From Clostridia bacterium (GTDB lineage: Bacteria > Bacillota > Clostridia > Oscillospirales > Acutalibacteraceae), in contig JAFXCH010000011.1 in NCBI GenBank assembly GCA_017516485.1, forward strand, positions 12,184-76,183: DNA of 64,000 bases, written 5' to 3'. Below the pieces are notes generated by a model. It was not told where the DNA came from, did not search any database, and worked only from the letters and a program-made list of their open reading frames with translations. Positions within the stretch are counted from its first letter, which is position 1. Every line of letters begins with the position of its first letter. Below, one piece after another: positions 1 through 64,000 of the stretch. A program made the translations under genes and the position numbers.

Positions 1-562
1 AATCATATTTTGCCTTGAGTTCTTTGTTCCACGGAGCGTTGATGTTGCCTTTACCTGCAATATCCTGCCACTTGAGAGCAGGGTCAGCCTCTTTGTCATA
101 GAAAAGCTCATCTACAAGTACCTGCAGATTCTGAGGTGTGTTTACTTTATAGAATAATTCCGAAAATACGCTCGCAGATTTCCAGCCGATAAGCGCTCTT
201 GCATTCTCATCGCTGAGTGAAGAGAATGCAAACTGGCTGTCACCTGCTTCGAGTGCCTTGCAACTGTCCAGAACGGTTTTGACTGCAGGCTTCTGAGCGC
301 GGAATAGCAGAAGTCCCGAAACAGCTGTAATGAAAACGAGAATTATAGCGATAATACCGCTGTAGCGTATAGGGGTGTATATAAATCCCTGTCTGCATTC
401 CTCGCAAAGGTCGCTGTCTACAGTTGCGGTCTTGTATGCGGGTTTCTTTTCGCAGAGTATGCACATTTCGACCTTATCTTTTTCATTTTTGTCGGGTGGA
501 GTTATCTGTATACCTTCGTTGTTTTCCGGCTTTTTGTTGTGTTTTTTTTCATTTTCTGCCAA
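1..562 (-). CDS. hypothetical membrane protein with N-terminal CxxC...CxxC zinc-ribbon-like motif (3' end runs off the window)
   Basis: The minus-strand frame is open from the window edge up to TTG at 562-560, which lies 8 nt after AAGGGAGG. It is absent from the ORF track because it has no stop in the window. Translation reads MAENEKKHNKKPENNEG..MCILCEKKPAYKTATVDSDLCEECRQ, then a hydrophobic helix YSGIIAIILVFITAVSGLLLF. Track ORFs 240-464(-) and 375-656(+) are wrong frames of this region. Confidence 0.5.
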   Translation of the reverse strand, partial: MAENEKKHNKKPENNEGIQITPPDKNEKDKVEMCILCEKKPAYKTATVDSDLCEECRQGFIYTPIRYSGIIAIILVFITAVSGLLLFRAQKPAVKTVLDSCKALEAGDSQFAFSSLSDENARALIGWKSASVFSELFYKVNTPQNLQVLVDELFYDKEADPALKWQDIAGKGNINAPWNKELKAKYD

Positions 563-683
563 AAACAAAACCTCCCTTTTAACTCTAAAAAATAATACAT
601 TTTATATAATAACACGCATTGCATATTATTTCAAATATTATTTTTATTTTTTATAATAATGTTACATAAATGACAAATTGCGC

Positions 684-718
684 AACAAAAAACAGACTCC
701 GGGAAATCCCGAAGTCTG
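684..718 (-). terminator. rho-independent terminator downstream of the 734-2686 gene
   Basis: Hairpin CAGACTCCGGG-AAAT-CCCGAAGTCTG (693-718, one mismatch). On the minus strand it is followed by a T-run (plus-strand A-run 684-692). Confidence 0.55.
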
Positions 719-733
719 TCTGATGATTGAAAC

Positions 734-2686
734 TTATTTGTCAGCGACAAGCTCCTCGAATGCTGCCATAAGAGCAGAACCTGATGAGCGGCTGAATGCG
801 ATTGTCTCCTGATAGTGGTCGCCGAAGGGCTGCATATCGTCGAAGAAAATCATGCAGTAGTCGTTGTCGTTGAGGATGTAGCCGATTTCATCGTTTGCAA
901 GACCGAAGCAAAGGAGTACTTCGTCATCTGCAAGCTCAAGTGACTCTGCACAAGACTTGCCGTTGAAGTCACAGCCTGAGAATGAATTCTCAGCATCCAT
1001 TGTAGCACCACCGTAGATAAGCTCGGGGCTGATTTCGCCGGGCATCATTGTAGCCTTGATGTTTGTGCCGAATTCGACGTAGCCGATTTCTGTGGGTGTT
1101 GAGTATGTGCCGTCGCCGTTGTCAAGGATTCTGTGGTTAACAAGACCCATCTTACCGACGAGAAGGAGAACGGGGTTTTCAACTGTAACGATAACTTCCT
1201 TGTGAGCGATGTTGAGGATGGGGTCAACCTTTACTTCTTCAACAGGCTCCCAACCCTCGTACCAGAGTGAGTAGTGCTCACCGCCGTTTGCGATTTCTTC
1301 TTTGAGCTGCTCGTTGTTCTTGACATAGTCACTCTCAAGAACTTCATCATAAGTCTTTGTCATGCTCATTGTGATGTATGCAAGCTCTTTACCGTAGCGG
1401 TCAGCCTGCATCCAGCGCTCGGGCAGATCGACGTCATCGTTTGTCGGGCCACGGTCGGAGTAGATACCGAGAGTAGCACCGATGATGGGCATAAAGTTGT
1501 AGCCGTACTTGGAAAGAGTCTGGTTCATAGCTGCTGTGTAGTCGCCGGAGAGCTGCTTGCCTGAGCTTTCATCAGTCTTGAGACCTGTGATGTAGGGGTG
1601 AGCAGGCTCGTTTACGATGTATGTTTCTGCAGCTTCCTCGTTATAGGGATCGAAACGGAATACGTACATATTTCCGTCGTAAAAACCGGCTTCTTCATCG
1701 TAAAAGGCGGAATCACGGTCGTCGAAGAAGTACTCGTTGCAGTCCTTCTGGCTGAAGTAGAGGTCGCCCTCTTCCATATCTTCAACAGCGTTCTTAACGG
1801 ACTGTGCTGTACGCTCCTTGAGGAGGTTCATAAACTGCTCGTCGGGGCCGGATTGAGTCTTGAAGATAACATGGCCTGTAAGAGCTGCAAGTGTGTTGTT
1901 AGCCATCTTGAGGAAGAAGGGGTTCCAGAGGCCCATAGTGTCAATTTCACTATGGCAGTGTGTAGCTGTGACGTTAATGGAAACGATGTCATTTTCCTTT
2001 GCGAAGTCTGCAAGAAGTGCACGGATGTCGCGGATATCCTTGTTGGAGATACCGATACACTCGATTGTGCAGAATGCAACCTTGCCTCTGCCTGAGCCGT
2101 CGTCCATAACAACTGTGTATACGTTCATATCGTCGAGAACTTCTTCAACTGTGTTGGAGGGGAAGTTCTGAAGAAGGTAACCGCCGAGGTAGTAGGGTCT
2201 GTCAAGAATATCGTCGGGAACAAGGCTTGTCTGGTCGTAGCCGAGGCTCCACTGACCGTTGGGGTTAGAATCGATAAACTCTTTGTGACCTGCCATAAAA
2301 TCGGGGCTGTCGTACTCGTCAGCGTTGACAAAGGTTGTGTTTGCAACGGGTGCGGGGACAGCAAGGAGGTTGAGGATATCCATAAAGAGAAGCTCAAGGT
2401 ATGTATAAGCGATAGCTTCCTTCTGCTGCTCTGTCTTTGCTGTAACCATTGCATAAACAGCCTGAATGGGGTCGAGAAGGTTGAGAGCTTTACCGTTTAT
2501 GCGTACATATACGGGGTCGCCGAATTTTCTGTTGCAAGTGATTGAGCTGGGGATGTAGGTGTTGTCGACTTCTTCTGCTTCGGCAACGTCTGCTTTAGCT
2601 GCACTTGCTGATGTTGCTGCCGTAACAGCAGTGAACATAAGCAGGAGGCTGAGAAGAACGGCAAGAACCTTTTTGAGAGATTTCAT
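734..2686 (-). CDS. secreted protein of unknown function, possibly a neutral/alkaline ceramidase-like hydrolase
   Basis: Long ORF. ATG at 2686 is preceded by GGAGGAAAAAACA. Signal peptide MKSLKKVLAVLLSLLLMFTAVTAATSASA. The segment INVTATHCHSEIDTMGLW resembles the THTHSGPGG region of the ceramidase_alk family; this comparison is from memory and weak. Confidence 0.6.
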   Translation of the reverse strand: MKSLKKVLAVLLSLLLMFTAVTAATSASAAKADVAEAEEVDNTYIPSSITCNRKFGDPVYVRINGKALNLLDPIQAVYAMVTAKTEQQKEAIAYTYLELLFMDILNLLAVPAPVANTTFVNADEYDSPDFMAGHKEFIDSNPNGQWSLGYDQTSLVPDDILDRPYYLGGYLLQNFPSNTVEEVLDDMNVYTVVMDDGSGRGKVAFCTIECIGISNKDIRDIRALLADFAKENDIVSINVTATHCHSEIDTMGLWNPFFLKMANNTLAALTGHVIFKTQSGPDEQFMNLLKERTAQSVKNAVEDMEEGDLYFSQKDCNEYFFDDRDSAFYDEEAGFYDGNMYVFRFDPYNEEAAETYIVNEPAHPYITGLKTDESSGKQLSGDYTAAMNQTLSKYGYNFMPIIGATLGIYSDRGPTNDDVDLPERWMQADRYGKELAYITMSMTKTYDEVLESDYVKNNEQLKEEIANGGEHYSLWYEGWEPVEEVKVDPILNIAHKEVIVTVENPVLLLVGKMGLVNHRILDNGDGTYSTPTEIGYVEFGTNIKATMMPGEISPELIYGGATMDAENSFSGCDFNGKSCAESLELADDEVLLCFGLANDEIGYILNDNDYCMIFFDDMQPFGDHYQETIAFSRSSGSALMAAFEELVADK

Positions 2687-2867
2687 TGTTTTTTCCTCCG
2701 TTTTGTTTGTATTGTGATTGAAAGTTGATATAATACAATTAACCAACTAATAATACATCAAATATATTATCATAAACAGTAAAATAAAAGCAACGGCACT
2801 ATTACAGAATTTAAGTATGAATTATTGGTTAATATTACTGTATTTTAATTTAATACTGTTTATTGAG

Positions 2868-2896
2868 TTGACTATTCGGAGTTGTTTTGCTAAAAT
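2868..2896 (+). promoter_or_regulatory. sigma-70-type promoter upstream of sufC
   Basis: TTGACT (2868-2873), 17-nt spacer, TAAAAT (2891-2896). About 135 nt upstream of the ATG at 3035. Confidence 0.4.
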
Positions 2897-3034
2897 GCAC
2901 AGTGGAAGTGTTTTTTTAAAAGAAGGCAACTTTCTTTTAACTATTTAAGTAAACGGTGCACATCGCCACTATATGTATATGCGTGCCGTAAAAATATCTG
3001 CATTACCGACAGATTAAATCAGAAAGGTCAAAAA

Positions 3035-3763
3035 ATGCTCGAACTTAAAAATGTATCTTTTACCGTTGAAAACAGTGACGGCAATCTTGAGATAATCAAG
3101 GATGTTTCCCTTACTGTAAACGACGGCGAATTTCTTGTTATCACAGGCCCTAACGGCGGCGGCAAATCAACTCTTGCCCGCCTTATTATGGGCATCGAAC
3201 AGCCGACGGGCGGTCAGATTTTGCTCGACGGTAAGGACATCACAAATCTTTCCGTTACCGAAAGGGCACGCTATGGCGTGGGCTACGCATTCCAGCAGCC
3301 TCCCAGATTCAAGGGCCTTACGGTGCGCAGGCTTCTCAGCCTTGCCCACGGTGCGGACTTGCCCGTTGATGAGTGCTGTGCCTACCTCACAAACGTAGGC
3401 CTTTGCTCGAAGGATTATCTCAACCGCGAGATTGATGCTTCGCTTTCGGGTGGTGAGGTCAAGCGAATCGAAATCGCTTCGCTTATGGCGCGTGAGCTCA
3501 AGCTTGCAATATTTGACGAGCCTGAGGCAGGTATCGACCTCTGGAGCTTCTCAATGCTTGTTGAAACCTTCAAGACAATGAGCAGACGCCGCCACAACAG
3601 CGTTATCATAATTTCGCATCAGGAGCGTATAATGCAGCTTGCTGACAATATTGCCGTTATAGCAGGCGGTACTGTCAAGACATTCGGTGCAAAGGACGAT
3701 GTTTTCCCGAAACTGATGAGCGAGCTTGGCGAAAACTGCGGATTCAGAGGAGGTAACACATAA
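3035..3763 (+). CDS. sufC: Fe-S cluster assembly ATPase SufC
   Basis: Walker A GPNGGGKST, signature LSGGEVKRIEIA, Walker B AIFDEPEAGIDL. Soluble ABC ATPase directly followed by a SufB/D gene with ATGA-type coupling. Confidence 0.85.
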   Translation: MLELKNVSFTVENSDGNLEIIKDVSLTVNDGEFLVITGPNGGGKSTLARLIMGIEQPTGGQILLDGKDITNLSVTERARYGVGYAFQQPPRFKGLTVRRLLSLAHGADLPVDECCAYLTNVGLCSKDYLNREIDASLSGGEVKRIEIASLMARELKLAIFDEPEAGIDLWSFSMLVETFKTMSRRRHNSVIIISHQERIMQLADNIAVIAGGTVKTFGAKDDVFPKLMSELGENCGFRGGNT

Positions 3764-4686
3764 TGCTTGATTCTATTAAGAAAAACCTCCTCTTCTCAAT
3801 AGCGGATATTGACAGTATACCGGACGTTGGTGCATTTAATCTTCGTGTCAACGGTGAGGGCTTTGCACGCTCTTCTACCGAAACTGTAACAATTGAGCCG
3901 AAGAAGGACAAAAACGGTATCGATATTATCGTAAAGCCTTTTGCAAAGGCAGACAGAGTGCATATTCCCGTAATCGTTACCGAGTCCGGTGTTAACGACA
4001 CTGTGTATAACGACTTTTTTATCGGTGAAGGTGCCGAGGTGCAAATAGTTGCAGGCTGCGGTATCCATAACGACGGTGACTGCGACAGCAGACACAACGG
4101 TATTCACCGTTTCCACATCGGCAAAAATGCAAAGGTCACTTATGTCGAGAAGCATTACGGCGAGGGTGACGGCAACGGTACGCGTGTGCTTGACCCCGTA
4201 ACCGAGGTGTATATGGACGAGGGTGCCGAGTGCGAGATGGAAACGGTGCAGATTAAAGGTGTTGACTCTACCGAGCGTAAGAGTATCGCCCACCTTAAGG
4301 CAGGCGCAAAGCTTGTTATTACCGAGCGTCTTATGACTCACGGTAAGCAGTATGCAAGGAGCGATATGGAAATCGACCTTGACGGTGAGGATTCATCGGC
4401 TCAGATTATTTCACGCTCTGTCGCTAAAGACAGTTCGGAGCAGATATTTTATCCCAGAGCAGTCGGCAACTGCCGCTGCCGTGCACACGTACAGTGTGAC
4501 ACGATTATTATGGACGGCGCAAAGGTTCGTTCAATTCCCGAAATCGCGGCTAACCATGAGGATGCCCAGATAGTCCACGAAGCGGCTATCGGTAAAATAA
4601 ATAATGACCAGCTAACAAAGCTCTGTACACTCGGTATGACACCCGAGGAAGCTGAAGAGGTTATTATTGAAGGCTTCCTCAACTGA
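3763..4686 (+). CDS. SufB/SufD family Fe-S cluster assembly protein
   Basis: C-terminal region has a SufBD beta-helix-like sequence (SRSVAKDSSEQIFYPRAVGNCRCRAHVQCDTIIMDGAKVRSIPE...HEAAIGKINNDQLTKLCTLGMTPEEAEEVIIEGFL). Translationally coupled to sufC. Confidence 0.8.
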   Translation: MLDSIKKNLLFSIADIDSIPDVGAFNLRVNGEGFARSSTETVTIEPKKDKNGIDIIVKPFAKADRVHIPVIVTESGVNDTVYNDFFIGEGAEVQIVAGCGIHNDGDCDSRHNGIHRFHIGKNAKVTYVEKHYGEGDGNGTRVLDPVTEVYMDEGAECEMETVQIKGVDSTERKSIAHLKAGAKLVITERLMTHGKQYARSDMEIDLDGEDSSAQIISRSVAKDSSEQIFYPRAVGNCRCRAHVQCDTIIMDGAKVRSIPEIAANHEDAQIVHEAAIGKINNDQLTKLCTLGMTPEEAEEVIIEGFLN

Positions 4687-4718
4687 TTATACAAACAAAA
4701 ATAAAAAGGAGAACAATC

Positions 4719-6191
4719 ATGGCACAGGAATACTTTTGCGCCCCGAACGGTAAGCTGAACCGCAAGAGAACCATCCTCACAGGTTTTGGTTTTATGGCAA
4801 GCTCTATCGCCTGGGCAATCTACGACCCCTACATCACAAAAATCCTCAATAAGCTCCTCACGGAATCGGCAATGATTTCAAGCTGGAGTGCAAAGCTCAA
4901 CGATGCATTCCCGATTCTTGCAAGATTTGCAGAGACACAGGGTCAGGACGTCAATGCTGCAGGCGGCGGTATCACACTTGTTCCGCTCTTTATCGGTATT
5001 ATTATGACGTTCGATAACATCTTCGGTGTTATCTTCCAGCCTACCTTCGGTAAGCTTTCCGACCGTACTCATTCAAAATTGGGTAAGCGCCGTCCGTTCA
5101 TTATCTTCGGTGCTCCTGTTTCCGCTTTCCTTTTCGGTATTATTCCGTGGGTTGCACTCAGCGGTTCACTCTCGATGACAATGTTCTTTATCATCCTCTT
5201 TGTTTTCTCAATGTCACTCTGGAGAGCGCCCGTTGTTGCACTTATGCCTGCGCTTACACCTCCCTCACTTCGCAGTGAAGGTAACGCCATCATCAACCTT
5301 ATGGGCGGCGTCGGCAGTGCCATCGGTATGTTTGCAGGTACAATCGTAGGTATTTTCTACAAGCTCTTTACAGGTATCGAAATCACAACCGAAAACGAAA
5401 CTATCGCTTTCCCGTACGTATTCCTTACAGGCTCCGTTGTTATGATTATCGGTATGCTTGTAATTATGTTCTGTGTCAAAGAGCCTTCAAGCAAGCTTGA
5501 AGATATAGGCGAACGCAACAGAGCAGCAGACGAAAAGGCTGCAAAGAAGGCTGAAAAGGCTGCAAGAAAAGAGCAGAAGCTCTCAAAGGGCGAGCGTGCC
5601 AGCCTTATCTTTATGCTCGCAGGTCTTTTCTTCCTCTTCTGCGGCACAAACGCAATCACTACTTTCTTCGCTTTGTTTGCTGCTGAAATTCTCGGCAAGA
5701 CAACTGCAGAGGCTACAATTATGACAACACTCTTTGCCGTATGTTCCGCTATTGCAGCAATTCCTGCAGGCTATATGGGCAAGAAGATCGGCAGAAAGAA
5801 GACTATCATTATCGGTCTTGCCGCATTTATGGCTGCCTTTGTTCTCTACCTTGCAACACGCAGCAACCTTATTGTCTGGGCTGTTCTTGTTATCGGCGGC
5901 TTTGCAAATATGCTTATTACCGTTAACACTCTTCCGCTTGTCCTTGAAATCGGCGGTAACGACAGAGTCGGTACATTCACAGGCTACTACTACACAGCTA
6001 CATTCTCTGCTCAGATTGCATCTCCCATCGTTTACGGTGCGGTTCGTATGCTTTCCGGCACATATATGTCACTGTTTGTTTACAGCCCCATCATGTTTGT
6101 TCTCAGTATGCTTTGCATTTTCTTCGTTAAGCACGGCGAGGCTCTGCCCGACGAGGTTATAAAGGCTGCCGAAGAAGAAATCGACGATTGA
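4719..6191 (+). CDS. MFS transporter, GPH/SLC45-like sugar:cation symporter
   Basis: About 12 hydrophobic helices, a GKLSDRTHSKLGKRRPFIIFGAP motif typical of the glycoside-pentoside-hexuronide/SLC45 group, and a charged central loop. Confidence 0.7.
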   Translation: MAQEYFCAPNGKLNRKRTILTGFGFMASSIAWAIYDPYITKILNKLLTESAMISSWSAKLNDAFPILARFAETQGQDVNAAGGGITLVPLFIGIIMTFDNIFGVIFQPTFGKLSDRTHSKLGKRRPFIIFGAPVSAFLFGIIPWVALSGSLSMTMFFIILFVFSMSLWRAPVVALMPALTPPSLRSEGNAIINLMGGVGSAIGMFAGTIVGIFYKLFTGIEITTENETIAFPYVFLTGSVVMIIGMLVIMFCVKEPSSKLEDIGERNRAADEKAAKKAEKAARKEQKLSKGERASLIFMLAGLFFLFCGTNAITTFFALFAAEILGKTTAEATIMTTLFAVCSAIAAIPAGYMGKKIGRKKTIIIGLAAFMAAFVLYLATRSNLIVWAVLVIGGFANMLITVNTLPLVLEIGGNDRVGTFTGYYYTATFSAQIASPIVYGAVRMLSGTYMSLFVYSPIMFVLSMLCIFFVKHGEALPDEVIKAAEEEIDD

Positions 6192-6213
6192 TATAATTTA
6201 AGTTTTACATTGA

Positions 6214-6297
6214 CCTGCGGAGGAGATTTCTCCTTCGCAGGTGATATGCTTTAAGTTACGGTTTGCGAATGTGATGAACCGTGGTTTAAAGCATATC
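6214..6297 (+). other. two consecutive strong stem-loops in the MFS-GtrA intergenic region
   Basis: Hairpin 1: CCTGCGGAGGAGA/TCTCCTTCGCAGG (6214-6241). Hairpin 2: GATATGCTTTAA...TTAAAGCATATC with inner TTACGG/CCGTGG (6243-6297). Neither is followed by a clear U-tract. Confidence 0.4.
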
Positions 6298-6325
6298 TGA
6301 AATTACAATACGGAAGGTGACGGAA

Positions 6326-6814
6326 ATGGCTCAGGAAATTACCAAAAAGCAGACTCTTGTACAGACCGTAAAATTCGCAGCGTTTTCAATGGGTGCAGGC
6401 GTAATTCAGACTGTTACGTTTACACTTTTAAATGAAGTTGCGCATCTGAATTATTGGGCGGCTTATCTGCCTGCACTTGTGCTTTCCGTGCTGTTTAATT
6501 TCACGGTAAACCGCAAATTTACATTCAAATCTGCGGCAAATGTGCCGGTTGCAATGCTCAAGGTTGCAGGCTTCTACTGCGTATTTACTCCGCTCTCAAC
6601 CTGGGGCGGCGAATGGCTTGACACTTGGCTTAAGGCAAGTTTTCCTGCTATCGCCTCCTGGAATGAATACATAGTGCTCGCGCTTACAATGGTGCTCAAC
6701 CTTGTTACCGAGTATCTCTTCTGCCGTTTCTTTGTTTACCGCAACAATATGTATACAAACGCAGAAGGCATCAAAGAGCAGGAAAAAATAAAACATCTCA
6801 AGGATGAAGACTGA
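6326..6814 (+). CDS. GtrA family membrane protein
   Basis: Small 4-TM protein (VKFAAFSMGAGVIQTVTFTLLNEV..., FTVNRKFTF). ATG at 6326 follows GGAAGGTGA. The track start 6317 is an upstream GTG. Confidence 0.7.
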   Translation: MAQEITKKQTLVQTVKFAAFSMGAGVIQTVTFTLLNEVAHLNYWAAYLPALVLSVLFNFTVNRKFTFKSAANVPVAMLKVAGFYCVFTPLSTWGGEWLDTWLKASFPAIASWNEYIVLALTMVLNLVTEYLFCRFFVYRNNMYTNAEGIKEQEKIKHLKDED

Positions 6815-7782
6815 TGAAGAAAATTACAGCTATAATACTTTGTGCGGCGCTCTGCCTTTGTACGCTCTGCTCGTGCTCCTCTAAGAAGAGTACGGTGCTT
6901 ACCGTAGGCAAGGCGGAAGTTGACAATGAAGTTTTTGCGTATTTTTACAGCGAGGTATACACCCTTGCGGAAAGTACGGACGGCGACGTTAACGCAACGG
7001 ATACACTGATTAATCAGGCTGTTGACAAGTGCCTTGAGTACGTTGCATCAATAACGCTTTTCGACAAGCTGCAGCTTACTCTCACCGCCGATGAAAAAAA
7101 GAATATTGCCAACTCTGTTGAAGAAGAGTGGAAAATGTACGGCAGCTATTATACCAAAGCAGGTATCAGCAAGCAGACTGTTTTGAAGGTTGCCGAGGCA
7201 AGTGAATTCCGTACACAGCTTCTGCTTTATTACTTTGGCGAAGGCAGTGAATACGAGGCTACCGAAGCTGAAATAGAGCTGTATTTCGATCAGAATTATG
7301 TCGAGTTTAAGGCTATAAACGGCTACTTTACCACAGTGGACGAAAACGGTGAAACAGTGCCGATATCCGAAGAGGAAAAGACTGCGCTCAAAGAAGATTT
7401 TGAAAACAGGCGCAAGCAGCTTGAAGAAGGTATGAGCTTTGCCGAAATAAATGACGGGAATGAGGTTGAGTCAACCTTTATTGCGGTTTCAAATGCCGCT
7501 TATCCGGAGGGCTTCCTTGCTTCTGTTGCCGCACTTGAATACGATGTACCCACTGTTATTGAGACAGAGGAATATATTTTCCTTGTTGTACGCTCTGATG
7601 CAAAAGAGGGTGCGGACAGCTACTACCGTACTTACAGAGCAAAGTATATTGAAGACCTGCGCGGCGGCGACCTTACGGATATGCTGATTGCAACCGGTGA
7701 AGAGTACGAAATCACCCGTGAAGATAAAGATATGAAATCGATTGCAAAAGAAGTTGTCGAAGCCCGTAAATCCGAAAAGTAA
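6814..7782 (+). CDS. lipoprotein, SurA-N/PrsA-like chaperone-type (no PPIase motif seen)
   Basis: Signal peptide plus lipobox: MKKITAIILCAALCLCTLCSC. The start overlaps the gtrA stop by 1 nt. Confidence 0.6.
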   Translation: MKKITAIILCAALCLCTLCSCSSKKSTVLTVGKAEVDNEVFAYFYSEVYTLAESTDGDVNATDTLINQAVDKCLEYVASITLFDKLQLTLTADEKKNIANSVEEEWKMYGSYYTKAGISKQTVLKVAEASEFRTQLLLYYFGEGSEYEATEAEIELYFDQNYVEFKAINGYFTTVDENGETVPISEEEKTALKEDFENRRKQLEEGMSFAEINDGNEVESTFIAVSNAAYPEGFLASVAALEYDVPTVIETEEYIFLVVRSDAKEGADSYYRTYRAKYIEDLRGGDLTDMLIATGEEYEITREDKDMKSIAKEVVEARKSEK

Positions 7783-7785
7783 GAA

Positions 7786-9150
7786 GTGGTACAAGTGAAG
7801 CTTTTTGTAAAAGATAAAGCTTTTTATAAGAGCTTTTTTACAATGGCTCTTACAATTTCTCTTCAGAATATTGTTGTTTATGCAGTAAACCTTGCCGATA
7901 ATGTTATGATTGGCGATTACAGTGAGCTGTCACTGAGTGCGGTTGCCGTAGTCAATCAGATTCAGTTTATGCTGCAGATGATAGCACTCGGTACTTCAAA
8001 TGGTCTTACAGTGCTTACGTCGCAGTATTGGGGCGTCAAAAAAATGCAGCCTATCCGCAGAGTGTTTGCGGTTGCGCTTACGGTTGGTACGGCTCTTTCG
8101 CTTGCTGTTTTTGCGGCCGTGTTTTTTGCACCGACGGGTGTGCTGTCTCTGTTGACGGATCAGACAGCTGTTGTTGCCGAGGCAGAGAAATATGCACGAA
8201 TCGTCTGTTTCTCATATATACCTTTTGTTGTTTCACAGCTGCTTCTTGCACTTATGCGAAGTGTAGAAAAGGTGCGCATAGGCTTCAGCGTTTCACTCGT
8301 TGCGCTCGTTACAAATGTCACGCTCAACTATGTGCTGATTTACGGTAAACTCGGTGCACCCGTTATGGGTATCAGAGGTGCCGCAATTGCAACGCTTATA
8401 TCAAGGCTCGTTGAGCTATTGGTAGTTGCGGTGTATGTTTTTGCTGTTGAAAAAAATGTAAAGCTCAAGCTTTCAGACCTGCTTAAGGTTGAAAAAAGCT
8501 ATTTTAAAGACTATATAAAGGTCGGTTTTCCGCTTGTGCTTTCTGCAGGCAGTTGGGGTATAGCTATGGCTGTACAGGGGGCGATTCTCGGCCACCTCGG
8601 CTCCGAAACGGTACTCAGTGCAAACAGTATTGCGAGCACGGTGTTCCAGGTTCTGAGTGTTGTTGCGTATGCGGCAGGTAATGCCGCAGGTGTCATAATC
8701 GGCAAAACAGTAGGCGAAAACCGGATTGATGATGTTAAAAAATACACCAAAACCCTGCAGATGCTGTTTGTAATAATCAGTGTTGTTTCAAGTGCATTGC
8801 TGTTTATTTTCAAAGGCTTTTTTATATCGCTGTTTAAGGTTGAGCCTGCGACGGCAGAGCTTGCAAATATGTTTATAAATATCCTCTGCGTTACCCTTAT
8901 AGGTACGGGTTACGAAGCACCTGTGCTTGGCGGTATCGTTTCCGCAGGCGGTGAAACGGATTTTGTATTTAAAAACGACCTTATTTTTATGTGGGGGATA
9001 GTGCTTCCTGCTTCACTGTTGTCGGCTTTTGTTTTTCATTTTCCGCCGGCGGTTACTTTTGCCTGCCTTAAGGCAGACCAGGTGCTCAAATGTGCTGTAG
9101 CCGCAGTTAAAGTTAACCGATATAGGTGGATAAAGAATGTAACAAGGTAA
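7786..9150 (+). CDS. MATE family efflux transporter
   Basis: 12-TM protein with the typical MATE N-terminus (FFTMALTISLQNIVVYAVNLADNVMIG) and internal repeat (GIRGAAIATLISR). The exact start is uncertain. Confidence 0.8.
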   Translation: MVQVKLFVKDKAFYKSFFTMALTISLQNIVVYAVNLADNVMIGDYSELSLSAVAVVNQIQFMLQMIALGTSNGLTVLTSQYWGVKKMQPIRRVFAVALTVGTALSLAVFAAVFFAPTGVLSLLTDQTAVVAEAEKYARIVCFSYIPFVVSQLLLALMRSVEKVRIGFSVSLVALVTNVTLNYVLIYGKLGAPVMGIRGAAIATLISRLVELLVVAVYVFAVEKNVKLKLSDLLKVEKSYFKDYIKVGFPLVLSAGSWGIAMAVQGAILGHLGSETVLSANSIASTVFQVLSVVAYAAGNAAGVIIGKTVGENRIDDVKKYTKTLQMLFVIISVVSSALLFIFKGFFISLFKVEPATAELANMFINILCVTLIGTGYEAPVLGGIVSAGGETDFVFKNDLIFMWGIVLPASLLSAFVFHFPPAVTFACLKADQVLKCAVAAVKVNRYRWIKNVTR

Positions 9151-9189
9151 AATCATCGTGAATTTGCGTTTTCTTTAGCGAATTTACGG

Positions 9190-9218
9190 TTGACACATGT
9201 TTTTTACTGTGATATAAT
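9190..9218 (+). promoter_or_regulatory. consensus sigma-70 promoter for the small surface-protein gene
   Basis: TTGACA (9190-9195), exactly 17 nt spacer, TATAAT (9213-9218). Confidence 0.6.
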
Positions 9219-9288
9219 CAATTTAAATTATAAGTAATAGTATCGCTATAGGTACTTTTATATTAAACGAAAGGTTTGGTGTGTTACT

Positions 9289-9675
9289 ATGAAAAAAGTA
9301 ATCTCCGCAATTATTGCTTGCATATTCCTTATGGCTGTGGCTTCATCAGTTGCTGTTACATCTTTTGCAGCAGTCAGCCCGATTGCTCCCACAATCGATG
9401 AAACTACAACAAAGACTCCTCCCACAGAAGAGCCTACCGAAAAGCCTTCAGAAGAGCCTTCTGAAAAGCCTTCAGAGCCTACTTCAAAGCCCGATGTTGA
9501 CGAAACAACAACTGATATTGACGAATCAACAACAAAGAAGCCTGTCACATCCGATACAAACCCCTCTTCTCCTGACACAGGCTCATATGTAGGCAAGACT
9601 GCATCTGCAGCAGCTGTTGTTGCTCTTGCACTCGGCGGCGCAGTTGTCTACACAAGCAAGAAGAAAGCAGAATAA
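9289..9675 (+). CDS. small cell-wall-anchored protein (sortase B-type sorting signal SPDTG)
   Basis: Signal peptide MKKVISAIIACIFLMAVASSVAVTSFA, then a Pro/Thr/Glu/Ser-rich low-complexity stalk. C-terminal SPDTG is followed by hydrophobic AAAVVALALGGAVVY and a KKKAE tail. Confidence 0.8.
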   Translation: MKKVISAIIACIFLMAVASSVAVTSFAAVSPIAPTIDETTTKTPPTEEPTEKPSEEPSEKPSEPTSKPDVDETTTDIDESTTKKPVTSDTNPSSPDTGSYVGKTASAAAVVALALGGAVVYTSKKKAE

Positions 9676-9699
9676 TTATTGCTCTGAAAATCAGACTGT

Positions 9700-9736
9700 A
9701 AAAGCCCTGTGTTCGCCAAGAACTTAGGGCTTTTGT
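9700..9736 (+). terminator. rho-independent terminator/attenuator between the substrate gene and the sortase gene
   Basis: AAAGCCCT (9701-9708) pairs with AGGGCTTT (9726-9733), followed by TTTTG. Confidence 0.55.
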
Positions 9737-9830
9737 ATATTGAAGAAAGGGGGAGGCTAAGCTGAACCGCGAAAATAAGGGATATAAATTTGCCCAAGAA
9801 AAATACGAAGAAGAAAAAAGAAAAAACAAA

Positions 9831-10592
9831 TTGCCGCTTATACTGATTTTGCTGGCAGCATTTGTTGTGGCCGTTTGTCTGGTTTATCTCGGAGTTATGG
9901 CTTACCACGATATATCGGCAAAAGTCAACTACGGTAAAGTGGCGGAAATAGCTTTAGGCTCCGATTCTCAGCCGCAGGTTGAAGGCGACGGCGGTACGGC
10001 GGTTACAAGCCCCGTTGACCTTGAGTCGCTTATAGATATTAACAGCGATGTTTATGCGTGGATTCGTATTCCCGGCACTCAGGTCGACTACCCCATAGCG
10101 CAGAGTGCGGTTGATGATAACTATTATCTTCATAAAAACATTTATAAGAAATATCTTTTTGCAGGTATGATATATACTCAATCGTGCAACAGCCTTGATT
10201 TTTATGACCCCGTAACGGTTGTTTACGGTCACAATATGCGTAAGGATACGATGTTCACAACGCTTCACTATTTTGAAGACCCCGATTTCTTCAATTCGCA
10301 CGATACATTTTATATCTACACGCGTGACCGTATGCTGACCTATAAAATAATTTCTGCTTACAAGTATGACAACCGTCATATTATGAATACGTTTGATTTT
10401 TCAAATCCCGACGTGCTCTATTCTTTCCAGCAGAATACGCTTGAGCCGATGTCTACACTGCGCAATGTCCGCAGCGGTATCAAGCTTGATGCCGACAGCA
10501 AAATTGTAGTGCTCAGCACATGTATGTCAAACGATAAAAAGTCAAGATATTTAGTAAACGGAGTGTTGGTAAGCGATGTCCCGATTTCATAA
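9831..10592 (+). CDS. srtB: class B sortase
   Basis: N-terminal TM helix. Motifs YAWIRIPGTQVDYPI, VVYGHNM, catalytic VVLSTC, and a C-terminal R in SRYLVNG. The track start is TTG at 9831. The frame is open back to 9744, with a possible CTG start at 9762 lying 5 nt after GGGGGAGG. Confidence 0.8.
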   Translation: MPLILILLAAFVVAVCLVYLGVMAYHDISAKVNYGKVAEIALGSDSQPQVEGDGGTAVTSPVDLESLIDINSDVYAWIRIPGTQVDYPIAQSAVDDNYYLHKNIYKKYLFAGMIYTQSCNSLDFYDPVTVVYGHNMRKDTMFTTLHYFEDPDFFNSHDTFYIYTRDRMLTYKIISAYKYDNRHIMNTFDFSNPDVLYSFQQNTLEPMSTLRNVRSGIKLDADSKIVVLSTCMSNDKKSRYLVNGVLVSDVPIS

Positions 10593-11718
10593 GAAAAATA
10601 AATACGATTCCGATAAAGACGTTACCCTCAACCGTACCGATATAAAATCGTACTCTGAGGTTGAAGATGGATTTCCTCTATACATCCCGAAAGAAAATGC
10701 GAAGCCCAAAAAGAAAAAATGGAAGAAAGTACTCTTGATTCTCTTTCTGATTTTCTTCCTCTTTATAGCTTCCTTTGCAATCACATTTTTAATTCTGCAG
10801 CATCAGGGTAAGAAAGCTCTTACTGATTACAAGGGTGTTGTAATCGAAAGCATCGATGAAGCGAAAACGCAGAATGACGGTAAAACAGTATATTACAACG
10901 GCAAGAAATATCAGTTCAACGAGAATATTACCTCAATAGCCTGTATGGGTATTGATAAAGATGATATCGGCACCTATGTCGATAAAATCGGTACGGCAGG
11001 TCAGGCGGATACAAATATGGTTCTTGTAATTGATACAAAAACCGGTGATGTAACCGTTATCTCAATACCCCGTGATATTATGGTTGATATGGGTGTCTAT
11101 ACAACTAAAGGTGACTATGCCGGTATGAAGAATCAGCAGCTCTGTCTTGCATACGCATACGGTGACGGTAAGCACACAAGCTGCCGCAATACAGTCGATG
11201 CAATTGAGCGAATACTGTTCGGTATTCCGGTGCAGTCTTATATCTCGCTTGATATAGAGGGTATCGGCCCGATTAACGATGCTATCGGCGGTGTTACCGT
11301 CAAGTCAACCGAAACAATCGGAGAATTCCGCAAGGGTCAGTCCGTTACGCTTCGCGGTAAACAAGCTGTTGACTTTGTGCGTGACCGTGGCGACGATAAG
11401 GATGCAAGTATCCGCAGAATGGAACGTCAGATGGCCTATGTTTCTGAGTTTGGTTCTGCAGCTGTAAAATCTGCAAAGCGTGATATCGGCACAATCACAA
11501 GGCTTTACAATACAACTTCAAAGTATTCGTGCACAAATGTCGAGCTCAGCTCAGTTACCTACCTTGCAACAAGCCTTCTCTCAAACGGCGTTACGGGACT
11601 CAAAACAGTCTCTATCCCCGGTGAAATGAAGCAGGGTGATGTGTATGCAGAGTTTTATATGGACAAGACGGCAACGTACGAAATGATACTCGACGTATAC
11701 TACAACGAAGTGGAATAA
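10576..11718 (+). CDS. LytR-CpsA-Psr (LCP) family cell-envelope phosphotransferase
   Basis: Cytoplasmic Lys-rich N-terminus, one TM helix, then the LCP core (ACMGIDKDD..., QADTNMVLVIDTKTGDVTVISIPRDIMV, FVRDRGDD..IRRMERQ). Confidence 0.8.
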   Translation: MSRFHKKNKYDSDKDVTLNRTDIKSYSEVEDGFPLYIPKENAKPKKKKWKKVLLILFLIFFLFIASFAITFLILQHQGKKALTDYKGVVIESIDEAKTQNDGKTVYYNGKKYQFNENITSIACMGIDKDDIGTYVDKIGTAGQADTNMVLVIDTKTGDVTVISIPRDIMVDMGVYTTKGDYAGMKNQQLCLAYAYGDGKHTSCRNTVDAIERILFGIPVQSYISLDIEGIGPINDAIGGVTVKSTETIGEFRKGQSVTLRGKQAVDFVRDRGDDKDASIRRMERQMAYVSEFGSAAVKSAKRDIGTITRLYNTTSKYSCTNVELSSVTYLATSLLSNGVTGLKTVSIPGEMKQGDVYAEFYMDKTATYEMILDVYYNEVE

Positions 11719-11724
11719 TTTCAT

Positions 11725-11756
11725 ATCACAGGCGGCCGACCGCCTGTGATTTTTTG
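11725..11756 (+). terminator. rho-independent terminator
   Basis: ATCACAGGCGG-CCGA-CCGCCTGTGAT followed by TTTTT. Confidence 0.75.
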
Positions 11757-11788
11757 AGTTGATAAACATTACATAAGGAGAAGAAAAA

Positions 11789-13198
11789 GTGACAAGAACT
11801 AAAAAAACTTCGGCACTCAAATCAAATATCATCGGTGACCGTGCGTTTTATTCGCGTATGTTCGTCATTGTTATACCGATAATAATTCAGAACACAATTA
11901 CAAATGTTGTCAGCCTGCTTGACAATGTTATGGTCGGTGCAATCGGTACACTTGAGATGTCTGCCGTTGCGATTGTAAATCAGCTGCTGTTTGTTTTTTA
12001 TATCTGTATTTTCGGCGGACTTTCCGGTGCAGGTATTTTTGCTACGCAGTATGCAGGCGCAAACGATAATGACGGTATAAAGCACTGCTTCCGTGCGAAG
12101 CTGATAATTGCTTTTGCGATGGTTGCCGTCGCTATGTGTGTTTTTATAATAATGCCCGACACGCTGGTGTCGTTATATCTTGCAGAGGGCACTTCACCTG
12201 CCGATGTTGAAGCTACAATGGGCTTTGCGATGGGCTATTTCAAGGTTATGCTCTTCGGTCTTGTGCCGTTTGCACTTTCACAGGTCTACTCAAGCACTCT
12301 GCGTGAGGTCGGCGAAACAAAGCTGCCGATGATTTCAAGTGTTACGGCAATTGCAGTCAACCTTATTTTTAACTATTTACTTATCTTCGGTAAATTAGGT
12401 TGCCCGAAGCTTGGCGTTACAGGTGCCGCTGTTGCAACCGTTTTATCCCGTTATGTTGAACTTGCAATCCTGCTTGTTTTCACTCACCGTCATACAGCAC
12501 GCTTCACGTTTATGAAGGGGGTTTACAGAAGTCTGCATATACCTAAAAAGCTTGTTGCCGATATTGCAAAGAGAGGTATGCCCCTGCTTCTCAATGAGGC
12601 ACTCTGGTCGGCAGGTATGGCAACACTTAACCAGTGCTACTCTATAAGAGGTCTTGAGGTTGTTGCCGCCGTAAATATTTCGTCTACGGTTTCAAACCTT
12701 TTCAATGTTGTATTCCTTTCAATGGGTAATGCAATTGCAATTATGGTAGGTCAGCATCTCGGTGCAAACGAGGTTGAAAAAGCCAAGCAGACCGCGTGGA
12801 GACTTATTGCGGCGACAGTTGCAGGCTGTGTTGTTATGGGCGCAATTCTTGCCGTCTGTGCACCGTTTATTCCTATGATTTATAACACTACGGCTGAGGT
12901 TCGTCAGCTTGCGACAAATCTTCTGCTTATAGGTGCGGCATTTATGCCTGTGATTTCTTTTGCGCACGATTGTTATTTTACAATCCGCTCAGGCGGTCGT
13001 ACTTTGCTTACACTTATTTTCGACAGCTGTTCAATGTGGTTTGTTGCAGTGCCGCTTGCCGCTGTGCTTGCAAACTTTACATCTTTGCCGATATTACCGC
13101 TCTTTACTGTTGTGCAGTGCATTGAAATTTTCAAGAGCATTATCGGTTTTATACTTGTAAAAAAAGGTATATGGATACGCAACATTATTGATAATTAA
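11789..13198 (+). CDS. MATE family efflux transporter
   Basis: GTG start 7 nt after AAGGAG. 12-TM protein with MATE N-terminal motif FVIVIPIIIQNTITNVVSLLDNVMVG. Confidence 0.8.
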   Translation: MTRTKKTSALKSNIIGDRAFYSRMFVIVIPIIIQNTITNVVSLLDNVMVGAIGTLEMSAVAIVNQLLFVFYICIFGGLSGAGIFATQYAGANDNDGIKHCFRAKLIIAFAMVAVAMCVFIIMPDTLVSLYLAEGTSPADVEATMGFAMGYFKVMLFGLVPFALSQVYSSTLREVGETKLPMISSVTAIAVNLIFNYLLIFGKLGCPKLGVTGAAVATVLSRYVELAILLVFTHRHTARFTFMKGVYRSLHIPKKLVADIAKRGMPLLLNEALWSAGMATLNQCYSIRGLEVVAAVNISSTVSNLFNVVFLSMGNAIAIMVGQHLGANEVEKAKQTAWRLIAATVAGCVVMGAILAVCAPFIPMIYNTTAEVRQLATNLLLIGAAFMPVISFAHDCYFTIRSGGRTLLTLIFDSCSMWFVAVPLAAVLANFTSLPILPLFTVVQCIEIFKSIIGFILVKKGIWIRNIIDN

Positions 13199-13207
13199 AA
13201 ATGAAAA

Positions 13208-13245
13208 ATCCTCACAAAGCGATTGAGCTTAGTGAGGATAATTTT

Positions 13246-13248
<3 letters not shown>
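13208..13248. terminator. bidirectional terminator between convergent MATE and pyrR genes
   Basis: ATCCTCAC...GTGAGGAT hairpin flanked by A-run/T-run. Confidence 0.55.
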
Positions 13249-13869
<621 letters not shown>

Positions 13870-14133
13870 TTAGTCGGAGAAACCGGACTCTACAAGGCGA
13901 ACAAGCTCGTCAACAGCCTGAGTTTCGTCGATACCGCCTGCGATGATGCGGATATCTGTGCCGCCCATGATGCCGAGTGAAAGTACGCCGAGAAGGCTCT
14001 TAGCGTTAACACGGCGATCCTCTTTCTCTACCCAAATAGAAGACTTGAACTCATTTGCCTTCTGGATGAAGAATGTTGCGGGACGAGCGTGAAGACCAAC
14101 CTGGTTCTGAACAGTTACATCTTTAACATACAT
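13870..14133 (-). CDS. ptsH: phosphocarrier protein HPr
   Basis: MYVKDVTVQNQVGLHARPAT contains the His15 site. NAKSLLGVLSLG contains the Ser46 site. Start set to the ATG at 14133. Confidence 0.9.
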   Translation of the reverse strand: MYVKDVTVQNQVGLHARPATFFIQKANEFKSSIWVEKEDRRVNAKSLLGVLSLGIMGGTDIRIIAGGIDETQAVDELVRLVESGFSD

Positions 14134-14462
14134 AGTAAAACAAACTCCCTCTGATATAGTTGATGAAGGCAAAAAGCCTATACGATTTCGTGTGTCGTAA
14201 TTCATATTATACCACAAAAAACCGCTCCGTCAATGAATAAAACACCAGTTTGAGAAAAATCGGATACAACACCAAACAGTGTTTTTTTGGCAATACTCAG
14301 TTTGTGCAGGTTGCACACTTTTTTTTGAGGGGGTTATTGCACTTTGCCGAGCGAAAGAGCACGAATAAAGGAATAATGTCAATTTTTTGTTAAATCTATT
14401 GTGCTTAAAAAACATATATATTATAATCAAATTAACTAAATTATAAACGGAGGGAATACCCC

Positions 14463-14927
14463 ATGATAACAGGTAAAATTGACGACCTTAAGCTTTATTA
14501 CAGCGTATGTCCCGAATTTGAAAAGGTTTACGAATTTGTAAAAGAATATTTTGAAAACCCGAAGCCCGACGGCAGCTATGAGCTTATTGCTGACAAGCTC
14601 ACAGCAAGCATAGCTACTAATATTACAGGTGCCGCCGAAACAAAACAGCTCGAGGCTCACCGCAGATATGCCGACGTTCAGGTTGTACTCAAGGGTGTTG
14701 AACGTATCGACTGGGCACATATCTCCGACTGTAAGGTTGAGCTGAGCGAAGAATTTTCAAAGGGCGGCGACATCGGCTTCTATGCAGACCCCGAGTATGT
14801 CAGCAGCATCATTCTCGATGCAGGCACTTTTGTCTACCTTCTTCCCGAAGATGCTCACAAGCCTTGCGTTAACGCAGGTGCTGATAGTGCCGAGGTTACA
14901 AAGGTTGTATTCAAGGTAAAACTTTAA
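14463..14927 (+). CDS. YhcH/YjgK/YiaL family (DUF386) protein
   Basis: About 150 aa with EAHRRYADVQVVLKGVERIDWA and LLPEDAHKP motifs typical of the family. Confidence 0.7.
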   Translation: MITGKIDDLKLYYSVCPEFEKVYEFVKEYFENPKPDGSYELIADKLTASIATNITGAAETKQLEAHRRYADVQVVLKGVERIDWAHISDCKVELSEEFSKGGDIGFYADPEYVSSIILDAGTFVYLLPEDAHKPCVNAGADSAEVTKVVFKVKL

Positions 14928-14945
14928 TAAAGAGGGTAAATATTT

Positions 14946-15869
14946 ATGTTTGATAAGTTTCTTACGGAAAAACTCAAGTTTGCCTACAGACAGGTATGGG
15001 GCTTCAATCAGCTCGGTACATACTTCAAACAGCTTTTCTCTTTTTCACCCAAAAAAGTTATTGCGGCAATTCTTGCTATTGCCGAGATTTTCGGCCTGAT
15101 TATTTTTGATTCAGCTCTCACTCCGCGAGGCGAAGAGCTTGACCTTACAGGTTATGAGCTCGTTTTTGAGGATGAGTTCGACGGCTCTGAGCTTAACCTT
15201 GATGTCTGGCAGTATTGGGGTACGGGTGCAGAGCGTGGCGGCTACTGCTACTCACCCTCACAGACAAAGGTTGAAAACGGCAACCTCATAATTACCGGCG
15301 AATATCTTGAGGACGGTGCACTCGGTGCAGGCTGGTATTGCGGTGATATCGCACTTCGTGAGTGGTATAAGCAGGGCTATTTCGAAATCAAGTGCAAGGC
15401 AAGTGCAGGCGGCGCAATGTGGTCTGCTTTCTGGATTCAGGCAAAGCATCCCTACGAGGCTGAATATTCTCAGGGCGGCGTAGGCGGCGCTGAAATCGAT
15501 ATTTTCGAAGCTATGAATTGGGGCAAAACTCTCGGCTCAAATGCCGTAGCACAGACAATTCACTGCGCAGGTGTAGACGGTGTGCAGGAGGGCTTCCAGT
15601 CCAGAATGCTCGGCGAATTCAAAGGCAAAAATATCTATGATGAGTACAACACCTACGGTCTTAAGTGGACTGAGAATGAGTATATTTTCTACGTAAACGG
15701 TGTTGAAACAGCACGTTCAACTTTCGGTAACGGTGTTTCTCAGGTAGAGGAGCAGGTCAGAGTTTCGCTTTGTCAGGGCTCAGCAGAGGCTCTTGCACAG
15801 CTCGACCCCGAAACATACCATTCCGAGTTTGTTGTTGACTATGTAAGAATTTATCAGATTAGTGAATAA
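14946..15869 (+). CDS. membrane-anchored glycoside hydrolase family 16 (beta-glucanase-like), paralog 1
   Basis: GH16 catalytic motif GGAEIDIFE (ExDxxE). One N-terminal TM helix (VIAAILAIAEIFGLIIF). Confidence 0.8.
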   Translation: MFDKFLTEKLKFAYRQVWGFNQLGTYFKQLFSFSPKKVIAAILAIAEIFGLIIFDSALTPRGEELDLTGYELVFEDEFDGSELNLDVWQYWGTGAERGGYCYSPSQTKVENGNLIITGEYLEDGALGAGWYCGDIALREWYKQGYFEIKCKASAGGAMWSAFWIQAKHPYEAEYSQGGVGGAEIDIFEAMNWGKTLGSNAVAQTIHCAGVDGVQEGFQSRMLGEFKGKNIYDEYNTYGLKWTENEYIFYVNGVETARSTFGNGVSQVEEQVRVSLCQGSAEALAQLDPETYHSEFVVDYVRIYQISE

Positions 15870-15884
15870 CAGGGGAATTTGTTT

Positions 15885-16802
15885 ATGGAAAAATTTTTGA
15901 CGGAAAAACTTAAGTTTGCCTACAGACAGGTGTGGGCATATAATCAGCTCGGTACGTATTTCAAACAGCTTTTCTCATTTTCACCCAAAAAGATTATTGC
16001 GGCAATAGTTGCGATTGCCGAGCTTTTCGGCCTTATGATTTTTGATACAGCCACAACGCCAAGAGGCCCCGAGCTTGACCTTACGGGTTACGAGCTCGTT
16101 TTTGAAGATGAGTTTAACGGTACGGCACTTAATACGGACGTATGGCAGTACAGAGGCAGCGGCCCTCGCAGAGGTGGCTTTAATGCTGAGAGTCAGGTAA
16201 AGGTTGAAGACGGCAACCTGATTATCACAGGTGACTACCAGACCGACGGCACATACGGCGAAGGCTGGTACACAGGTATGATTAAGCTCAAGGAAAGATA
16301 CTGTAAGGGTTACTTTGAAATCCGTTGTAAGGTCAATGACGGCGACGGTTTCTGGTCAGCTTTCTGGATTCAGGCTGACAGCCCGTATACCGCTTCTGTT
16401 TCAAAGGGCGGTGTCGGCGGTGCTGAAATCGATATTTTCGAGTCTATCGGTACACCCACTTTCTTCAGCAGAAACTCTGTTACACAGACTATCCACTGTG
16501 CAGGTGTTGACGGTGTGGAAGAGGGATTCCAGTCGCGTATTCTCGGCGAATTCAAGGGCAAAAATATCTGTGATGAGTACAATACCTACGGCCTTAAGTG
16601 GACTGAGGATGAGTATATCTTCTACATCAACGGTGTTGAAACCGCACGCTCATCATTCGGCAACGGTGTTTCCGAGGTTATGGAAGACGTTATCGTTTCT
16701 CTCGAAATTCCCGATGAAGCTAAGCTTGCAGAGCTTGATAAAGAAAATTATCATACCGAGTTTATTGTCGATTACGTAAGAATATATCAGATTGCTGAAT
16801 AA
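15885..16802 (+). CDS. membrane-anchored glycoside hydrolase family 16, paralog 2
   Basis: GGAEIDIFE motif and the same architecture as paralog 1. ATG at 15885; the track start 15879 is an upstream TTG. Confidence 0.8.
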   Translation: MEKFLTEKLKFAYRQVWAYNQLGTYFKQLFSFSPKKIIAAIVAIAELFGLMIFDTATTPRGPELDLTGYELVFEDEFNGTALNTDVWQYRGSGPRRGGFNAESQVKVEDGNLIITGDYQTDGTYGEGWYTGMIKLKERYCKGYFEIRCKVNDGDGFWSAFWIQADSPYTASVSKGGVGGAEIDIFESIGTPTFFSRNSVTQTIHCAGVDGVEEGFQSRILGEFKGKNICDEYNTYGLKWTEDEYIFYINGVETARSSFGNGVSEVMEDVIVSLEIPDEAKLAELDKENYHTEFIVDYVRIYQIAE

Positions 16803-16820
16803 TTCATGGAGGTAATAAAA

Positions 16821-17744
16821 ATGTTTGACAAATTCTTAACTGAAGTACTCAAGCTTGCTCCGTGGCAGATGCACGGTGTTGACCTTCAGAGGAAATACCT
16901 TAAAAAAGCATTCACCTCAGGCTCTTTGAAGACGTTGATAGCTTCACTGCTTGTTGTTGCAGAGCTTATCGGTCTTACTGTTTTCGATCTTCCCGTAAGA
17001 CCTCTCGGAGATGAGCTTGACCTCACAGGTTACAGCCTTGTTTTTGAAGATGAGTTTAATGGTACCGAGCTTGATACAACCGTATGGGATTACAGAGGAA
17101 GCGGCCCGAGAAGAGGCGGCTTCAACGCCGAAAGCCAGGTTAAGGTTGAAGACGGCAATATGATTATGACGGGCGATTATCAGACCGACGGTACATACGG
17201 CGAAGGCTGGTATACGGGTATGATAAAGCTCAAGGAGCGTTACTGCAAGGGCTACTTTGAAATCCGTTGCATCCTTAACGAAGGCTCAGGCTTCTGGTCA
17301 GCTTTCTGGATTCAGGCTGATGCACCCTATACCGCTTCCGTTTCCAAGGGCGGTGTCGGTGGTGCCGAAATTGACATAATGGAAAGCTATAACAACGAAA
17401 CACATAAGCGCTATGAATCAGTCGCACAGACGATTCACTGTGCAGGTGTCGACGGTGTGCAGGAGGGCTATCAGTCCGAGCGTCTCGGATATTACAAGGG
17501 CAACAATATTCATCAGGAGTATAATACCTACGGTGTTATGTGGACTGACGATGAGTATATTTTCTACGTTAATGGTGTAGAGACCTGCCGCAGCTCATTC
17601 GGCGAAGGTGTTTCCGAGGTTATGGAAGATGTTATAGTTTCTCTCGAAATCCCCGATGAAACTCAGCTCGCAGCACTTGATAAGGAAACTTATCACACAG
17701 AGTTTATTGTCGATTATGTAAGAATTTATCAGATTGCCGAATAA
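16821..17744 (+). CDS. membrane-anchored glycoside hydrolase family 16, paralog 3
   Basis: GGAEIDIME motif. ATG at 16821 lies 7 nt after GGAGG. The catalytic domain has long stretches identical to paralog 2. Confidence 0.8.
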   Translation: MFDKFLTEVLKLAPWQMHGVDLQRKYLKKAFTSGSLKTLIASLLVVAELIGLTVFDLPVRPLGDELDLTGYSLVFEDEFNGTELDTTVWDYRGSGPRRGGFNAESQVKVEDGNMIMTGDYQTDGTYGEGWYTGMIKLKERYCKGYFEIRCILNEGSGFWSAFWIQADAPYTASVSKGGVGGAEIDIMESYNNETHKRYESVAQTIHCAGVDGVQEGYQSERLGYYKGNNIHQEYNTYGVMWTDDEYIFYVNGVETCRSSFGEGVSEVMEDVIVSLEIPDETQLAALDKETYHTEFIVDYVRIYQIAE

Positions 17745-17749
17745 TCAAA

Positions 17750-17785
17750 AAGCGTACAGAGGTTTATCCTCTGTACGCTTTTCTT
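17750..17785. terminator. bidirectional terminator between GH16-3 and aroK
   Basis: AGCGTACAGAGG-TTTAT-CCTCTGTACGCT followed by TTTTCTTTT. Confidence 0.75.
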
Positions 17786-18280
17786 TTACATTATCATCGC
17801 TATTATTCTGTCAACGCATTGCTCTGCCGTAAGTCCGGAGCAGTCGAGAGTGATGTCGGCATACTGTTCGTAAATGCTTTTTCTTTCGTTATACAGTTCC
17901 GCTACGGTAGTACCGTTTTTCATCGCAACACCTCGTGTGTGAATGTCACCGAGTCTGCGTTCAATTTCAGCCAGCGGTAGCTGAAGATAAACCACAGTGC
18001 CGTTTTCTTTAAGCTTTTGCATAGCCTCTGTGCCGTACACAGCACTACCGCCCGTTGCAATAACGCTTTTCTCAAATTCACCCGAGCAGATTACGTCGTT
18101 TTCGATTCTGAGAAATTCGTCCGTACCGTTTTCGTCTATAATGTCGCAAAGGCTCTTGTTGTAGGCGTTCTGTATCATAAGGTCAGTGTCTACAAAGCTG
18201 TACAGCATCGATTTTGCAAGCAGTACGCCTATCGTGCTCTTGCCTGCACCCGGCATACCTATAAGTACAACGTTTTTCAT
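17786..18280 (-). CDS. aroK: shikimate kinase
   Basis: Walker A GMPGAGKSTIG, a DTD motif, IATGGSAV, and about 164 aa in length. Confidence 0.75.
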   Translation of the reverse strand: MKNVVLIGMPGAGKSTIGVLLAKSMLYSFVDTDLMIQNAYNKSLCDIIDENGTDEFLRIENDVICSGEFEKSVIATGGSAVYGTEAMQKLKENGTVVYLQLPLAEIERRLGDIHTRGVAMKNGTTVAELYNERKSIYEQYADITLDCSGLTAEQCVDRIIAMIM

Positions 18281-18365
18281 TTTTTATCTCCCTTTGCTTG
18301 ATGAAAATATTTTAGTATATATCACTGATTAAATCAAGACGCATATGAATAATGCGTTTAAAAAA

Positions 18366-18520
18366 CGCAAATCATGCAAAATGAAATTTTGCAAATCATG
18401 ATTTTGAAAAAATCAAATCATGCCGTACGGCAAATCATAAAAAGAAGCGATAATGATTTGCTTCGCATGATTTGTTGCTTGCCGCAACATGATTTCTCGT
18501 TCCCACTCCATGATTTGAAT
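18366..18520. repeat. array of eight AAATCATG motifs (four forward, then four inverted) in the aroK/spoVAC divergent intergenic region
   Basis: Forward copies: GCAAATCATG near 18367, 18391 (a palindrome, AAATCATGATTT) and 18413, and a degenerate AAATCATA near 18432. Inverted copies: ATGATTT at 18453, and CATGATTT at 18466, 18488 and 18509. Spacings are 14-25 nt, several of them 21-22 nt. Confidence 0.6.
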
Positions 18521-18589
18521 TGATAAATCAATTCATTGTATAATCTGTACCCTTTTGCAAAAAATAACTTGCAAAAGGGGAGATTTTTT

Positions 18590-19027
18590 ATGGATAAAAA
18601 ATCATACAAAAAAATGGTGCACAATACTGTGCCGCCGTCACCTAAAATCAAAAACACGCTCTTTGCTTTTTTGTTCGGCGGCGGAATCTGTACAATCGGT
18701 CAGGCATTCCGTATGCTCTATATCTATTTAGGAGCAGATAAAGATACTGCATCAACTCTTGTTGCTATAACGCTTATTGTGATAGCGGCAATCCTTACGG
18801 GTGCAGGTGTTTTCGATAAAATCGCACGCTATGCGGGAGCAGGCACAATTGTACCTATTACGGGCTTTGCAAATTCTGTTGTGTCACCTGCAATGGAGTT
18901 TAAAACCGAGGGTAATATACTCGGCACAGCTGCAAATATGTTCAAAATCGCAGGCCCCGTCATCGTCTACGGCACCGCCGCCGCATTTGTCTACGGCGTT
19001 ATTTATTGGATAACGACATTGTTTTAA
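18590..19027 (+). CDS. spoVAC: stage V sporulation protein AC
   Basis: Motifs FLFGGGICTIGQ, GAGTIVPITGFANSV and GPVIVYG. ATG at 18590 follows AAAGGGGAG. No spoVAD or spoVAE follows. Confidence 0.85.
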   Translation: MDKKSYKKMVHNTVPPSPKIKNTLFAFLFGGGICTIGQAFRMLYIYLGADKDTASTLVAITLIVIAAILTGAGVFDKIARYAGAGTIVPITGFANSVVSPAMEFKTEGNILGTAANMFKIAGPVIVYGTAAAFVYGVIYWITTLF

Positions 19028-19063
19028 CCAAACAGGCTTGACCAAATCGGCCAAGCCTTTTAA

Positions 19064-19471
19064 TCAATTTAGGAAGTCTTCGAAAAGTGCAGGGTCAGTT
19101 TCGGTTTTATCAACCTTACCATTTAAATAATATGACAAACAGACATCATATATCATAGAACCATCAGGATCGTTCTTCGTGTAGATTGAAAACAAAAACT
19201 CTTTTTCAACGATATATGCACTATAATTAACACCATATGTAGAGAAACAAGCCTTCTCAGCAGGGATATCCCACTTGTTTGAAGATAAGTAGTTCTTTGT
19301 AATGTTGATAAATTCCACTTTTGTTAATTGTGGATATTTATCTGATGATTTCATTATTTCAGATAGATAATCTGTGTTCACATTAGGTCTTTCGATTTGT
19401 TCTTTGGAACACCCCACAAAAGAAAAAAGAACAAACAACAAGGATAGCAGAATACATATAGTTCTTTTCAT
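19064..19471 (-). CDS. hypothetical lipoprotein
   Basis: MKRTICILLSLLFVLFSFVGC gives a signal peptide and lipobox. No recognisable domain. Confidence 0.6.
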   Translation of the reverse strand: MKRTICILLSLLFVLFSFVGCSKEQIERPNVNTDYLSEIMKSSDKYPQLTKVEFINITKNYLSSNKWDIPAEKACFSTYGVNYSAYIVEKEFLFSIYTKNDPDGSMIYDVCLSYYLNGKVDKTETDPALFEDFLN

Positions 19472-19562
19472 ATACCACACCTCACTTTACTTCATTATAC
19501 TACGCCACCGTTTTATTGTAAATTTTTTTGCCAAACCGGTGTGTCCTATATTGACAGTAGCA

Positions 19563-19682
19563 GAGAGCAACATCCTTGGCACTGCGGCCAATATGTTTAA
19601 AATCGCAGGACCTGTTATTGTCTACGGCACAACATCCGCATTTATTTACAGTGTGATTTATTGGATAACGATGTTGTTATAA
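19563..19682 (+). pseudogene. orphan 3' fragment of a second spoVAC allele (last ~39 codons only)
   Basis: It encodes ESNILGTAANMFKIAGPVIVYGTTSAFIYSVIYWITMLL*. The intact gene ends EGNILGTAANMFKIAGPVIVYGTAAAFVYGVIYWITTLF*. There is no spoVAC homology upstream of 19563. Confidence 0.75.
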
Positions 19683-19993
19683 ATGCACGGTGTATTTTTT
19701 GATAGATATTTCAATGGATTATTCTCGATATATTCCCAAATCTCGTTATAATCCTGCTGATTCCGTATGCCGTGGTCATAAAACGATTTTTGCCAAATGG
19801 GTCTTCCTATTTGTTTGGTAATAGACCCTTTAAATTGCTTTATTACCCGTGATATCGTAGGGGCGAACTGTGTTCGCCCGTTTTCATCAGTGTTTATGGA
19901 AATTATGAAATGAACATGATCCGGCATAATGCAATATTTATCAACCTTAACCGCATCATACACTGAATTTAATTTTCGAATTTCATTATCCAC
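19658..19993 (-). CDS. IS200/IS605-type Y1 (HUH) transposase of the RAYT-like group, N-terminally truncated
   Basis: HUH motif IMPDHVHFIISI and a Tyr region WQKSFYDHGIRN. The frame is open upstream only to a TAA at about 20050. The usual first ~35 aa (YDY..G.YF.T.CT type) are absent. Confidence 0.7.
   Translation of the reverse strand: MDNEIRKLNSVYDAVKVDKYCIMPDHVHFIISINTDENGRTQFAPTISRVIKQFKGSITKQIGRPIWQKSFYDHGIRNQQDYNEIWEYIENNPLKYLSKNTPCIYNNIVIQ
19861..19882. repeat. REP-like hairpin, copy 1 (inside the RAYT ORF)
   Basis: GGGCGAACTGTGTTCGCCCGTT, with an 8-bp stem GGGCGAAC/GTTCGCCC and a 3-nt loop. All three copies are identical. Confidence 0.8.
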
Positions 19994-20026
19994 AACTATA
20001 CCGATATCAGATAGGGAAACATTGGC

Positions 20027-20048
20027 GGGCGAACTGTGTTCGCCCGTT
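20027..20048. repeat. REP-like hairpin, copy 2 (at the truncation point of the RAYT gene)
   Basis: Identical 22-mer GGGCGAACTGTGTTCGCCCGTT. Confidence 0.8.
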
Positions 20049-20054
20049 TATGAC

Positions 20055-20600
20055 TTAATAATATTCAACCGTATTGCATTTTTCAGAAATAAAGCGTAAA
20101 AATTCATCTGCATTCGACTGTGCTTTGATTTGTTGTATCGGTAGTATGTAAGCACTGATACTGCTGTTGTAAAGAAGAATATATCGGTCTTTGACTACGC
20201 ATATCTTCTCGATTGCCCTGTAGCTTTGTTCGGTGCGTGCAGTTGAGCTTGTTTCTGTGATGCTTTCCTCATTAAACTCATATACAGATTCAAAATCACA
20301 AGGTAGTGTGCCTATTTTTTTCATTCGTTTTATCTGAGCTTTAATGTTGAGCGTGAGTATCTTTTTTAGCAGCAACATATAAATCAAGGTAATCAGTGCG
20401 ACAAATATTGCAAAACCTAAAGATAGCAACGTAAATCTGCATAAAATTAAGAGAAGTACAACCATAAAAGCCATAAGAGCAACAAACAGTATACGGCTTT
20501 TGTTGAGTTGCTTTTTTCCGAGAACAGATTCGAACGAAGTGAATTGACTGAAAGCGAGATAATCTTCTTCAGTAAGATTGATGTTGAATCGAAAAAACAT
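20055..20600 (-). CDS. YcxB-like membrane protein
   Basis: MFFRFNINLTEEDYLAFSQF, two central TM helices, and a C-terminal YILLYNSSISAYILP segment, as in the YcxB family. ATG at 20600 lies 9 nt after AGGAGG. Confidence 0.55.
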   Translation of the reverse strand: MFFRFNINLTEEDYLAFSQFTSFESVLGKKQLNKSRILFVALMAFMVVLLLILCRFTLLSLGFAIFVALITLIYMLLLKKILTLNIKAQIKRMKKIGTLPCDFESVYEFNEESITETSSTARTEQSYRAIEKICVVKDRYILLYNSSISAYILPIQQIKAQSNADEFLRFISEKCNTVEYY

Positions 20601-20631
20601 AATATATAACCTCCTTAAAATCAATTTGTAG

Positions 20632-20653
20632 GGGCGAACTGTGTTCGCCCGTT
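20632..20653. repeat. REP-like hairpin, copy 3
   Basis: Identical 22-mer. It shares an extra GTAG 5' flank with copy 1. Confidence 0.8.
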
Positions 20654-20714
20654 GTTATTTTTATATCAAATTTACTGTAATGTTAATTCCTAATTCCGAA
20701 TTCCTAACTCCTAA

Positions 20715-21344
20715 TTACTTCTTCTTTTCCAGCATCCACTCAAGCAGCTCTTCAGAGAAAGCCTGATCCCAGCAGTCGTGACCTACTCCTTCGTAAAGCG
20801 TGCACTTGGCGTTCGGGTTGGTTTGCTTGAGCTTGTCAAATATATCTGTTGTGTTGCGTGGCAGAACAACGTCGTCGGCAAGTCCGTGAAAAGCCCAAAC
20901 CGGCATTTTCAGCACCGATGCACCCCAGGCTGCACCGCCTCCGCAGCAGGGGGCGATTGCGGCAAACATATCGGGGTATGCCATAGCCGTATTCCACGTA
21001 CCGTAGCCGCCCATACTTATTCCGCAAAGATATACTCTGTCGGTGTCAATCGAAAATTCTTCAATAGCCCGGTCAATAAATTTTTTGATGCTCTCTATTC
21101 TTGCAACCCAGAAGCTTTCGCAGGCACACTGGGGCATAATGAGTATGCAGTCCTTGAGGTTTTCGTCGTTTACAATGTTGGGAAAGCCGTGTACAAGCAC
21201 CTTGTCAAGCTCATCCGTACCGTTGCCTCTTTCACCTGCACCGTGCAGCTGAATTATCAGTGCAGGGTTGTCGCTTAAGGTTTCGGGGATATATGCGATG
21301 TAAGGAAAAATTTTGTCACAGCCTGTCTGTCTTATAACTTTCAT
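20715..21344 (-). CDS. alpha/beta-hydrolase esterase (phospholipase/carboxylesterase-type)
   Basis: Nucleophile elbow GISMGG, HGAGERG near the N-terminus, and a C-terminal GVGHD (His). About 209 aa. Confidence 0.65.
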   Translation of the reverse strand: MKVIRQTGCDKIFPYIAYIPETLSDNPALIIQLHGAGERGNGTDELDKVLVHGFPNIVNDENLKDCILIMPQCACESFWVARIESIKKFIDRAIEEFSIDTDRVYLCGISMGGYGTWNTAMAYPDMFAAIAPCCGGGAAWGASVLKMPVWAFHGLADDVVLPRNTTDIFDKLKQTNPNAKCTLYEGVGHDCWDQAFSEELLEWMLEKKK

Positions 21345-21348
21345 AGCT

Positions 21349-22425
21349 TTACCTCGTTATCTTTCTTATTCTTAAACGGTTTAGTGTGCAGCCGTCTTCA
21401 ACCGAGCCTGCACAGTAGGCGAGCAGTATTTCGCCGCCATCTGTTTCGTGTATTGCGGTGTAGCAGTAGCCCGACCTTTCATCTGTTTCGATTAATTCAG
21501 GTTCTGCAAATGAATTGCCGCCGTCGGTGCTGAATGTGGCTGCAAGCGGAGTGCGTCCACCCGTCCATACACCTTCAACTTCTTCTCTTCTGCCGTTATA
21601 AACAGGTATAGGATTCCATACGGCAATTATTCTGCCGTCCCGAAGCTGTCTTGTCGAAAGCGGAGAAGTCGCACTTGTGAAGTGTGAGGGTGTAGGCTCG
21701 TCCCAGCTTGCACCGTCATCATCGGAAAATGTTTCGTACTGTCTGCCCGAATCATTTCGGATATAGCACCACAGCCTGCCGTCGGGCAATTCAAGCAGTC
21801 CCGGCTCCTGTACACCTGTTGTACAGCCTGCACAGTAGGGCAGGGTAAGCCCCGAAAACAGCTTGTACCAGGTGAATCCGTCATCATCGGATGCAAAGAT
21901 ATAAAGCACACCGGGCAGGATATCGTCGAGAAATTTACTGCCGGGCAGACATACCGTGCCGTGCTTTGCAGCAGGTATAAGTATCCTGCCGCTTATTGTG
22001 CGTACGGGTCGGTCGTTGTTTACTACAAAGTAGCCGCTGTCCTCACTGCATAGTACGGGATTGCTCCATGTCTTGCCCTCGTCACTTGAGCGGATGAGGT
22101 AGCACAGACAGTTGACGGTTTTTGTTTTTGCAAGGAAGAACAGACCTATATCACCGTTTGCCATACGCATAAAGCTTGCAGACATAATGTTGTCTGCATT
22201 CATCTCGGTGTGAGTTATGAGCGGATACGGCTCGCCGAAGCTCTCGCCTCCGTCAGGCGAAATGCTTGCGTATATATCTGCCGCCGCACCGTCGTCGTCA
22301 CCTTCGCCGCCGTAGCGTGAGTATGCAAACATAATATTACCGTTTTTCAGCGTAATAAACGCACCTTCGCTGTTGCGGTTGTTGTCTTTTGATGGTGCAA
22401 AATCGCAAATGATTTTTGTAGTCAT
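21349..22425 (-). CDS. BNR/Asp-box repeat beta-propeller protein (sialidase-like glycoside hydrolase fold)
   Basis: Five Asp-boxes: SPDGGESF, SSDEGKTW, SDDDGFTW, SDDDGASW and STDGGNSF. No signal peptide. ATG at 22425 follows GGAG. Confidence 0.7.
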   Translation of the reverse strand: MTTKIICDFAPSKDNNRNSEGAFITLKNGNIMFAYSRYGGEGDDDGAAADIYASISPDGGESFGEPYPLITHTEMNADNIMSASFMRMANGDIGLFFLAKTKTVNCLCYLIRSSDEGKTWSNPVLCSEDSGYFVVNNDRPVRTISGRILIPAAKHGTVCLPGSKFLDDILPGVLYIFASDDDGFTWYKLFSGLTLPYCAGCTTGVQEPGLLELPDGRLWCYIRNDSGRQYETFSDDDGASWDEPTPSHFTSATSPLSTRQLRDGRIIAVWNPIPVYNGRREEVEGVWTGGRTPLAATFSTDGGNSFAEPELIETDERSGYCYTAIHETDGGEILLAYCAGSVEDGCTLNRLRIRKITR

Positions 22426-22430
22426 ACATC

Positions 22431-24170
22431 TCACTCCAATACAGGTTTGTCGCAGAATTCGATTTCGGGTGCACCCTTGATTGAGTCGGATTCAAATACA
22501 ACAATTTCGTTTTTGCCTTCTTTGAGCAGGGATGCAGGGATGTAGAGCGTTTTCTGCGGGCCGATTTCCCAGTATCTGCCTATGTTGAATCCGTTGACGG
22601 TTACAAAGCCCTTTGTGAAATTGTCGAGTCTGAGGAAGGTGTCTTTTGCCTCGTCAACATTGAGATATCCTCTGTAAAATGCGGACTTTTCTTCAGGCTT
22701 TTTGTCGCTGAATGTGAGCAGATTCAGGTTGTCCATCGGCAGGGGATATACGTTCCAGTTGAAGTGTATTCTGTCATCAATAAGGCATCTGCCTGCGATA
22801 CCTTTTTTCTTCATCATCTTCGGGCCGAAGTTGGTTCTGCCCATATTTTCACAGAGAATTGTGAGTACGTCACCTTGCCTTGCGGTGATGTTAACGCTCA
22901 GCTTCTCGTCGTTTGTGTAAACAATGCCGATGAGGTTTTTGTTGATGTAAATGTGTGCTCTGTCGCCGATTTCGCTGAATGTCAGCTCAACATCATCGTA
23001 ATCGCGGTTAAGGGTTGACTGATACGCGATATAGCCGTAGCCTGTGCCGTAGTGTTCCATACATCTCGGTACGTCGGAATGAATCGGCTTTGAAAGTACA
23101 TCAATCATATCGAAGAAGCCGACGGACTCGCCGAGCGTGATTCTGCCATATGCCTTTTTCTCGCGGTTTGCAGGCACTTCAGGCAGAGGATAGTCGATGT
23201 ATTTTTTGATTACTTCTCTTACTGCGTAGTATTTTGCTGTTGTGTCGCCGCATTCGGTGAGCGGTGCATCGTAATCGTAGCTTGTTACGTCGGGCAGATA
23301 TTTTTCGTAGTGGTTTGCACCTGAGGTGAAGCCGAAGTTTGTACCGCCTATGAACATATACATATTAAGGCTGCCTCGTGCGAGCATATCGTCAACAACT
23401 TTTGCGTAGTCCTCGGCAGAGGTTGTATGGTGCTTTTCGTCACCCCACGCGTCAAACCAACCGTTCCACATTTCCATACACATCTTGGGGCTATCGGGAT
23501 AAAGCTCGTCGTGTGCCTTGAAGTTTTCTTCGACCTTACTGCCGAAGTTGAGCGTTGCTAGGCAGCCGTCGATTGTGCCGTCGAGCAAGTCTTCTTTGCT
23601 TGTACCGTCAGATGTGAAGAGCGGCACATCAATACCTCTGCGTATAAAGCCCTCTTTGAGGTAGTTAAGGTATTCTTTATCGTAACCATAGTAGCCGTAT
23701 TCGTTTTCACACTGCACCATAATTACGTTGCCGCCGTTGGTGCACAGCAGGGGACGTATTTCGTCGCACATACGGTCAAGGTATCGGTCAAAATGCTTTA
23801 TGTAAGCCTTGTTCATACAGCGTATTTCGATATCTTCGTCAGCCTGAATCCACCACGGCAGACCGCCGAATTCCCACTCGGAGCAGATATAAGGTCCCGG
23901 CCTGACAATAGCCATAAGACCCTCTTCACCTGCGGCTTTTATGAAAGATGCAATATCAAGGTTGTTTGTGAAATCGTATACACCGGGCTGCTTTTCGTGC
24001 ATATTCCATGCACAGTAGGTTTCGACACAGTTACAGCCCATTGCTTTGAGCTTTTTGAAAATATCATTCCAGGTGTCGGGCATATTGCGGAAATAGTGCA
24101 CCGCACCCGAAATCAGCTTTATGGGCTTGCCGTTCTTTATAAAATCTTTACCTTTTATTTCAAAAGTCAT
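22431..24170 (-). CDS. beta-galactosidase, glycoside hydrolase family 35
   Basis: Motifs GAVHYFR, VETYCAWNMHEKQPGVYDF and QCENEYG (acid/base Glu). About 579 aa. Confidence 0.85.
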   Translation of the reverse strand: MTFEIKGKDFIKNGKPIKLISGAVHYFRNMPDTWNDIFKKLKAMGCNCVETYCAWNMHEKQPGVYDFTNNLDIASFIKAAGEEGLMAIVRPGPYICSEWEFGGLPWWIQADEDIEIRCMNKAYIKHFDRYLDRMCDEIRPLLCTNGGNVIMVQCENEYGYYGYDKEYLNYLKEGFIRRGIDVPLFTSDGTSKEDLLDGTIDGCLATLNFGSKVEENFKAHDELYPDSPKMCMEMWNGWFDAWGDEKHHTTSAEDYAKVVDDMLARGSLNMYMFIGGTNFGFTSGANHYEKYLPDVTSYDYDAPLTECGDTTAKYYAVREVIKKYIDYPLPEVPANREKKAYGRITLGESVGFFDMIDVLSKPIHSDVPRCMEHYGTGYGYIAYQSTLNRDYDDVELTFSEIGDRAHIYINKNLIGIVYTNDEKLSVNITARQGDVLTILCENMGRTNFGPKMMKKKGIAGRCLIDDRIHFNWNVYPLPMDNLNLLTFSDKKPEEKSAFYRGYLNVDEAKDTFLRLDNFTKGFVTVNGFNIGRYWEIGPQKTLYIPASLLKEGKNEIVVFESDSIKGAPEIEFCDKPVLE

Positions 24171-24300
24171 GTTTTTTTACCTCCCGATTACTCTGCCGTG
24201 ATTATAACAGAAAACAGTGTTATATTCAATGTATAAAATTAAAAAGAAAAAATAACAAAATTTCTTTTTCGGAATTGTAATCATTTGTTAAATATTAAGA

Positions 24301-24329
24301 TTGACACATTTTTTATACTGTAATAAAAT
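24301..24329 (+). promoter_or_regulatory. sigma-70-type promoter for the ECF S-component gene
   Basis: TTGACA, 17 nt spacer, TAAAAT. Only about 25 nt separate it from the ATG, so there is no room for a riboswitch. Confidence 0.5.
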
Positions 24330-24354
24330 TGTAAAAAAGGAAGTGAGCTTTTTA

Positions 24355-24864
24355 ATGAAAAGAAATACCAAAAATCTTGTTTTTGCGGCAATGCTTGCGG
24401 CAGTAACTTGTGTAGCAACACTTGTTATTCATATTCCGTCGCCGCTTCACGGCTACATAAATCTCGGCGATTGCTTCGTGCTTCTTTCAGGCTGGCTGCT
24501 CGGTCCGCTCTACGGCTTCCTTGCCGCAGGTATCGGTTCAGCTCTTGCCGATTTGTTTCTGGGTTATGCTGTTTATGCACCCGTAACATTTGCGGTAAAG
24601 GGGCTTGTTGCGCTTACAGCATATCTGTTGATTAAAACATTCGGAAAAATCAAAAATAAGCCGGTTGCATACGCGCTCAGTGGTGTTATCGCCGAGCTTG
24701 TGATGATTGGCGGATACTATGTTTTTGAGGGATTTATGTATGGCTGGAAAGCGTCCCTTGTCAACATTCCGCCCAACGGAATTCAGGCAGTTGCAGGTAT
24801 TGTCTGCGCAACTTTACTTGTCACTGTTATCAATAAAACAGACGTTTTCAGGAAGAATAAATAA
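24355..24864 (+). CDS. ECF transporter S component (substrate unknown); no EcfA/EcfT adjacent
   Basis: About 170 aa with 5-6 TM helices and the typical N-terminus KNLVFAAMLAAVTCVATLVIHIPSP..GYINLGD. ATG at 24355 follows AAGGAAGTGAG. Confidence 0.7.
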   Translation: MKRNTKNLVFAAMLAAVTCVATLVIHIPSPLHGYINLGDCFVLLSGWLLGPLYGFLAAGIGSALADLFLGYAVYAPVTFAVKGLVALTAYLLIKTFGKIKNKPVAYALSGVIAELVMIGGYYVFEGFMYGWKASLVNIPPNGIQAVAGIVCATLLVTVINKTDVFRKNK

Positions 24865-24878
24865 ATTTAAAAAAGGTG

Positions 24879-24907
24879 TTGACACACCTTGACTCCTGTG
24901 TTATACT
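24879..24907 (+). promoter_or_regulatory. sigma-70-type promoter of the rplU operon
   Basis: TTGACA (24879-24884), 17 nt spacer, TATACT (24902-24907). Confidence 0.55.
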
Positions 24908-24909
24908 AC

Positions 24910-25005
24910 TTAAGCCGCATATTACGGGTTGCACTATAATTGTGCCCAAATCCGCTCTCTCACGGGCGGTACCCCTGAATAGCGAGACTTAATAAAAGAG
25001 GTAGA
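24910..25005 (+). ncRNA. probable L21 ribosomal-protein leader (cis-regulatory 5' UTR)
   Basis: A ~100-nt structured UTR (for example CCGCTCTCTCACGGGCGG) lies between the promoter and rplU. An L21 leader is known at this position in Firmicutes. The fold was not verified. Confidence 0.35.
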
Positions 25006-25008
25006 AAA

Positions 25009-25320
25009 ATGTACGCAATCATTGAGACCGGCGGCAAGCAGTATAAGGTATCTGCCGGCGACACACTTTACATCGAGAAGCTCAATGTTGAAGCTGACAG
25101 CGAGGTTGTCTTCGACAAGGTTATCGCAGTAGGCTCCGACGATTCCATCAAGGTTGGCGCTCCCTACGTTGAGGGTGCAACAGTCACAGCTAAGGCTATC
25201 AAGAACGGTAAGGCAAAGAAGATCGTTGTCTTCACCTACAAGCCCAAGAAGAACGAGAAGCGCAAGATGGGTCACAGACAGCCCTACACTAAGGTTGAGA
25301 TCGCCGCTATCAACGGCTAA
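25009..25320 (+). CDS. rplU: 50S ribosomal protein L21
   Basis: [25 protein letters not shown]... Confidence 0.95.
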
Positions 25321-25326
25321 TCAGCT

Positions 25327-25650
25327 ATGATTCGCTTTAAGTTTGTCCGTTCGGGCAAGGCTAATATCGGGTTTGAGTGCAGCGGTCACGCAGGTTATGC
25401 CGAGGCAGGTCAGGATATTGTCTGTGCGGCAGTTTCTTCTGCAGCATATCTCACAGCAAACACGATTACGGATTTTCTAAATGTCAGGTCAAAGGCAGAG
25501 GCTGACGATGGCTATATGCTCCTTGAGCTGCTCGAAGAATCCGCAGAAGCCTCAAAGTTGCTTGACGGGCTTGAAGCTCACATCAGGACGCTTGCGAAGG
25601 AATATCCTCGCAGCATCAAAGTAATTTACGGAGGTAACACAAATGCTTAA
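25327..25650 (+). CDS. prp: ribosomal-processing cysteine protease Prp
   Basis: [18 protein letters not shown] motif. Located between rplU and rpmA. Confidence 0.9.
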
Positions 25651-25927
25651 GATAAACATTCAGCTTTTTGCTCATAAAAAAGGTATGGGTTCCACCCGTA
25701 ACGGCCGTGATTCCGAGTCCAAGAGACTTGGCGCAAAGCGTGCAGACGGTCAGTTTGTTCTTGCAGGTAACATCCTTGTAAGACAGCGCGGTACACACAT
25801 CCATCCCGGCACAAACGTTGGCAAGGGCTCCGATGACACTCTCTTCGCAAAGGTTGACGGTGTTGTCAGATTCGAGCGTATGGGTCGTGACCGCAAGAAG
25901 GTCAGCGTTTACACTGTTGAGCAGTAA
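25643..25927 (+). CDS. rpmA: 50S ribosomal protein L27 with cleavable N-terminal extension
   Basis: [30 protein letters not shown]. The Prp cleavage-type extension precedes the conserved AHKK. Confidence 0.95.
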
Positions 25928-25944
25928 TTTAACTCAATGAAAAA

Positions 25945-25985
25945 GCGGCTGGATTACGTTTTGGTAATTCAGCCGTTATTATTTG
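25945..25985 (+). terminator. rho-independent terminator of the rplU operon
   Basis: GGCTGGATTAC-GTTTTG-GTAATTCAGCC followed by a T-rich tract. Confidence 0.65.
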
Positions 25986-26015
25986 AAAAAATTTTATATT
26001 TTTTTAAAATAAGTA

Positions 26016-26044
26016 TTGACAAATGAGTCAAAATATAATACAAT
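26016..26044 (+). promoter_or_regulatory. sigma-70-type promoter for the tRNA pair
   Basis: TTGACA (26016-26021), 17 nt spacer, TACAAT (26039-26044). It lies 15 nt before the tRNA 5' end. Confidence 0.5.
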
Positions 26045-26059
26045 GAACAAGCTTTTTGT

Positions 26060-26136
26060 GGCGGCATAGCTCAGTTGGCTAGAGCATTCGGTTCATACCC
26101 GAAGTGTCGTAGGTTCGAGTCCCACTGCCGCTACCA
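26060..26136 (+). tRNA. tRNA-Met (anticodon CAT; elongator-like, though a lysidine tRNA-Ile2 cannot be excluded by eye)
   Basis: 77 nt. Acceptor GGCGGCA/TGCCGCT, D-arm AGCTCAGTTGGCTAGAGC, anticodon loop TTCATAC, T-arm GGTTCGAGTCC, encoded CCA. Confidence 0.85.
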
Positions 26137-26169
26137 CACTTAAGTCGGAGCAATAGTTCCGGCTGACCT

Positions 26170-26244
26170 GGCCCGGTGGTCAAGAGGTTAAGACACCGCC
26201 CTTTCACGGCGGTAACACGAGTTCGATTCTCGTCCGGGTCACCA
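26170..26244 (+). tRNA. tRNA-Glu (anticodon TTC)
   Basis: 75 nt. GGCCCGGTGGTCAAGAGGTTAAGAC..., anticodon stem-loop CCGCC-CTTTCAC-GGCGG, T-arm GAGTTCGATTCTC, encoded CCA. Confidence 0.9.
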
Positions 26245-26254
26245 CAAACAAAAA

Positions 26255-26284
26255 AGACAAGCTTTAGGGCTTGTCTTTTTTTGT
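26255..26284 (+). terminator. rho-independent terminator after the tRNA pair
   Basis: AGACAAGC-TTTAGG-GCTTGTCT followed by TTTTTTTG. Confidence 0.75.
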
Positions 26285-26289
26285 TTGAA

Positions 26290-26582
26290 CTAAGTGTGCC
26301 TTGCGGCACATGAAGCAATGCTTCGCATTGTGAAGTTGCTTCGCAGTGAAGTTTGCTCCGCAAGTTTTGGGGCACACTTAACTTCATGTTTTGCTGTAGG
26401 CAAAACACTTCACTATGCCATAAGGGATAACTTCACTTGGGCTTTGCCCAAACTTCACTATATATTTTTAACTTTGCAGAATCGAACTCGGGAGAGTTTT
26501 TGCGTTAAGAAATCGATTCGGTTATATTCGCCACTCAAAACTGTAAACTTAAAGAGTACGCTTTTGCGTGCTCTTCTTTTTT
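26290..26582 (+). other. ORF-less, highly structured region ending in an orphan terminator (candidate small RNA)
   Basis: Nested inverted repeats: TAAGTGTGCC/GGCACACTTA and CTTGCGG/CCGCAAG. Three ~17-nt GTGAAG..GCTTCGC repeats. Three ACTTCACT direct repeats about 22-24 nt apart. Hairpin GAATCGA..TCGATTC. Terminator AAGAGTACGC-TTTT-GCGTGCTCTT plus a T-run (26552-26582). Confidence 0.35.
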
Positions 26583-26721
26583 ATCAGCAAGTTAGATGCT
26601 CCGGAAGTTATTTCCTGCATATTTTCATCGCTTTCTCTTTTTAGATAAAAGTATTACCTAAATCAATAAAATAAATTTAAAATAATGCGGTAATACTATG
26701 AACAGAATTGGAGTGAACAGT

Positions 26722-28140
26722 ATGGAAAAACTTTTTCAGAAGCCTCATATAAAAGGCTTTACACCGTATGCTTTGGCGGCTTTTCTCGTAGGATTAGTCG
26801 GCGGTTTCACATCTTTATTCAGTCCTGCTTTTGTAGAAGAACTTAATCTTCCGTATAACAATACAACATGGACGGCGCTCGCTATGGCAATGTCTGCCGC
26901 AGCCTTTGCCCCTGTTCTGGGTAAATTGGGCGATGTGATAGGCCGAAGGAAAACTTTGCTGCTGGGCATAGCTGTTTTTTTGCTCGGTAATATTCTGACC
27001 GCGGTAGCTCCTTCGCTTCTGCTTATGCTTATTGCACGTTTTATTGTCGGTATCGGAACTGCAGCTATTGCACCTGTTGTAATCTCTTACATTGTGACAG
27101 AATTTCCGCCCGATAAAATCGCAAAAGGCTTTGCGCTTTATATGTTCATTTCAAGCATCTCGGTAATCTTCGGGCCGACCATCGGCGGACTTATTATAAA
27201 ATATTACGGCTGGCGTACAATGATATGGGTGTGTGCCGTAATATCGGCTGTTGTACTTTTTCTTTGTATTTTGATTAAGGATAACAGAGCATCTGCCCCA
27301 AAAAGAATGGAGAAATTTGACAGTATCGGTGCGATTTTTATATTGCTTTTCTTCAGCCTGCTTCTTTGTGTGCCGTCATTCGGTCAGAATTTCGGCTGGC
27401 AATCAGGGCTGTTTATTGCAGTTCTTATCACATCCGTAATATCGGGTGTCGGACTTTATATATCAGAAAAAAAGGCTGTAAATCCTATTCTTAAAAGGGA
27501 TTTTATAAAAAGAAAAGCGTTTGTTCTTTCTGTGCTTGCTCTGTTTCTGACCCAGGGACTTATGCAGGCGAATATGACTAACATTATAGTTTTTGTTAAT
27601 TATACTCAGCCGCAGAATTCTGTTATATCGGGCTATGCAATCTCTGTTATGTATATCGGAATGTCTTTGGGCGCTGTTATCCTCGGTCCTCTTGCAGACC
27701 GCTATGAGCCTAAAAAAGTGCTTGTCGGCTCACTTGCTCTTACGGGAATCGGCTGTGCTGTTATGCTTTTGTTTTCCGCAAACACATCAGTGCTTTTGCT
27801 TGCATCTTCATTAGGTATACTCGGATTCGGATTGGGCGGTAACGGCACGATATTTATGAAAGTTGTTTTGTCGGGTGTTTCTGCGAAAAATTCGGGTGCA
27901 GGTACGGGAACTTACGGACTTTTCCGTGACCTTGCCGCTCCCTTCGGAGTAGCAGTGTTTGTACCTCTGTACACTAACAGCGTTGCAAATCTTATAAGTG
28001 TTGGGTCAAACGAGATTACTGCAGCTACAGATTCGGCAAAACTGCTTGCAACGGTTGAAATTGTATGTGTTGCCGTCGGAATAATCGCCGTGCTTTTTCT
28101 TCCTGCAATTCACAAAGATAAAAAAGGAGCAAAAATATGA
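26722..28140 (+). CDS. MFS transporter, DHA2 (14-TMS drug:H+ antiporter)-like
   Basis: ATG at 26722 follows GGAGTG. Motif GKLGDVIGRRKTLLLG. About 14 hydrophobic segments. Confidence 0.75.
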   Translation: MEKLFQKPHIKGFTPYALAAFLVGLVGGFTSLFSPAFVEELNLPYNNTTWTALAMAMSAAAFAPVLGKLGDVIGRRKTLLLGIAVFLLGNILTAVAPSLLLMLIARFIVGIGTAAIAPVVISYIVTEFPPDKIAKGFALYMFISSISVIFGPTIGGLIIKYYGWRTMIWVCAVISAVVLFLCILIKDNRASAPKRMEKFDSIGAIFILLFFSLLLCVPSFGQNFGWQSGLFIAVLITSVISGVGLYISEKKAVNPILKRDFIKRKAFVLSVLALFLTQGLMQANMTNIIVFVNYTQPQNSVISGYAISVMYIGMSLGAVILGPLADRYEPKKVLVGSLALTGIGCAVMLLFSANTSVLLLASSLGILGFGLGGNGTIFMKVVLSGVSAKNSGAGTGTYGLFRDLAAPFGVAVFVPLYTNSVANLISVGSNEITAATDSAKLLATVEIVCVAVGIIAVLFLPAIHKDKKGAKI

Positions 28141-28934
28141 GATTGAAAGATAAAACTGTGTTAATTACCGCATCCACCAGAGGTATCGGACTCGCTTGTG
28201 TAAAGATGTGTGCAAAAGAGGGTGCCGCGGTTTATATGGCGGCAAGAAACCTTGAGCTTGCGAAGGAAGAGGCGGACAAGCTGAATTCACAGGGCTGTAA
28301 TGTTAAATATGTGTACAACGATGCAAGTAAGCCTGAGTCATATATATCAATGACAGAAGAAGTTATTAAGGATGCAGGTCGCATTGACGTGCTGATAAAC
28401 AATTTCGGTACTTCAAATCCGGGCAAGGACCTTGATTTTTCAAATACTGATGTCGATGTTTTTCTCGATACGGTAAATATAAACCTTAAAAGTGTGTATA
28501 TGGCAAGTCAGCAAGCAATTAAATATATGGCAAAGCAAGGCGGCGGAAGTATTATCAATATTTCTTCTGTAGGCGGACTTGTGCCGGACATTTCGCAGGT
28601 TGCATACGGAACAAGTAAAGCGGCAATCAATTATCTTACTAAGCTTATTGCGGTGCATGAAGCCAAAAACAACATACGCTGTAATGCTGTTCTTCCCGGT
28701 ATGACCGCGACCGATGCAGTGCAGGAAAAGCTTTCTGATGAATTCAAAGAACTGTTTCTTCGCCATATACCTTTCAGCAGAATGGGAAAACCTGAAGAAA
28801 TAGCTGAAGCCGCAGTTTATTTTGCAAGCGATGAATCGGCATACACAACAGGTCAGATTTTGACCGTATCAGGAGGTTTCGGCATCGCAACACCTTTATA
28901 CGGTGATTTGTCGAACAAAACAAACCGCCGATAA
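28137..28934 (+). CDS. SDR family oxidoreductase, resembling clostridial NADP-dependent 7-alpha-hydroxysteroid dehydrogenases
   Basis: Motifs TASTRGIG (TGxxxGxG variant), NNFG, SSVGG...YGTSKAAINYL (YxxxK) and NIRCNAVLPG. ATGA overlap with the MFS gene. The 7-alpha-HSDH resemblance is from memory of that subgroup. Confidence 0.7.
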   Translation: MRLKDKTVLITASTRGIGLACVKMCAKEGAAVYMAARNLELAKEEADKLNSQGCNVKYVYNDASKPESYISMTEEVIKDAGRIDVLINNFGTSNPGKDLDFSNTDVDVFLDTVNINLKSVYMASQQAIKYMAKQGGGSIINISSVGGLVPDISQVAYGTSKAAINYLTKLIAVHEAKNNIRCNAVLPGMTATDAVQEKLSDEFKELFLRHIPFSRMGKPEEIAEAAVYFASDESAYTTGQILTVSGGFGIATPLYGDLSNKTNRR

Positions 28935-28944
28935 AGTAAATATT

Positions 28945-28994
28945 AAAAGCGGTAACAAGCAAATCACTTGCTTGTTACCGCTTCAGCTTGTCGA
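28945..28994 (+). repeat. 50-bp perfect direct repeat, copy 1 (contains a terminator-like hairpin)
   Basis: AAAAGCGGTAACAAGCAAATCACTTGCTTGTTACCGCTTCAGCTTGTCGA, with stem GCGGTAACAAGCAA/TTGCTTGTTACCGC. Confidence 0.9.
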
Positions 28995-29232
28995 AAAAGT
29001 ATTTTTCGGCAAGCTGTGAGACTTCGAGAAAGGTGACGAGATGCCATGTTCTTTGCCTCGAAGCTGTACAAAGGTACCGCGAGAGGGCAAAAACACGGCA
29101 AACACACAATATTTAACACAATAAAATCAGAAAGATTTACTTGTTAATCCTCCTGATTTTTCTTGTTTTGTTTTGAAAAAGTCCCTTGTATTTTTCTTGT
29201 GTGTGTTCTCGGTGACTTTATCGATAGTCTGA

Positions 29233-29282
29233 AAAAGCGGTAACAAGCAAATCACTTGCTTGTTACCGCTTCAGCTTGTCGA
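29233..29282 (+). repeat. 50-bp perfect direct repeat, copy 2
   Basis: Identical 50-mer lying 238 bp after copy 1. Confidence 0.9.
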
Positions 29283-29329
29283 TTATAATTTTTCTTGAGT
29301 CGCTGTTATTTATGAGAGCGACGTATTTG

Positions 29330-30064
29330 TCAGTTTATACCTTTGTACTCTGCTTTGACTTTTTCGTAGCTTTCAAGGTTGCCTATGTCATAGCGACTGC
29401 CCGGCATTTCCATTGAGTGTACCTGAGTCTGCTTACAAAGCCAGGCAATATAGCTGCCGGGTGCGTCTGTACCGCAACCGCTGTCAATACCTTTTTGCAC
29501 AAGCCTTGCATCAGCCTTCGAGTAAAAATAAAACGGAGGACAGCACCAGTTTGTTGCGGGAGTCGGTGATTTTTCAGTCATATCAAGCACTTTATCGGTT
29601 TCGTCAACTGTTACAACACCGCACTTGAGAAGCTTGGTGAATTCCGGCTCATAATAACGCATAATACAGGACGTGTTTTTTTCTTTAGCGTATGCGATGA
29701 ATTTTGTAAGGCTGAAATCGAGCACGTTGTCGCCTGCAATAACAAGCATATCATCGTCAAGACCGAGCTTTTCAATCGCAAACTGAATATCTTTTACCGC
29801 ACCCAGACGGGTTTCGTTCGTATCCGTACCGTCGTCAACAACGGTGATTTTTTGTGCTTTTTTTGCTGCCCATTCTTCAAAATGGTGTGCGTATTTATGG
29901 TTGGAAATAACAACATATTCGTCAACCTCACCCGAGGTATCGATATCGTCTACCAGCCAGTCGAGAATTGTTTTTTCGCCTACTTCAAGAAGCGGTTTGG
30001 GAAAATTTTCGGTAAGAGGGTAAAGGCGGGTTGCATAGCCTGCCGCAAGAATAAGACATTTCAT
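29330..30064 (-). CDS. sugar-1-phosphate nucleotidylyltransferase family protein
   Basis: N-terminal ILAAGYATRLYPLTENFPKPLL (the GxGxR-type NTP-transferase signature). About 244 aa. Confidence 0.75.
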   Translation of the reverse strand: MKCLILAAGYATRLYPLTENFPKPLLEVGEKTILDWLVDDIDTSGEVDEYVVISNHKYAHHFEEWAAKKAQKITVVDDGTDTNETRLGAVKDIQFAIEKLGLDDDMLVIAGDNVLDFSLTKFIAYAKEKNTSCIMRYYEPEFTKLLKCGVVTVDETDKVLDMTEKSPTPATNWCCPPFYFYSKADARLVQKGIDSGCGTDAPGSYIAWLCKQTQVHSMEMPGSRYDIGNLESYEKVKAEYKGIN

Positions 30065-30081
30065 AAAAGCACCTCAAAAAA

Positions 30082-31254
30082 TCAGGAGTTGACACCGTTT
30101 GCACTCTTGCAGATGTGCACGGAAAATTTATCTTTAAGATGGGGGAATGCTTTGAGATATTCGCGTGTTACTTTTTCGGTTATCGACTCTTCAAACTCGG
30201 GATTTATCAGAGCCATACAGCAGCCTTTGAAGCCTGCACCCGAAAAGCGACCGCCGTAAATACCTTCGGTCTGAGTCATTATTTCATACAGCTTTTTAAG
30301 CTCAGGAGAGCCTGTTTCCCAGTTGTAAATAGAAGATTTTCCGCTCTCAAATGAAAGCCTGCCAAACGTCTCTATATCACCGTTTTTCCACGCTTCAGCA
30401 CCCTTCTGAACACGGTCAAATTCAGTGTACCAATGCTCGGCACGTTTACGCCAGTTTTCGGGAAGCTTGTCCTTATGCTCAAGGTAAACTTCGTACGGTA
30501 CATCACGCAGGTTTGTTTCCTCAAACTTGCCGTATTCCATGCCGGCATAAGCCTTAAGTGCATAAGCGGCGCTGCGGCATTCGTCAACACGCATATTAAA
30601 TGCTGAGCCTGCAAGTGTACGCTCAATACCGCTGAAAAATATAGCAATTCTGTAAGGCTTCATATCGGGATGCTTGGGAATAAGCTCGTACGTGTCATCC
30701 TGCAAATCCATATAGAGAAGGTGACCTTTTTTGCAGTAAACCTCACAGGACTGATCCAGCTTACCGCAGGAAACACCGACATACAGATTTTCAGCTTCCT
30801 GCGAAATGGTTATAAGCTCCGAAGGCTCAAGCTCGATTGAGTTCATTTTGCAAAGTGCGGACAAAAAGGTGATGATAACCGCCGCCGAAGAAGAAAGACC
30901 GCCTATAGGAAGTTCGCCGTCAACAACCGCACAAAGTCCTCTTCTCAGAGGGTAACGCTTGTTGAGTGCTATTGTTGCACCTCTCAGGTGGTCTGCCCAG
31001 TCGCCCTGCGGAGATTCGGGTGTGGCCGCAACGTGCCACTGTGCTCTTTTGTCAAATTGTTGTGACTGTATTTCGATAACGCCGTTTTCTTTCGGACCGT
31101 AGGCGATATGAATACCTTTGTTAATTGCAATACCCGTTATTTTGCCGAGCTGATGGTCACTGTGTGCTCCGATAGGACAAACTCTGTAAGGCGTAAAAGC
31201 AGTGTACTGAGCCGCTTTTTTGTAGATCTGTTCAAATTTTTCGGTAGCATTCAT
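30082..31254 (-). CDS. GHMP-family sugar-1-kinase (galactokinase superfamily; GalA-kinase-like N-terminal motif)
   Basis: Motifs YRVCPIGAHSDHQLG (a variant of the GalK GEHTDY motif) and GGLSSSAAV (GHMP motif II). ATG at 31254 follows GGAGATAAACAT. The track's longer ORF would overlap the upstream gene. Confidence 0.7.
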   Translation of the reverse strand: MNATEKFEQIYKKAAQYTAFTPYRVCPIGAHSDHQLGKITGIAINKGIHIAYGPKENGVIEIQSQQFDKRAQWHVAATPESPQGDWADHLRGATIALNKRYPLRRGLCAVVDGELPIGGLSSSAAVIITFLSALCKMNSIELEPSELITISQEAENLYVGVSCGKLDQSCEVYCKKGHLLYMDLQDDTYELIPKHPDMKPYRIAIFFSGIERTLAGSAFNMRVDECRSAAYALKAYAGMEYGKFEETNLRDVPYEVYLEHKDKLPENWRKRAEHWYTEFDRVQKGAEAWKNGDIETFGRLSFESGKSSIYNWETGSPELKKLYEIMTQTEGIYGGRFSGAGFKGCCMALINPEFEESITEKVTREYLKAFPHLKDKFSVHICKSANGVNS

Positions 31255-31273
31255 ATGTTTATCTCCGTTCGAA

Positions 31274-32995
31274 TTATTCTTTGGCTTCAATCAGAATTCC
31301 GTCGTCTACAATTTTGTAAACTCTTGTGCAGTACTTAAGCATACTTGGCCTGTGGGTGGTGATTATTCTTGCTCTGTTAGGGTATGTTTTCATCATATTG
31401 GTCAGCACTTTTTCTTCGGTTTTGGCGTCAAGAGCGCTTGTTGCCTCGTCCATAACAACAATCGGTGCATCACGGAGAATTGCCCTGGCTATGGACATTC
31501 TTTGTACCTGTCCTTCTGAGAAATTGACACCTTTTTCACTTATTTCGGTGTTAATTCCAAAAGGCAGCTTTGATACAAAACTCCACGCATCAGCAATCTC
31601 AAGAGCCTCAATAATCTGCTCATCGGTTGCATCCGGGCAAGCTATACGAAGATTGTCTGCAACAGTACCGGAGAAGATTGCATTACCCTGCGGCACGAAA
31701 GAACAGAACCTTCTTGTGCTTTCACAAACAGGGATTTTTATTCCGTCTTTTGTCTTTATTGTTATCGTGCCGGAATCCGGCTCTACGAGGCCGAGAATAA
31801 GCCTTAACAGTGTTGTTTTACCCTCGCCCGACGGGCCGACAAAAGCGACTGTTTCTCCGGGGGCTACCTTGAAATCTGCTTTTCCTACAACGGGTTTATC
31901 TCCATCGGGATATGTGTATTTAAGGTTATCGCAAACTAATGTCAGACCATATTTATCAGCCGTTTCTTCAATATTTTTCGCCTGCTCATCATACCTGTTT
32001 TCTTCAAGCGGAAGTTCGGTAATTTCCATAATTCTGCCTGCCGAGGTAGCAATGGAAATCGAGCTCGGAACAAGCGAAACAAGTGCTGAAAACGAGCTTG
32101 TAAGCTGACCCGAAATCTGCAGAAACAAGGTCATTGTTCCATAAGAAATTGCGCCCTGCCAGAGTCTGTAAACGCCCCAACCGTAGCAAGAGTATGAAAC
32201 AATAAGACCTATCAGCGACATACAAAGACCCATAATGATTGTAAAACGGTCGTGGTCGAGCTTGATTTTTCTGTGAAGCTCGAGGTTGATTTTCATCTGC
32301 TCCACATAACGTTTCGTCAGGTCAAACGCTTTTATAACCTGCATATTCTGAATTGACTCAGAATAAAAAGAAAGGATTTTTCCGTTCATTTCGCGGCTTT
32401 CTTTATTATATTTTCGAATCATTTTTATTGTAAATTTTGAGGAAAGAACGAGGAAAGGTGCACTCAAGAAAGCAAATATCGCCATCGTCGGATCATAATA
32501 AAGAACCACAATAAGACAGCCGATAAACTGCGCACCTTTTGTGAAAATGCTTGGAATATAGCTGATTATGCTTCCCGAAACCGTAGCAACGTCGCCTTCA
32601 ATTCTGTTGAGTAAATCTCCTGAATGGAATTTTCTGAAATCCTCCCACTTGGTGTAAGCAATTTTCTCGTAAACACCGCTGCGTATTTCCATATTGACCT
32701 TACTGCCTACAACAGCAGCTAACCTTGAAACTGCCGCACCGACAAGAATCTGCGTTACGGCAAAAAGCACGGCAATTACAGCACTTTTGACAATCGTATC
32801 GGTGTTGTGCGAAATAACCGAGTCTATCAGATATTTTGAGGCTATGCTTGCACCGAGACCTAAAGCAGTGCTTAAAAGTCCGATAATAACATAAAAAACA
32901 ATCTGAAGACGGTATTTTGAAATGTACTTTAAAAGCCATTTCCATTCTTTTTTCATAGAACGGAACAGCTCTATATATTCACCCGGTTTCTTCAT
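31274..32995 (-). CDS. ABC exporter, fused permease/ATPase (type I exporter)
   Basis: Six N-terminal TM helices. Walker A GPSGEGKTT, signature FSEGQVQR, Walker B VVMDEATSALD. No C39 peptidase domain. Confidence 0.85.
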   Translation of the reverse strand: MKKPGEYIELFRSMKKEWKWLLKYISKYRLQIVFYVIIGLLSTALGLGASIASKYLIDSVISHNTDTIVKSAVIAVLFAVTQILVGAAVSRLAAVVGSKVNMEIRSGVYEKIAYTKWEDFRKFHSGDLLNRIEGDVATVSGSIISYIPSIFTKGAQFIGCLIVVLYYDPTMAIFAFLSAPFLVLSSKFTIKMIRKYNKESREMNGKILSFYSESIQNMQVIKAFDLTKRYVEQMKINLELHRKIKLDHDRFTIIMGLCMSLIGLIVSYSCYGWGVYRLWQGAISYGTMTLFLQISGQLTSSFSALVSLVPSSISIATSAGRIMEITELPLEENRYDEQAKNIEETADKYGLTLVCDNLKYTYPDGDKPVVGKADFKVAPGETVAFVGPSGEGKTTLLRLILGLVEPDSGTITIKTKDGIKIPVCESTRRFCSFVPQGNAIFSGTVADNLRIACPDATDEQIIEALEIADAWSFVSKLPFGINTEISEKGVNFSEGQVQRMSIARAILRDAPIVVMDEATSALDAKTEEKVLTNMMKTYPNRARIITTHRPSMLKYCTRVYKIVDDGILIEAKE

Positions 32996-33115
32996 AAATC
33001 AATCATCTCAATTTTTGCCTGAACGGCCGATAGTAAGAATATTCTTTTTACATATTATCATATATTAGCTCAAATTACAAGATAATAATTTATCATAAAA
33101 ATTATATATAATATA

Positions 33116-33144
33116 TTGACTTTGTTACAAGAAACGGTTATAAT
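33116..33144 (+). promoter_or_regulatory. consensus-like sigma-70 promoter for the HprK-like/rSAM/giant-protein operon
   Basis: TTGACT, 17 nt spacer, TATAAT. Confidence 0.55.
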
Positions 33145-33214
33145 TGCTATGCATATAATGGAATCATATGCTACAATATTACAGTTGTAATTATGTCTGT
33201 ATCAGGTTTGTACG

Positions 33215-34057
33215 ATGAAGAAATTTTATTCGCTATGTAAAAAAAGCATTTGCATTGATGCTGAATCATTCCCCGGCGACAATCCGTTGTGGGAACAGTT
33301 TGAGACAGAATCCTGCAATGCCGATATAACGGTAAAATGCACGGTAAGCGATAGCTTTCCCAAAATACCGGATGGTGTCAGGTCGGGCGAATTCACAGTG
33401 TCTGTCGATGGCGATACGGTTTACAGAGCTTTACCTATGGGCACTATCCCCGGTGCACTCACTATGTACACTCCGGCAGATACTTCCCGCAGTGAAACAT
33501 TTTTCACTCCAAGAAGCTTTCCGATAATGATGGACAGCCGCTTTATGTGGAGCTCGGTTTCACTGGCGCAGCTTTTGCTTTCCGCAAATGCATTTTTTAT
33601 CCATTCGTCCTTTATCTCGGTAAACGGCAAAGCTGTCCTTTTTTCAGCTCCGTGCGGTGTCGGCAAAAGTACGCAGGCCGCATTGTGGGAGAAATACCGC
33701 GGTGCCGAAATAATCAACGGCGATAAAGCGGGTATTCTTGTCGAGAGTGGTGTATATGCCTGCGGAGTTCCCTTTTGCGGAACAAGCGGAATATGCAAAA
33801 ACAAAACCTTTCCACTCGGTGCAATAGTGCTGCTCAGCCAGTCACCTGAAAACAGCATCAGACAGCTTTCGGGTGCCGAAGCGTTACAAGGGCTTATGTT
33901 GAACATATATCTTGATTTGATAGCTCCCGGCGAGCAGAGTGCGATAATAGAGCTTCTTATCAGCTTGTTGGAAACAGTTCCGGTTTATTCCTTTGCCTGT
34001 ACGGCGGACGAATCTGCTGTGCAGATGCTTGAAAATATATTGACGGGTATAATTTAG
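33215..34057 (+). CDS. HPr kinase C-terminal-domain-like P-loop protein (HprK-related kinase)
   Basis: IHSSFISVNGKAVLFSAPCGVGKSTQAALW...GAEIINGDKAGI parallels the HprK/P P-loop region (G.SG.GKS...L..DD). The N-terminal ~130 aa are unassigned. The RBS is weak. Confidence 0.6.
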   Translation: MKKFYSLCKKSICIDAESFPGDNPLWEQFETESCNADITVKCTVSDSFPKIPDGVRSGEFTVSVDGDTVYRALPMGTIPGALTMYTPADTSRSETFFTPRSFPIMMDSRFMWSSVSLAQLLLSANAFFIHSSFISVNGKAVLFSAPCGVGKSTQAALWEKYRGAEIINGDKAGILVESGVYACGVPFCGTSGICKNKTFPLGAIVLLSQSPENSIRQLSGAEALQGLMLNIYLDLIAPGEQSAIIELLISLLETVPVYSFACTADESAVQMLENILTGII

Positions 34058-34078
34058 TTTGTTTTGGGAGAGGTCAGT

Positions 34079-35170
34079 ATGAGTGCTGAGTATGACAAAT
34101 TCATATCCGCGCTCTTTGCCAAGGCGGATTCGGCATCTTTTCCGTTATCGGGCGCGTTTGAGTTGACATCACGGTGTCCGCTCGATTGCAAAATGTGCTA
34201 CATTCACCGTAAGGAGAATGATTGCGATGCGCTACGGCGAGAAAAGAGTGCCGGGTGGTGGCTTGACCTTGCAAAGCAGGCGAGCAAATCGGGAATGTTG
34301 CTTTTGCTGCTCACTGGTGGTGAGCCGTTATTGCGAAAGGATTTTGATGAGATTTATCTCGGAGCCAAACAGCTTGGGCTTCTCGTGTCGGTCAATACAA
34401 ACGCTTTGCTGATTGACGATGAGCGTGTCCGCTTTTTCATAGAGCATCCTCCGCAACGACTGAATATTTCACTTTACGGTGCATCCGAGGAAACCTACCG
34501 CAGCTTATGCGGCAACGGTGAGGCATACGAAAAGGTGCGTTCAGCTATTGTAAAGCTTGTTGAAGCCGGTGTCAGTGTGAAGCTCAACCTTACGGTTACG
34601 GAGTATAACCGTCACGACGTTGCTCAGGTTTACGATTTTGCAAAACAATACGGCTTACCGGTTCAGACTGTTACTTATATGTTTCCGCCTTTGCGTGCAG
34701 GTGGTACAGCTTCAAGGCTGTCTGCAGAGCAGGCGGCTCAGGCAAAGTTTGAGTGTATACGCTGCAAGCTCGGTGACGAAATGCTTGGCAGATTCTTATC
34801 GGCGGCAAAAATGTCTTTACCGAAAGGTGAGGTTGGTGAATGTGGCGATACCTGTGGTGAGCGGATACCGTGTCGTGCAGGCTTAAGTACATTCTGGGTC
34901 ACGTGGGATGGTTTTATGTCCCCTTGCGGGATGATGAACAAGCCGTTTTTCAAAGCGGACGATTTTTCGTCAGCGTGGTCACAGCTTCAAAAAGCACGGC
35001 AGGATATAATTCTTCCGCCAAAATGTCGCAATTGTGATTTGCGAGTGTATTGCGATGTTTGTGCGGCGGTAACGCTTGCAGAAACAGGTTCGTTCGGCGG
35101 CATCCCGGAGTATGTGTGTGTGAAAGCTGCAGTATACAAGAAACTGTGCGACGAAAGAATTGAAAATTGA
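34079..35170 (+). CDS. radical SAM enzyme with C-terminal SPASM/twitch-type Cys-rich domain
   Basis: CPLDCKMCY (CxxxCxxC), LTGGEPLL, and a C-terminal CRAGLSTFWVTWDGFMSPCG...CRNCDLRVYCDVCAAV. ATG at 34079 follows GGGAGAGG. Confidence 0.85.
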   Translation: MSAEYDKFISALFAKADSASFPLSGAFELTSRCPLDCKMCYIHRKENDCDALRREKSAGWWLDLAKQASKSGMLLLLLTGGEPLLRKDFDEIYLGAKQLGLLVSVNTNALLIDDERVRFFIEHPPQRLNISLYGASEETYRSLCGNGEAYEKVRSAIVKLVEAGVSVKLNLTVTEYNRHDVAQVYDFAKQYGLPVQTVTYMFPPLRAGGTASRLSAEQAAQAKFECIRCKLGDEMLGRFLSAAKMSLPKGEVGECGDTCGERIPCRAGLSTFWVTWDGFMSPCGMMNKPFFKADDFSSAWSQLQKARQDIILPPKCRNCDLRVYCDVCAAVTLAETGSFGGIPEYVCVKAAVYKKLCDERIEN

Positions 35171-35337
35171 AAATTCCGGGTCGCTTCGCTCCGATTAAGA
35201 ATTTGAAAATCCCAAACTTTAATTTTCCATTTTCCATTCTCAATTCGCAGTTTTAAAAAACAATTTTCCAAAAAGCCAATTTTGGAATTTTACATAGATT
35301 ACACAAACTACAAAAGAAATTTTGGAGGTACAAATTT

Positions 35338-38300
35338 ATGAAAACCGCAAAAAGAGCATTAGCTATTGTTCTGGCTGTAGCTATCATCTTGTCCGGTTGG
35401 GTATGGGCTGATCCTTTTAAAAATGTTTCAGCTGCAAACCTTACAGGCGATTCTAACTATCTTTTCGCCTACTTCACCGGCACAAGTACAGAGGGTCAGA
35501 CAATCCACCTTGCCGTATCACAAGACGGTTTAAACTATACCCCGCTTCATAATAACGATCCGGTTATTATTCCGTCAAAGGGTACAGGTAACGTCCGTGA
35601 CCCTTATCTCTGGTATAACGAGAACGACGGTTATTTCTACATCCTCGCTACCGACCTTGACTTTACAGACACAGGCAGCGACTACTCGGACAACAGTGAA
35701 AGCTTCATCGTATGGCGTTCAAAGGACCTTGTAAACTGGTACGATGAAACAATGATCGACGTCAAGGCTATTCTCGGCAGATTAGGCATAAACAATAACA
35801 ATATGCAGGCTGTATGGGCTCCTCAGGTTCTCTGGGACGGTACAGAGTTTGTTGTTTACTTCTCACTTCAGTGTGACGCAACATCAAACGGCAGCTGGAA
35901 TCCGCTTACTATTGTTTACCTTAAAACAACCGACCTTCTTGATGAGAGTAAATATCATCAGTACGGTGTAATTCACAACCCCGGTCGTCACGTTATCGAC
36001 GCTGATATTATCAAGAAGCCCGGTACAAACCAGTACTATATGTTCTATAAGGACGAATCTGCTTCAGGCGGTATTCAGTCAATCTACTATATGGTTTCCG
36101 ATAACGGTCCTACCGGACCTTACTATGCTCCCGGTAACGCTAACGACGGCAGAGGTCCTCAGCTTTTCTCGGAAATCGGCCAAAACCTTGAGGGATGTAA
36201 CTCTTTCTTTGATGACAACGGTAATCTGATTACTTATGTTGATGAATACGGTTACTGGAACTCCCTAACAAATCAGAACGAAGCTCACTTCCACGTTTCA
36301 AGCTCAAGTGACTTCAGCACGTTCACTACACTTCCCGACAGCTCACACAACATCAACGAACTTTCTCCCCGTCACGGTTCGGTTGTAAAGATTACTGACG
36401 AAGAATACAACCGTCTTCTTGCATATTCAAGCGAAATAACCTCTTCATCATTCCCCGAAACAGAAACCCTTTCAGATCATCTTGTCGGCAGATATTTCAC
36501 AACAGCAGACTACACTTATAATGCCGCAAATGGTAAAAATGACCTTACCCTTACTGACGGTACAATTTCTGCAGTAGCAGATACCTCCGGCGATTACTAT
36601 GCTCATTTTAACGCCGCCGGTGCAGAGATTAATCTGGCAAACCTTATTTCAGGCGACCTTAATATTAAGGACGGTTTTACAATTACCTTCTCCGCTTCAG
36701 CACCCACCAGTCTCGGTGCAAACTCCAGATTCTTTGATATATCAAACAACTTCTCACAGAGAACAAATCCTGCTGAATGTTATCTTCACATGTCACCCGT
36801 CGCTGAAAGCAACGGTCTTTACGTCGGCGCTTACAACGGCCCCGTAACAACCTCAAGCTGGACCTGGGCATCGCAGGGCAGAAACTACAACGACGGTGCT
36901 ATGCACGATTATATTATCAGCTTTGCAGACGGTAATTTGATGCTGTATATCGACGGTCAGCTTGCAATGAAGCGTGACCGTTACAACATGAACGCAGAAT
37001 ACGGCGACAATTTCCTTGCTGATAATTGGTATAAGGCAATCGGTAACTCGGTAATGCGTATCGGTAAGTCCGAGTGGTCTGACCCCCTGTTCACCGGTGA
37101 TATGCAGAACCTCTGTATTTATGACTGTTCGCTTTCTTATTACGACGTTCAGAAAATGCAGAAGACATTTGACGCCGAGGCAGGTAAAACAACAATTGCT
37201 AAAATTGCTGTTCCCGAAACCGTTTATATGACACCCTCAACAGGTGCTTCTACCACAGGTCAGTATTATGTAAATAACAGAATACATGACGGCTCCAACG
37301 AGGTATCTCTTGAGGTAAACCCGGCTCAGACAAAAGGTGTTATAGAGTTTTATATTCCCGGTGCTAAACAATTTAAAATTGAAGTAACTACAAGAACATC
37401 CGGTATCGGTGATATTGTGCTTGCAGAAGCCGGTGCAACATCCGGTTCATATGAAAACACTGCATTCGATGCAGAGGCAAACGGTTATTTCTCTTATGAA
37501 TCAATCGGCTTTTATATCAGCGGCACAGGTATAACTCCCGGTAACACTGCTCTTGCGGAGTGGAAATTTACCGCTATAATGCAAGACGGTTCACAGACGA
37601 CACACTACGCATATACAACACTTTATGCGCCGTATCTTAATCCCGTCGGTTCTGCTGTTCGTCTTAAGAGCCGTTATTATAATGATAATGGCTTGTATGC
37701 ATCGTCTATGGCTTGGGTTTCCGGTGTTCATGGCTTTACTAACGATCCGGCAGCCAATTATTATGCCCGTACAGATAATATGGTTCCTCTTTTGACCGGA
37801 GGAGCAATCGGAACAGGTAATAATGCAAATAATCCTCATGAACATTGGATATCTGAAAGTGCCGGCAGCAATACCTTATCTACTGCATCATTCAGATATC
37901 TTAATATTGATGGCTCGAGTGGTAAACTTGGTGCAATCGGTGTTTACCGAAGCCCCGTTGCAAACCTGACAATTGATACAAGCCGATACAGCAATTTCAA
38001 TCAGATTCCTAACCTTACCGTTGGTTTTAACTACACTGATAACGAAAATGCAGGCGAAAGCCATTGGTATGTGTCCGACTATACAGACGGCAACATGAAC
38101 TATATGGAAGACTATTCTAAGGTTGATAACCGTAATAATGTCAATACCGAGGCTGGACATTATTATAATGAAGACAGTGATGTACCAAATAATATTATTT
38201 CGAATAACGGTCTTCTTGCTGCTCAGGTATCTACCGGTGCGGAACATAATGCAAAATGGGACAGACCCGTTAAACCCGGTACTACAAACCAGTATATATT

Positions 38301-41100
38301 CAAGAGCGGTGCATATTCATATCGTGAATACACGACTTGGGGTATAAAATATCAAAGTGTTGGATACAGCGTCAATTATGTTCTTGTTAACGGTACAAAC
38401 GTTGACAAAACAGAGTTGCGTAACCTTGTTCTTAAATCAACATTCTTCAACCAGAGTGACTACACTTCTGCTTCATGGAGTAATTTCCAGACAGCACTTC
38501 AGAATGCTGCTTCAGCTCTCGGTACTCCCGCAAACGCAGACGTTTCAACAAAAACAGCTCTTGAGAATGCAATAAATGCACTCCAGACAACCGTTACACT
38601 CAACGCAAACGGCGGTACAATCAACGGTAGTACAACAACAACAGTTGCTGTAACTGTTGGTGCAGAGACAAATATAGATTACGATGTTTCCTCTTATACT
38701 CCTGTTCGTGAAGGTTATATCTTCGTGGGTTGGTCTACATCAAATAAAGCCACAACAGGTTCAAAATCAACTGTAACCGCAGGTCTTATGCCCACACTCT
38801 ATGCTGTATGGGAAAAATTGATTACCGTAACCTTCGATAACCTTATCAATTTCAGAGAATGGAACAAGGCAGCCGGAAACGGTACTGTTACTAACATAAC
38901 GAATACCGGCTTCACAATCACCTGTAATGAAGGTGCAGGCGAGGCTACTTCATCCTCACCCTATTTCGACGTAACGCCCGGCAAGCAGTACAAGATTGAC
39001 ATTGACGTTACGAAAGGCGATGGCTGGGACGTTTACATCTTCTTCTGCGATGCAGACGGCAACTGGATTGATTTTGCCGACAGCACAAACAGATATTCTT
39101 CAAACGGTCACGGTCCTGTAGACCGTGTATTTACCGCACCGAACAAGTCCGAGGTTGTTAAAGCACAGATTCGTGTTGACTCAAACGGCAGCAACAACAC
39201 TGTGAGATTCGAAAATATCAGAGTTTACGAAATAGGCGTGTTTGAGGCAGAAGGCGTTGAATACTGCCCTGACAAAACTTTCAAGGCCGATACAGCTTAC
39301 AGTAATATGCTTCCCGCACCGACAAAACCCGGCTACACATTTGTCGGCTGGTTTGACGGCGACAACTACGTAAACGCAGACTCTATGGTGCGTAATGCGG
39401 ACAGTGCAGTAGTCAACCTTATGTCACGTTGGATTAAGGACGCTGTAATTGCTGTCGACTTCGAGACTCCGATTACGTTCACTCCTGAAGCTAAGAACGT
39501 AACCGAAGCAGGCTCGGTTACCGATTCTGCATACGGTAGCTTTACTGCCAACGGTGCAGCAATCACCTTCACGCCCGATAAAATTTTCTCCGAACCCGAA
39601 AACCTTACCTACCAAGCAACAGCCAGCGGCGTAACAGTTAAGCCCAAGCTTACAATCGTTCCCGCTTCAAACGTTCTTTATGAAGATAAGTACTTTGAAT
39701 TTGACAACAACCCAACCGGTGTAGAGTGGGCCAACGTCAAGTCGAGTGCTACAGGCACAGCCGGCTCAGGTGACGACAGCGTTTACGGCTACGATTCAAG
39801 CTATGCTGTACAGAACAACTACTCTGCAGGCACAGCTAAAGAAGTATACGTTGACAGCACAAACAAGCGTTCACAGATTCTTGCTATGGACTTTGTCGGC
39901 ACAGGATTCTCACTCTACGGTGTCTGCGGACCTGAAACAGGCGTTCAGCTTGTTACAATCTGCGATGAAAACGGCAAGGCTGTTAAGGTATATATAATTG
40001 ATACTTATTATTCAGAGGAATTGCTTTATCAGGTTCCCGTTCTTACTCACACAGGTCTTACACACGGTAAGTGGACAGTTAAGGTTGCTGCAAACTACAT
40101 TACAACAGCCGGCGCTGTTCAGAACTTCAATATTTCTCAGCAGAGTGTTGAAGGTCTTGAGGACGTAACAACTTACTCAACAAATTACGTTTCCGATGAG
40201 CTTCTTGCAGAGCTTGGCATCACAGCCGAAGATGTTGAAGTAGTATGGTTCGATGAGAACTCCGTACTTAACGGCGGTACAGGTGCAACAGCTCCTGCTT
40301 TCAACATCGGCCTTATGTCCGAATCAACAGGAACTGAAGCAACTCTCAGCCTTCTCTCCGTCATCGATGGTATCAGAGTATTCGAGCCTCTCGGTGACGA
40401 AGGCTACGATTATTACAACGACAACGAGAAGGGCGCTAAGTACTATAACGTAATTGCTAACCTTGCTGATGGCAACGGTATTGTAGGATCTGCAGACAAC
40501 AAGATTTTTGCTTACGTATTCGGCGACAGCGAAAACAAATCTGTTACCTTCGCTGATTATGACGCAAAGGGTGCTAAGGATGAGCTTTACCTCATGGGCG
40601 GCACAAATAATGCTCTGGCATTCACTCTTAACCAGGGTAATAAGGTTATGATAAGCCTTCGTTCTGCTGACGGCACTCCGCTCACAGTTAATGTTAACGG
40701 CAAGAAAACTATTACAGTCACCGGTCAGACCGAAATGTTCTATGACATTTCAGATGCTATGAGTGCTGACGGAAGCGTTGCAATAACAAATCAGACAGCA
40801 GGTAAGCTTCTTGCTGTAGTTTACATTAAGGTTGTTGGCGCTGTGCCCGCACCTATAGCGAATATCGACCTCAACTCTGTTGCAATGCTGATGTTCGCTC
40901 CCGCTCCCACACCTGATGTTGATGAGCCCGATGAACCCACAACAGGTGACGAACCCACAACAGGTGACGAACCCACAACAGGTGACGAGCCCACAACAGG
41001 TGACGGAACTTATAATTGCATATTCTGGCAATTCCTTGTTCAGATCTTTAGATTTATAATGAACACATTCAACAGCTTCTTTGCTATGCTTGTTAATTAA
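35338..41100 (+). CDS. giant secreted multidomain protein: GH43-like beta-propeller, LamG/concanavalin-like, FIVAR, Listeria-Bacteroides (Flg_new) repeats, EPTTGD x4 tail
   Basis: 1920-aa uninterrupted ORF with RBS GGAGG. Signal peptide MKTAKRALAIVLAVAIILSGWVWA. GH43-like motifs: NVRDPYLW, YFYILATD, VWAPQV. LamG-like: GFTITFSA...MHDYIISFADGNLMLYIDG. FIVAR-like: DYTSASWSNFQTALQNA. Flg_new-like: VTLNANGGTING...REGYIFVGW and KPGYTFVGWF. Confidence 0.85.
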   Translation: MKTAKRALAIVLAVAIILSGWVWADPFKNVSAANLTGDSNYLFAYFTGTSTEGQTIHLAVSQDGLNYTPLHNNDPVIIPSKGTGNVRDPYLWYNENDGYFYILATDLDFTDTGSDYSDNSESFIVWRSKDLVNWYDETMIDVKAILGRLGINNNNMQAVWAPQVLWDGTEFVVYFSLQCDATSNGSWNPLTIVYLKTTDLLDESKYHQYGVIHNPGRHVIDADIIKKPGTNQYYMFYKDESASGGIQSIYYMVSDNGPTGPYYAPGNANDGRGPQLFSEIGQNLEGCNSFFDDNGNLITYVDEYGYWNSLTNQNEAHFHVSSSSDFSTFTTLPDSSHNINELSPRHGSVVKITDEEYNRLLAYSSEITSSSFPETETLSDHLVGRYFTTADYTYNAANGKNDLTLTDGTISAVADTSGDYYAHFNAAGAEINLANLISGDLNIKDGFTITFSASAPTSLGANSRFFDISNNFSQRTNPAECYLHMSPVAESNGLYVGAYNGPVTTSSWTWASQGRNYNDGAMHDYIISFADGNLMLYIDGQLAMKRDRYNMNAEYGDNFLADNWYKAIGNSVMRIGKSEWSDPLFTGDMQNLCIYDCSLSYYDVQKMQKTFDAEAGKTTIAKIAVPETVYMTPSTGASTTGQYYVNNRIHDGSNEVSLEVNPAQTKGVIEFYIPGAKQFKIEVTTRTSGIGDIVLAEAGATSGSYENTAFDAEANGYFSYESIGFYISGTGITPGNTALAEWKFTAIMQDGSQTTHYAYTTLYAPYLNPVGSAVRLKSRYYNDNGLYASSMAWVSGVHGFTNDPAANYYARTDNMVPLLTGGAIGTGNNANNPHEHWISESAGSNTLSTASFRYLNIDGSSGKLGAIGVYRSPVANLTIDTSRYSNFNQIPNLTVGFNYTDNENAGESHWYVSDYTDGNMNYMEDYSKVDNRNNVNTEAGHYYNEDSDVPNNIISNNGLLAAQVSTGAEHNAKWDRPVKPGTTNQYIFKSGAYSYREYTTWGIKYQSVGYSVNYVLVNGTNVDKTELRNLVLKSTFFNQSDYTSASWSNFQTALQNAASALGTPANADVSTKTALENAINALQTTVTLNANGGTINGSTTTTVAVTVGAETNIDYDVSSYTPVREGYIFVGWSTSNKATTGSKSTVTAGLMPTLYAVWEKLITVTFDNLINFREWNKAAGNGTVTNITNTGFTITCNEGAGEATSSSPYFDVTPGKQYKIDIDVTKGDGWDVYIFFCDADGNWIDFADSTNRYSSNGHGPVDRVFTAPNKSEVVKAQIRVDSNGSNNTVRFENIRVYEIGVFEAEGVEYCPDKTFKADTAYSNMLPAPTKPGYTFVGWFDGDNYVNADSMVRNADSAVVNLMSRWIKDAVIAVDFETPITFTPEAKNVTEAGSVTDSAYGSFTANGAAITFTPDKIFSEPENLTYQATASGVTVKPKLTIVPASNVLYEDKYFEFDNNPTGVEWANVKSSATGTAGSGDDSVYGYDSSYAVQNNYSAGTAKEVYVDSTNKRSQILAMDFVGTGFSLYGVCGPETGVQLVTICDENGKAVKVYIIDTYYSEELLYQVPVLTHTGLTHGKWTVKVAANYITTAGAVQNFNISQQSVEGLEDVTTYSTNYVSDELLAELGITAEDVEVVWFDENSVLNGGTGATAPAFNIGLMSESTGTEATLSLLSVIDGIRVFEPLGDEGYDYYNDNEKGAKYYNVIANLADGNGIVGSADNKIFAYVFGDSENKSVTFADYDAKGAKDELYLMGGTNNALAFTLNQGNKVMISLRSADGTPLTVNVNGKKTITVTGQTEMFYDISDAMSADGSVAITNQTAGKLLAVVYIKVVGAVPAPIANIDLNSVAMLMFAPAPTPDVDEPDEPTTGDEPTTGDEPTTGDEPTTGDGTYNCIFWQFLVQIFRFIMNTFNSFFAMLVN
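40933..41004 (+). repeat. four tandem 18-nt repeats encoding EPTTGD
   Basis: GAACCCACAACAGGTGAC occurs three times, then GAGCCCACAACAGGTGAC once. Confidence 0.95.
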
Positions 41101-41115
41101 GAAAGGATTAATATA

Positions 41116-41361
41116 ATGAATAAATATACTAAACCTACTCTTTCGCTTCTTGCTGTTGCAACCAATACCGGTTCTACTTCAAGTTGTGCAACAGGTACTG
41201 TAGAAGCAAAAGAAGTTCTTGAAATGCTTGGAATGATGGGCGTTCCTAAAGAAAATGCTTTCAATTCTAATGAAAATTGCGCATTCCCTGTAGATGGTGT
41301 TGATTCTGGATTTGTAAACTATTGTAAATTCTCAGGCGCCGTTCAGGTTTTCTACTCATAA
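41116..41361 (+). CDS. 81-aa hypothetical small protein (3 Cys, C-terminal Ser); candidate modified peptide
   Basis: ATG lies 15 nt after the giant gene's stop and is preceded by GAAAGGA. A terminator follows. Sequence: MNKYTKPTLSLLAVATNTGSTSSCATGTVEAKEVLEMLGMMGVPKENAFNSNENCAFPVDGVDSGFVNYCKFSGAVQVFYS. Confidence 0.55.
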   Translation: MNKYTKPTLSLLAVATNTGSTSSCATGTVEAKEVLEMLGMMGVPKENAFNSNENCAFPVDGVDSGFVNYCKFSGAVQVFYS

Positions 41362-41377
41362 TACTCAACCAATTAAA

Positions 41378-41413
41378 AGAGCTGTCTGCTAACGCAGGCG
41401 GCTCTTTTCTTTT
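41378..41413 (+). terminator. rho-independent terminator ending the giant-protein operon
   Basis: AGAGCTGTCTGC-TAAC-GCAGGCGGCTCT (imperfect) followed by TTTTCTTTTC. Confidence 0.6.
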
Positions 41414-41589
41414 CTCCGGATTTTATTTTAGTTAGCATACAAAATCATTACGGCAATACTTCTTTTCTCTTGGAATCTTTTTGCCATATAATAAGGAAAA
41501 TAATAAAAATATATAATAATATGTTGACTTGATATTGCTATTTATAGTATTATATATTATGTATAATTGTGTACTGGTGGAGGTGTACC

Positions 41590-42315
41590 ATGGTCGATAT
41601 TCACTGTCATATTCTGCCCGGTCTTGACGACGGTTCAGACAACATCGAAGAGTCTGTTCGTATGGCACGGCTTGCAGCCGACGGCGGAACAACGGCCATA
41701 ATCGTTACACCTCACAGCAACATTCCCGACTCGTTTCAGAACTACTGCGGTGAGCAGTATATTGAAGCGTTTACGAGGTTTGAAAGCAGACTCAGGGACG
41801 AAAATATTCCCCTCAGAATATACCCCGGTCACGAAATTTTTGCTTCGGGCGATATTGCCTCGCTGATAAAAGAACGCAAGCTGTTTACGCTCTGCAATTC
41901 AGATTATCTGCTGATTGAATTTGCTTTCAGGGAATCTCCGGAAACCGCCTACCGCAAACTCCGCGAGCTTGTGTCAGAAGGTTTTGTTCCCGTTGTAGCA
42001 CACCCCGAGAGATATGCGTTTGTAGCGGATGACGATTATGCGCCGCTCAGAATGAAGGATATGGGTTGCCTGATTCAGGTCAATAAGGGCAGCCTCAAGG
42101 GAAGCTTCGGCAGGAGCGCATATATGATTTCACACAGCTTAATCAGACACCGTTTTGCTGATTTTGTTGCAAGCGATGCTCACAGCCCGTATATGCGTAC
42201 CCCGTATCTCGCCGATGCGCACAGTATTATCACCGATATCACTTCGGCTGATTATGCCGACCGTGTACTCAATGTTAACCCGAGTAAAATTCTTAAAAAT
42301 GAAAAAATTATATAA
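41590..42315 (+). CDS. PHP-family protein-tyrosine phosphatase CpsB/Wzh-like
   Basis: MVDIHCHILPGLDDGS motif. ATG at 41590 follows GGAGG. About 241 aa. Confidence 0.85.
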   Translation: MVDIHCHILPGLDDGSDNIEESVRMARLAADGGTTAIIVTPHSNIPDSFQNYCGEQYIEAFTRFESRLRDENIPLRIYPGHEIFASGDIASLIKERKLFTLCNSDYLLIEFAFRESPETAYRKLRELVSEGFVPVVAHPERYAFVADDDYAPLRMKDMGCLIQVNKGSLKGSFGRSAYMISHSLIRHRFADFVASDAHSPYMRTPYLADAHSIITDITSADYADRVLNVNPSKILKNEKII

Positions 42316-42331
42316 CTTCAAGGTGAATTAA

Positions 42332-43150
42332 ATGAAACCGTTCAGAATTATTGTTACAGTCTTATTCGTTGTTGTTTCAATTGTTTCGGCCGCTATATTC
42401 GTAGTGGAAAAGCTTGAAACCGACAAAACAATACCGCAGATTACAATTGAAGAGGAAATGATAAAGGTCAGCCTTAATGCAACCGATGAGGAGCTTCTCC
42501 GCGGTGTTACGGCTTATGACGAAAAGGACGAGGATCTGACCGATAAAATAATAGTTGAATCTGTTTCAGGTTTTATCCGTAAAGGCGTAAGCAAGGTTAC
42601 ATATGCAGTTTGCGACAGTGACAATAATACTGCCAAAGCTACGAGACTGATTCAGTACGAAGGCTATGAATCGCCCAAGTTCAAGGTTAACGGTAATCTC
42701 TGCTTCTCTCTTTTTGAGCATATCGATATCAGAGAGCTTGTCAGCGCTATCGACAGCCTCGAGGGTGACATCAGCTCAAAGATAGTGGTTACATCCGACG
42801 ACTATTCGTCTTCTATCAGCGGTGCTTTTTCGCTCAACGTTTCGGTTACAAACCAGAAGGGTGACTCTTCAACAATAACACTGCCGCTTATCGTTGAGGA
42901 CCGTCCGCTTTCAGTACCGAAGATAGAGCTTTCTGAATATCTCGTTTACGTCTCCAAGGGAGAACAACTCGATTTCAACTCATATGTCGTTGACGTAGTT
43001 GATTCTAACGAGCAAAGTATTGACGCCAACGTTACCGTTGAGTCAACCGTAGATTTCAGAACTCCCGGCACATATCACGTTCACTATTATGCAACAGACA
43101 GTCTCGGTCTCAGGGGACACAGCGTGCTGACAGTTATTGTTGAGGAATGA
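42332..43150 (+). CDS. membrane-anchored protein with Ig-like (DUF5011-type) domains
   Basis: N-terminal TM helix. Repeated beta-rich modules ending TPGTYHVHYYATDSLGLRGHSVLTVIV. Confidence 0.5.
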   Translation: MKPFRIIVTVLFVVVSIVSAAIFVVEKLETDKTIPQITIEEEMIKVSLNATDEELLRGVTAYDEKDEDLTDKIIVESVSGFIRKGVSKVTYAVCDSDNNTAKATRLIQYEGYESPKFKVNGNLCFSLFEHIDIRELVSAIDSLEGDISSKIVVTSDDYSSSISGAFSLNVSVTNQKGDSSTITLPLIVEDRPLSVPKIELSEYLVYVSKGEQLDFNSYVVDVVDSNEQSIDANVTVESTVDFRTPGTYHVHYYATDSLGLRGHSVLTVIVEE

Positions 43151-43157
43151 TTAACTT

Positions 43158-44633
43158 ATGAAAAAAAATAAAATTTCAATTGAAATACACAGCCTTATAA
43201 AAGATATTGTCAAAAACATCTGGGTTGTTATTCTTTGTGCTCTTATCGGCAGCATGGGCTTCTCGATATTTGATTATATGACCTATGAGCCTGCGTACAC
43301 TTCATCGGCTACCCTTTCTGTTCTGAACGGTACTACCAACACTGCTTCGTATTCAACATATACCGTTTCGGCTGAACAGGCAAATGTTCTTGTCAACATC
43401 TTTACGGAACCGATGATTAAAGAATACGCTGCAGAATACCTTGACGAGGACAGCTTCGACGGTAATATTTCAGCAACAGTTCTTGAGCAGACTAATTTTA
43501 TTGAACTGAAAGTAACATCGGATCATCCCGAAAAAGCATATAGACTCCTCAACGCAGTTATCAAAACACATCATAAAGTTTCACACAAAATTTTCAGAAA
43601 CGCCGGTCTTACAGTTATCAAAATGCCTACCGTGCCGACCGGCCCTTCAAACATTGCTTCGGATTCAGACCGTAAAATAGTGGTTACGGCTTTTGCAACA
43701 GTAGCCTTTGCTTTGATTGTTGTGTTCTCCGTTATGCGCAACACGGTTAAAAAAGAGAAGGATTTTGAAGACAATATAGATTCAAAACTTATCGGCACAA
43801 TTGCCCATGAAGATAAAAGAATGACCCTGAATGATATCTGGAAGAAAAAGAAAAAGGGTCTGCTTATTCACAACAACGCATATATAAGTCTGCGTTTTAC
43901 GGAAAGCTTCCATAAAATTGCCGCAAGGCTTGAACACGAAAAAAGCCGTACCGACAGCAAAGTTTTTGCAATCACAAGCGTTGCTGAAAACGAAGGCAAA
44001 TCAACATGTGCGGCAAACCTTGCGATTTCGCTTGCGGACAGAGGCCATAAGGTATTGCTTATTGACCTCGACTTTAAAAAGCCAGCAATTTTCAAAATAT
44101 TTGATGAAGAAACATCACGCAACGACAACCTTTCATATTTGCTCAGTAAAGAAACACCTCTTGAAAATTTTGTTTTCGGACGTTATAAAAAAACTTCGCT
44201 TTACCTTGCAATCAACACAAAGGCAAATCCGTCTTACTACAAATTTATCCGTGAAGGTAACATAGAAAATCTTATAAAAACGCTCAGACCGGATTATGAC
44301 TATATACTTATTGATACCGCTCCTCTTTCACTTGATTCAGCAGTAACAGACATAATCGGTATGGTCGATAAAACAGTACTTGTTATCCGTACGGATTCAG
44401 TAAGTATAAATGCAATCAACGACTCCATTTCAACAATCAGTAAAATCAGTGCTAATCTTGTCGGCTGTATACTCAATGATGTTCATATGAAGATGCTTCC
44501 GTTCAGTATTACGGGAAATGACGAGAGTAACGGTTACAGCCGATACGGCTACGGTAGATACTCCGGCTACGGTTACTACGGACACTACATCCACCACAAG
44601 CACGGCAGCAAAAAAGAAGAAGCTGTTAAGTAA
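43158..44633 (+). CDS. fused Wzz-type chain-length modulator / BY-kinase (tyrosine autokinase), copy 1
   Basis: Two TM helices flank an extracellular domain. Walker A ENEGKST, A' LLIDLDFKKP, B YDYILIDTAP. Tyr-rich tail YSRYGYGRYSGYGYYGHY. Confidence 0.8.
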   Translation: MKKNKISIEIHSLIKDIVKNIWVVILCALIGSMGFSIFDYMTYEPAYTSSATLSVLNGTTNTASYSTYTVSAEQANVLVNIFTEPMIKEYAAEYLDEDSFDGNISATVLEQTNFIELKVTSDHPEKAYRLLNAVIKTHHKVSHKIFRNAGLTVIKMPTVPTGPSNIASDSDRKIVVTAFATVAFALIVVFSVMRNTVKKEKDFEDNIDSKLIGTIAHEDKRMTLNDIWKKKKKGLLIHNNAYISLRFTESFHKIAARLEHEKSRTDSKVFAITSVAENEGKSTCAANLAISLADRGHKVLLIDLDFKKPAIFKIFDEETSRNDNLSYLLSKETPLENFVFGRYKKTSLYLAINTKANPSYYKFIREGNIENLIKTLRPDYDYILIDTAPLSLDSAVTDIIGMVDKTVLVIRTDSVSINAINDSISTISKISANLVGCILNDVHMKMLPFSITGNDESNGYSRYGYGRYSGYGYYGHYIHHKHGSKKEEAVK

Positions 44634-44665
44634 TTTAAAATTCTGACTGAAAGAAAGATTTGACA

Positions 44666-46132
44666 ATGAATCAGACAACTGAAAACAAAAAAGATATATT
44701 TGTTACGGTTTATCTTAACGATATAATCAAGGCACTGCATAGATTCTGGTGGGTTTGTGTTGCTGCCGCTGTAATGTTTGGCGGTTGCAGTGCATTATAC
44801 CAGAAAATAAACTATGTTCCGCAATATACATCGAGCATTACTCTTACCGTAAACACACAGAATGAAAGCACAACGATAAGCGGTGTTTCGGTTTACACCT
44901 TCTATTACGATACAAATACAGCATCTCTGCTTTCTACAACCTTCCCCTATATTCTCAACTATAATTTGCTCCAGGAAGCAGTGTGTGAAGATCTCGGCGT
45001 TTCATATATGCCTGCAAGATTAAATGCAACAGCAGTACCCGGAACCAATATGTTTACCATTACGGCAACAGGCTCTGACCCGAAGCTCACATACGATGTG
45101 TTACAATCAGCAGTAGAAAACTATCCGCGCTTTGCAAAATATGTTGTCGGCACTATTACTTTCGAAATTCTCAAACAGCCTACAATTGCAACCTCACCAT
45201 CAAACGAAGTAAACTACTTGAATGAATCGGTCAAAGGTGTTGCAATCGGTGCGCTTTTCGGTCTGCTTTTCATTTTGGTTTATATTCTTCAGCGTAAAAC
45301 CGTTAAGACAAAAATCGATATTAAAAATCAGCTCAACCTTGATACTCTCGCAATTGTTCCTAAGGTTACATTCAAAAAGAAAGCCATGCCGGGCGATAAA
45401 ACTCTGCTCTTCACAAATCCGGATATAAGAAGCGAGTTCTCCGAGGCATTTCGTGTGCTCAGAAATATATTTATTTCTTCTCTCAACAAGAAAGAAAAAA
45501 TTGTTATGGCAACAAGTTCTGTTCCGGGTGAAGGTAAAACCACAATAATAACAAACCTCGCCCTTTCGCTTGCTGACCACGGTGAAAACGTTCTTCTTTT
45601 TGACGCAGATATCAGGCACCCCAGTATCGCTCCGCTTCTGGGTATCGATACTGAAAAAGTTGAATATGAAACGGTTACAGACTTATATAAAATTATCTAT
45701 GCAAAAGATTACGGTCTCAGGATTCTTTTGCCGACTGTAAACGAAGAATCGGACAAAAGCTATATCAGTTCATCAAATATCAAAAAAATGTTCGATGAGC
45801 TGAGAGATTCATACGACTATATACTTGTAGACACTCCTCCCTGCGGTCTTATTTCCGATGCTCTGTTTATTGCACAGCACGCGGATGCAGCTGTTTTTAT
45901 AACCTATCAGGATGCTGTCAGAATTTCGAGAATCAAAAAAAATCTGGACACCCTTATGTCAACCGATATACGTATTCTCGGATGTGTGCTCAACGGAACA
46001 GCTAAGGGATTTTCCGGCTACGGTTACGGAAAATACGGCTACGGTTACGGCTATGGAAAATACGGCTATGGCTACGGTTACGGAGAATACGGTGAATCGG
46101 ATAAGAAGAAAAGTCGCAAAAGGCACGAATAA
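44666..46132 (+). CDS. fused Wzz-type chain-length modulator / BY-kinase, copy 2
   Basis: Walker A PGEGKTT, A' LLFDADIRHP, B YDYILVDTPP. Tail GYGYGKYGYGYGYGKYGYGYGYGEYG. Confidence 0.8.
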   Translation: MNQTTENKKDIFVTVYLNDIIKALHRFWWVCVAAAVMFGGCSALYQKINYVPQYTSSITLTVNTQNESTTISGVSVYTFYYDTNTASLLSTTFPYILNYNLLQEAVCEDLGVSYMPARLNATAVPGTNMFTITATGSDPKLTYDVLQSAVENYPRFAKYVVGTITFEILKQPTIATSPSNEVNYLNESVKGVAIGALFGLLFILVYILQRKTVKTKIDIKNQLNLDTLAIVPKVTFKKKAMPGDKTLLFTNPDIRSEFSEAFRVLRNIFISSLNKKEKIVMATSSVPGEGKTTIITNLALSLADHGENVLLFDADIRHPSIAPLLGIDTEKVEYETVTDLYKIIYAKDYGLRILLPTVNEESDKSYISSSNIKKMFDELRDSYDYILVDTPPCGLISDALFIAQHADAAVFITYQDAVRISRIKKNLDTLMSTDIRILGCVLNGTAKGFSGYGYGKYGYGYGYGKYGYGYGYGEYGESDKKKSRKRHE

Positions 46133-46204
46133 ACCGAAAAGGTTTTTATCTGCACAGCAAAAATCAGTATTATTCAAATCTCTATAAAAGAAAGAGGTTT
46201 ATTT

Positions 46205-47410
46205 ATGGTAAATATACCTTTCAGTCCTCCGGATATAACTGAGGCAGAAATAAATGAAGTTTGTGAAGCACTCAGTTCAGGTTGGATAACAACCGGTCCG
46301 CGAACAAAAGAGTTTGAACGCAGAATCGCAGATTTCTGCGGTACGGAAAAAGCGGTTTGCCTTAATTCGGCAACTGCTGCTCTTGAGCTTAACCTGCGTG
46401 TGCTCGGTATCGGCGAAGGCGACGAAGTAATTGTGCCTGCTTACACTTATACCGCTTCCGCTTCGCCCGTGGCTCATGTCGGTGCAAAAATTGTATTCGT
46501 AGACTGTGCGCCCGGTTCGTTTGAAATGGATTACAACCTTATGGAGGCTGCAATAAACGAAAGAACAAAGGCAATAATACCCGTTGACCTTGCCGGTATT
46601 GTCTGCGACTATGACAGAATATTTGCTGCAGTTGAAAACAAAAAACATCTTTTCAACCCTGCCAATGATATTCAGCGTGCTATGGGTAGAGTTGCCGTTG
46701 TGGCAGACTGTGCTCACGCACTCGGTGCGGTGAAGGACGGCAAAAAAGCAGGACAGATTGCCGATTTTACTTCTTTCTCTTTCCACGCGGTAAAGAATCT
46801 GACTACGGCAGAGGGCGGTGCCGCAACCTGGAAGAGTATTCCAGGCATCGATAACGATAAGCTGTATCATCAGTATATGCTCTACAGCCTTCACGGTCAG
46901 TCCAAAGATGCTTTCAGCAAAACTCAGGCAGGTGCATGGGAGTACGATATTGTAGGCCCGTGGTACAAATGCAATATGACTGATGTTACTGCCGCAATCG
47001 GTTTAAAGCAGCTTGAAAGATATCCTTCTCTTATGCAAAGAAGAAAAGAAATTATAAACAGGTATAACAAGATGTGTGATTCTATCGGAATTACATATCT
47101 TGACCATTACGGTGAAAATCATTCTTCATCCGGACATCTTTACATAACAAGAATTCCCGGAATAAACGTAGAAACAAGGAACGCAATCATAACCGAAATG
47201 GCAGAGAGAGGCATCGCCTGTAACGTTCATTACAAGCCTCTGCCGATGATGACAGCATACAAAAATCTCGGCTATGTTATTGCAGATTTCCCCAATGCAT
47301 ACAGCTTCTTCGCTAACGAAATAACTCTTCCTCTGCATACAAAACTTACAGATGAAGAAGCAGATATTGTTTGTGAAAATTTTGCGGATGTTGTTAAAAA
47401 ATATATTTAA
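46205..47410 (+). CDS. DegT/DnrJ/EryC1/StrS family sugar aminotransferase
   Basis: FSFHAVKNLTTAEGG contains the PLP lysine. Typical N-terminus GWITTGPRTKEFE. Confidence 0.85.
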   Translation: MVNIPFSPPDITEAEINEVCEALSSGWITTGPRTKEFERRIADFCGTEKAVCLNSATAALELNLRVLGIGEGDEVIVPAYTYTASASPVAHVGAKIVFVDCAPGSFEMDYNLMEAAINERTKAIIPVDLAGIVCDYDRIFAAVENKKHLFNPANDIQRAMGRVAVVADCAHALGAVKDGKKAGQIADFTSFSFHAVKNLTTAEGGAATWKSIPGIDNDKLYHQYMLYSLHGQSKDAFSKTQAGAWEYDIVGPWYKCNMTDVTAAIGLKQLERYPSLMQRRKEIINRYNKMCDSIGITYLDHYGENHSSSGHLYITRIPGINVETRNAIITEMAERGIACNVHYKPLPMMTAYKNLGYVIADFPNAYSFFANEITLPLHTKLTDEEADIVCENFADVVKKYI

Positions 47411-47421
47411 GGAAGAACGTT

Positions 47422-48108
47422 ATGATATTGCGAAAATGGGAAAACCTTCCGCCTGAAATGCAGGTGCCCGAAGTAAAAGAATATTATGACCTGCTCAGTA
47501 AGAGAAAGTTCCAGCTTGTGTTAAAAAGAGCTTTTGATGTTGTAGTTTCTTTTCTTCTTCTGGTTATTCTTTCGCCTGCTTTTGCCGTTCTTGCAATCGC
47601 AATCAAGCTCGATTCCAAGGGTCCCGTTTTCTACCGTCAGACAAGAGTTACCCGCTACGGTGAAAAGTTCCGTATTTTCAAATTCCGCTCAATGGTAACA
47701 GATGCCGATAAAGGGTCGCTTCTGACTGTCGGCGGTGACTCAAGAATTACAAAAACAGGAAGGTTTATCCGCAAATATAAGCTCGACGAACTCAGTCAGC
47801 TTCTTGACGTTTTCAGGGGTACAATGACTTTTGTCGGTACACGTCCGGAAGTTCCGAAATATGTTGAAAAATATACTCCGGAGATGATGGCAACCCTCCT
47901 TATGCCTGCAGGAATAACCTCTGAAGCAAGCGTTTATTACAAAGATGAAAATGAGCTGCTTGATGCAGCACAAGATGTTGAAAAGACCTATCTCGAGGTT
48001 GTACTTCCCGATAAAATGAAATATAACCTTGCCGCAATCCGAAGCTTCAGCTTTATTGACGATATAAAAGTTATGATACTAACCGTTCTTGCAGTTTTTC
48101 GTAAATGA
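47422..48108 (+). CDS. small monotopic phosphoglycosyl (bacterial sugar) transferase, priming enzyme
   Basis: Motifs KRAFDVVVSFLLLVILSP, GPVFYRQTRV, FKFRSM and DELSQLLDVFRGTMTFVGTRPE. Confidence 0.85.
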   Translation: MILRKWENLPPEMQVPEVKEYYDLLSKRKFQLVLKRAFDVVVSFLLLVILSPAFAVLAIAIKLDSKGPVFYRQTRVTRYGEKFRIFKFRSMVTDADKGSLLTVGGDSRITKTGRFIRKYKLDELSQLLDVFRGTMTFVGTRPEVPKYVEKYTPEMMATLLMPAGITSEASVYYKDENELLDAAQDVEKTYLEVVLPDKMKYNLAAIRSFSFIDDIKVMILTVLAVFRK

Positions 48109-48118
48109 GGATTTTCAG

Positions 48119-49255
48119 ATGAAAAAAAGACAGCACCTTATAGCGCTTCTTACAAATAACGATGACGATATTTACTGCTTTCGTAAAGAGCTTATTGAAA
48201 ATATAATCGATGCCGGATACGAAATGCTTATATCCTGTCCCGATGGTGAGAAGTTTGAGCTGATGAAGCATATTGAATACCGCTACGATAACCCCGAGAT
48301 AGACAGACGAGGTACGAACATCGTTGCGGATTTCAAGCTTTTCCTTCATTACTTCAGGCTTTTTGTGAAAAACAAGCCTTCGGTTGTGCTTACATATACC
48401 GCTAAGCCGAATGTTTATGCGGGAATAGCGGCGTACCTGCTCGGAATTCCGTGTATCAGTAATGTAACGGGTTTCGGAAGCGTACTTAACGCAAGCGGAT
48501 TCAAGCAGAAAATTATAATGTCGCTTTTCAGGTTTGCGTTCCGCCGTTCAACCTGCGTTATGTTCCAGAATTCAACCAATATGAAGCTTGCCGAAGAATC
48601 AGGTATGGTCAAAGGGGAACATAAGCTTATTCCGGGCTCGGGTGTAAACACCGAAAGATATCCGCTTCAGCCTTACCCCGATGGCGGAAACGGCAAAGAC
48701 GGCGAAAAGATAGTGTTCAACTATATAGGCAGAATTATGCACGATAAAGGCGTTGACGATTATATTGAAGCCGCAAAAAGAATAAAAGCGGAATATCCCG
48801 ACACCGAATTCAATATGCTCGGTTTTATTGAGCCGACGGAAAAAAAATATTACGAATCTGAACTTTACGACCTTGAAGAAAAGGATATTATCAGATACAG
48901 AGGCAGTCTTAAAGATGTCAAGCCGTTTATTGCCGCATCTCACGCAACAATTCATCCGTCTACTTACGGTGAAGGTATGAGCAATGTGCTTCTTGAAAGC
49001 GCATCAAGCGGCAGACCAATAATTTCAACTGATAATCCGGGCTGTATGGAAACCTTTGTTGACGGTGAAACGGGCTTTATTTATCACGGCGGAGATGTGG
49101 ATGCGCTGTGTGAACAGATAAAGAAATTCCTCGCCCTGCCCAATGAAGAAAGAAAAGCAATGGGCGAAAAGGGAAGAGAATACATAAAAAACAATTTCTC
49201 AAGAGATATTGTTATAAAAGCATATCTCGAGAAAATAAACAGCTTGTGCAAATAA
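48119..49255 (+). CDS. glycosyltransferase family 4
   Basis: C-terminal EGMSNVLLESASSGRPIISTDNPGCMETFVDGETGF (the E-x7-E region). ATG at 48119 follows GAGGA. Confidence 0.8.
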   Translation: MKKRQHLIALLTNNDDDIYCFRKELIENIIDAGYEMLISCPDGEKFELMKHIEYRYDNPEIDRRGTNIVADFKLFLHYFRLFVKNKPSVVLTYTAKPNVYAGIAAYLLGIPCISNVTGFGSVLNASGFKQKIIMSLFRFAFRRSTCVMFQNSTNMKLAEESGMVKGEHKLIPGSGVNTERYPLQPYPDGGNGKDGEKIVFNYIGRIMHDKGVDDYIEAAKRIKAEYPDTEFNMLGFIEPTEKKYYESELYDLEEKDIIRYRGSLKDVKPFIAASHATIHPSTYGEGMSNVLLESASSGRPIISTDNPGCMETFVDGETGFIYHGGDVDALCEQIKKFLALPNEERKAMGEKGREYIKNNFSRDIVIKAYLEKINSLCK

Positions 49256-49268
49256 GGGAGTCGGAGTT

Positions 49269-50594
49269 ATGTACACAAATCTTTTTGAAAAAATAATCAA
49301 CAAAGAAGAAAAAATTTCTCTTGTAGGTCTCGGTTATGTAGGTATGCCTATAGCTGTTGCCTTTGCAAAAAAGGTTGACGTAATAGGTTATGATCTCAAC
49401 GCTAAAAAAATTGAACTTTACAAAAGCGGTATCGACCCCACACTCGAGGTTGGTGACGAGGCTATAAAAAATACTACAGTTGAGTTTACTTCTGACGAAA
49501 CAAAGCTCCGTGAGGCGAAGTTCCACATTGTTGCCGTGCCTACTCCGGTTAACGATGACCATACTCCGGACCTTACTCCTGTTGAGGGCGCAAGCCGTAT
49601 CCTCGGCAGAAACCTTACAAAGGGCTCTATAGTTGTTTTTGAGTCAACGGTATATCCCGGAGTTACAGAAGATGTATGCGTGCCTATTCTTGAAAAAGAA
49701 TCGGGCCTTAAGTGCGGTGTTGATTTCAAAATCGGTTATTCACCCGAGCGTATCAATCCCGGTGATAAGGTACACAGACTTGAAACCATCGTAAAAATCG
49801 TTTCGGGTATGGATGCTGAAACTCTTGATATTGTCGCAAAGGTTTATGAGCTTGTTGTTGAGGCAGGTGTTCACCGTGCAGAAAGCATCAAGGTCGCCGA
49901 GGCTGCAAAGGTTATCGAAAACAGCCAGCGCGATATAAATATTGCGTTTATGAACGAGCTTTCAATCATTTTCAATAAGATGGGAATTGATACAAAGGCA
50001 GTACTTGAGGCTGCAGGCACAAAGTGGAATTTCCTTAAATTCTTCCCCGGTCTTGTCGGCGGTCACTGTATCGGCGTTGACCCCTATTATCTTACATACA
50101 AAGCTGAACAGCTGGGTTATCACAGCCAGGTTATCCTTGCAGGCAGAAGAATTAACGACGATATGGGCAAGTATGTTGCCGAAAACGTAGTCAAGAAGCT
50201 TATTGCTGCAGGCAAGAACGTAAAAGACGCAAAGGTTGCAATTCTCGGCTTTACCTTTAAAGAGAATTGCCCCGATACCAGAAACACCAGAGTTATCGAC
50301 ATAATGAATGAGCTTGGCGAGTACGGTATCGTTCCTGTTGTCGCTGACCCTGTTGCTGATGCAGAAGAGGGTAAGATTCACTACGGAATCGAGTTTGCAG
50401 ATATCAGCACAGTCAGAGATATGGATGCGGTTATTATTGCTGTCGGTCATACAGAGTTTATGAGCTTTGAAATGAGCGATATCGATTCAATGTTTGCTGC
50501 CGGAGATAATTCCGATAAGGTTATCATTGATGTCAAGGGTGTTCTTGACAGAAAAACTTATTCAGAAGCAGGCTATCAGTACTGGAGGCTTTGA
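49269..50594 (+). CDS. UDP-N-acetyl-hexosamine 6-dehydrogenase (TviB/WbpO/Cap5O-like nucleotide-sugar dehydrogenase)
   Basis: Motifs GLGYVGMPIAVAFA and GGHCIGVDPYYL (catalytic Cys). About 441 aa. Confidence 0.8.
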   Translation: MYTNLFEKIINKEEKISLVGLGYVGMPIAVAFAKKVDVIGYDLNAKKIELYKSGIDPTLEVGDEAIKNTTVEFTSDETKLREAKFHIVAVPTPVNDDHTPDLTPVEGASRILGRNLTKGSIVVFESTVYPGVTEDVCVPILEKESGLKCGVDFKIGYSPERINPGDKVHRLETIVKIVSGMDAETLDIVAKVYELVVEAGVHRAESIKVAEAAKVIENSQRDINIAFMNELSIIFNKMGIDTKAVLEAAGTKWNFLKFFPGLVGGHCIGVDPYYLTYKAEQLGYHSQVILAGRRINDDMGKYVAENVVKKLIAAGKNVKDAKVAILGFTFKENCPDTRNTRVIDIMNELGEYGIVPVVADPVADAEEGKIHYGIEFADISTVRDMDAVIIAVGHTEFMSFEMSDIDSMFAAGDNSDKVIIDVKGVLDRKTYSEAGYQYWRL

Positions 50595-50596
50595 TA

Positions 50597-51571
50597 ATGG
50601 GTTACAGACATCTTGTTTTCACTGAAAATTCACTCTTTCTTGTTACAGGCGGTGCAGGTTTTATCGGCTCAAACCTCTGCGAAGCAATCCTTGAAATGGG
50701 TTACAGAGTCCGTTGCCTTGACGATTTGTCAACAGGCTCACAGAAGAATGTTGATATGTTCCTTTCAAATCCGAATTATGAATTTATAAAGGGTGATATA
50801 AAAGATTTTGACACCTGCATGAAAGCTTGTGAAGGTGTAGACTATGTTCTCAATCAGGCTGCATGGGGCAGCGTTCCCAGAAGCATTGAAATGCCGCTTT
50901 TCTACTGTGCAAATAACATCAGCGGTACTTTAAATATGCTTGAAGCCGCAAGACAGAACAATGTTAAAAAATTTGTTTATGCTTCAAGTTCATCTGTTTA
51001 CGGTGATGAGCCGAATCTTCCCAAGAAGGAAGGCAGAGAGGGCAATCTCCTTTCGCCTTATGCACTCACAAAGAGATGCGACGAGGAATGGGCGAAGCAG
51101 TATACAAGGCATTACGGCCTTGATACCTACGGTCTGCGCTATTTTAATGTTTTCGGCAGAAGGCAGACTCCCGACGGTGCTTATGCCGCAGTTATTCCGA
51201 AATTTATCAAAATGCTTATAAACGGCGAAACTCCCACAATCAACGGTGACGGTAAGCAGAGCCGTGATTTCACATATATCGAAAACGTTATTGAGGCAAA
51301 CCTCAAGGCCTGCCTTGCTCCGCACGAAGCTGCAGGCGAGGCGTTCAATGTTGCTTACGGCGGCAGAGAATATCTGATTGATATTTACTACGGACTTACA
51401 AAAGCTCTGAATGTAGATATCGAGCCTAACTTCGGCCCCGACAGAGCAGGCGATATAAAACACAGCAATGCCGATGTTTCAAAGGCAAAAGAACTGCTCG
51501 GCTACGACCCTGAATGGAGCTTTGAAAAGGGAATTGAAGCCGCTATTGCGTGGTACAAGGAAAATTTATGA
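50597..51571 (+). CDS. NAD-dependent epimerase (TviC/WbpP-like)
   Basis: Motifs VTGGAGFIGSNL, ASSSSVYG and YALTKRCDE (YxxxK). ATG at 50597 lies 7 nt after GGAGG. Confidence 0.8.
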   Translation: MGYRHLVFTENSLFLVTGGAGFIGSNLCEAILEMGYRVRCLDDLSTGSQKNVDMFLSNPNYEFIKGDIKDFDTCMKACEGVDYVLNQAAWGSVPRSIEMPLFYCANNISGTLNMLEAARQNNVKKFVYASSSSVYGDEPNLPKKEGREGNLLSPYALTKRCDEEWAKQYTRHYGLDTYGLRYFNVFGRRQTPDGAYAAVIPKFIKMLINGETPTINGDGKQSRDFTYIENVIEANLKACLAPHEAAGEAFNVAYGGREYLIDIYYGLTKALNVDIEPNFGPDRAGDIKHSNADVSKAKELLGYDPEWSFEKGIEAAIAWYKENL

Positions 51572-52686
51572 GTAAAGGTACGATAATTTATTACGGCGGT
51601 TTTACTCTGCCTGATAAAAGTGCAGCGGCAAACAGAGTTGTTTCAAATGGTAAAATTTTTTCTTCCCTCGGTTACAAAACAGCCTTTATCGGTGTGTCGG
51701 AAGAAAAGTTTGAAGGTATAAGACCCATTCCGGGCCATGAAGATATGTTTGAGATTGCTCATCCCGATTCAACATCGCAGTGGCTTAAGCATATGTTCAG
51801 TGTCGAGCATATATTAAGCCTTGCCGACAAATACAGCGATGTGCGCAAGGTCATTCTTTACAATGTGCCGATGTTCACTCTGTTGAAAGCAAAAAAAGTT
51901 TTTGCAAAGAAAAACATTGAGGTCTGCTACGACTGTACCGAATGGACCAAGGATACCGACGGTTCATTGCCCAAGAGAATTTTCAAAATATTTGATGAAT
52001 TTCTCATAAGTAATTTTGCTCATAAGGTTGCTGACGGTATGATCGTCATAAGCTCAGTGATGAAGAAAAAGTATAAAGCGTGCCGAAATCTGCTTGTTCT
52101 TCCTCCGCTTATTGATATAAACGATGAAATATGGCATCAGCAGCCCGCAAATCACGAAGATGTTTTTGAATTCTGCTTTGCAGGTATTCCCGACGGTAAA
52201 AAAGAAAGTCTTGATAAAGTTGTCAAAGCATTCTGCAGTATTGACAGGAATGATATCCGCTTACGCATTATCGGCATAACGGAAGATGATTTCAACAGTA
52301 TTTATCCCGAATGTAAAATACCGAAAAATGCAAGGGACAGAATAATATTTATGGGCAGACTTTCTCACAGGGAAACCGTAAAATATATTCTCGGTTGCAA
52401 CTGCTACATATTTATCCGTCGCTCGGATAAACGTAACAATGCAGGATTCCCGACGAAGTTTGCCGAAAGCTACACCTGTGGTGTACCGATTATTACAACA
52501 GATGTAAGTGATGTCGGTGAGTACATAAAAAAATCCGGCAAAGGCAGTTTGCTTAAAGATATGACAAAAGAAAACATATCCGAAGCTATGCTCTGTCAGA
52601 TTGAAAATAAAAGCCAATCAAAAGGATTAGATAAAACTTTTCACTACGAATCATTCGGTCAGCCGACTGAAAACTGGCTTCAATAA
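51568..52686 (+). CDS. glycosyltransferase (GT4-like)
   Basis: C-terminal GFPTKFAESYTCGVPIITTDVSDVGEYI. ATGA overlap with the preceding gene. Confidence 0.65.
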   Translation: MSKGTIIYYGGFTLPDKSAAANRVVSNGKIFSSLGYKTAFIGVSEEKFEGIRPIPGHEDMFEIAHPDSTSQWLKHMFSVEHILSLADKYSDVRKVILYNVPMFTLLKAKKVFAKKNIEVCYDCTEWTKDTDGSLPKRIFKIFDEFLISNFAHKVADGMIVISSVMKKKYKACRNLLVLPPLIDINDEIWHQQPANHEDVFEFCFAGIPDGKKESLDKVVKAFCSIDRNDIRLRIIGITEDDFNSIYPECKIPKNARDRIIFMGRLSHRETVKYILGCNCYIFIRRSDKRNNAGFPTKFAESYTCGVPIITTDVSDVGEYIKKSGKGSLLKDMTKENISEAMLCQIENKSQSKGLDKTFHYESFGQPTENWLQ

Positions 52687-52708
52687 ATTTAAAGGAAGGA
52701 GGAAGAAT

Positions 52709-53926
52709 ATGCTCAAGAAAGGATTGACTTACGGTTTATTTCAGAAAATCGCCGTACTTTATATTATTATCTGGACTATTTCTCCTCCTTTACAGGTTGA
52801 TTTAATATACCGTCTGATAGCTCTCGCCTGTGCCGTTGTATGGGTAGTAATATGGGTTATCAGAGAAAACCCGATTACATTCGGAAAAGAACAAATTGCG
52901 GCAGTTTTCTTTCTGATAGCGGTCTTATTGGTTGTTTTTTTTGAAAAGTACGATTTTGAAAGTATTATAAAACAAATTGCACTTATTATGCTTGTTATCT
53001 GTTTTATGATGACGTATTTTTATGACGACAAGTGGGATGAGCTTGCAGGTATTGTACCTATCGTTCTTATTCTCCTTACGGTATGGAATTACAAAACTTT
53101 TAATATCCTTGTTGAAGATCATACTATTGCAAGGCTTCTGGTACGCGATGACGAAACAACTTATCAATATCTGAGGCAAGGCATCGGCGGTTACAGCCTT
53201 ATATATCCGCAGGCGTGTATATCGCCTCTTATATTGGCTTGGATTTACAAATCATTCAAGCACAACAAACTCTTTTTTGTAATAGGTGTAGCGTGGACAT
53301 ATACATACGTAAGACTCATTGAGCTTGCAGGTTACTCTATTGCTCTTTTCACAAGTGCCATAGGTCTGATCCTTCTCGTTTTTTACAGAGGTAAAAATAT
53401 AATAGTTGCATTTATTATTACCATTTTGGCTTTTGCCGGAATTATGGCGGCGATAATGTATATTGCTCCTTTCAGGGAGTGGATACTCGAAACCTTTGAC
53501 GGTACAGCTGTTGCCCGAAAAGTAAACGACCTTGTTTACGGTTCGGAAACAGGTGTAACCGGTGACTCCATCCAGGTTCGTATTAACGCTTACTCGGCCA
53601 GCATAATGGATATGATAAGGTATCCGTTAATCGGTTCACTCTGGCGTGAAAGCGGCGGCGGACATTCAGCACTGTTGGATATTACGTCGAAATACGGTAT
53701 CCTTGGCGGATACGCTTTTTCAATGATGTTTTATCATGTGCCGCTTCACTACAAACACCGTTACAGCGATAAATTCATAATGCGTACAGCTAATGCCACT
53801 CTTGTAACACTCCTCTTTGTCTCGTTACTTGATTCTTACAACTATTCGTTCACGTGTATGGTAATGATTGTCTCATCGCTTATCTTTGAGGATATTATAA
53901 AATGGACCGGAGCTGAAAAAACATGA
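52709..53926 (+). CDS. Wzy-type polysaccharide polymerase / O-antigen ligase-like membrane protein
   Basis: About 10-11 TM helices with a larger loop near the C-terminus. Located inside the glycosyltransferase block. Confidence 0.6.
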   Translation: MLKKGLTYGLFQKIAVLYIIIWTISPPLQVDLIYRLIALACAVVWVVIWVIRENPITFGKEQIAAVFFLIAVLLVVFFEKYDFESIIKQIALIMLVICFMMTYFYDDKWDELAGIVPIVLILLTVWNYKTFNILVEDHTIARLLVRDDETTYQYLRQGIGGYSLIYPQACISPLILAWIYKSFKHNKLFFVIGVAWTYTYVRLIELAGYSIALFTSAIGLILLVFYRGKNIIVAFIITILAFAGIMAAIMYIAPFREWILETFDGTAVARKVNDLVYGSETGVTGDSIQVRINAYSASIMDMIRYPLIGSLWRESGGGHSALLDITSKYGILGGYAFSMMFYHVPLHYKHRYSDKFIMRTANATLVTLLFVSLLDSYNYSFTCMVMIVSSLIFEDIIKWTGAEKT

Positions 53927-55179
53927 AGGTTTTATGGACAGTAAATTTAATACCTGCCGCAGTTTCGGTCAAGCTCGGAAAAACGTCTGAAGTGCTCGGC
54001 GGTTGGGTTGAATCTATGGCAGCAAAGCTGAGCGAAAACAACGATATTGAGCTTGGAATTGTTTGCAAATGCGAAGAAAATCTTAATTTCTGTGAAGTGA
54101 TTGATGGCATAACATATTTCAGCCTTTACTATACTTCCTCGACTTCGCTTTCAGAGCTTGAGTCAAAGTGTAATGAAATAGTTACCAAGTTTAATCCTGA
54201 CATTGTAAATATAGAAGGTACGGAATTCCTTCATGCGAGAGCGATGCAGCTTAGTGCAAAAAATCACAATATTCCTGCCGTTGTTTCACTTCAGGGTATT
54301 CTTAACGGCCAGTACGCTTACCAGTGTGGTCAGCTCCCTGTTGACGATATGATGTTTTCAAAATCTTTGACAAACATCTTTTCTGCCTGGATTATGCATC
54401 TTCGCAAAACCATGTGGTACAAGCCACGTATGAAGCCTGAAAAAGAGATAATCGAAAATGCGGATTATATTCTCGGCAGAACAACATGGGACAGAGCACA
54501 TTCATACGCTATTAATCCCAATGCAAAATACTATCCCTGCAGCCGTATTCTCCGTGCCCCTTTTTATGAAGAAAAATGGTCTGCAGAAAAAATGCAGCGT
54601 CATTCAATTTATGTAGGTAACGGATATAATGCACTCAAGGGTGCACACTTTGTCGTTATGGCACTCCCGTATCTTATAAGGGAGTATCCCGATGTAAAGG
54701 TATATATTGCAGGCTATAAGCCCTATCAGGAAAACGACAAGCGCTCGATTCTGAAAAAAGGTTATGCGGCATACCTTAAAAAGCTTATATACGACCTTGG
54801 CGTACAGGATCATATTGAGTTTACGGGTCCTCTCAAGGCACCGCAGGTAGCGCAGATGCTTTCAAAGGTAAACGCATACGTGCTTTGTTCAACTATTGAA
54901 AACAGCCCCAATACTCTCGGTGAAGCTATGATGGTCGGTACGCCCTGCGTTTCAGCTTATGTCGGCGGTGTTTCGGATATGGCGGAAGATGGAAAAGAAG
55001 CTCTGTTTTACCGGAATGATGACCCGAAGCTTCTTGCCTGGAATCTCAAACGCATTTTTGACAGTGATGAGTTTGCACTTGCACTTTCCGAAGCAGGCAA
55101 GAAAAAGGCGCGTATAACACACGACCCCGAAAGAAACGCACAGCTGCTTATTGATGCTTATACGGATATTTTAGAGTGA
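53923..55179 (+). CDS. glycosyltransferase family 4
   Basis: ENSPNTLGEAMMVGTPCVSAYVGGVSDMAEDGKEALF. Confidence 0.75.
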   Translation: MKVLWTVNLIPAAVSVKLGKTSEVLGGWVESMAAKLSENNDIELGIVCKCEENLNFCEVIDGITYFSLYYTSSTSLSELESKCNEIVTKFNPDIVNIEGTEFLHARAMQLSAKNHNIPAVVSLQGILNGQYAYQCGQLPVDDMMFSKSLTNIFSAWIMHLRKTMWYKPRMKPEKEIIENADYILGRTTWDRAHSYAINPNAKYYPCSRILRAPFYEEKWSAEKMQRHSIYVGNGYNALKGAHFVVMALPYLIREYPDVKVYIAGYKPYQENDKRSILKKGYAAYLKKLIYDLGVQDHIEFTGPLKAPQVAQMLSKVNAYVLCSTIENSPNTLGEAMMVGTPCVSAYVGGVSDMAEDGKEALFYRNDDPKLLAWNLKRIFDSDEFALALSEAGKKKARITHDPERNAQLLIDAYTDILE

Positions 55180-55238
55180 CGGAAGCAATACGAATTATGC
55201 CTGAAAGCTGAAGATTTTTTATCGTAAGGAGAAATAAT

Positions 55239-56168
55239 ATGAGTTACGCACCGATTATAATATTTGTATATAACCGTGCAGACCATTTTACTCAAGTCTA
55301 TAATGCTCTCTCTGCCTGTAAAGAGGCAAAGGAATCCGAGCTTTTTGTTTTCTCCGACGGAGCAAAAAACGAGGAAGGCAAAGAAAAGGTCAATGAAGTC
55401 CGTGCCGCTGTTGCAGCTGTTAAGGATGCAGGTGATTTCAAATCAGTTACCGTAACAGAAAGTCCCGTAAACAGAGGTCTTGCCGCATCGGTTATTGCAG
55501 GTGTTACGGAAATTATCAACAAGTACGGCAAAGTAATCGTTGTTGAGGATGACTGCAAGGTTTCTCCTTTCTTTCTTAGTTTTATGAACAGTGCTCTTGA
55601 TTATTATCAATCCGATAATAAAATCGGTTCAATCGCAGGCTATACTCCTATGATAAATCTTCCCGATGATTACAGCAGTGATGTGTTTGCCGCATACCGT
55701 TCATGCAGCTGGACGTGGGCAACATGGAAAGACCGCTGGGAAAATGTGGATTGGGAGCTTAAAGAAATAAAAGATTTTTACAATTCTCCTGAGCTTATCC
55801 GTCGTCTCAACTCAAACGGAAGCGACAGATTTATCCGTCTTTACCGCCAGACAAAGGGTAACGGCAGCTCCTGGTCGGTAAGATTCGGTGCACATCTTGT
55901 GAAAAATAATCTTCTTACGGTTTATCCGAGATTTTCTTATAACAGCAACATAGGCTGTGATGAATCGGGCGTACACAGCACATCAGACGATGCAGAAAAA
56001 ATGCGTGTGGATTTATCAAAAGCAATCCCCAACCCTGTTTTGACCGATATTGAAATTGACGACAGAATTCAGAAAATAATGAAAAAGCACTATTCCTACG
56101 GTTTTGTTTCGGATGCCAAGAAATTTATCGCAACACTCTTGATTGTTATTAAAGAAAGGTTGAGATAA
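55239..56168 (+). CDS. GT-A fold glycosyltransferase (GNT-I/GT13-like)
   Basis: PIIIFVYNRADHF and VIVVEDDCKVSPFFLSFM resemble the GnT-I-type DxD region. Confidence 0.5.
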   Translation: MSYAPIIIFVYNRADHFTQVYNALSACKEAKESELFVFSDGAKNEEGKEKVNEVRAAVAAVKDAGDFKSVTVTESPVNRGLAASVIAGVTEIINKYGKVIVVEDDCKVSPFFLSFMNSALDYYQSDNKIGSIAGYTPMINLPDDYSSDVFAAYRSCSWTWATWKDRWENVDWELKEIKDFYNSPELIRRLNSNGSDRFIRLYRQTKGNGSSWSVRFGAHLVKNNLLTVYPRFSYNSNIGCDESGVHSTSDDAEKMRVDLSKAIPNPVLTDIEIDDRIQKIMKKHYSYGFVSDAKKFIATLLIVIKERLR

Positions 56169-56172
56169 AATA

Positions 56173-57165
56173 ATGGAAAATCAGCCTATCGTAAGTGTAA
56201 TTATTCCCGTTTATAATGTTGAAGATTATCTTTGTGAATGTGTCGACAGCGTTATAAACCAGACATACAAAAATCTTGAAATAATTCTTGTTGACGACGG
56301 TTCAACCGATTCGTCAGGTAAAATCTGCGATGATTATGCCGAAAAAGACGAAAGAATCCGTGTTATTCATAAAAACAATAGCGGTCCGTCAAAGACAAGA
56401 AACGTTGGGCTTGAGCATGCTAAGGGAAAATATATATTTTTTCTTGACAGTGACGATTATATCGAACTTAATGCATTGGAAATGCTTGTGCAAGCAGCAG
56501 AAACAAACGATGCGGATCTTGTGTTTTTTGAAGCACATTCTTTTTCAGATGACGGTGCAGAAATAAATCAAGGGTATGTCGTTAAGGGTAACTATAAGGC
56601 TAAAGGCGGCTATGAGGTTTTAACTGAGTTACATAATAATAAGGATTATCATTGTGCAATTTATCTTTTATTTATCAACAGACAACTGATTATTGATAAC
56701 ACAATCTCCTTCCTGGAATCAGCATATTGTTCCGAAGATATGCTGTTTACCTATCAGGTTTATTGCTGTGCACAAAAAGCCGTTCAATGTAAAAAAGCAT
56801 TATACAACAGGCGATATCGCTCAGGTTCTATTGTCACATCAAAAAAAACACAGTGCCATTTCCGTAGTTGTCGTGACGTTTATGAAGAAATCAGAGATTT
56901 TTCGGAACGAATTGGCAAAACCGGAGACTATATGGCAACAGAATATACCGTGCGTTGTGCATTTAATGCACTTGATACTTACAAAAAGATTTCAAAAGAA
57001 GAACAGGTTTTCTGCAAAGAAGAATATAATTTGCTAAAGCAAGATATTCTCTCACATTCAGCTTACGGCAACCCCTCTCTCAGAATGCGCTGTTACGGTA
57101 AAGCATTCTGGTTTATTTATAAAGTATTCGAAAAAACAGTCGGCAGACTGCTGAAAGGAAAATAA
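56173..57165 (+). CDS. glycosyltransferase family 2
   Basis: VSVIIPVYNVEDYLCECVDSVINQTYKNLEIILVDDGSTD and FLDSDD. Confidence 0.85.
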   Translation: MENQPIVSVIIPVYNVEDYLCECVDSVINQTYKNLEIILVDDGSTDSSGKICDDYAEKDERIRVIHKNNSGPSKTRNVGLEHAKGKYIFFLDSDDYIELNALEMLVQAAETNDADLVFFEAHSFSDDGAEINQGYVVKGNYKAKGGYEVLTELHNNKDYHCAIYLLFINRQLIIDNTISFLESAYCSEDMLFTYQVYCCAQKAVQCKKALYNRRYRSGSIVTSKKTQCHFRSCRDVYEEIRDFSERIGKTGDYMATEYTVRCAFNALDTYKKISKEEQVFCKEEYNLLKQDILSHSAYGNPSLRMRCYGKAFWFIYKVFEKTVGRLLKGK

Positions 57166-58373
57166 TGAGCAAGAAAAAACAGCTTATGTTCATAATGCCC
57201 GTTATGAAGGGCGGCGGTGCTGAAAAAGTTGCGGCACTTCTACTCAATGAATTTAATAAAAACGGTTATGAGTGTGAGCTTGTTCTTACCAACTCGGAAA
57301 GGAACGAGATTGTTCACCGAGGACTCAGTCCCGAAGTCAGCCTTACCGTACTGCGTGAAGCTTTTCCGGAAAGCAGTGGTTTCAGAAAGCTGATTATCAC
57401 TCTGTTAAGATTGATATCATCGATTATCTGCAAAATTCCCGAAGCTCTCGGCAAAAAAGTTCCCGCATGTTTTGCGAGATTTTCGTTCAGCGCTCAATAT
57501 TACGATGAGCTGAAAGCTTTGAAAAAGCATTTCACAGCAAAACCCGATGCGGTAATTCTTTCGTTTCTCCAGCCTTCAATTCCGCTTACTCTTTTAGCGG
57601 CGGATGGCTTACCGAACAGAGTTGTAGTTTCAGAGAGAGCAGACCCGTACCGACTACTTAAAAAGCGTTACGGATATAACTTTGTTGAAAAATATTATCA
57701 GCGTGCGGATGCCGTTGTCTTTCAGACCAATGATGCAAAGGCGGCTTACCCCGAAAATATTTCCCAAAAAGGTACGGTTATTTTTAATCCCATAAATGAT
57801 AAGCTTCCCGAGCCTTATCACGGTGAAAGAGAAAAATACATAACAACGTTCTGCCGAGTTTCAAGGCAGAAAAATCTTCCCGTGCTTGTCAGTGCTTTTG
57901 CAGGTTTTCATAAAGATTTTGTTGATTACAGACTCAAAGTTATCGGTGAACCACAGAATGCTGATGATATGGCTGCGCTCGAAGAAACCAAAGCTATTGC
58001 CGAAAAGCTCGGCATTACGCAGTATATTGATTTTCTTCCGTTCAGCACTCAGGTGCACGACCTTATTATCCGCGATGCTATGTATATAAATTCATCCGAC
58101 TATGAGGGTATGTCCAATGCAATGCTTGAAGCAATGGCAATAGGTATGCCCGTTGTTTGTACGGACTGTCCTATAGGCGGTGCAAACGCTGTTATAAATA
58201 ATAACGAAAACGGTATTCTCACAAAAGTCGGTGACGCAGAAGAAATGTGCGAAGCTATGAAAAAAATTGCAAGCGATAAATCTTTTGCAGATACACTTTC
58301 ATATAACGCGGTACGGATAAGATATGACCTTTCACTTGTTAATACAGCAAAAAAATGGATGGAGCTGTTTTAA
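57165..58373 (+). CDS. glycosyltransferase family 4
   Basis: EGMSNAMLEAMAIGMPVVCTDCPIGGANAVINNNENG. Confidence 0.8.
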   Translation: MSKKKQLMFIMPVMKGGGAEKVAALLLNEFNKNGYECELVLTNSERNEIVHRGLSPEVSLTVLREAFPESSGFRKLIITLLRLISSIICKIPEALGKKVPACFARFSFSAQYYDELKALKKHFTAKPDAVILSFLQPSIPLTLLAADGLPNRVVVSERADPYRLLKKRYGYNFVEKYYQRADAVVFQTNDAKAAYPENISQKGTVIFNPINDKLPEPYHGEREKYITTFCRVSRQKNLPVLVSAFAGFHKDFVDYRLKVIGEPQNADDMAALEETKAIAEKLGITQYIDFLPFSTQVHDLIIRDAMYINSSDYEGMSNAMLEAMAIGMPVVCTDCPIGGANAVINNNENGILTKVGDAEEMCEAMKKIASDKSFADTLSYNAVRIRYDLSLVNTAKKWMELF

Positions 58374-59540
58374 ATGAAAAAAAAGCTTTTAATAGTAGCT
58401 CACCATATGACTATCGGCGGTGTGCAGAAGTCGCTTATATCAGCATTAAAAGCTCTGGATTATGACAAGTACGACGTCACGTTGTATCTTCGCAAAAACC
58501 GTACCGACCTTATTCCTTTTGTTGATGAAAGAGTTACTGTAATTGTAAACACCGACCCTAACCGATACTACAGAAAACCTTATGCAATTATTTTGCAAAT
58601 CAAGTCACTTATTGCAAAAGCTTTCGGCAAAAAAGATAAAGCTGAAAAGCTCAACGATATTCTTGAAGAAAAAATCCGTTGCGACGCTATGGAGTATGAG
58701 CGGAAAACATATTTCGGTAACACACACTACGATATCGCAGTCGCTTATGTGCAGGGTTACGTTGCGCTGTTTGTCGATAAATGCATAAATGCCGATAAAA
58801 AAATTATTTTTTATCATACAAGCACAAACGATACCCCCGAAATTCACAACGCAGTTATCCCGAATTATTCGGCAGTTGCCGCTTTGCACGAGCAGCAGAA
58901 AGCTTTGCTTGAAGAGTGGTATCCTTCTTCAAAGGGAAAAATAAAAATTGTCGAAAACTATACGGATAAGGACTTAATAACCGAGCAGAGTAAAGCCTTT
59001 TCAATTCCTGAAACGGATAAAACCGTTATCTGCTCCTGCGGCAGATTCTCTCCCGTCAAAGGTTTTGATATGGCAGTTGAAGCCGCAAAAATACTTAAAG
59101 AGCAAAAAGTAAATTTTACCTGGTACTTTGTCGGTGACGGACCTGAAAGAGCAAATCTTGAAAATAAGATAGCTGAATACAAACTTGAAGATAATATTGT
59201 CATTACCGGTATGCAGAAAAATCCCTATCCCTATATGGCAGGCTGCGATATCTATGTCCAGCCGTCGTATGAGGAGGCGCTAGGGCTTACAATACTTGAA
59301 GCACACAGAATCAATAAGCCCATTGTTACAACGGCTACAGTCGGCGGATGCAAGCTTGTTGAAACCGACACAAACGGCATAGTCTGCGAAATAAAACCCG
59401 AAGCAATCGCAGAAAGCATAACCGATCTTATTAATGATAAAGAAAAGTATAACTGTATAACAAATAATCTCAAAGTAAGCGATTATTCGCACGAGTTTAA
59501 TAAATACAAACAGCAGTGGAAATCTCTGTTAGAGGAGTGA
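58374..59540 (+). CDS. glycosyltransferase family 4
   Basis: EEALGLTILEAHRINKPIVTTATVGGCKLVETDTNG. Confidence 0.75.
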   Translation: MKKKLLIVAHHMTIGGVQKSLISALKALDYDKYDVTLYLRKNRTDLIPFVDERVTVIVNTDPNRYYRKPYAIILQIKSLIAKAFGKKDKAEKLNDILEEKIRCDAMEYERKTYFGNTHYDIAVAYVQGYVALFVDKCINADKKIIFYHTSTNDTPEIHNAVIPNYSAVAALHEQQKALLEEWYPSSKGKIKIVENYTDKDLITEQSKAFSIPETDKTVICSCGRFSPVKGFDMAVEAAKILKEQKVNFTWYFVGDGPERANLENKIAEYKLEDNIVITGMQKNPYPYMAGCDIYVQPSYEEALGLTILEAHRINKPIVTTATVGGCKLVETDTNGIVCEIKPEAIAESITDLINDKEKYNCITNNLKVSDYSHEFNKYKQQWKSLLEE

Positions 59541-59544
59541 AACA

Positions 59545-60603
59545 ATGAAATTCAGCATACTTGTTCCCGTATATAATGTTGAACAATATCTCGAGCAGTG
59601 TGTTGAATCATTGCTTAACCAGACCTACCAAGGCGATTACGAAATTATACTTGTAGATGACGGCTCAACCGATTCTTCCGGTAAAATCTGCGATAAATTT
59701 AAAGAGAATAACTCTGATAAAATCAAGGTTATTCATAAGGAAAACGGTGGACATACCTCCGCACGGCTTGAGGCAATTAAAAACGCAAGCGGTGAATACT
59801 GCCTTTTCTGTGATTCTGATGATTTTGTTGAATCTGATCTTCTCGAAACCGTAAATAATGTTCTGTCCGACAATCCCGATACGGATATGGTTATGTATTC
59901 TTTCTGTTATTATGAAGAAGGTAAAAAAACACGGCGCAATATTTCTGTATGGAATGCAACGGAAATATTTGAGGGTAATGAAAAGAAAAAGCTTTATAAT
60001 CTGCTTATAACAACACCGCATATCAATTCTTTATGTACTAAAGCCATAAAAACCGAATTACTGAAAAACGATCCGACTGATTACAGTGTTCTTAAAGATA
60101 AAGACATTGCGGAAGATGCCTATATAGTTTCGTGTTTTGTAACGGCTTGTAAAAAGATAATAAATATTAACGAGTCGCTCTATAATTACAGAACAAACAG
60201 AAAAAGTATATCCCGTTCATATAACCCGCAAAAAATTGATAGAAAAAATATGCTTTTTCTGTACAGGCGTTTTGTTGAACTTCTTCCCGTATGGGAAATG
60301 AATGATGAAGAAACATTAAATACGATTTATAAATCTTGTTTCAGTAACGCAATGTATCTGTTCAGAATGCATTATAAATACGCAAATAACAAACAAAGTC
60401 GCAAACTTGTTCTGGAGTATAATTGGAACTCCATGCTTTTTGATGAGATTATTACCGAACCTCAAAAATATGCAAATCCAACAAATATCAGACTTTATGA
60501 AATGGTTTCTGATAAACAGTATTTTCGACTGAAAGTCTGGTTTTTAAAAAACAGAATCTATCAATGTGTTAAAAAGACCAAGAAAAAAATCAGAGGAGTG
60601 TGA
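59545..60603 (+). CDS. glycosyltransferase family 2
   Basis: FSILVPVYNVEQYLEQCVESLLNQTYQGDYEIILVDDGSTD and CDSDD. Confidence 0.85.
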   Translation: MKFSILVPVYNVEQYLEQCVESLLNQTYQGDYEIILVDDGSTDSSGKICDKFKENNSDKIKVIHKENGGHTSARLEAIKNASGEYCLFCDSDDFVESDLLETVNNVLSDNPDTDMVMYSFCYYEEGKKTRRNISVWNATEIFEGNEKKKLYNLLITTPHINSLCTKAIKTELLKNDPTDYSVLKDKDIAEDAYIVSCFVTACKKIININESLYNYRTNRKSISRSYNPQKIDRKNMLFLYRRFVELLPVWEMNDEETLNTIYKSCFSNAMYLFRMHYKYANNKQSRKLVLEYNWNSMLFDEIITEPQKYANPTNIRLYEMVSDKQYFRLKVWFLKNRIYQCVKKTKKKIRGV

Positions 60604-60610
60604 AATCCCA

Positions 60611-61636
60611 ATGGAACTGAAGAACAACCTTGTTTCAGTCATAATGAGTAACTATAACACTCCCGAAGAATATCTCAGGCAGGCTATTGAAAGCATACTT
60701 AACCAAACCTACAGGAATTTTGAATTTATTATTATAGACGACTGTTCAACCGACAACTCACTTCAGATAATAGAATCATATACGGACAACCGGATAAAAA
60801 TTATCCGAAACGAACAGAATCTCGGCATTACAAAGTCGCTGAATAAAGGACTTGCTGTTGCTGTCGGAGAGTTCGTTGCCAGAATGGATGCGGACGACAT
60901 TTCTCTTCCGGAACGTTTTGAAAAACAGGTTGCTTTCCTTAAAAGCCACACCGAATATATAGTGTGCGGTACGGGCGTAGAGTTGATCGGCGAATGGGAG
61001 AAAAAACACAGCAACAAATATATCTGCAGAACTATTCCGGAAAGAGAACAGTTCAGAATAAATCTTCTTTTTGGTAATTATCCGAATATTGTGCATCCGA
61101 CAGCAATGTTCAATAACACCCTGCTAAAAAAGTATGGCATTACATATAACGAGAATTATCCGTTAGCTCAGGATTACAGAATGTGGGTAAGCTGCAGCGA
61201 GGTTGCGGAGTGTGCAAACCTTCCGGAAACTTTACTCAATTACCGTGTTCACGGAAAAGCGGTTTCAAGTGACAAAAAGCAGCTTCAATCCGAAATAGCA
61301 ATTCGGATTATGCAGGAACAGCTGGACAAGTTGGACCTTAAACTCTCGGATGAATATGCCGTAATACACAAGGATTTTCTGTACAGCAGAAAAGAATATA
61401 ATTTAAAATGCAAAAAATGGATTAAAACCCTTTTGAATCACAACAAAATACATAAGGTTTATAACCAAAAACTTTTCAAAAAAACTCTGTGGAAAAAGTG
61501 GGCTGAGATTTCATATTTCGGATTATTTCAATCCAATAATGTTTTGGAAACCTTCAGTGTAGTAGTGCACATTTCTCCCTTGCTTTTTCCGTACCTTTTC
61601 AAATTTAGAAAAAGAAGAAAAAGGGAAAAAACATAA
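60611..61636 (+). CDS. glycosyltransferase family 2
   Basis: VSVIMSNYNTPEEYLRQAIESILNQTYRNFEFIIIDDCSTD and RMDADD. Start set at the internal ATG 60611. Confidence 0.8.
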   Translation: MELKNNLVSVIMSNYNTPEEYLRQAIESILNQTYRNFEFIIIDDCSTDNSLQIIESYTDNRIKIIRNEQNLGITKSLNKGLAVAVGEFVARMDADDISLPERFEKQVAFLKSHTEYIVCGTGVELIGEWEKKHSNKYICRTIPEREQFRINLLFGNYPNIVHPTAMFNNTLLKKYGITYNENYPLAQDYRMWVSCSEVAECANLPETLLNYRVHGKAVSSDKKQLQSEIAIRIMQEQLDKLDLKLSDEYAVIHKDFLYSRKEYNLKCKKWIKTLLNHNKIHKVYNQKLFKKTLWKKWAEISYFGLFQSNNVLETFSVVVHISPLLFPYLFKFRKRRKREKT

Positions 61637-61672
61637 ACAGATGAGAAAGTGATTTATAGATGGAGGATACCG

Positions 61673-62884
61673 GTGAATCATATTGTATTTGTTATAGGAA
61701 ACTATAAAAACGGTGGAGTTGCAAGAAGGGCAACAACATTAGCTAATGAATTTGCAAAAGTCGGATATAACTGTACGATTTTAGTTACACGGGAACTATC
61801 GAAAAACGTTTTTTTTCAAACTAATGAAAATGTAGAAATTATCGAATTAAGCAAGTATGTGAGTAAAAACAAGAGGCTGCCTCAGTCAGAAAAAGCTTTA
61901 AAAAGGAAAATAAACATTCTGAAAAAAATGCAGCACATTACTGTTGGCTTAAAATCATTAAACATTAAAATTTCAACAAGAATTAAAATGTTAAGAAGCG
62001 GAATGAAACTGCTGCCGTATATTTCAGATCATAAAGACAGCTTATATATTTCGTTTGGCATATATTTATTGGCAGCGGTACATAGTGCCACACTAGGAGA
62101 AAAAATAAAACTTATTTATTCAGAAATAAATGCCCCGGAAGTAGACTTACCAGCAGAAAAAGCGGCACGTAAAGAAATGATTAAAATTGTCGCCGATGCA
62201 GATTGTGCAATTTTTCAAACTGAGTCTGAGCGAGATTTTTTTGATGGATATCTGAAAAAAGCATTTGTAATAAACAATCCAGTTAAAGAAAATTTACCTG
62301 CACCTTACCGTGGAGAACGAAGGAATATTGCGGTCAACTATTGCAGGGTGGCAGAGCAAAAAAACTTAAAGCTTCTGATAGATGCGTTTATGTTATTTAC
62401 ACAAACCCATTCTGATTATACTCTTGAGATCTATGGAAATACAGTTATAAAAGATGAAGAAGATTTGCTTAATCAGTTGAAAGATTATGTAAAATCAATC
62501 AATGCTCAACAGTTTATTAGATTTCTTGAACCAAGAGCGGATATTCACAATATCGTTCGCGATTATGCTATGTTTGTTTCATCATCTGACTTTGAAGGAT
62601 TATCGAACTCTATGATAGAAGCATTGGCAATCGGTCTGCCCTGCGTTTGCACAGATTGCCTTGGCGGCGGTGCAAGAGAGATGATAACAGACGGTGAAAA
62701 CGGTCTGCTTGTACCGATGAACGATGCAGTAGCTCTGGCCAAAGCTATGAATCGAATGATTGACGATAAAGATTTAATTCATAAATGTTATCTCAATGCC
62801 GATAAAATCCGCATAGAACTTTGTGCAGAAAAAATAACACAAAAATGGTTGGATGTTGTTAATTCTACAGTTAAGCAAGGATGA
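61673..62884 (+). CDS. glycosyltransferase family 4
   Basis: EGLSNSMIEALAIGLPCVCTDCLGGGAREMITDGENG. GTG at 61673 lies 5 nt after GGAGGA. Confidence 0.75.
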   Translation: MNHIVFVIGNYKNGGVARRATTLANEFAKVGYNCTILVTRELSKNVFFQTNENVEIIELSKYVSKNKRLPQSEKALKRKINILKKMQHITVGLKSLNIKISTRIKMLRSGMKLLPYISDHKDSLYISFGIYLLAAVHSATLGEKIKLIYSEINAPEVDLPAEKAARKEMIKIVADADCAIFQTESERDFFDGYLKKAFVINNPVKENLPAPYRGERRNIAVNYCRVAEQKNLKLLIDAFMLFTQTHSDYTLEIYGNTVIKDEEDLLNQLKDYVKSINAQQFIRFLEPRADIHNIVRDYAMFVSSSDFEGLSNSMIEALAIGLPCVCTDCLGGGAREMITDGENGLLVPMNDAVALAKAMNRMIDDKDLIHKCYLNADKIRIELCAEKITQKWLDVVNSTVKQG

Positions 62885-62985
62885 TAACAATATTATGTCC
62901 TTTCCCTAAAGATTTAAAATTAACAAAACTTCTTAAAGAATACATAGTCTGACTATCCCGAAAATATGTTGGAGATGATTGAAAA

Positions 62986-63909
62986 ATGATCACGATCATA
63001 AAAGAACATCTTTATTCAGTTAAAAAATCTATAATTAAATTCTATGAAAATAAATTTACATTGAAGGGAAAATATTCATGTATTTTTCCTGATAAAATAT
63101 ACATAAAAAAAGTATTTGAACTTCGTGCCGGAAAGAAGTTAAATCTGCACAATCCTCAAACATTCAACGAAAAATGCAACTGGCTAAAACTTTATGACAG
63201 AAAACCGATATATACTATTATGGCAGATAAATATCTGGCGAGACAGTATATATCGGAAAGAATTGGTGGCAGTCATTTAATTCCATTGGTAGGTGTCTGG
63301 GACAGGACAGACGATATAGATTTCGAATCCCTTCCCGATAAATTTGTGCTTAAATGCAATCATGACAACGGCGTTATTATTTGTCATGATAAAACCAAAC
63401 TGGATTTTTCAGCTACCGTAACAGAACTCAACAAAAAACTTCAAAGAAACTATTACAAAAAGCACAGAGAATGGCCTTATAAAAAAATCAAACGGAAAAT
63501 TATATGTGAAAAGCTTCTCGAAAATTCAAACGGTACTCCCCTTCTGGAATACAACGTTTTTTGCTTTAACGGTATTCCAAAATTTTTTAAGGTAGGCAGT
63601 ATATTATCCGACGGTACACTTGCTAAAGATTTCTATGATATTAACTGGAATTATCTTGATATGAAAACCGGTGCTTATGCCGGAGATATTTTTCCAAAAC
63701 CGCTCCATTATGATGATCTTCTGGAAATTGCTAAAAAGCTTTCGGCTGGAACGACACACGTAAGAGTCGATTTTTACGATTGTGATAATACGTTGTATAA
63801 TGGCGAATTAACTTTTTTCTCAAACGGCGGACACATGAATTTCTCATCTGAAGAATGGAACTATATCTGGGGTCAAGAGCTTGAGTTACCTAAAAAACGC
63901 AGGAGATAA
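62986..63909 (+). CDS. TupA-like ATP-grasp amidoligase family protein
   Basis: NPQTFNEKCNWLKLYDRKPIYTIMADKYLARQYI and KCNHDNG are typical of ATPgrasp_TupA proteins in polysaccharide loci. Confidence 0.65.
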   Translation: MITIIKEHLYSVKKSIIKFYENKFTLKGKYSCIFPDKIYIKKVFELRAGKKLNLHNPQTFNEKCNWLKLYDRKPIYTIMADKYLARQYISERIGGSHLIPLVGVWDRTDDIDFESLPDKFVLKCNHDNGVIICHDKTKLDFSATVTELNKKLQRNYYKKHREWPYKKIKRKIICEKLLENSNGTPLLEYNVFCFNGIPKFFKVGSILSDGTLAKDFYDINWNYLDMKTGAYAGDIFPKPLHYDDLLEIAKKLSAGTTHVRVDFYDCDNTLYNGELTFFSNGGHMNFSSEEWNYIWGQELELPKKRRR

Positions 63910-63912
63910 ATT

Positions 63913-64000
63913 ATGACAGAACAAAAATGGACCACTGTTGTTAAATCAAGCAACAGTGCTTTCGATATGGATATCAAAGGTCTGAAAAACTGCAAAGACC
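63913..64000 (+). CDS. 5' end of an unidentified ORF (possibly ABC-2/Wzm-type permease)
   Basis: ATG lies 4 nt after the previous stop. MTEQKWTTVVKSSNSAFDMDIKGLKNCKD runs off the window. The functional guess rests only on the IKGLKNCKD resemblance to TagG/Wzm N-termini. Confidence 0.3.
   Translation, partial: MTEQKWTTVVKSSNSAFDMDIKGLKNCKD

Follow-up and report, generated by a model that had tools for sequence, protein, structure and literature searches.

A radical SAM and HPr-kinase-like gene cassette proposed to mature the small partner of a giant secreted glycosidase-like protein in gut Clostridia

Enzymes of the HprK superfamily are known to act on ribosomal products that carry a leader. 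In paeninodin-type lasso peptide tailoring and in the linear polyphosphorylated peptide (LPP) clusters (PadeK, ThcoK and LppK kinases; PMC9266682, PMC13381572), such a P-loop enzyme acts on a precursor with a [Y/W]xxPx[L/V/I] leader motif, and HprK-like kinases phosphorylate the conserved C-terminal Ser of paeninodin-type precursors (PMC9266682). These clusters include an MsbA-like exporter and a nearby nucleotidyltransferase gene, and are embedded in a capsule-polysaccharide locus. A second precedent is the maturation of QhpC, the gamma subunit of quinohemoprotein amine dehydrogenase (QhpC/QhpD/QhpE/QhpF; PMC7876137), a small leader-bearing subunit that is largely unstructured until it is crosslinked in the cytoplasm by a SPASM radical SAM enzyme, exported by a dedicated ABC pump and assembled with large Sec-exported subunits encoded in the same operon. 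The computationally defined SynChlorMet (SCM) cassette and the GeoRSP and HprK-related-A systems of TIGRFAMs appear to pair an ScmC/HprK-related P-loop protein with one or more PqqE-like radical SAM/SPASM enzymes, while the sactipeptide and ranthipeptide maturases (SkfB, AlbA, PapB) are SPASM/Twitch radical SAM enzymes acting on Cys-containing leader peptides.

We examined a 64,000-nucleotide stretch of a Clostridia bacterium genome (GCA_017516485.1, contig JAFXCH010000011.1, positions 12,184 to 76,183), hereafter the window, for which an initial annotation had described an HprK-like P-loop protein and a radical SAM/SPASM enzyme in one operon with a 1920-aa exoprotein and an 81-aa Cys peptide, next to a divergent ABC exporter. 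All of these features were confirmed, and are listed below in window positions.

29330 to 31290 (-), GalK-like sugar kinase (30082-31290, its start overlapping the ABC stop) and sugar-1-phosphate nucleotidyltransferase (29330-30064), in one operon with the ABC gene
31274 to 32995 (-), MsbA-like fused ABC exporter, 573 aa, divergent from the operon; proposed exporter of the matured small protein
33116 to 33144 (+), sigma-70-type promoter-like site (TTGACT, 17 nt, TATAAT) ahead of the four-gene operon
33215 to 34057 (+), ScmC-family P-loop protein of predicted HprK/PEPCK fold, 280 aa; putative NTP-dependent modifier (kinase) of the small protein
33647 to 33673 (+), Walker A P-loop, A145-PCGVGKS-T153
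34079 to 35170 (+), radical SAM/SPASM enzyme; the ORF is listed from TTG 34064, and the likely start is ATG 34079
34175 to 34198 (+), CPLDCKMC radical SAM cluster motif (C38, C42 and C45 in the numbering of the 368-aa ORF)
34871 to 35119 (+), SPASM region, C270-x12-G-x4-C288, C321-x2-C324-x5-C330-x2-C333, C352
35338 to 41100 (+), giant secreted glycosidase-like protein, 1920 aa: signal peptide, GH43-like N-terminus, LamG, FIVAR, Flg_new, shared C-terminal module, linker, hydrophobic tail
39646 to 40917 (+), shared C-terminal module (residues 1437-1860)
40933 to 41004 (+), four EPTTGD repeats (acidic linker)
41005 to 41097 (+), C-terminal hydrophobic/amphipathic tail, a probable surface or membrane anchor
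41116 to 41361 (+), 81-aa small protein, the proposed substrate: leader, Cys24, Cys55, Y-C70-K-F, C-terminal Ser81
41125 to 41136 (+), YTKP, the lasso-type YxxP leader recognition motif, followed by T-L
41356 to 41358 (+), codon of the C-terminal Ser
41375 to 41408 (+), intrinsic-terminator-like hairpin that closes the operon
41569 to 48108 (+), start of the adjacent capsule/exopolysaccharide locus: CpsB phosphatase, Ig-like protein, two Wzz-tyrosine-kinase fusions, DegT aminotransferase, priming sugar transferase

The promoter-like site matched 11 of 12 consensus positions and was the best site in 32900-41700, while the hairpin, with a 15-pair stem followed by a T-run, was the only strong one after the operon. 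The likely start of the radical SAM gene follows a GGAGAGG ribosome-binding site. The 81-aa ORF is a real gene, with pN/pS of 0.12-0.55 in six orthologue pairs.

The first gene product contains a Walker A motif, APCGVGKST, followed by IINGDK, and its precomputed Pfam hit is PF27840 'ScmC'. Profile searches gave only weak hits, far below the cut-offs. Hpr_kinase_C and TIGR00679 had best E-values of 2.8e-4 and 2.4e-4, with scores of 13-17 bits for the window protein against cut-offs of 33 and 240. Among 17 diverse members, all 17 weakly hit TIGR04249 and TIGR04352, while 8 of 17 hit Hpr_kinase_C. Across these 17 sequences (36-100% identity) H130, G148, G150, K151, S152, T153, N168, G169, D170 and K171 were invariant, consistent with the P-loop, following acidic motif and preceding His of the HPr kinase/phosphorylase superfamily. 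Three of the four residues of the catalytic H-K-D-D of lasso-type kinases (PMC9266682) are present, but the first Asp is an invariant Gly, and kinase activity is therefore not assured. The top Foldseek PDB hits were HprK/P or PEPCK, although at E 1e-3 to 6e-2 and TM 0.2-0.5, and from a low-confidence AlphaFold model (pLDDT 51).

The second gene product matched Pfam Radical_SAM at 80.3 bits against a cut-off of 29.5. The Pfam SPASM model itself did not hit at E<=0.01, yet all seven Cys of the SPASM pattern were 100% conserved in 84 homologues and the three cluster Cys were 99-100% conserved. None of the characterised radical SAM equivalogs considered (AhbD, MoaA, PqqE, SkfB, ScmE/F, GeoRSP, PapB, anSME-like) was reached at its curated cut-off, with the best hit being AhbD at 96.8 bits against 500; ScmE scored 68.9 against 400 and SkfB 65.6 against 300. 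Its nearest solved relatives are the peptide modifiers SkfB, PqqE and SuiB, with SkfB the best match (E 1.5e-14). The giant protein carries a signal peptide identified by eye, an alpha-arabinofuranosidase-like (GH43-type) N-terminus at E 1.6e-20 but below its cut-off, Flg_new above its cut-off, and weak Laminin_G_3 and FIVAR matches. The exporter contains ABC_membrane and ABC_tran, is MsbA-like, and has no peptidase domain.

Comparison of 93 related loci (individual loci are designated by an L number below) showed a conserved four-gene set in Acutalibacteraceae/Oscillospiraceae genomes assembled from metagenomes, with 172 species holding one. The order is ScmC, SPASM radical SAM enzyme, a giant of 1300-2900 aa and a 75-92 aa protein, and the four genes travel together in every locus with enough sequence. 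ScmC and the radical SAM gene were adjacent in every locus. Of 66 small genes, 65 lie -4 to +39 nt after a giant, and 59 of 60 distinct module-bearing giants are followed by a small gene, the one exception having the gene with an alternative start. The giant-small pair stays together when its position relative to ScmC and the radical SAM gene changes (L083, L085-L087, L089), and also when a second pair has no maturases of its own (L088).

The giants have different catalytic domains (GH43-like, GH2, GH20, sialidase), and the C-terminal module of about 420 aa was the only part common to all giants that precede a small gene. This module was found in 501 clusters at 50% identity, always near the C-terminus of 1000-2900-aa proteins, and had no Pfam or PDB match. 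The EPTTGD linker was not conserved outside close relatives, with other giants having different acidic linkers, and the hydrophobic tail is replaced by SLH domains in L086 and L087 and by an Ig-like end in L083.

The small protein belongs to an unannotated family with a lasso-type YxxPx[L/I] leader motif and three invariant Cys. Y4, K6, P7, C24, C55, C70, K71 and S81 were invariant in our alignment, in which the leader reads Y4-x-K6-P7-x-[ILVF], in agreement with the published motif (PMC13381572, PMC12710340), and 127 of 128 distinct sequences end in Ser. The cores are hypervariable behind conserved leaders, and in L088 two paralogues have identical leaders and diverged cores. Divergence of the core tracked the giant's module (rho 0.58; 0.51 after controlling for ScmC) more than it tracked ScmC (0.38), although this could simply reflect adjacent genes being inherited together. 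The AlphaFold model of the small protein was low-confidence (pLDDT 50.6).

The initial annotation had noted the absence of a PqqD/RRE gene and of a leader protease, and this is true of the 64-kb window. Among the annotated genes of 26.7-48.1 kb we likewise found no archaeal-type signal peptidase I and no B2/C lasso enzymes. In the related loci, however, PqqD genes were present in 28 of 93, sitting beside ScmC in 16 loci and after the radical SAM gene in the L085/L087/L089 cassette type. The best family hits of the L089 PqqD were lasso-peptide PqqD chaperones, L035 carries a ScmC-PqqD fusion, and a signal-peptidase-I-like gene occurs in L082, L083 and L017. A homologue of the ABC exporter lies within 1-7 kb in about 45 of 80 loci, and one is also present next to the distant cassette types, but it is absent from the sequenced flanks of many loci and is a frequent rather than a universal neighbor. 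The trio of exporter, GalK-like kinase and nucleotidyltransferase is conserved in L008, L009, L011, L012, L024, L040, L053 and L058, and the association with capsule loci recurs in different arrangements, including the distant loci L082 and L083.

The locus shares features with each of the systems above but differs from all of them. As in the paeninodin and LPP clusters there is an HprK-like P-loop protein, a YxxP leader, a conserved terminal Ser (as in paeninodin), an MsbA-like exporter, a nearby nucleotidyltransferase gene and a capsule-polysaccharide setting. In contrast to those clusters, a SPASM radical SAM enzyme is obligatory, there is no lasso cyclase or B2 protease, the window has no discrete recognition protein or peptidase, ScmC has Gly in place of the first catalytic Asp and scores far below the HprK-related models, the nucleotidyltransferase is a PF00483 sugar-1-phosphate type paired with a GalK-like kinase, and the precursor gene is welded to that of a giant glycosidase. 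The resemblance to QhpC maturation, which likewise involves a Cys-containing protein of about 80 aa, is in logic only. The radical SAM enzyme is not a QhpD orthologue, and no subtilisin-like QhpE, QhpG monooxygenase or heme/beta subunits appeared among our profile hits. There is no Trp for a quinone cofactor, the host is Gram-positive, the partner is a glycosidase rather than a dehydrogenase, an HprK-like protein is added, and the partnership is inferred. Compared to the SynChlorMet cassette, which appears to comprise ScmC (TIGR04249), the PqqD homologue ScmD and two radical SAM/SPASM proteins (ScmE, ScmF), scores against TIGR04249, TIGR04250 and TIGR04251 were 15-69 bits against cut-offs of 125-400 (ScmC 14.7 against 125), there is one radical SAM enzyme, and no PqqD is encoded in the window. 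A precursor family can be named here, and the giant glycosidase and capsule-locus setting do not appear to be part of the SynChlorMet, GeoRSP or HprK-related-A definitions. Relative to the sactipeptide and ranthipeptide maturases, the enzyme has no N-terminal recognition domain (the CxxxCxxC motif starts at residue 38), the substrate is about 80 aa with Cys residues 30 and 15 residues apart, and the precursor gene lies 5.9 kb away, behind a giant gene.

The main proposal of the initial annotation, a peptide- or protein-modification cassette of an unrecognised layout operonic with a giant surface CAZyme-like protein, is supported by this comparison. Of the two substrates it had suggested, the 81-aa product and the giant protein itself, the 81-aa product is favored. 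With moderate confidence we propose a RiPP-like maturation cassette in which one promoter drives the four genes and the small protein is made in the cytoplasm with a YxxPxL leader, the motif bound by lasso-type PqqD recognition proteins. The radical SAM enzyme would install intramolecular crosslinks, most likely thioethers using the three invariant Cys, and ScmC would probably add phosphate, most likely at the C-terminal Ser, with a Ser next to Cys1 as an alternative. There are no biochemical data for any member. ScmC-like proteins also occur in neighboring cassettes whose precursors do not end in Ser (L017, L035), and therefore the C-terminal Ser need not be the target. As the small protein has no Sec signal, it would be carried out by the ABC exporter, and outside the cell would act together with the C-terminal module of the giant, at the cell surface next to the capsule. 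Every chemical step, the export route and the physical partnership in this model are inferred.

Two alternatives are unlikely but survive better than the others. In the first, the small protein is an ordinary free RiPP, such as a bacteriocin or a signal, and the giant is only a linked passenger or accessory. The cassette has the usual RiPP ingredients of leader, SPASM enzyme and exporter, with PqqD and signal peptidase I in relatives, the cores are hypervariable, and sister cassettes in L017 and L035 have the same enzymes and small precursors but no giant. However, the adjacency holds in both directions, survives rearrangement and duplication, and extends across giants with unrelated catalytic domains that share only the C-terminal module, which is hard to explain without a functional tie. 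In the second, equally doubtful alternative, ScmC is not a kinase but an NTP-dependent scaffold or recognition partner presenting the leader-bearing protein to the radical SAM enzyme, and the terminal Ser is conserved for another reason, such as docking to the giant or recognition by the exporter. The Gly substitution, the constant adjacency to the radical SAM gene, the fusion to PqqD in L035, the precursors lacking a terminal Ser and the lack of a separate recognition protein in the window are consistent with this, while the invariant P-loop, His and second Asp, the closest characterised relatives being kinases of leader-bearing peptides, and the terminal Ser mirroring paeninodin precursors argue against it.

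It is very unlikely that the maturase pair modifies the giant protein itself, with the 81-aa protein as an accessory. Operon membership supports this, and most giants in cassettes with the window's layout end in an acidic linker followed by an amphipathic helix. In L088 a tract of about 300 nt covering the giant's tail and the small protein's leader is kept nearly identical between two otherwise 44%-identical paralogues, but this identity is at the DNA level and indicates gene conversion rather than selection. The linker and tail have no conserved motif and are replaced while ScmC, the radical SAM enzyme and the small gene persist, the giants carry Sec signal peptides, and the YxxP leader, invariant Cys and terminal Ser are all on the small protein. 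Least likely is a Sec/Lsp-exported lipoprotein lipidated at Cys24 that tethers the giant, with the radical SAM enzyme and ScmC acting on something else: although one subfamily has a strongly conserved N-terminus, MKDYIKPTFTLAGLFPVALAAGGC, resembling a lipoprotein signal with a lipobox, and the invariant Cys1 sits directly after the leader, 47 of 128 distinct sequences have charged residues inside the would-be hydrophobic core, only 2 fit a lipobox pattern, the window's N-terminus is weakly hydrophobic (0.75 on the Kyte-Doolittle scale, 15-residue window, against 2.72 for the giant's signal peptide), and the YxxP motif and linked PqqD genes argue for a RiPP-type leader.

A bolder reading, tentative and on balance unlikely, is that the 75-92 aa protein is not a free natural product but a crosslinked, phosphorylated mini-subunit needed by every member of a family of giant, capsule-associated glycosidases, docking on or covalently joined to their shared module. 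It could serve as a stabilising or anchoring piece or, more speculatively, could carry a protein-derived cofactor built from the invariant Y-C-K-F motif. That would make RiPP-type chemistry a way of building parts of surface enzymes in Gram-positive gut bacteria, as QhpC is for a periplasmic dehydrogenase.

Our analysis gives a concrete, testable substrate to the ScmC/HprK-related plus radical SAM/SPASM cassettes, which have sat in databases for years as predicted peptide-maturation systems with no known precursor, and ties them to the recently described phosphorylated-peptide clusters that also sit in capsule loci and whose biological role is unknown. It also defines two unannotated families, the small protein and the C-terminal module of about 420 aa, that genome annotation currently misses. 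The strict pairing of each small protein with a giant surface glycosidase suggests a role beyond antibiotic peptides, with post-translationally crosslinked mini-proteins as parts of carbohydrate-active surface machinery in abundant but uncultured rumen and gut Clostridia.

The gene arrangement described in the initial annotation, a promoter followed by four co-directional genes and a single terminator with a divergently transcribed ABC exporter, was confirmed. The open reading frames and sites observed were as follows:

31274-32995, minus strand, ABC exporter
33116-33144, the best promoter-like site of the region (11 of 12 matches)
33215-34057, a 280-aa P-loop protein (gene 1)
34064-35170, a radical SAM enzyme (gene 2), listed from 34064 but with a likely ATG start at 34079, after a GGAGAGG ribosome-binding site
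35338-41100, a 1920-aa protein (gene 3)
41116-41361, an 81-aa open reading frame (gene 4)
41375-41408, a terminator-like hairpin with 15 pairs

Family searches agreed with the gene assignments of the initial annotation. Gene 2 matched Pfam Radical_SAM at 80 bits, gene 3 contained a GH43-type arabinofuranosidase-like N-terminus together with Laminin_G_3, FIVAR and Flg_new, and the exporter was MsbA-like. Gene 1 had no hit in the local copy of Pfam, while the precomputed annotation of the protein database was PF27840 'ScmC', and we refer to this protein as ScmC. Rfam and tRNA scans found no RNA element in the operon, although tRNA-Met (CAT) and tRNA-Glu (TTC) genes were observed at 26060-26244, in an otherwise ORF-poor gap of 1.8 kb upstream of an MFS transporter gene.

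A total of 1321 relatives of ScmC were found in the protein database, and a scan of one genome per species identified 172 species with a relative. All of the loci retained were named Acutalibacteraceae, Oscillospiraceae or unclassified Clostridia, and all were from genomes assembled from metagenomes, many of them from ruminant gut samples. Across the 93 loci compared (individual loci are given L numbers below), ScmC was always followed by the radical SAM gene and, wherever there was enough sequence, by a giant ORF of 1300-2900 aa and then an ORF of 75-92 aa. We found that 65 of 66 small genes were located -4 to +39 nt after a giant, while 59 of 60 distinct giants were followed by a small gene, and the one exception has the gene with an alternative start. 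The observed gaps (-4, -1, 0, 10, 12-15, 17, 20 and 39 nt) showed no consistent frame, and read-through or frameshift fusion of the giant and small proteins was rejected. The giant-small pair also remained together where the gene order changed. In L085 and L089 the order was giant, small, a 219-241 aa protein that looks like a lipoprotein, ScmC, radical SAM and PqqD, in L083 it was giant, small, ScmC, radical SAM, ABC and peptidase, and in L088 a second giant-small pair was positioned convergently with no maturases of its own. The cassette type of L085 and L089 (giant GH2, an 81-aa small protein starting MKKLYVKP, the lipoprotein-like protein, ScmC, radical SAM, PqqD; also noted for L090) was observed to co-exist with the window's type in the same genome, with L085 and L036 located about 13 kb apart on contig JAZUON010000002.1, which recalls the leader-discrimination problem described for linear polyphosphorylated peptide (LPP) and lasso clusters. 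In some loci, additional ORFs of 86-167 aa were observed between ScmC, the radical SAM gene and the giant. Rather than hidden recognition proteins, most of these read, by eye, like DUF559-type endonuclease proteins (L055, L056, L060, L071, L072, L076, L079, L052, L054, L061) or four-helix-bundle (23S rRNA intervening-sequence-type) proteins (L009, L064, L065), and they appear to be selfish insertions into the intergenic spacers of the operon.

The small protein looks like the substrate of this cassette. A homology search with the single 81-aa sequence found only 8 relatives, while a profile search found 82, none of them named and none with a Pfam domain; small genes are often left uncalled. 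No credible PDB relative was found with the small-protein profile. The invariant residues were Y4, K6, P7, C24, C55, C70, K71 and S81, 127 of 128 distinct sequences ended in Ser, and pN/pS was 0.12-0.55. The N-terminus, M-x-x-Y-x-K-P-x-[ILVF], is the [Y/W]xxPx[L/V/I/F/A] motif bound by lasso-type recognition proteins (PMC13381572, PMC12710340). It is not a Sec signal, having a Kyte-Doolittle hydrophobicity of 0.75 compared with 2.72 for the signal peptide of the giant. Charged residues were observed within this stretch in 47 of 128 members, and a lipoprotein-signal reading of the leader was rejected for most members. In L088, the two paralogues shared an identical 25-residue leader but had diverged cores. 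A tract of about 300 nt (L088:9730-10075 and L088:10680-11010), spanning the last 70 or so codons of the giant, the spacer and the first 25 codons of the small gene, was nearly identical in DNA, while the rest of the two giants was 44% identical. Although this tract first looked like strong selection, its identity at the DNA level indicates gene conversion, with the tract ending exactly at the leader/core boundary. The AlphaFold model of the small protein (74 sequences) was low-confidence (pLDDT 50.6), with one short helix. QhpC, the gamma subunit of quinohemoprotein amine dehydrogenase, is likewise largely unstructured before crosslinking.

The radical SAM enzyme contained C38/C42/C45, an extra invariant C149, and a full seven-Cys SPASM pattern in all 84 homologues. 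It had no N-terminal recognition domain and fell far below every curated family cut-off, and its nearest solved relatives were SkfB, PqqE, SuiB and MoaA. ScmC retained H130, the P-loop (K151) and D170 across 36-100% identity. All 17 diverse members weakly hit TIGR04249 (ScmC) and TIGR04352 (HprK-related A), while eight hit Pfam Hpr_kinase_C. A PDB sequence search with the ScmC profile gave nothing credible. The AlphaFold model of ScmC (14 close sequences) was poor (pLDDT 51) but still retrieved only HprK/P and PEPCK structures, and we used this fold search only as weak support. Lasso-type kinases need His-Lys-Asp-Asp, whereas the first Asp is here an invariant Gly, so kinase activity is plausible but not assured.

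While the window contained no PqqD gene, 28 of 93 loci did. Sixteen of these loci had the gene 410-620 nt upstream of ScmC, L008, L009 and L011 had it 4-6 kb upstream, and the L085/L087/L089 cassette type had it directly after the radical SAM gene. The PqqD of L089 matched lasso-peptide PqqD chaperones best. Small S24/S26-type peptidases were observed in L082, L083 and L017, with that of L083 weakly matching archaeal-type signal peptidase I. A further cassette type was observed next to the main cassette, on the far side of the capsule genes, in L017 (L017:310-4951, minus strand) and L035 (L035:169-5960, minus strand), and also in L084. L017 contained an ABC exporter, PqqD, a radical SAM protein (350 aa), an 89-aa YxxP-type precursor starting MKKKYIAPES, a 253-aa ScmC-like protein and a signal-peptidase-I-like protein, while L035 contained two radical SAM genes, an 86-aa precursor and a 377-aa ScmC-PqqD fusion. 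These precursors did not end in Ser and had no giant partner, and the terminal Ser and the giant are therefore specific to the subtype of the window.

Only the region equivalent to residues 1437-1860 of the window protein was shared by all of the giants. The N-terminal parts varied, and were GH43/32-like, GH2, GH20, BNR sialidase, or nothing recognisable. The shared module formed 501 clusters at 50% identity among 1.84 billion representative proteins, always near the C-terminus of 1000-2900-aa proteins, and had no Pfam or PDB match. Its only conserved Cys was C1530 (39925-39927), at 90%; as the small protein has an odd number (three) of invariant Cys, an intermolecular disulfide or thioether is conceivable. 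After the module, most giants had an acidic linker and an amphipathic or hydrophobic helix, while L086 and L087 had SLH domains instead and L083 had an Ig-like end. The tail is therefore most likely a surface anchor, and the EPTTGD repeats (40933-41004), which the initial annotation had raised as a possible site of modification, are not a conserved target. Other secreted proteins in these genomes (L046:8026-9888, minus strand; L085:17604-19238) also ended in a similar short amphipathic or hydrophobic C-terminal helix (e.g. ...WWQTIIRILLLGFLWY and ...NLIEKIIRIVKNIINRIL...), which suggests a lineage-wide C-terminal anchoring device that is independent of the cassette. Divergence of the small-protein core tracked the module (rho 0.58) and the radical SAM enzyme (0.51) more than it tracked ScmC (0.38), although this is suggestive only because the genes are adjacent.

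The operon was located at the head of a capsule/exopolysaccharide locus, which also included DegT and a priming transferase, and whose first genes were:

41569-42315, CpsB
42332-43150, a 272-aa Ig-like surface protein
43158-44633 and 44660-46132, two tandem paralogous Wzz (chain-length determinant) fusions to BY-kinase ATPase domains

Homologues of CpsB, the Ig-like protein and the Wzz-kinase were observed within 10 kb in most loci, either downstream or divergently upstream, including the distant loci L082 and L083. The stop codon of the ABC exporter gene overlapped the start of a GalK-like sugar kinase gene, which was followed by a sugar-1-phosphate nucleotidyltransferase gene in one minus-strand operon (29330-32995). 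This trio was conserved in several relatives (L008, L009, L011, L012, L024, L040, L053, L058), and could supply an activated sugar for the peptide, as PsmN does for phospho-Ser in pseudomycoidin, or simply serve the capsule. The setting echoes that of the paeninodin and LPP clusters.

From gene content, synteny and sequence invariants we infer a mechanism in which the leader is recognised either by a PqqD encoded elsewhere or by ScmC itself, the SPASM enzyme crosslinks the Cys residues, and ScmC transfers phosphate, most likely to Ser81, following the paeninodin precedent in which the kinase acts on the conserved C-terminal Ser of the precursor. The ABC pump would then export the product, which would act with the module of the giant at the cell surface. 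The overall logic of this proposal resembles QhpC/QhpD/QhpF, although each of these steps is inferred. We found no description of this layout in the searchable literature, and while each ingredient is known, the combination of a predicted HprK-fold protein and a SPASM enzyme proposed to act on a nameable precursor family, the invariant terminal Ser, and the obligate coupling to giant glycosidase-like proteins are new. It remains a realistic, if tentative, possibility that this cassette represents a new way of building a surface-enzyme subunit.
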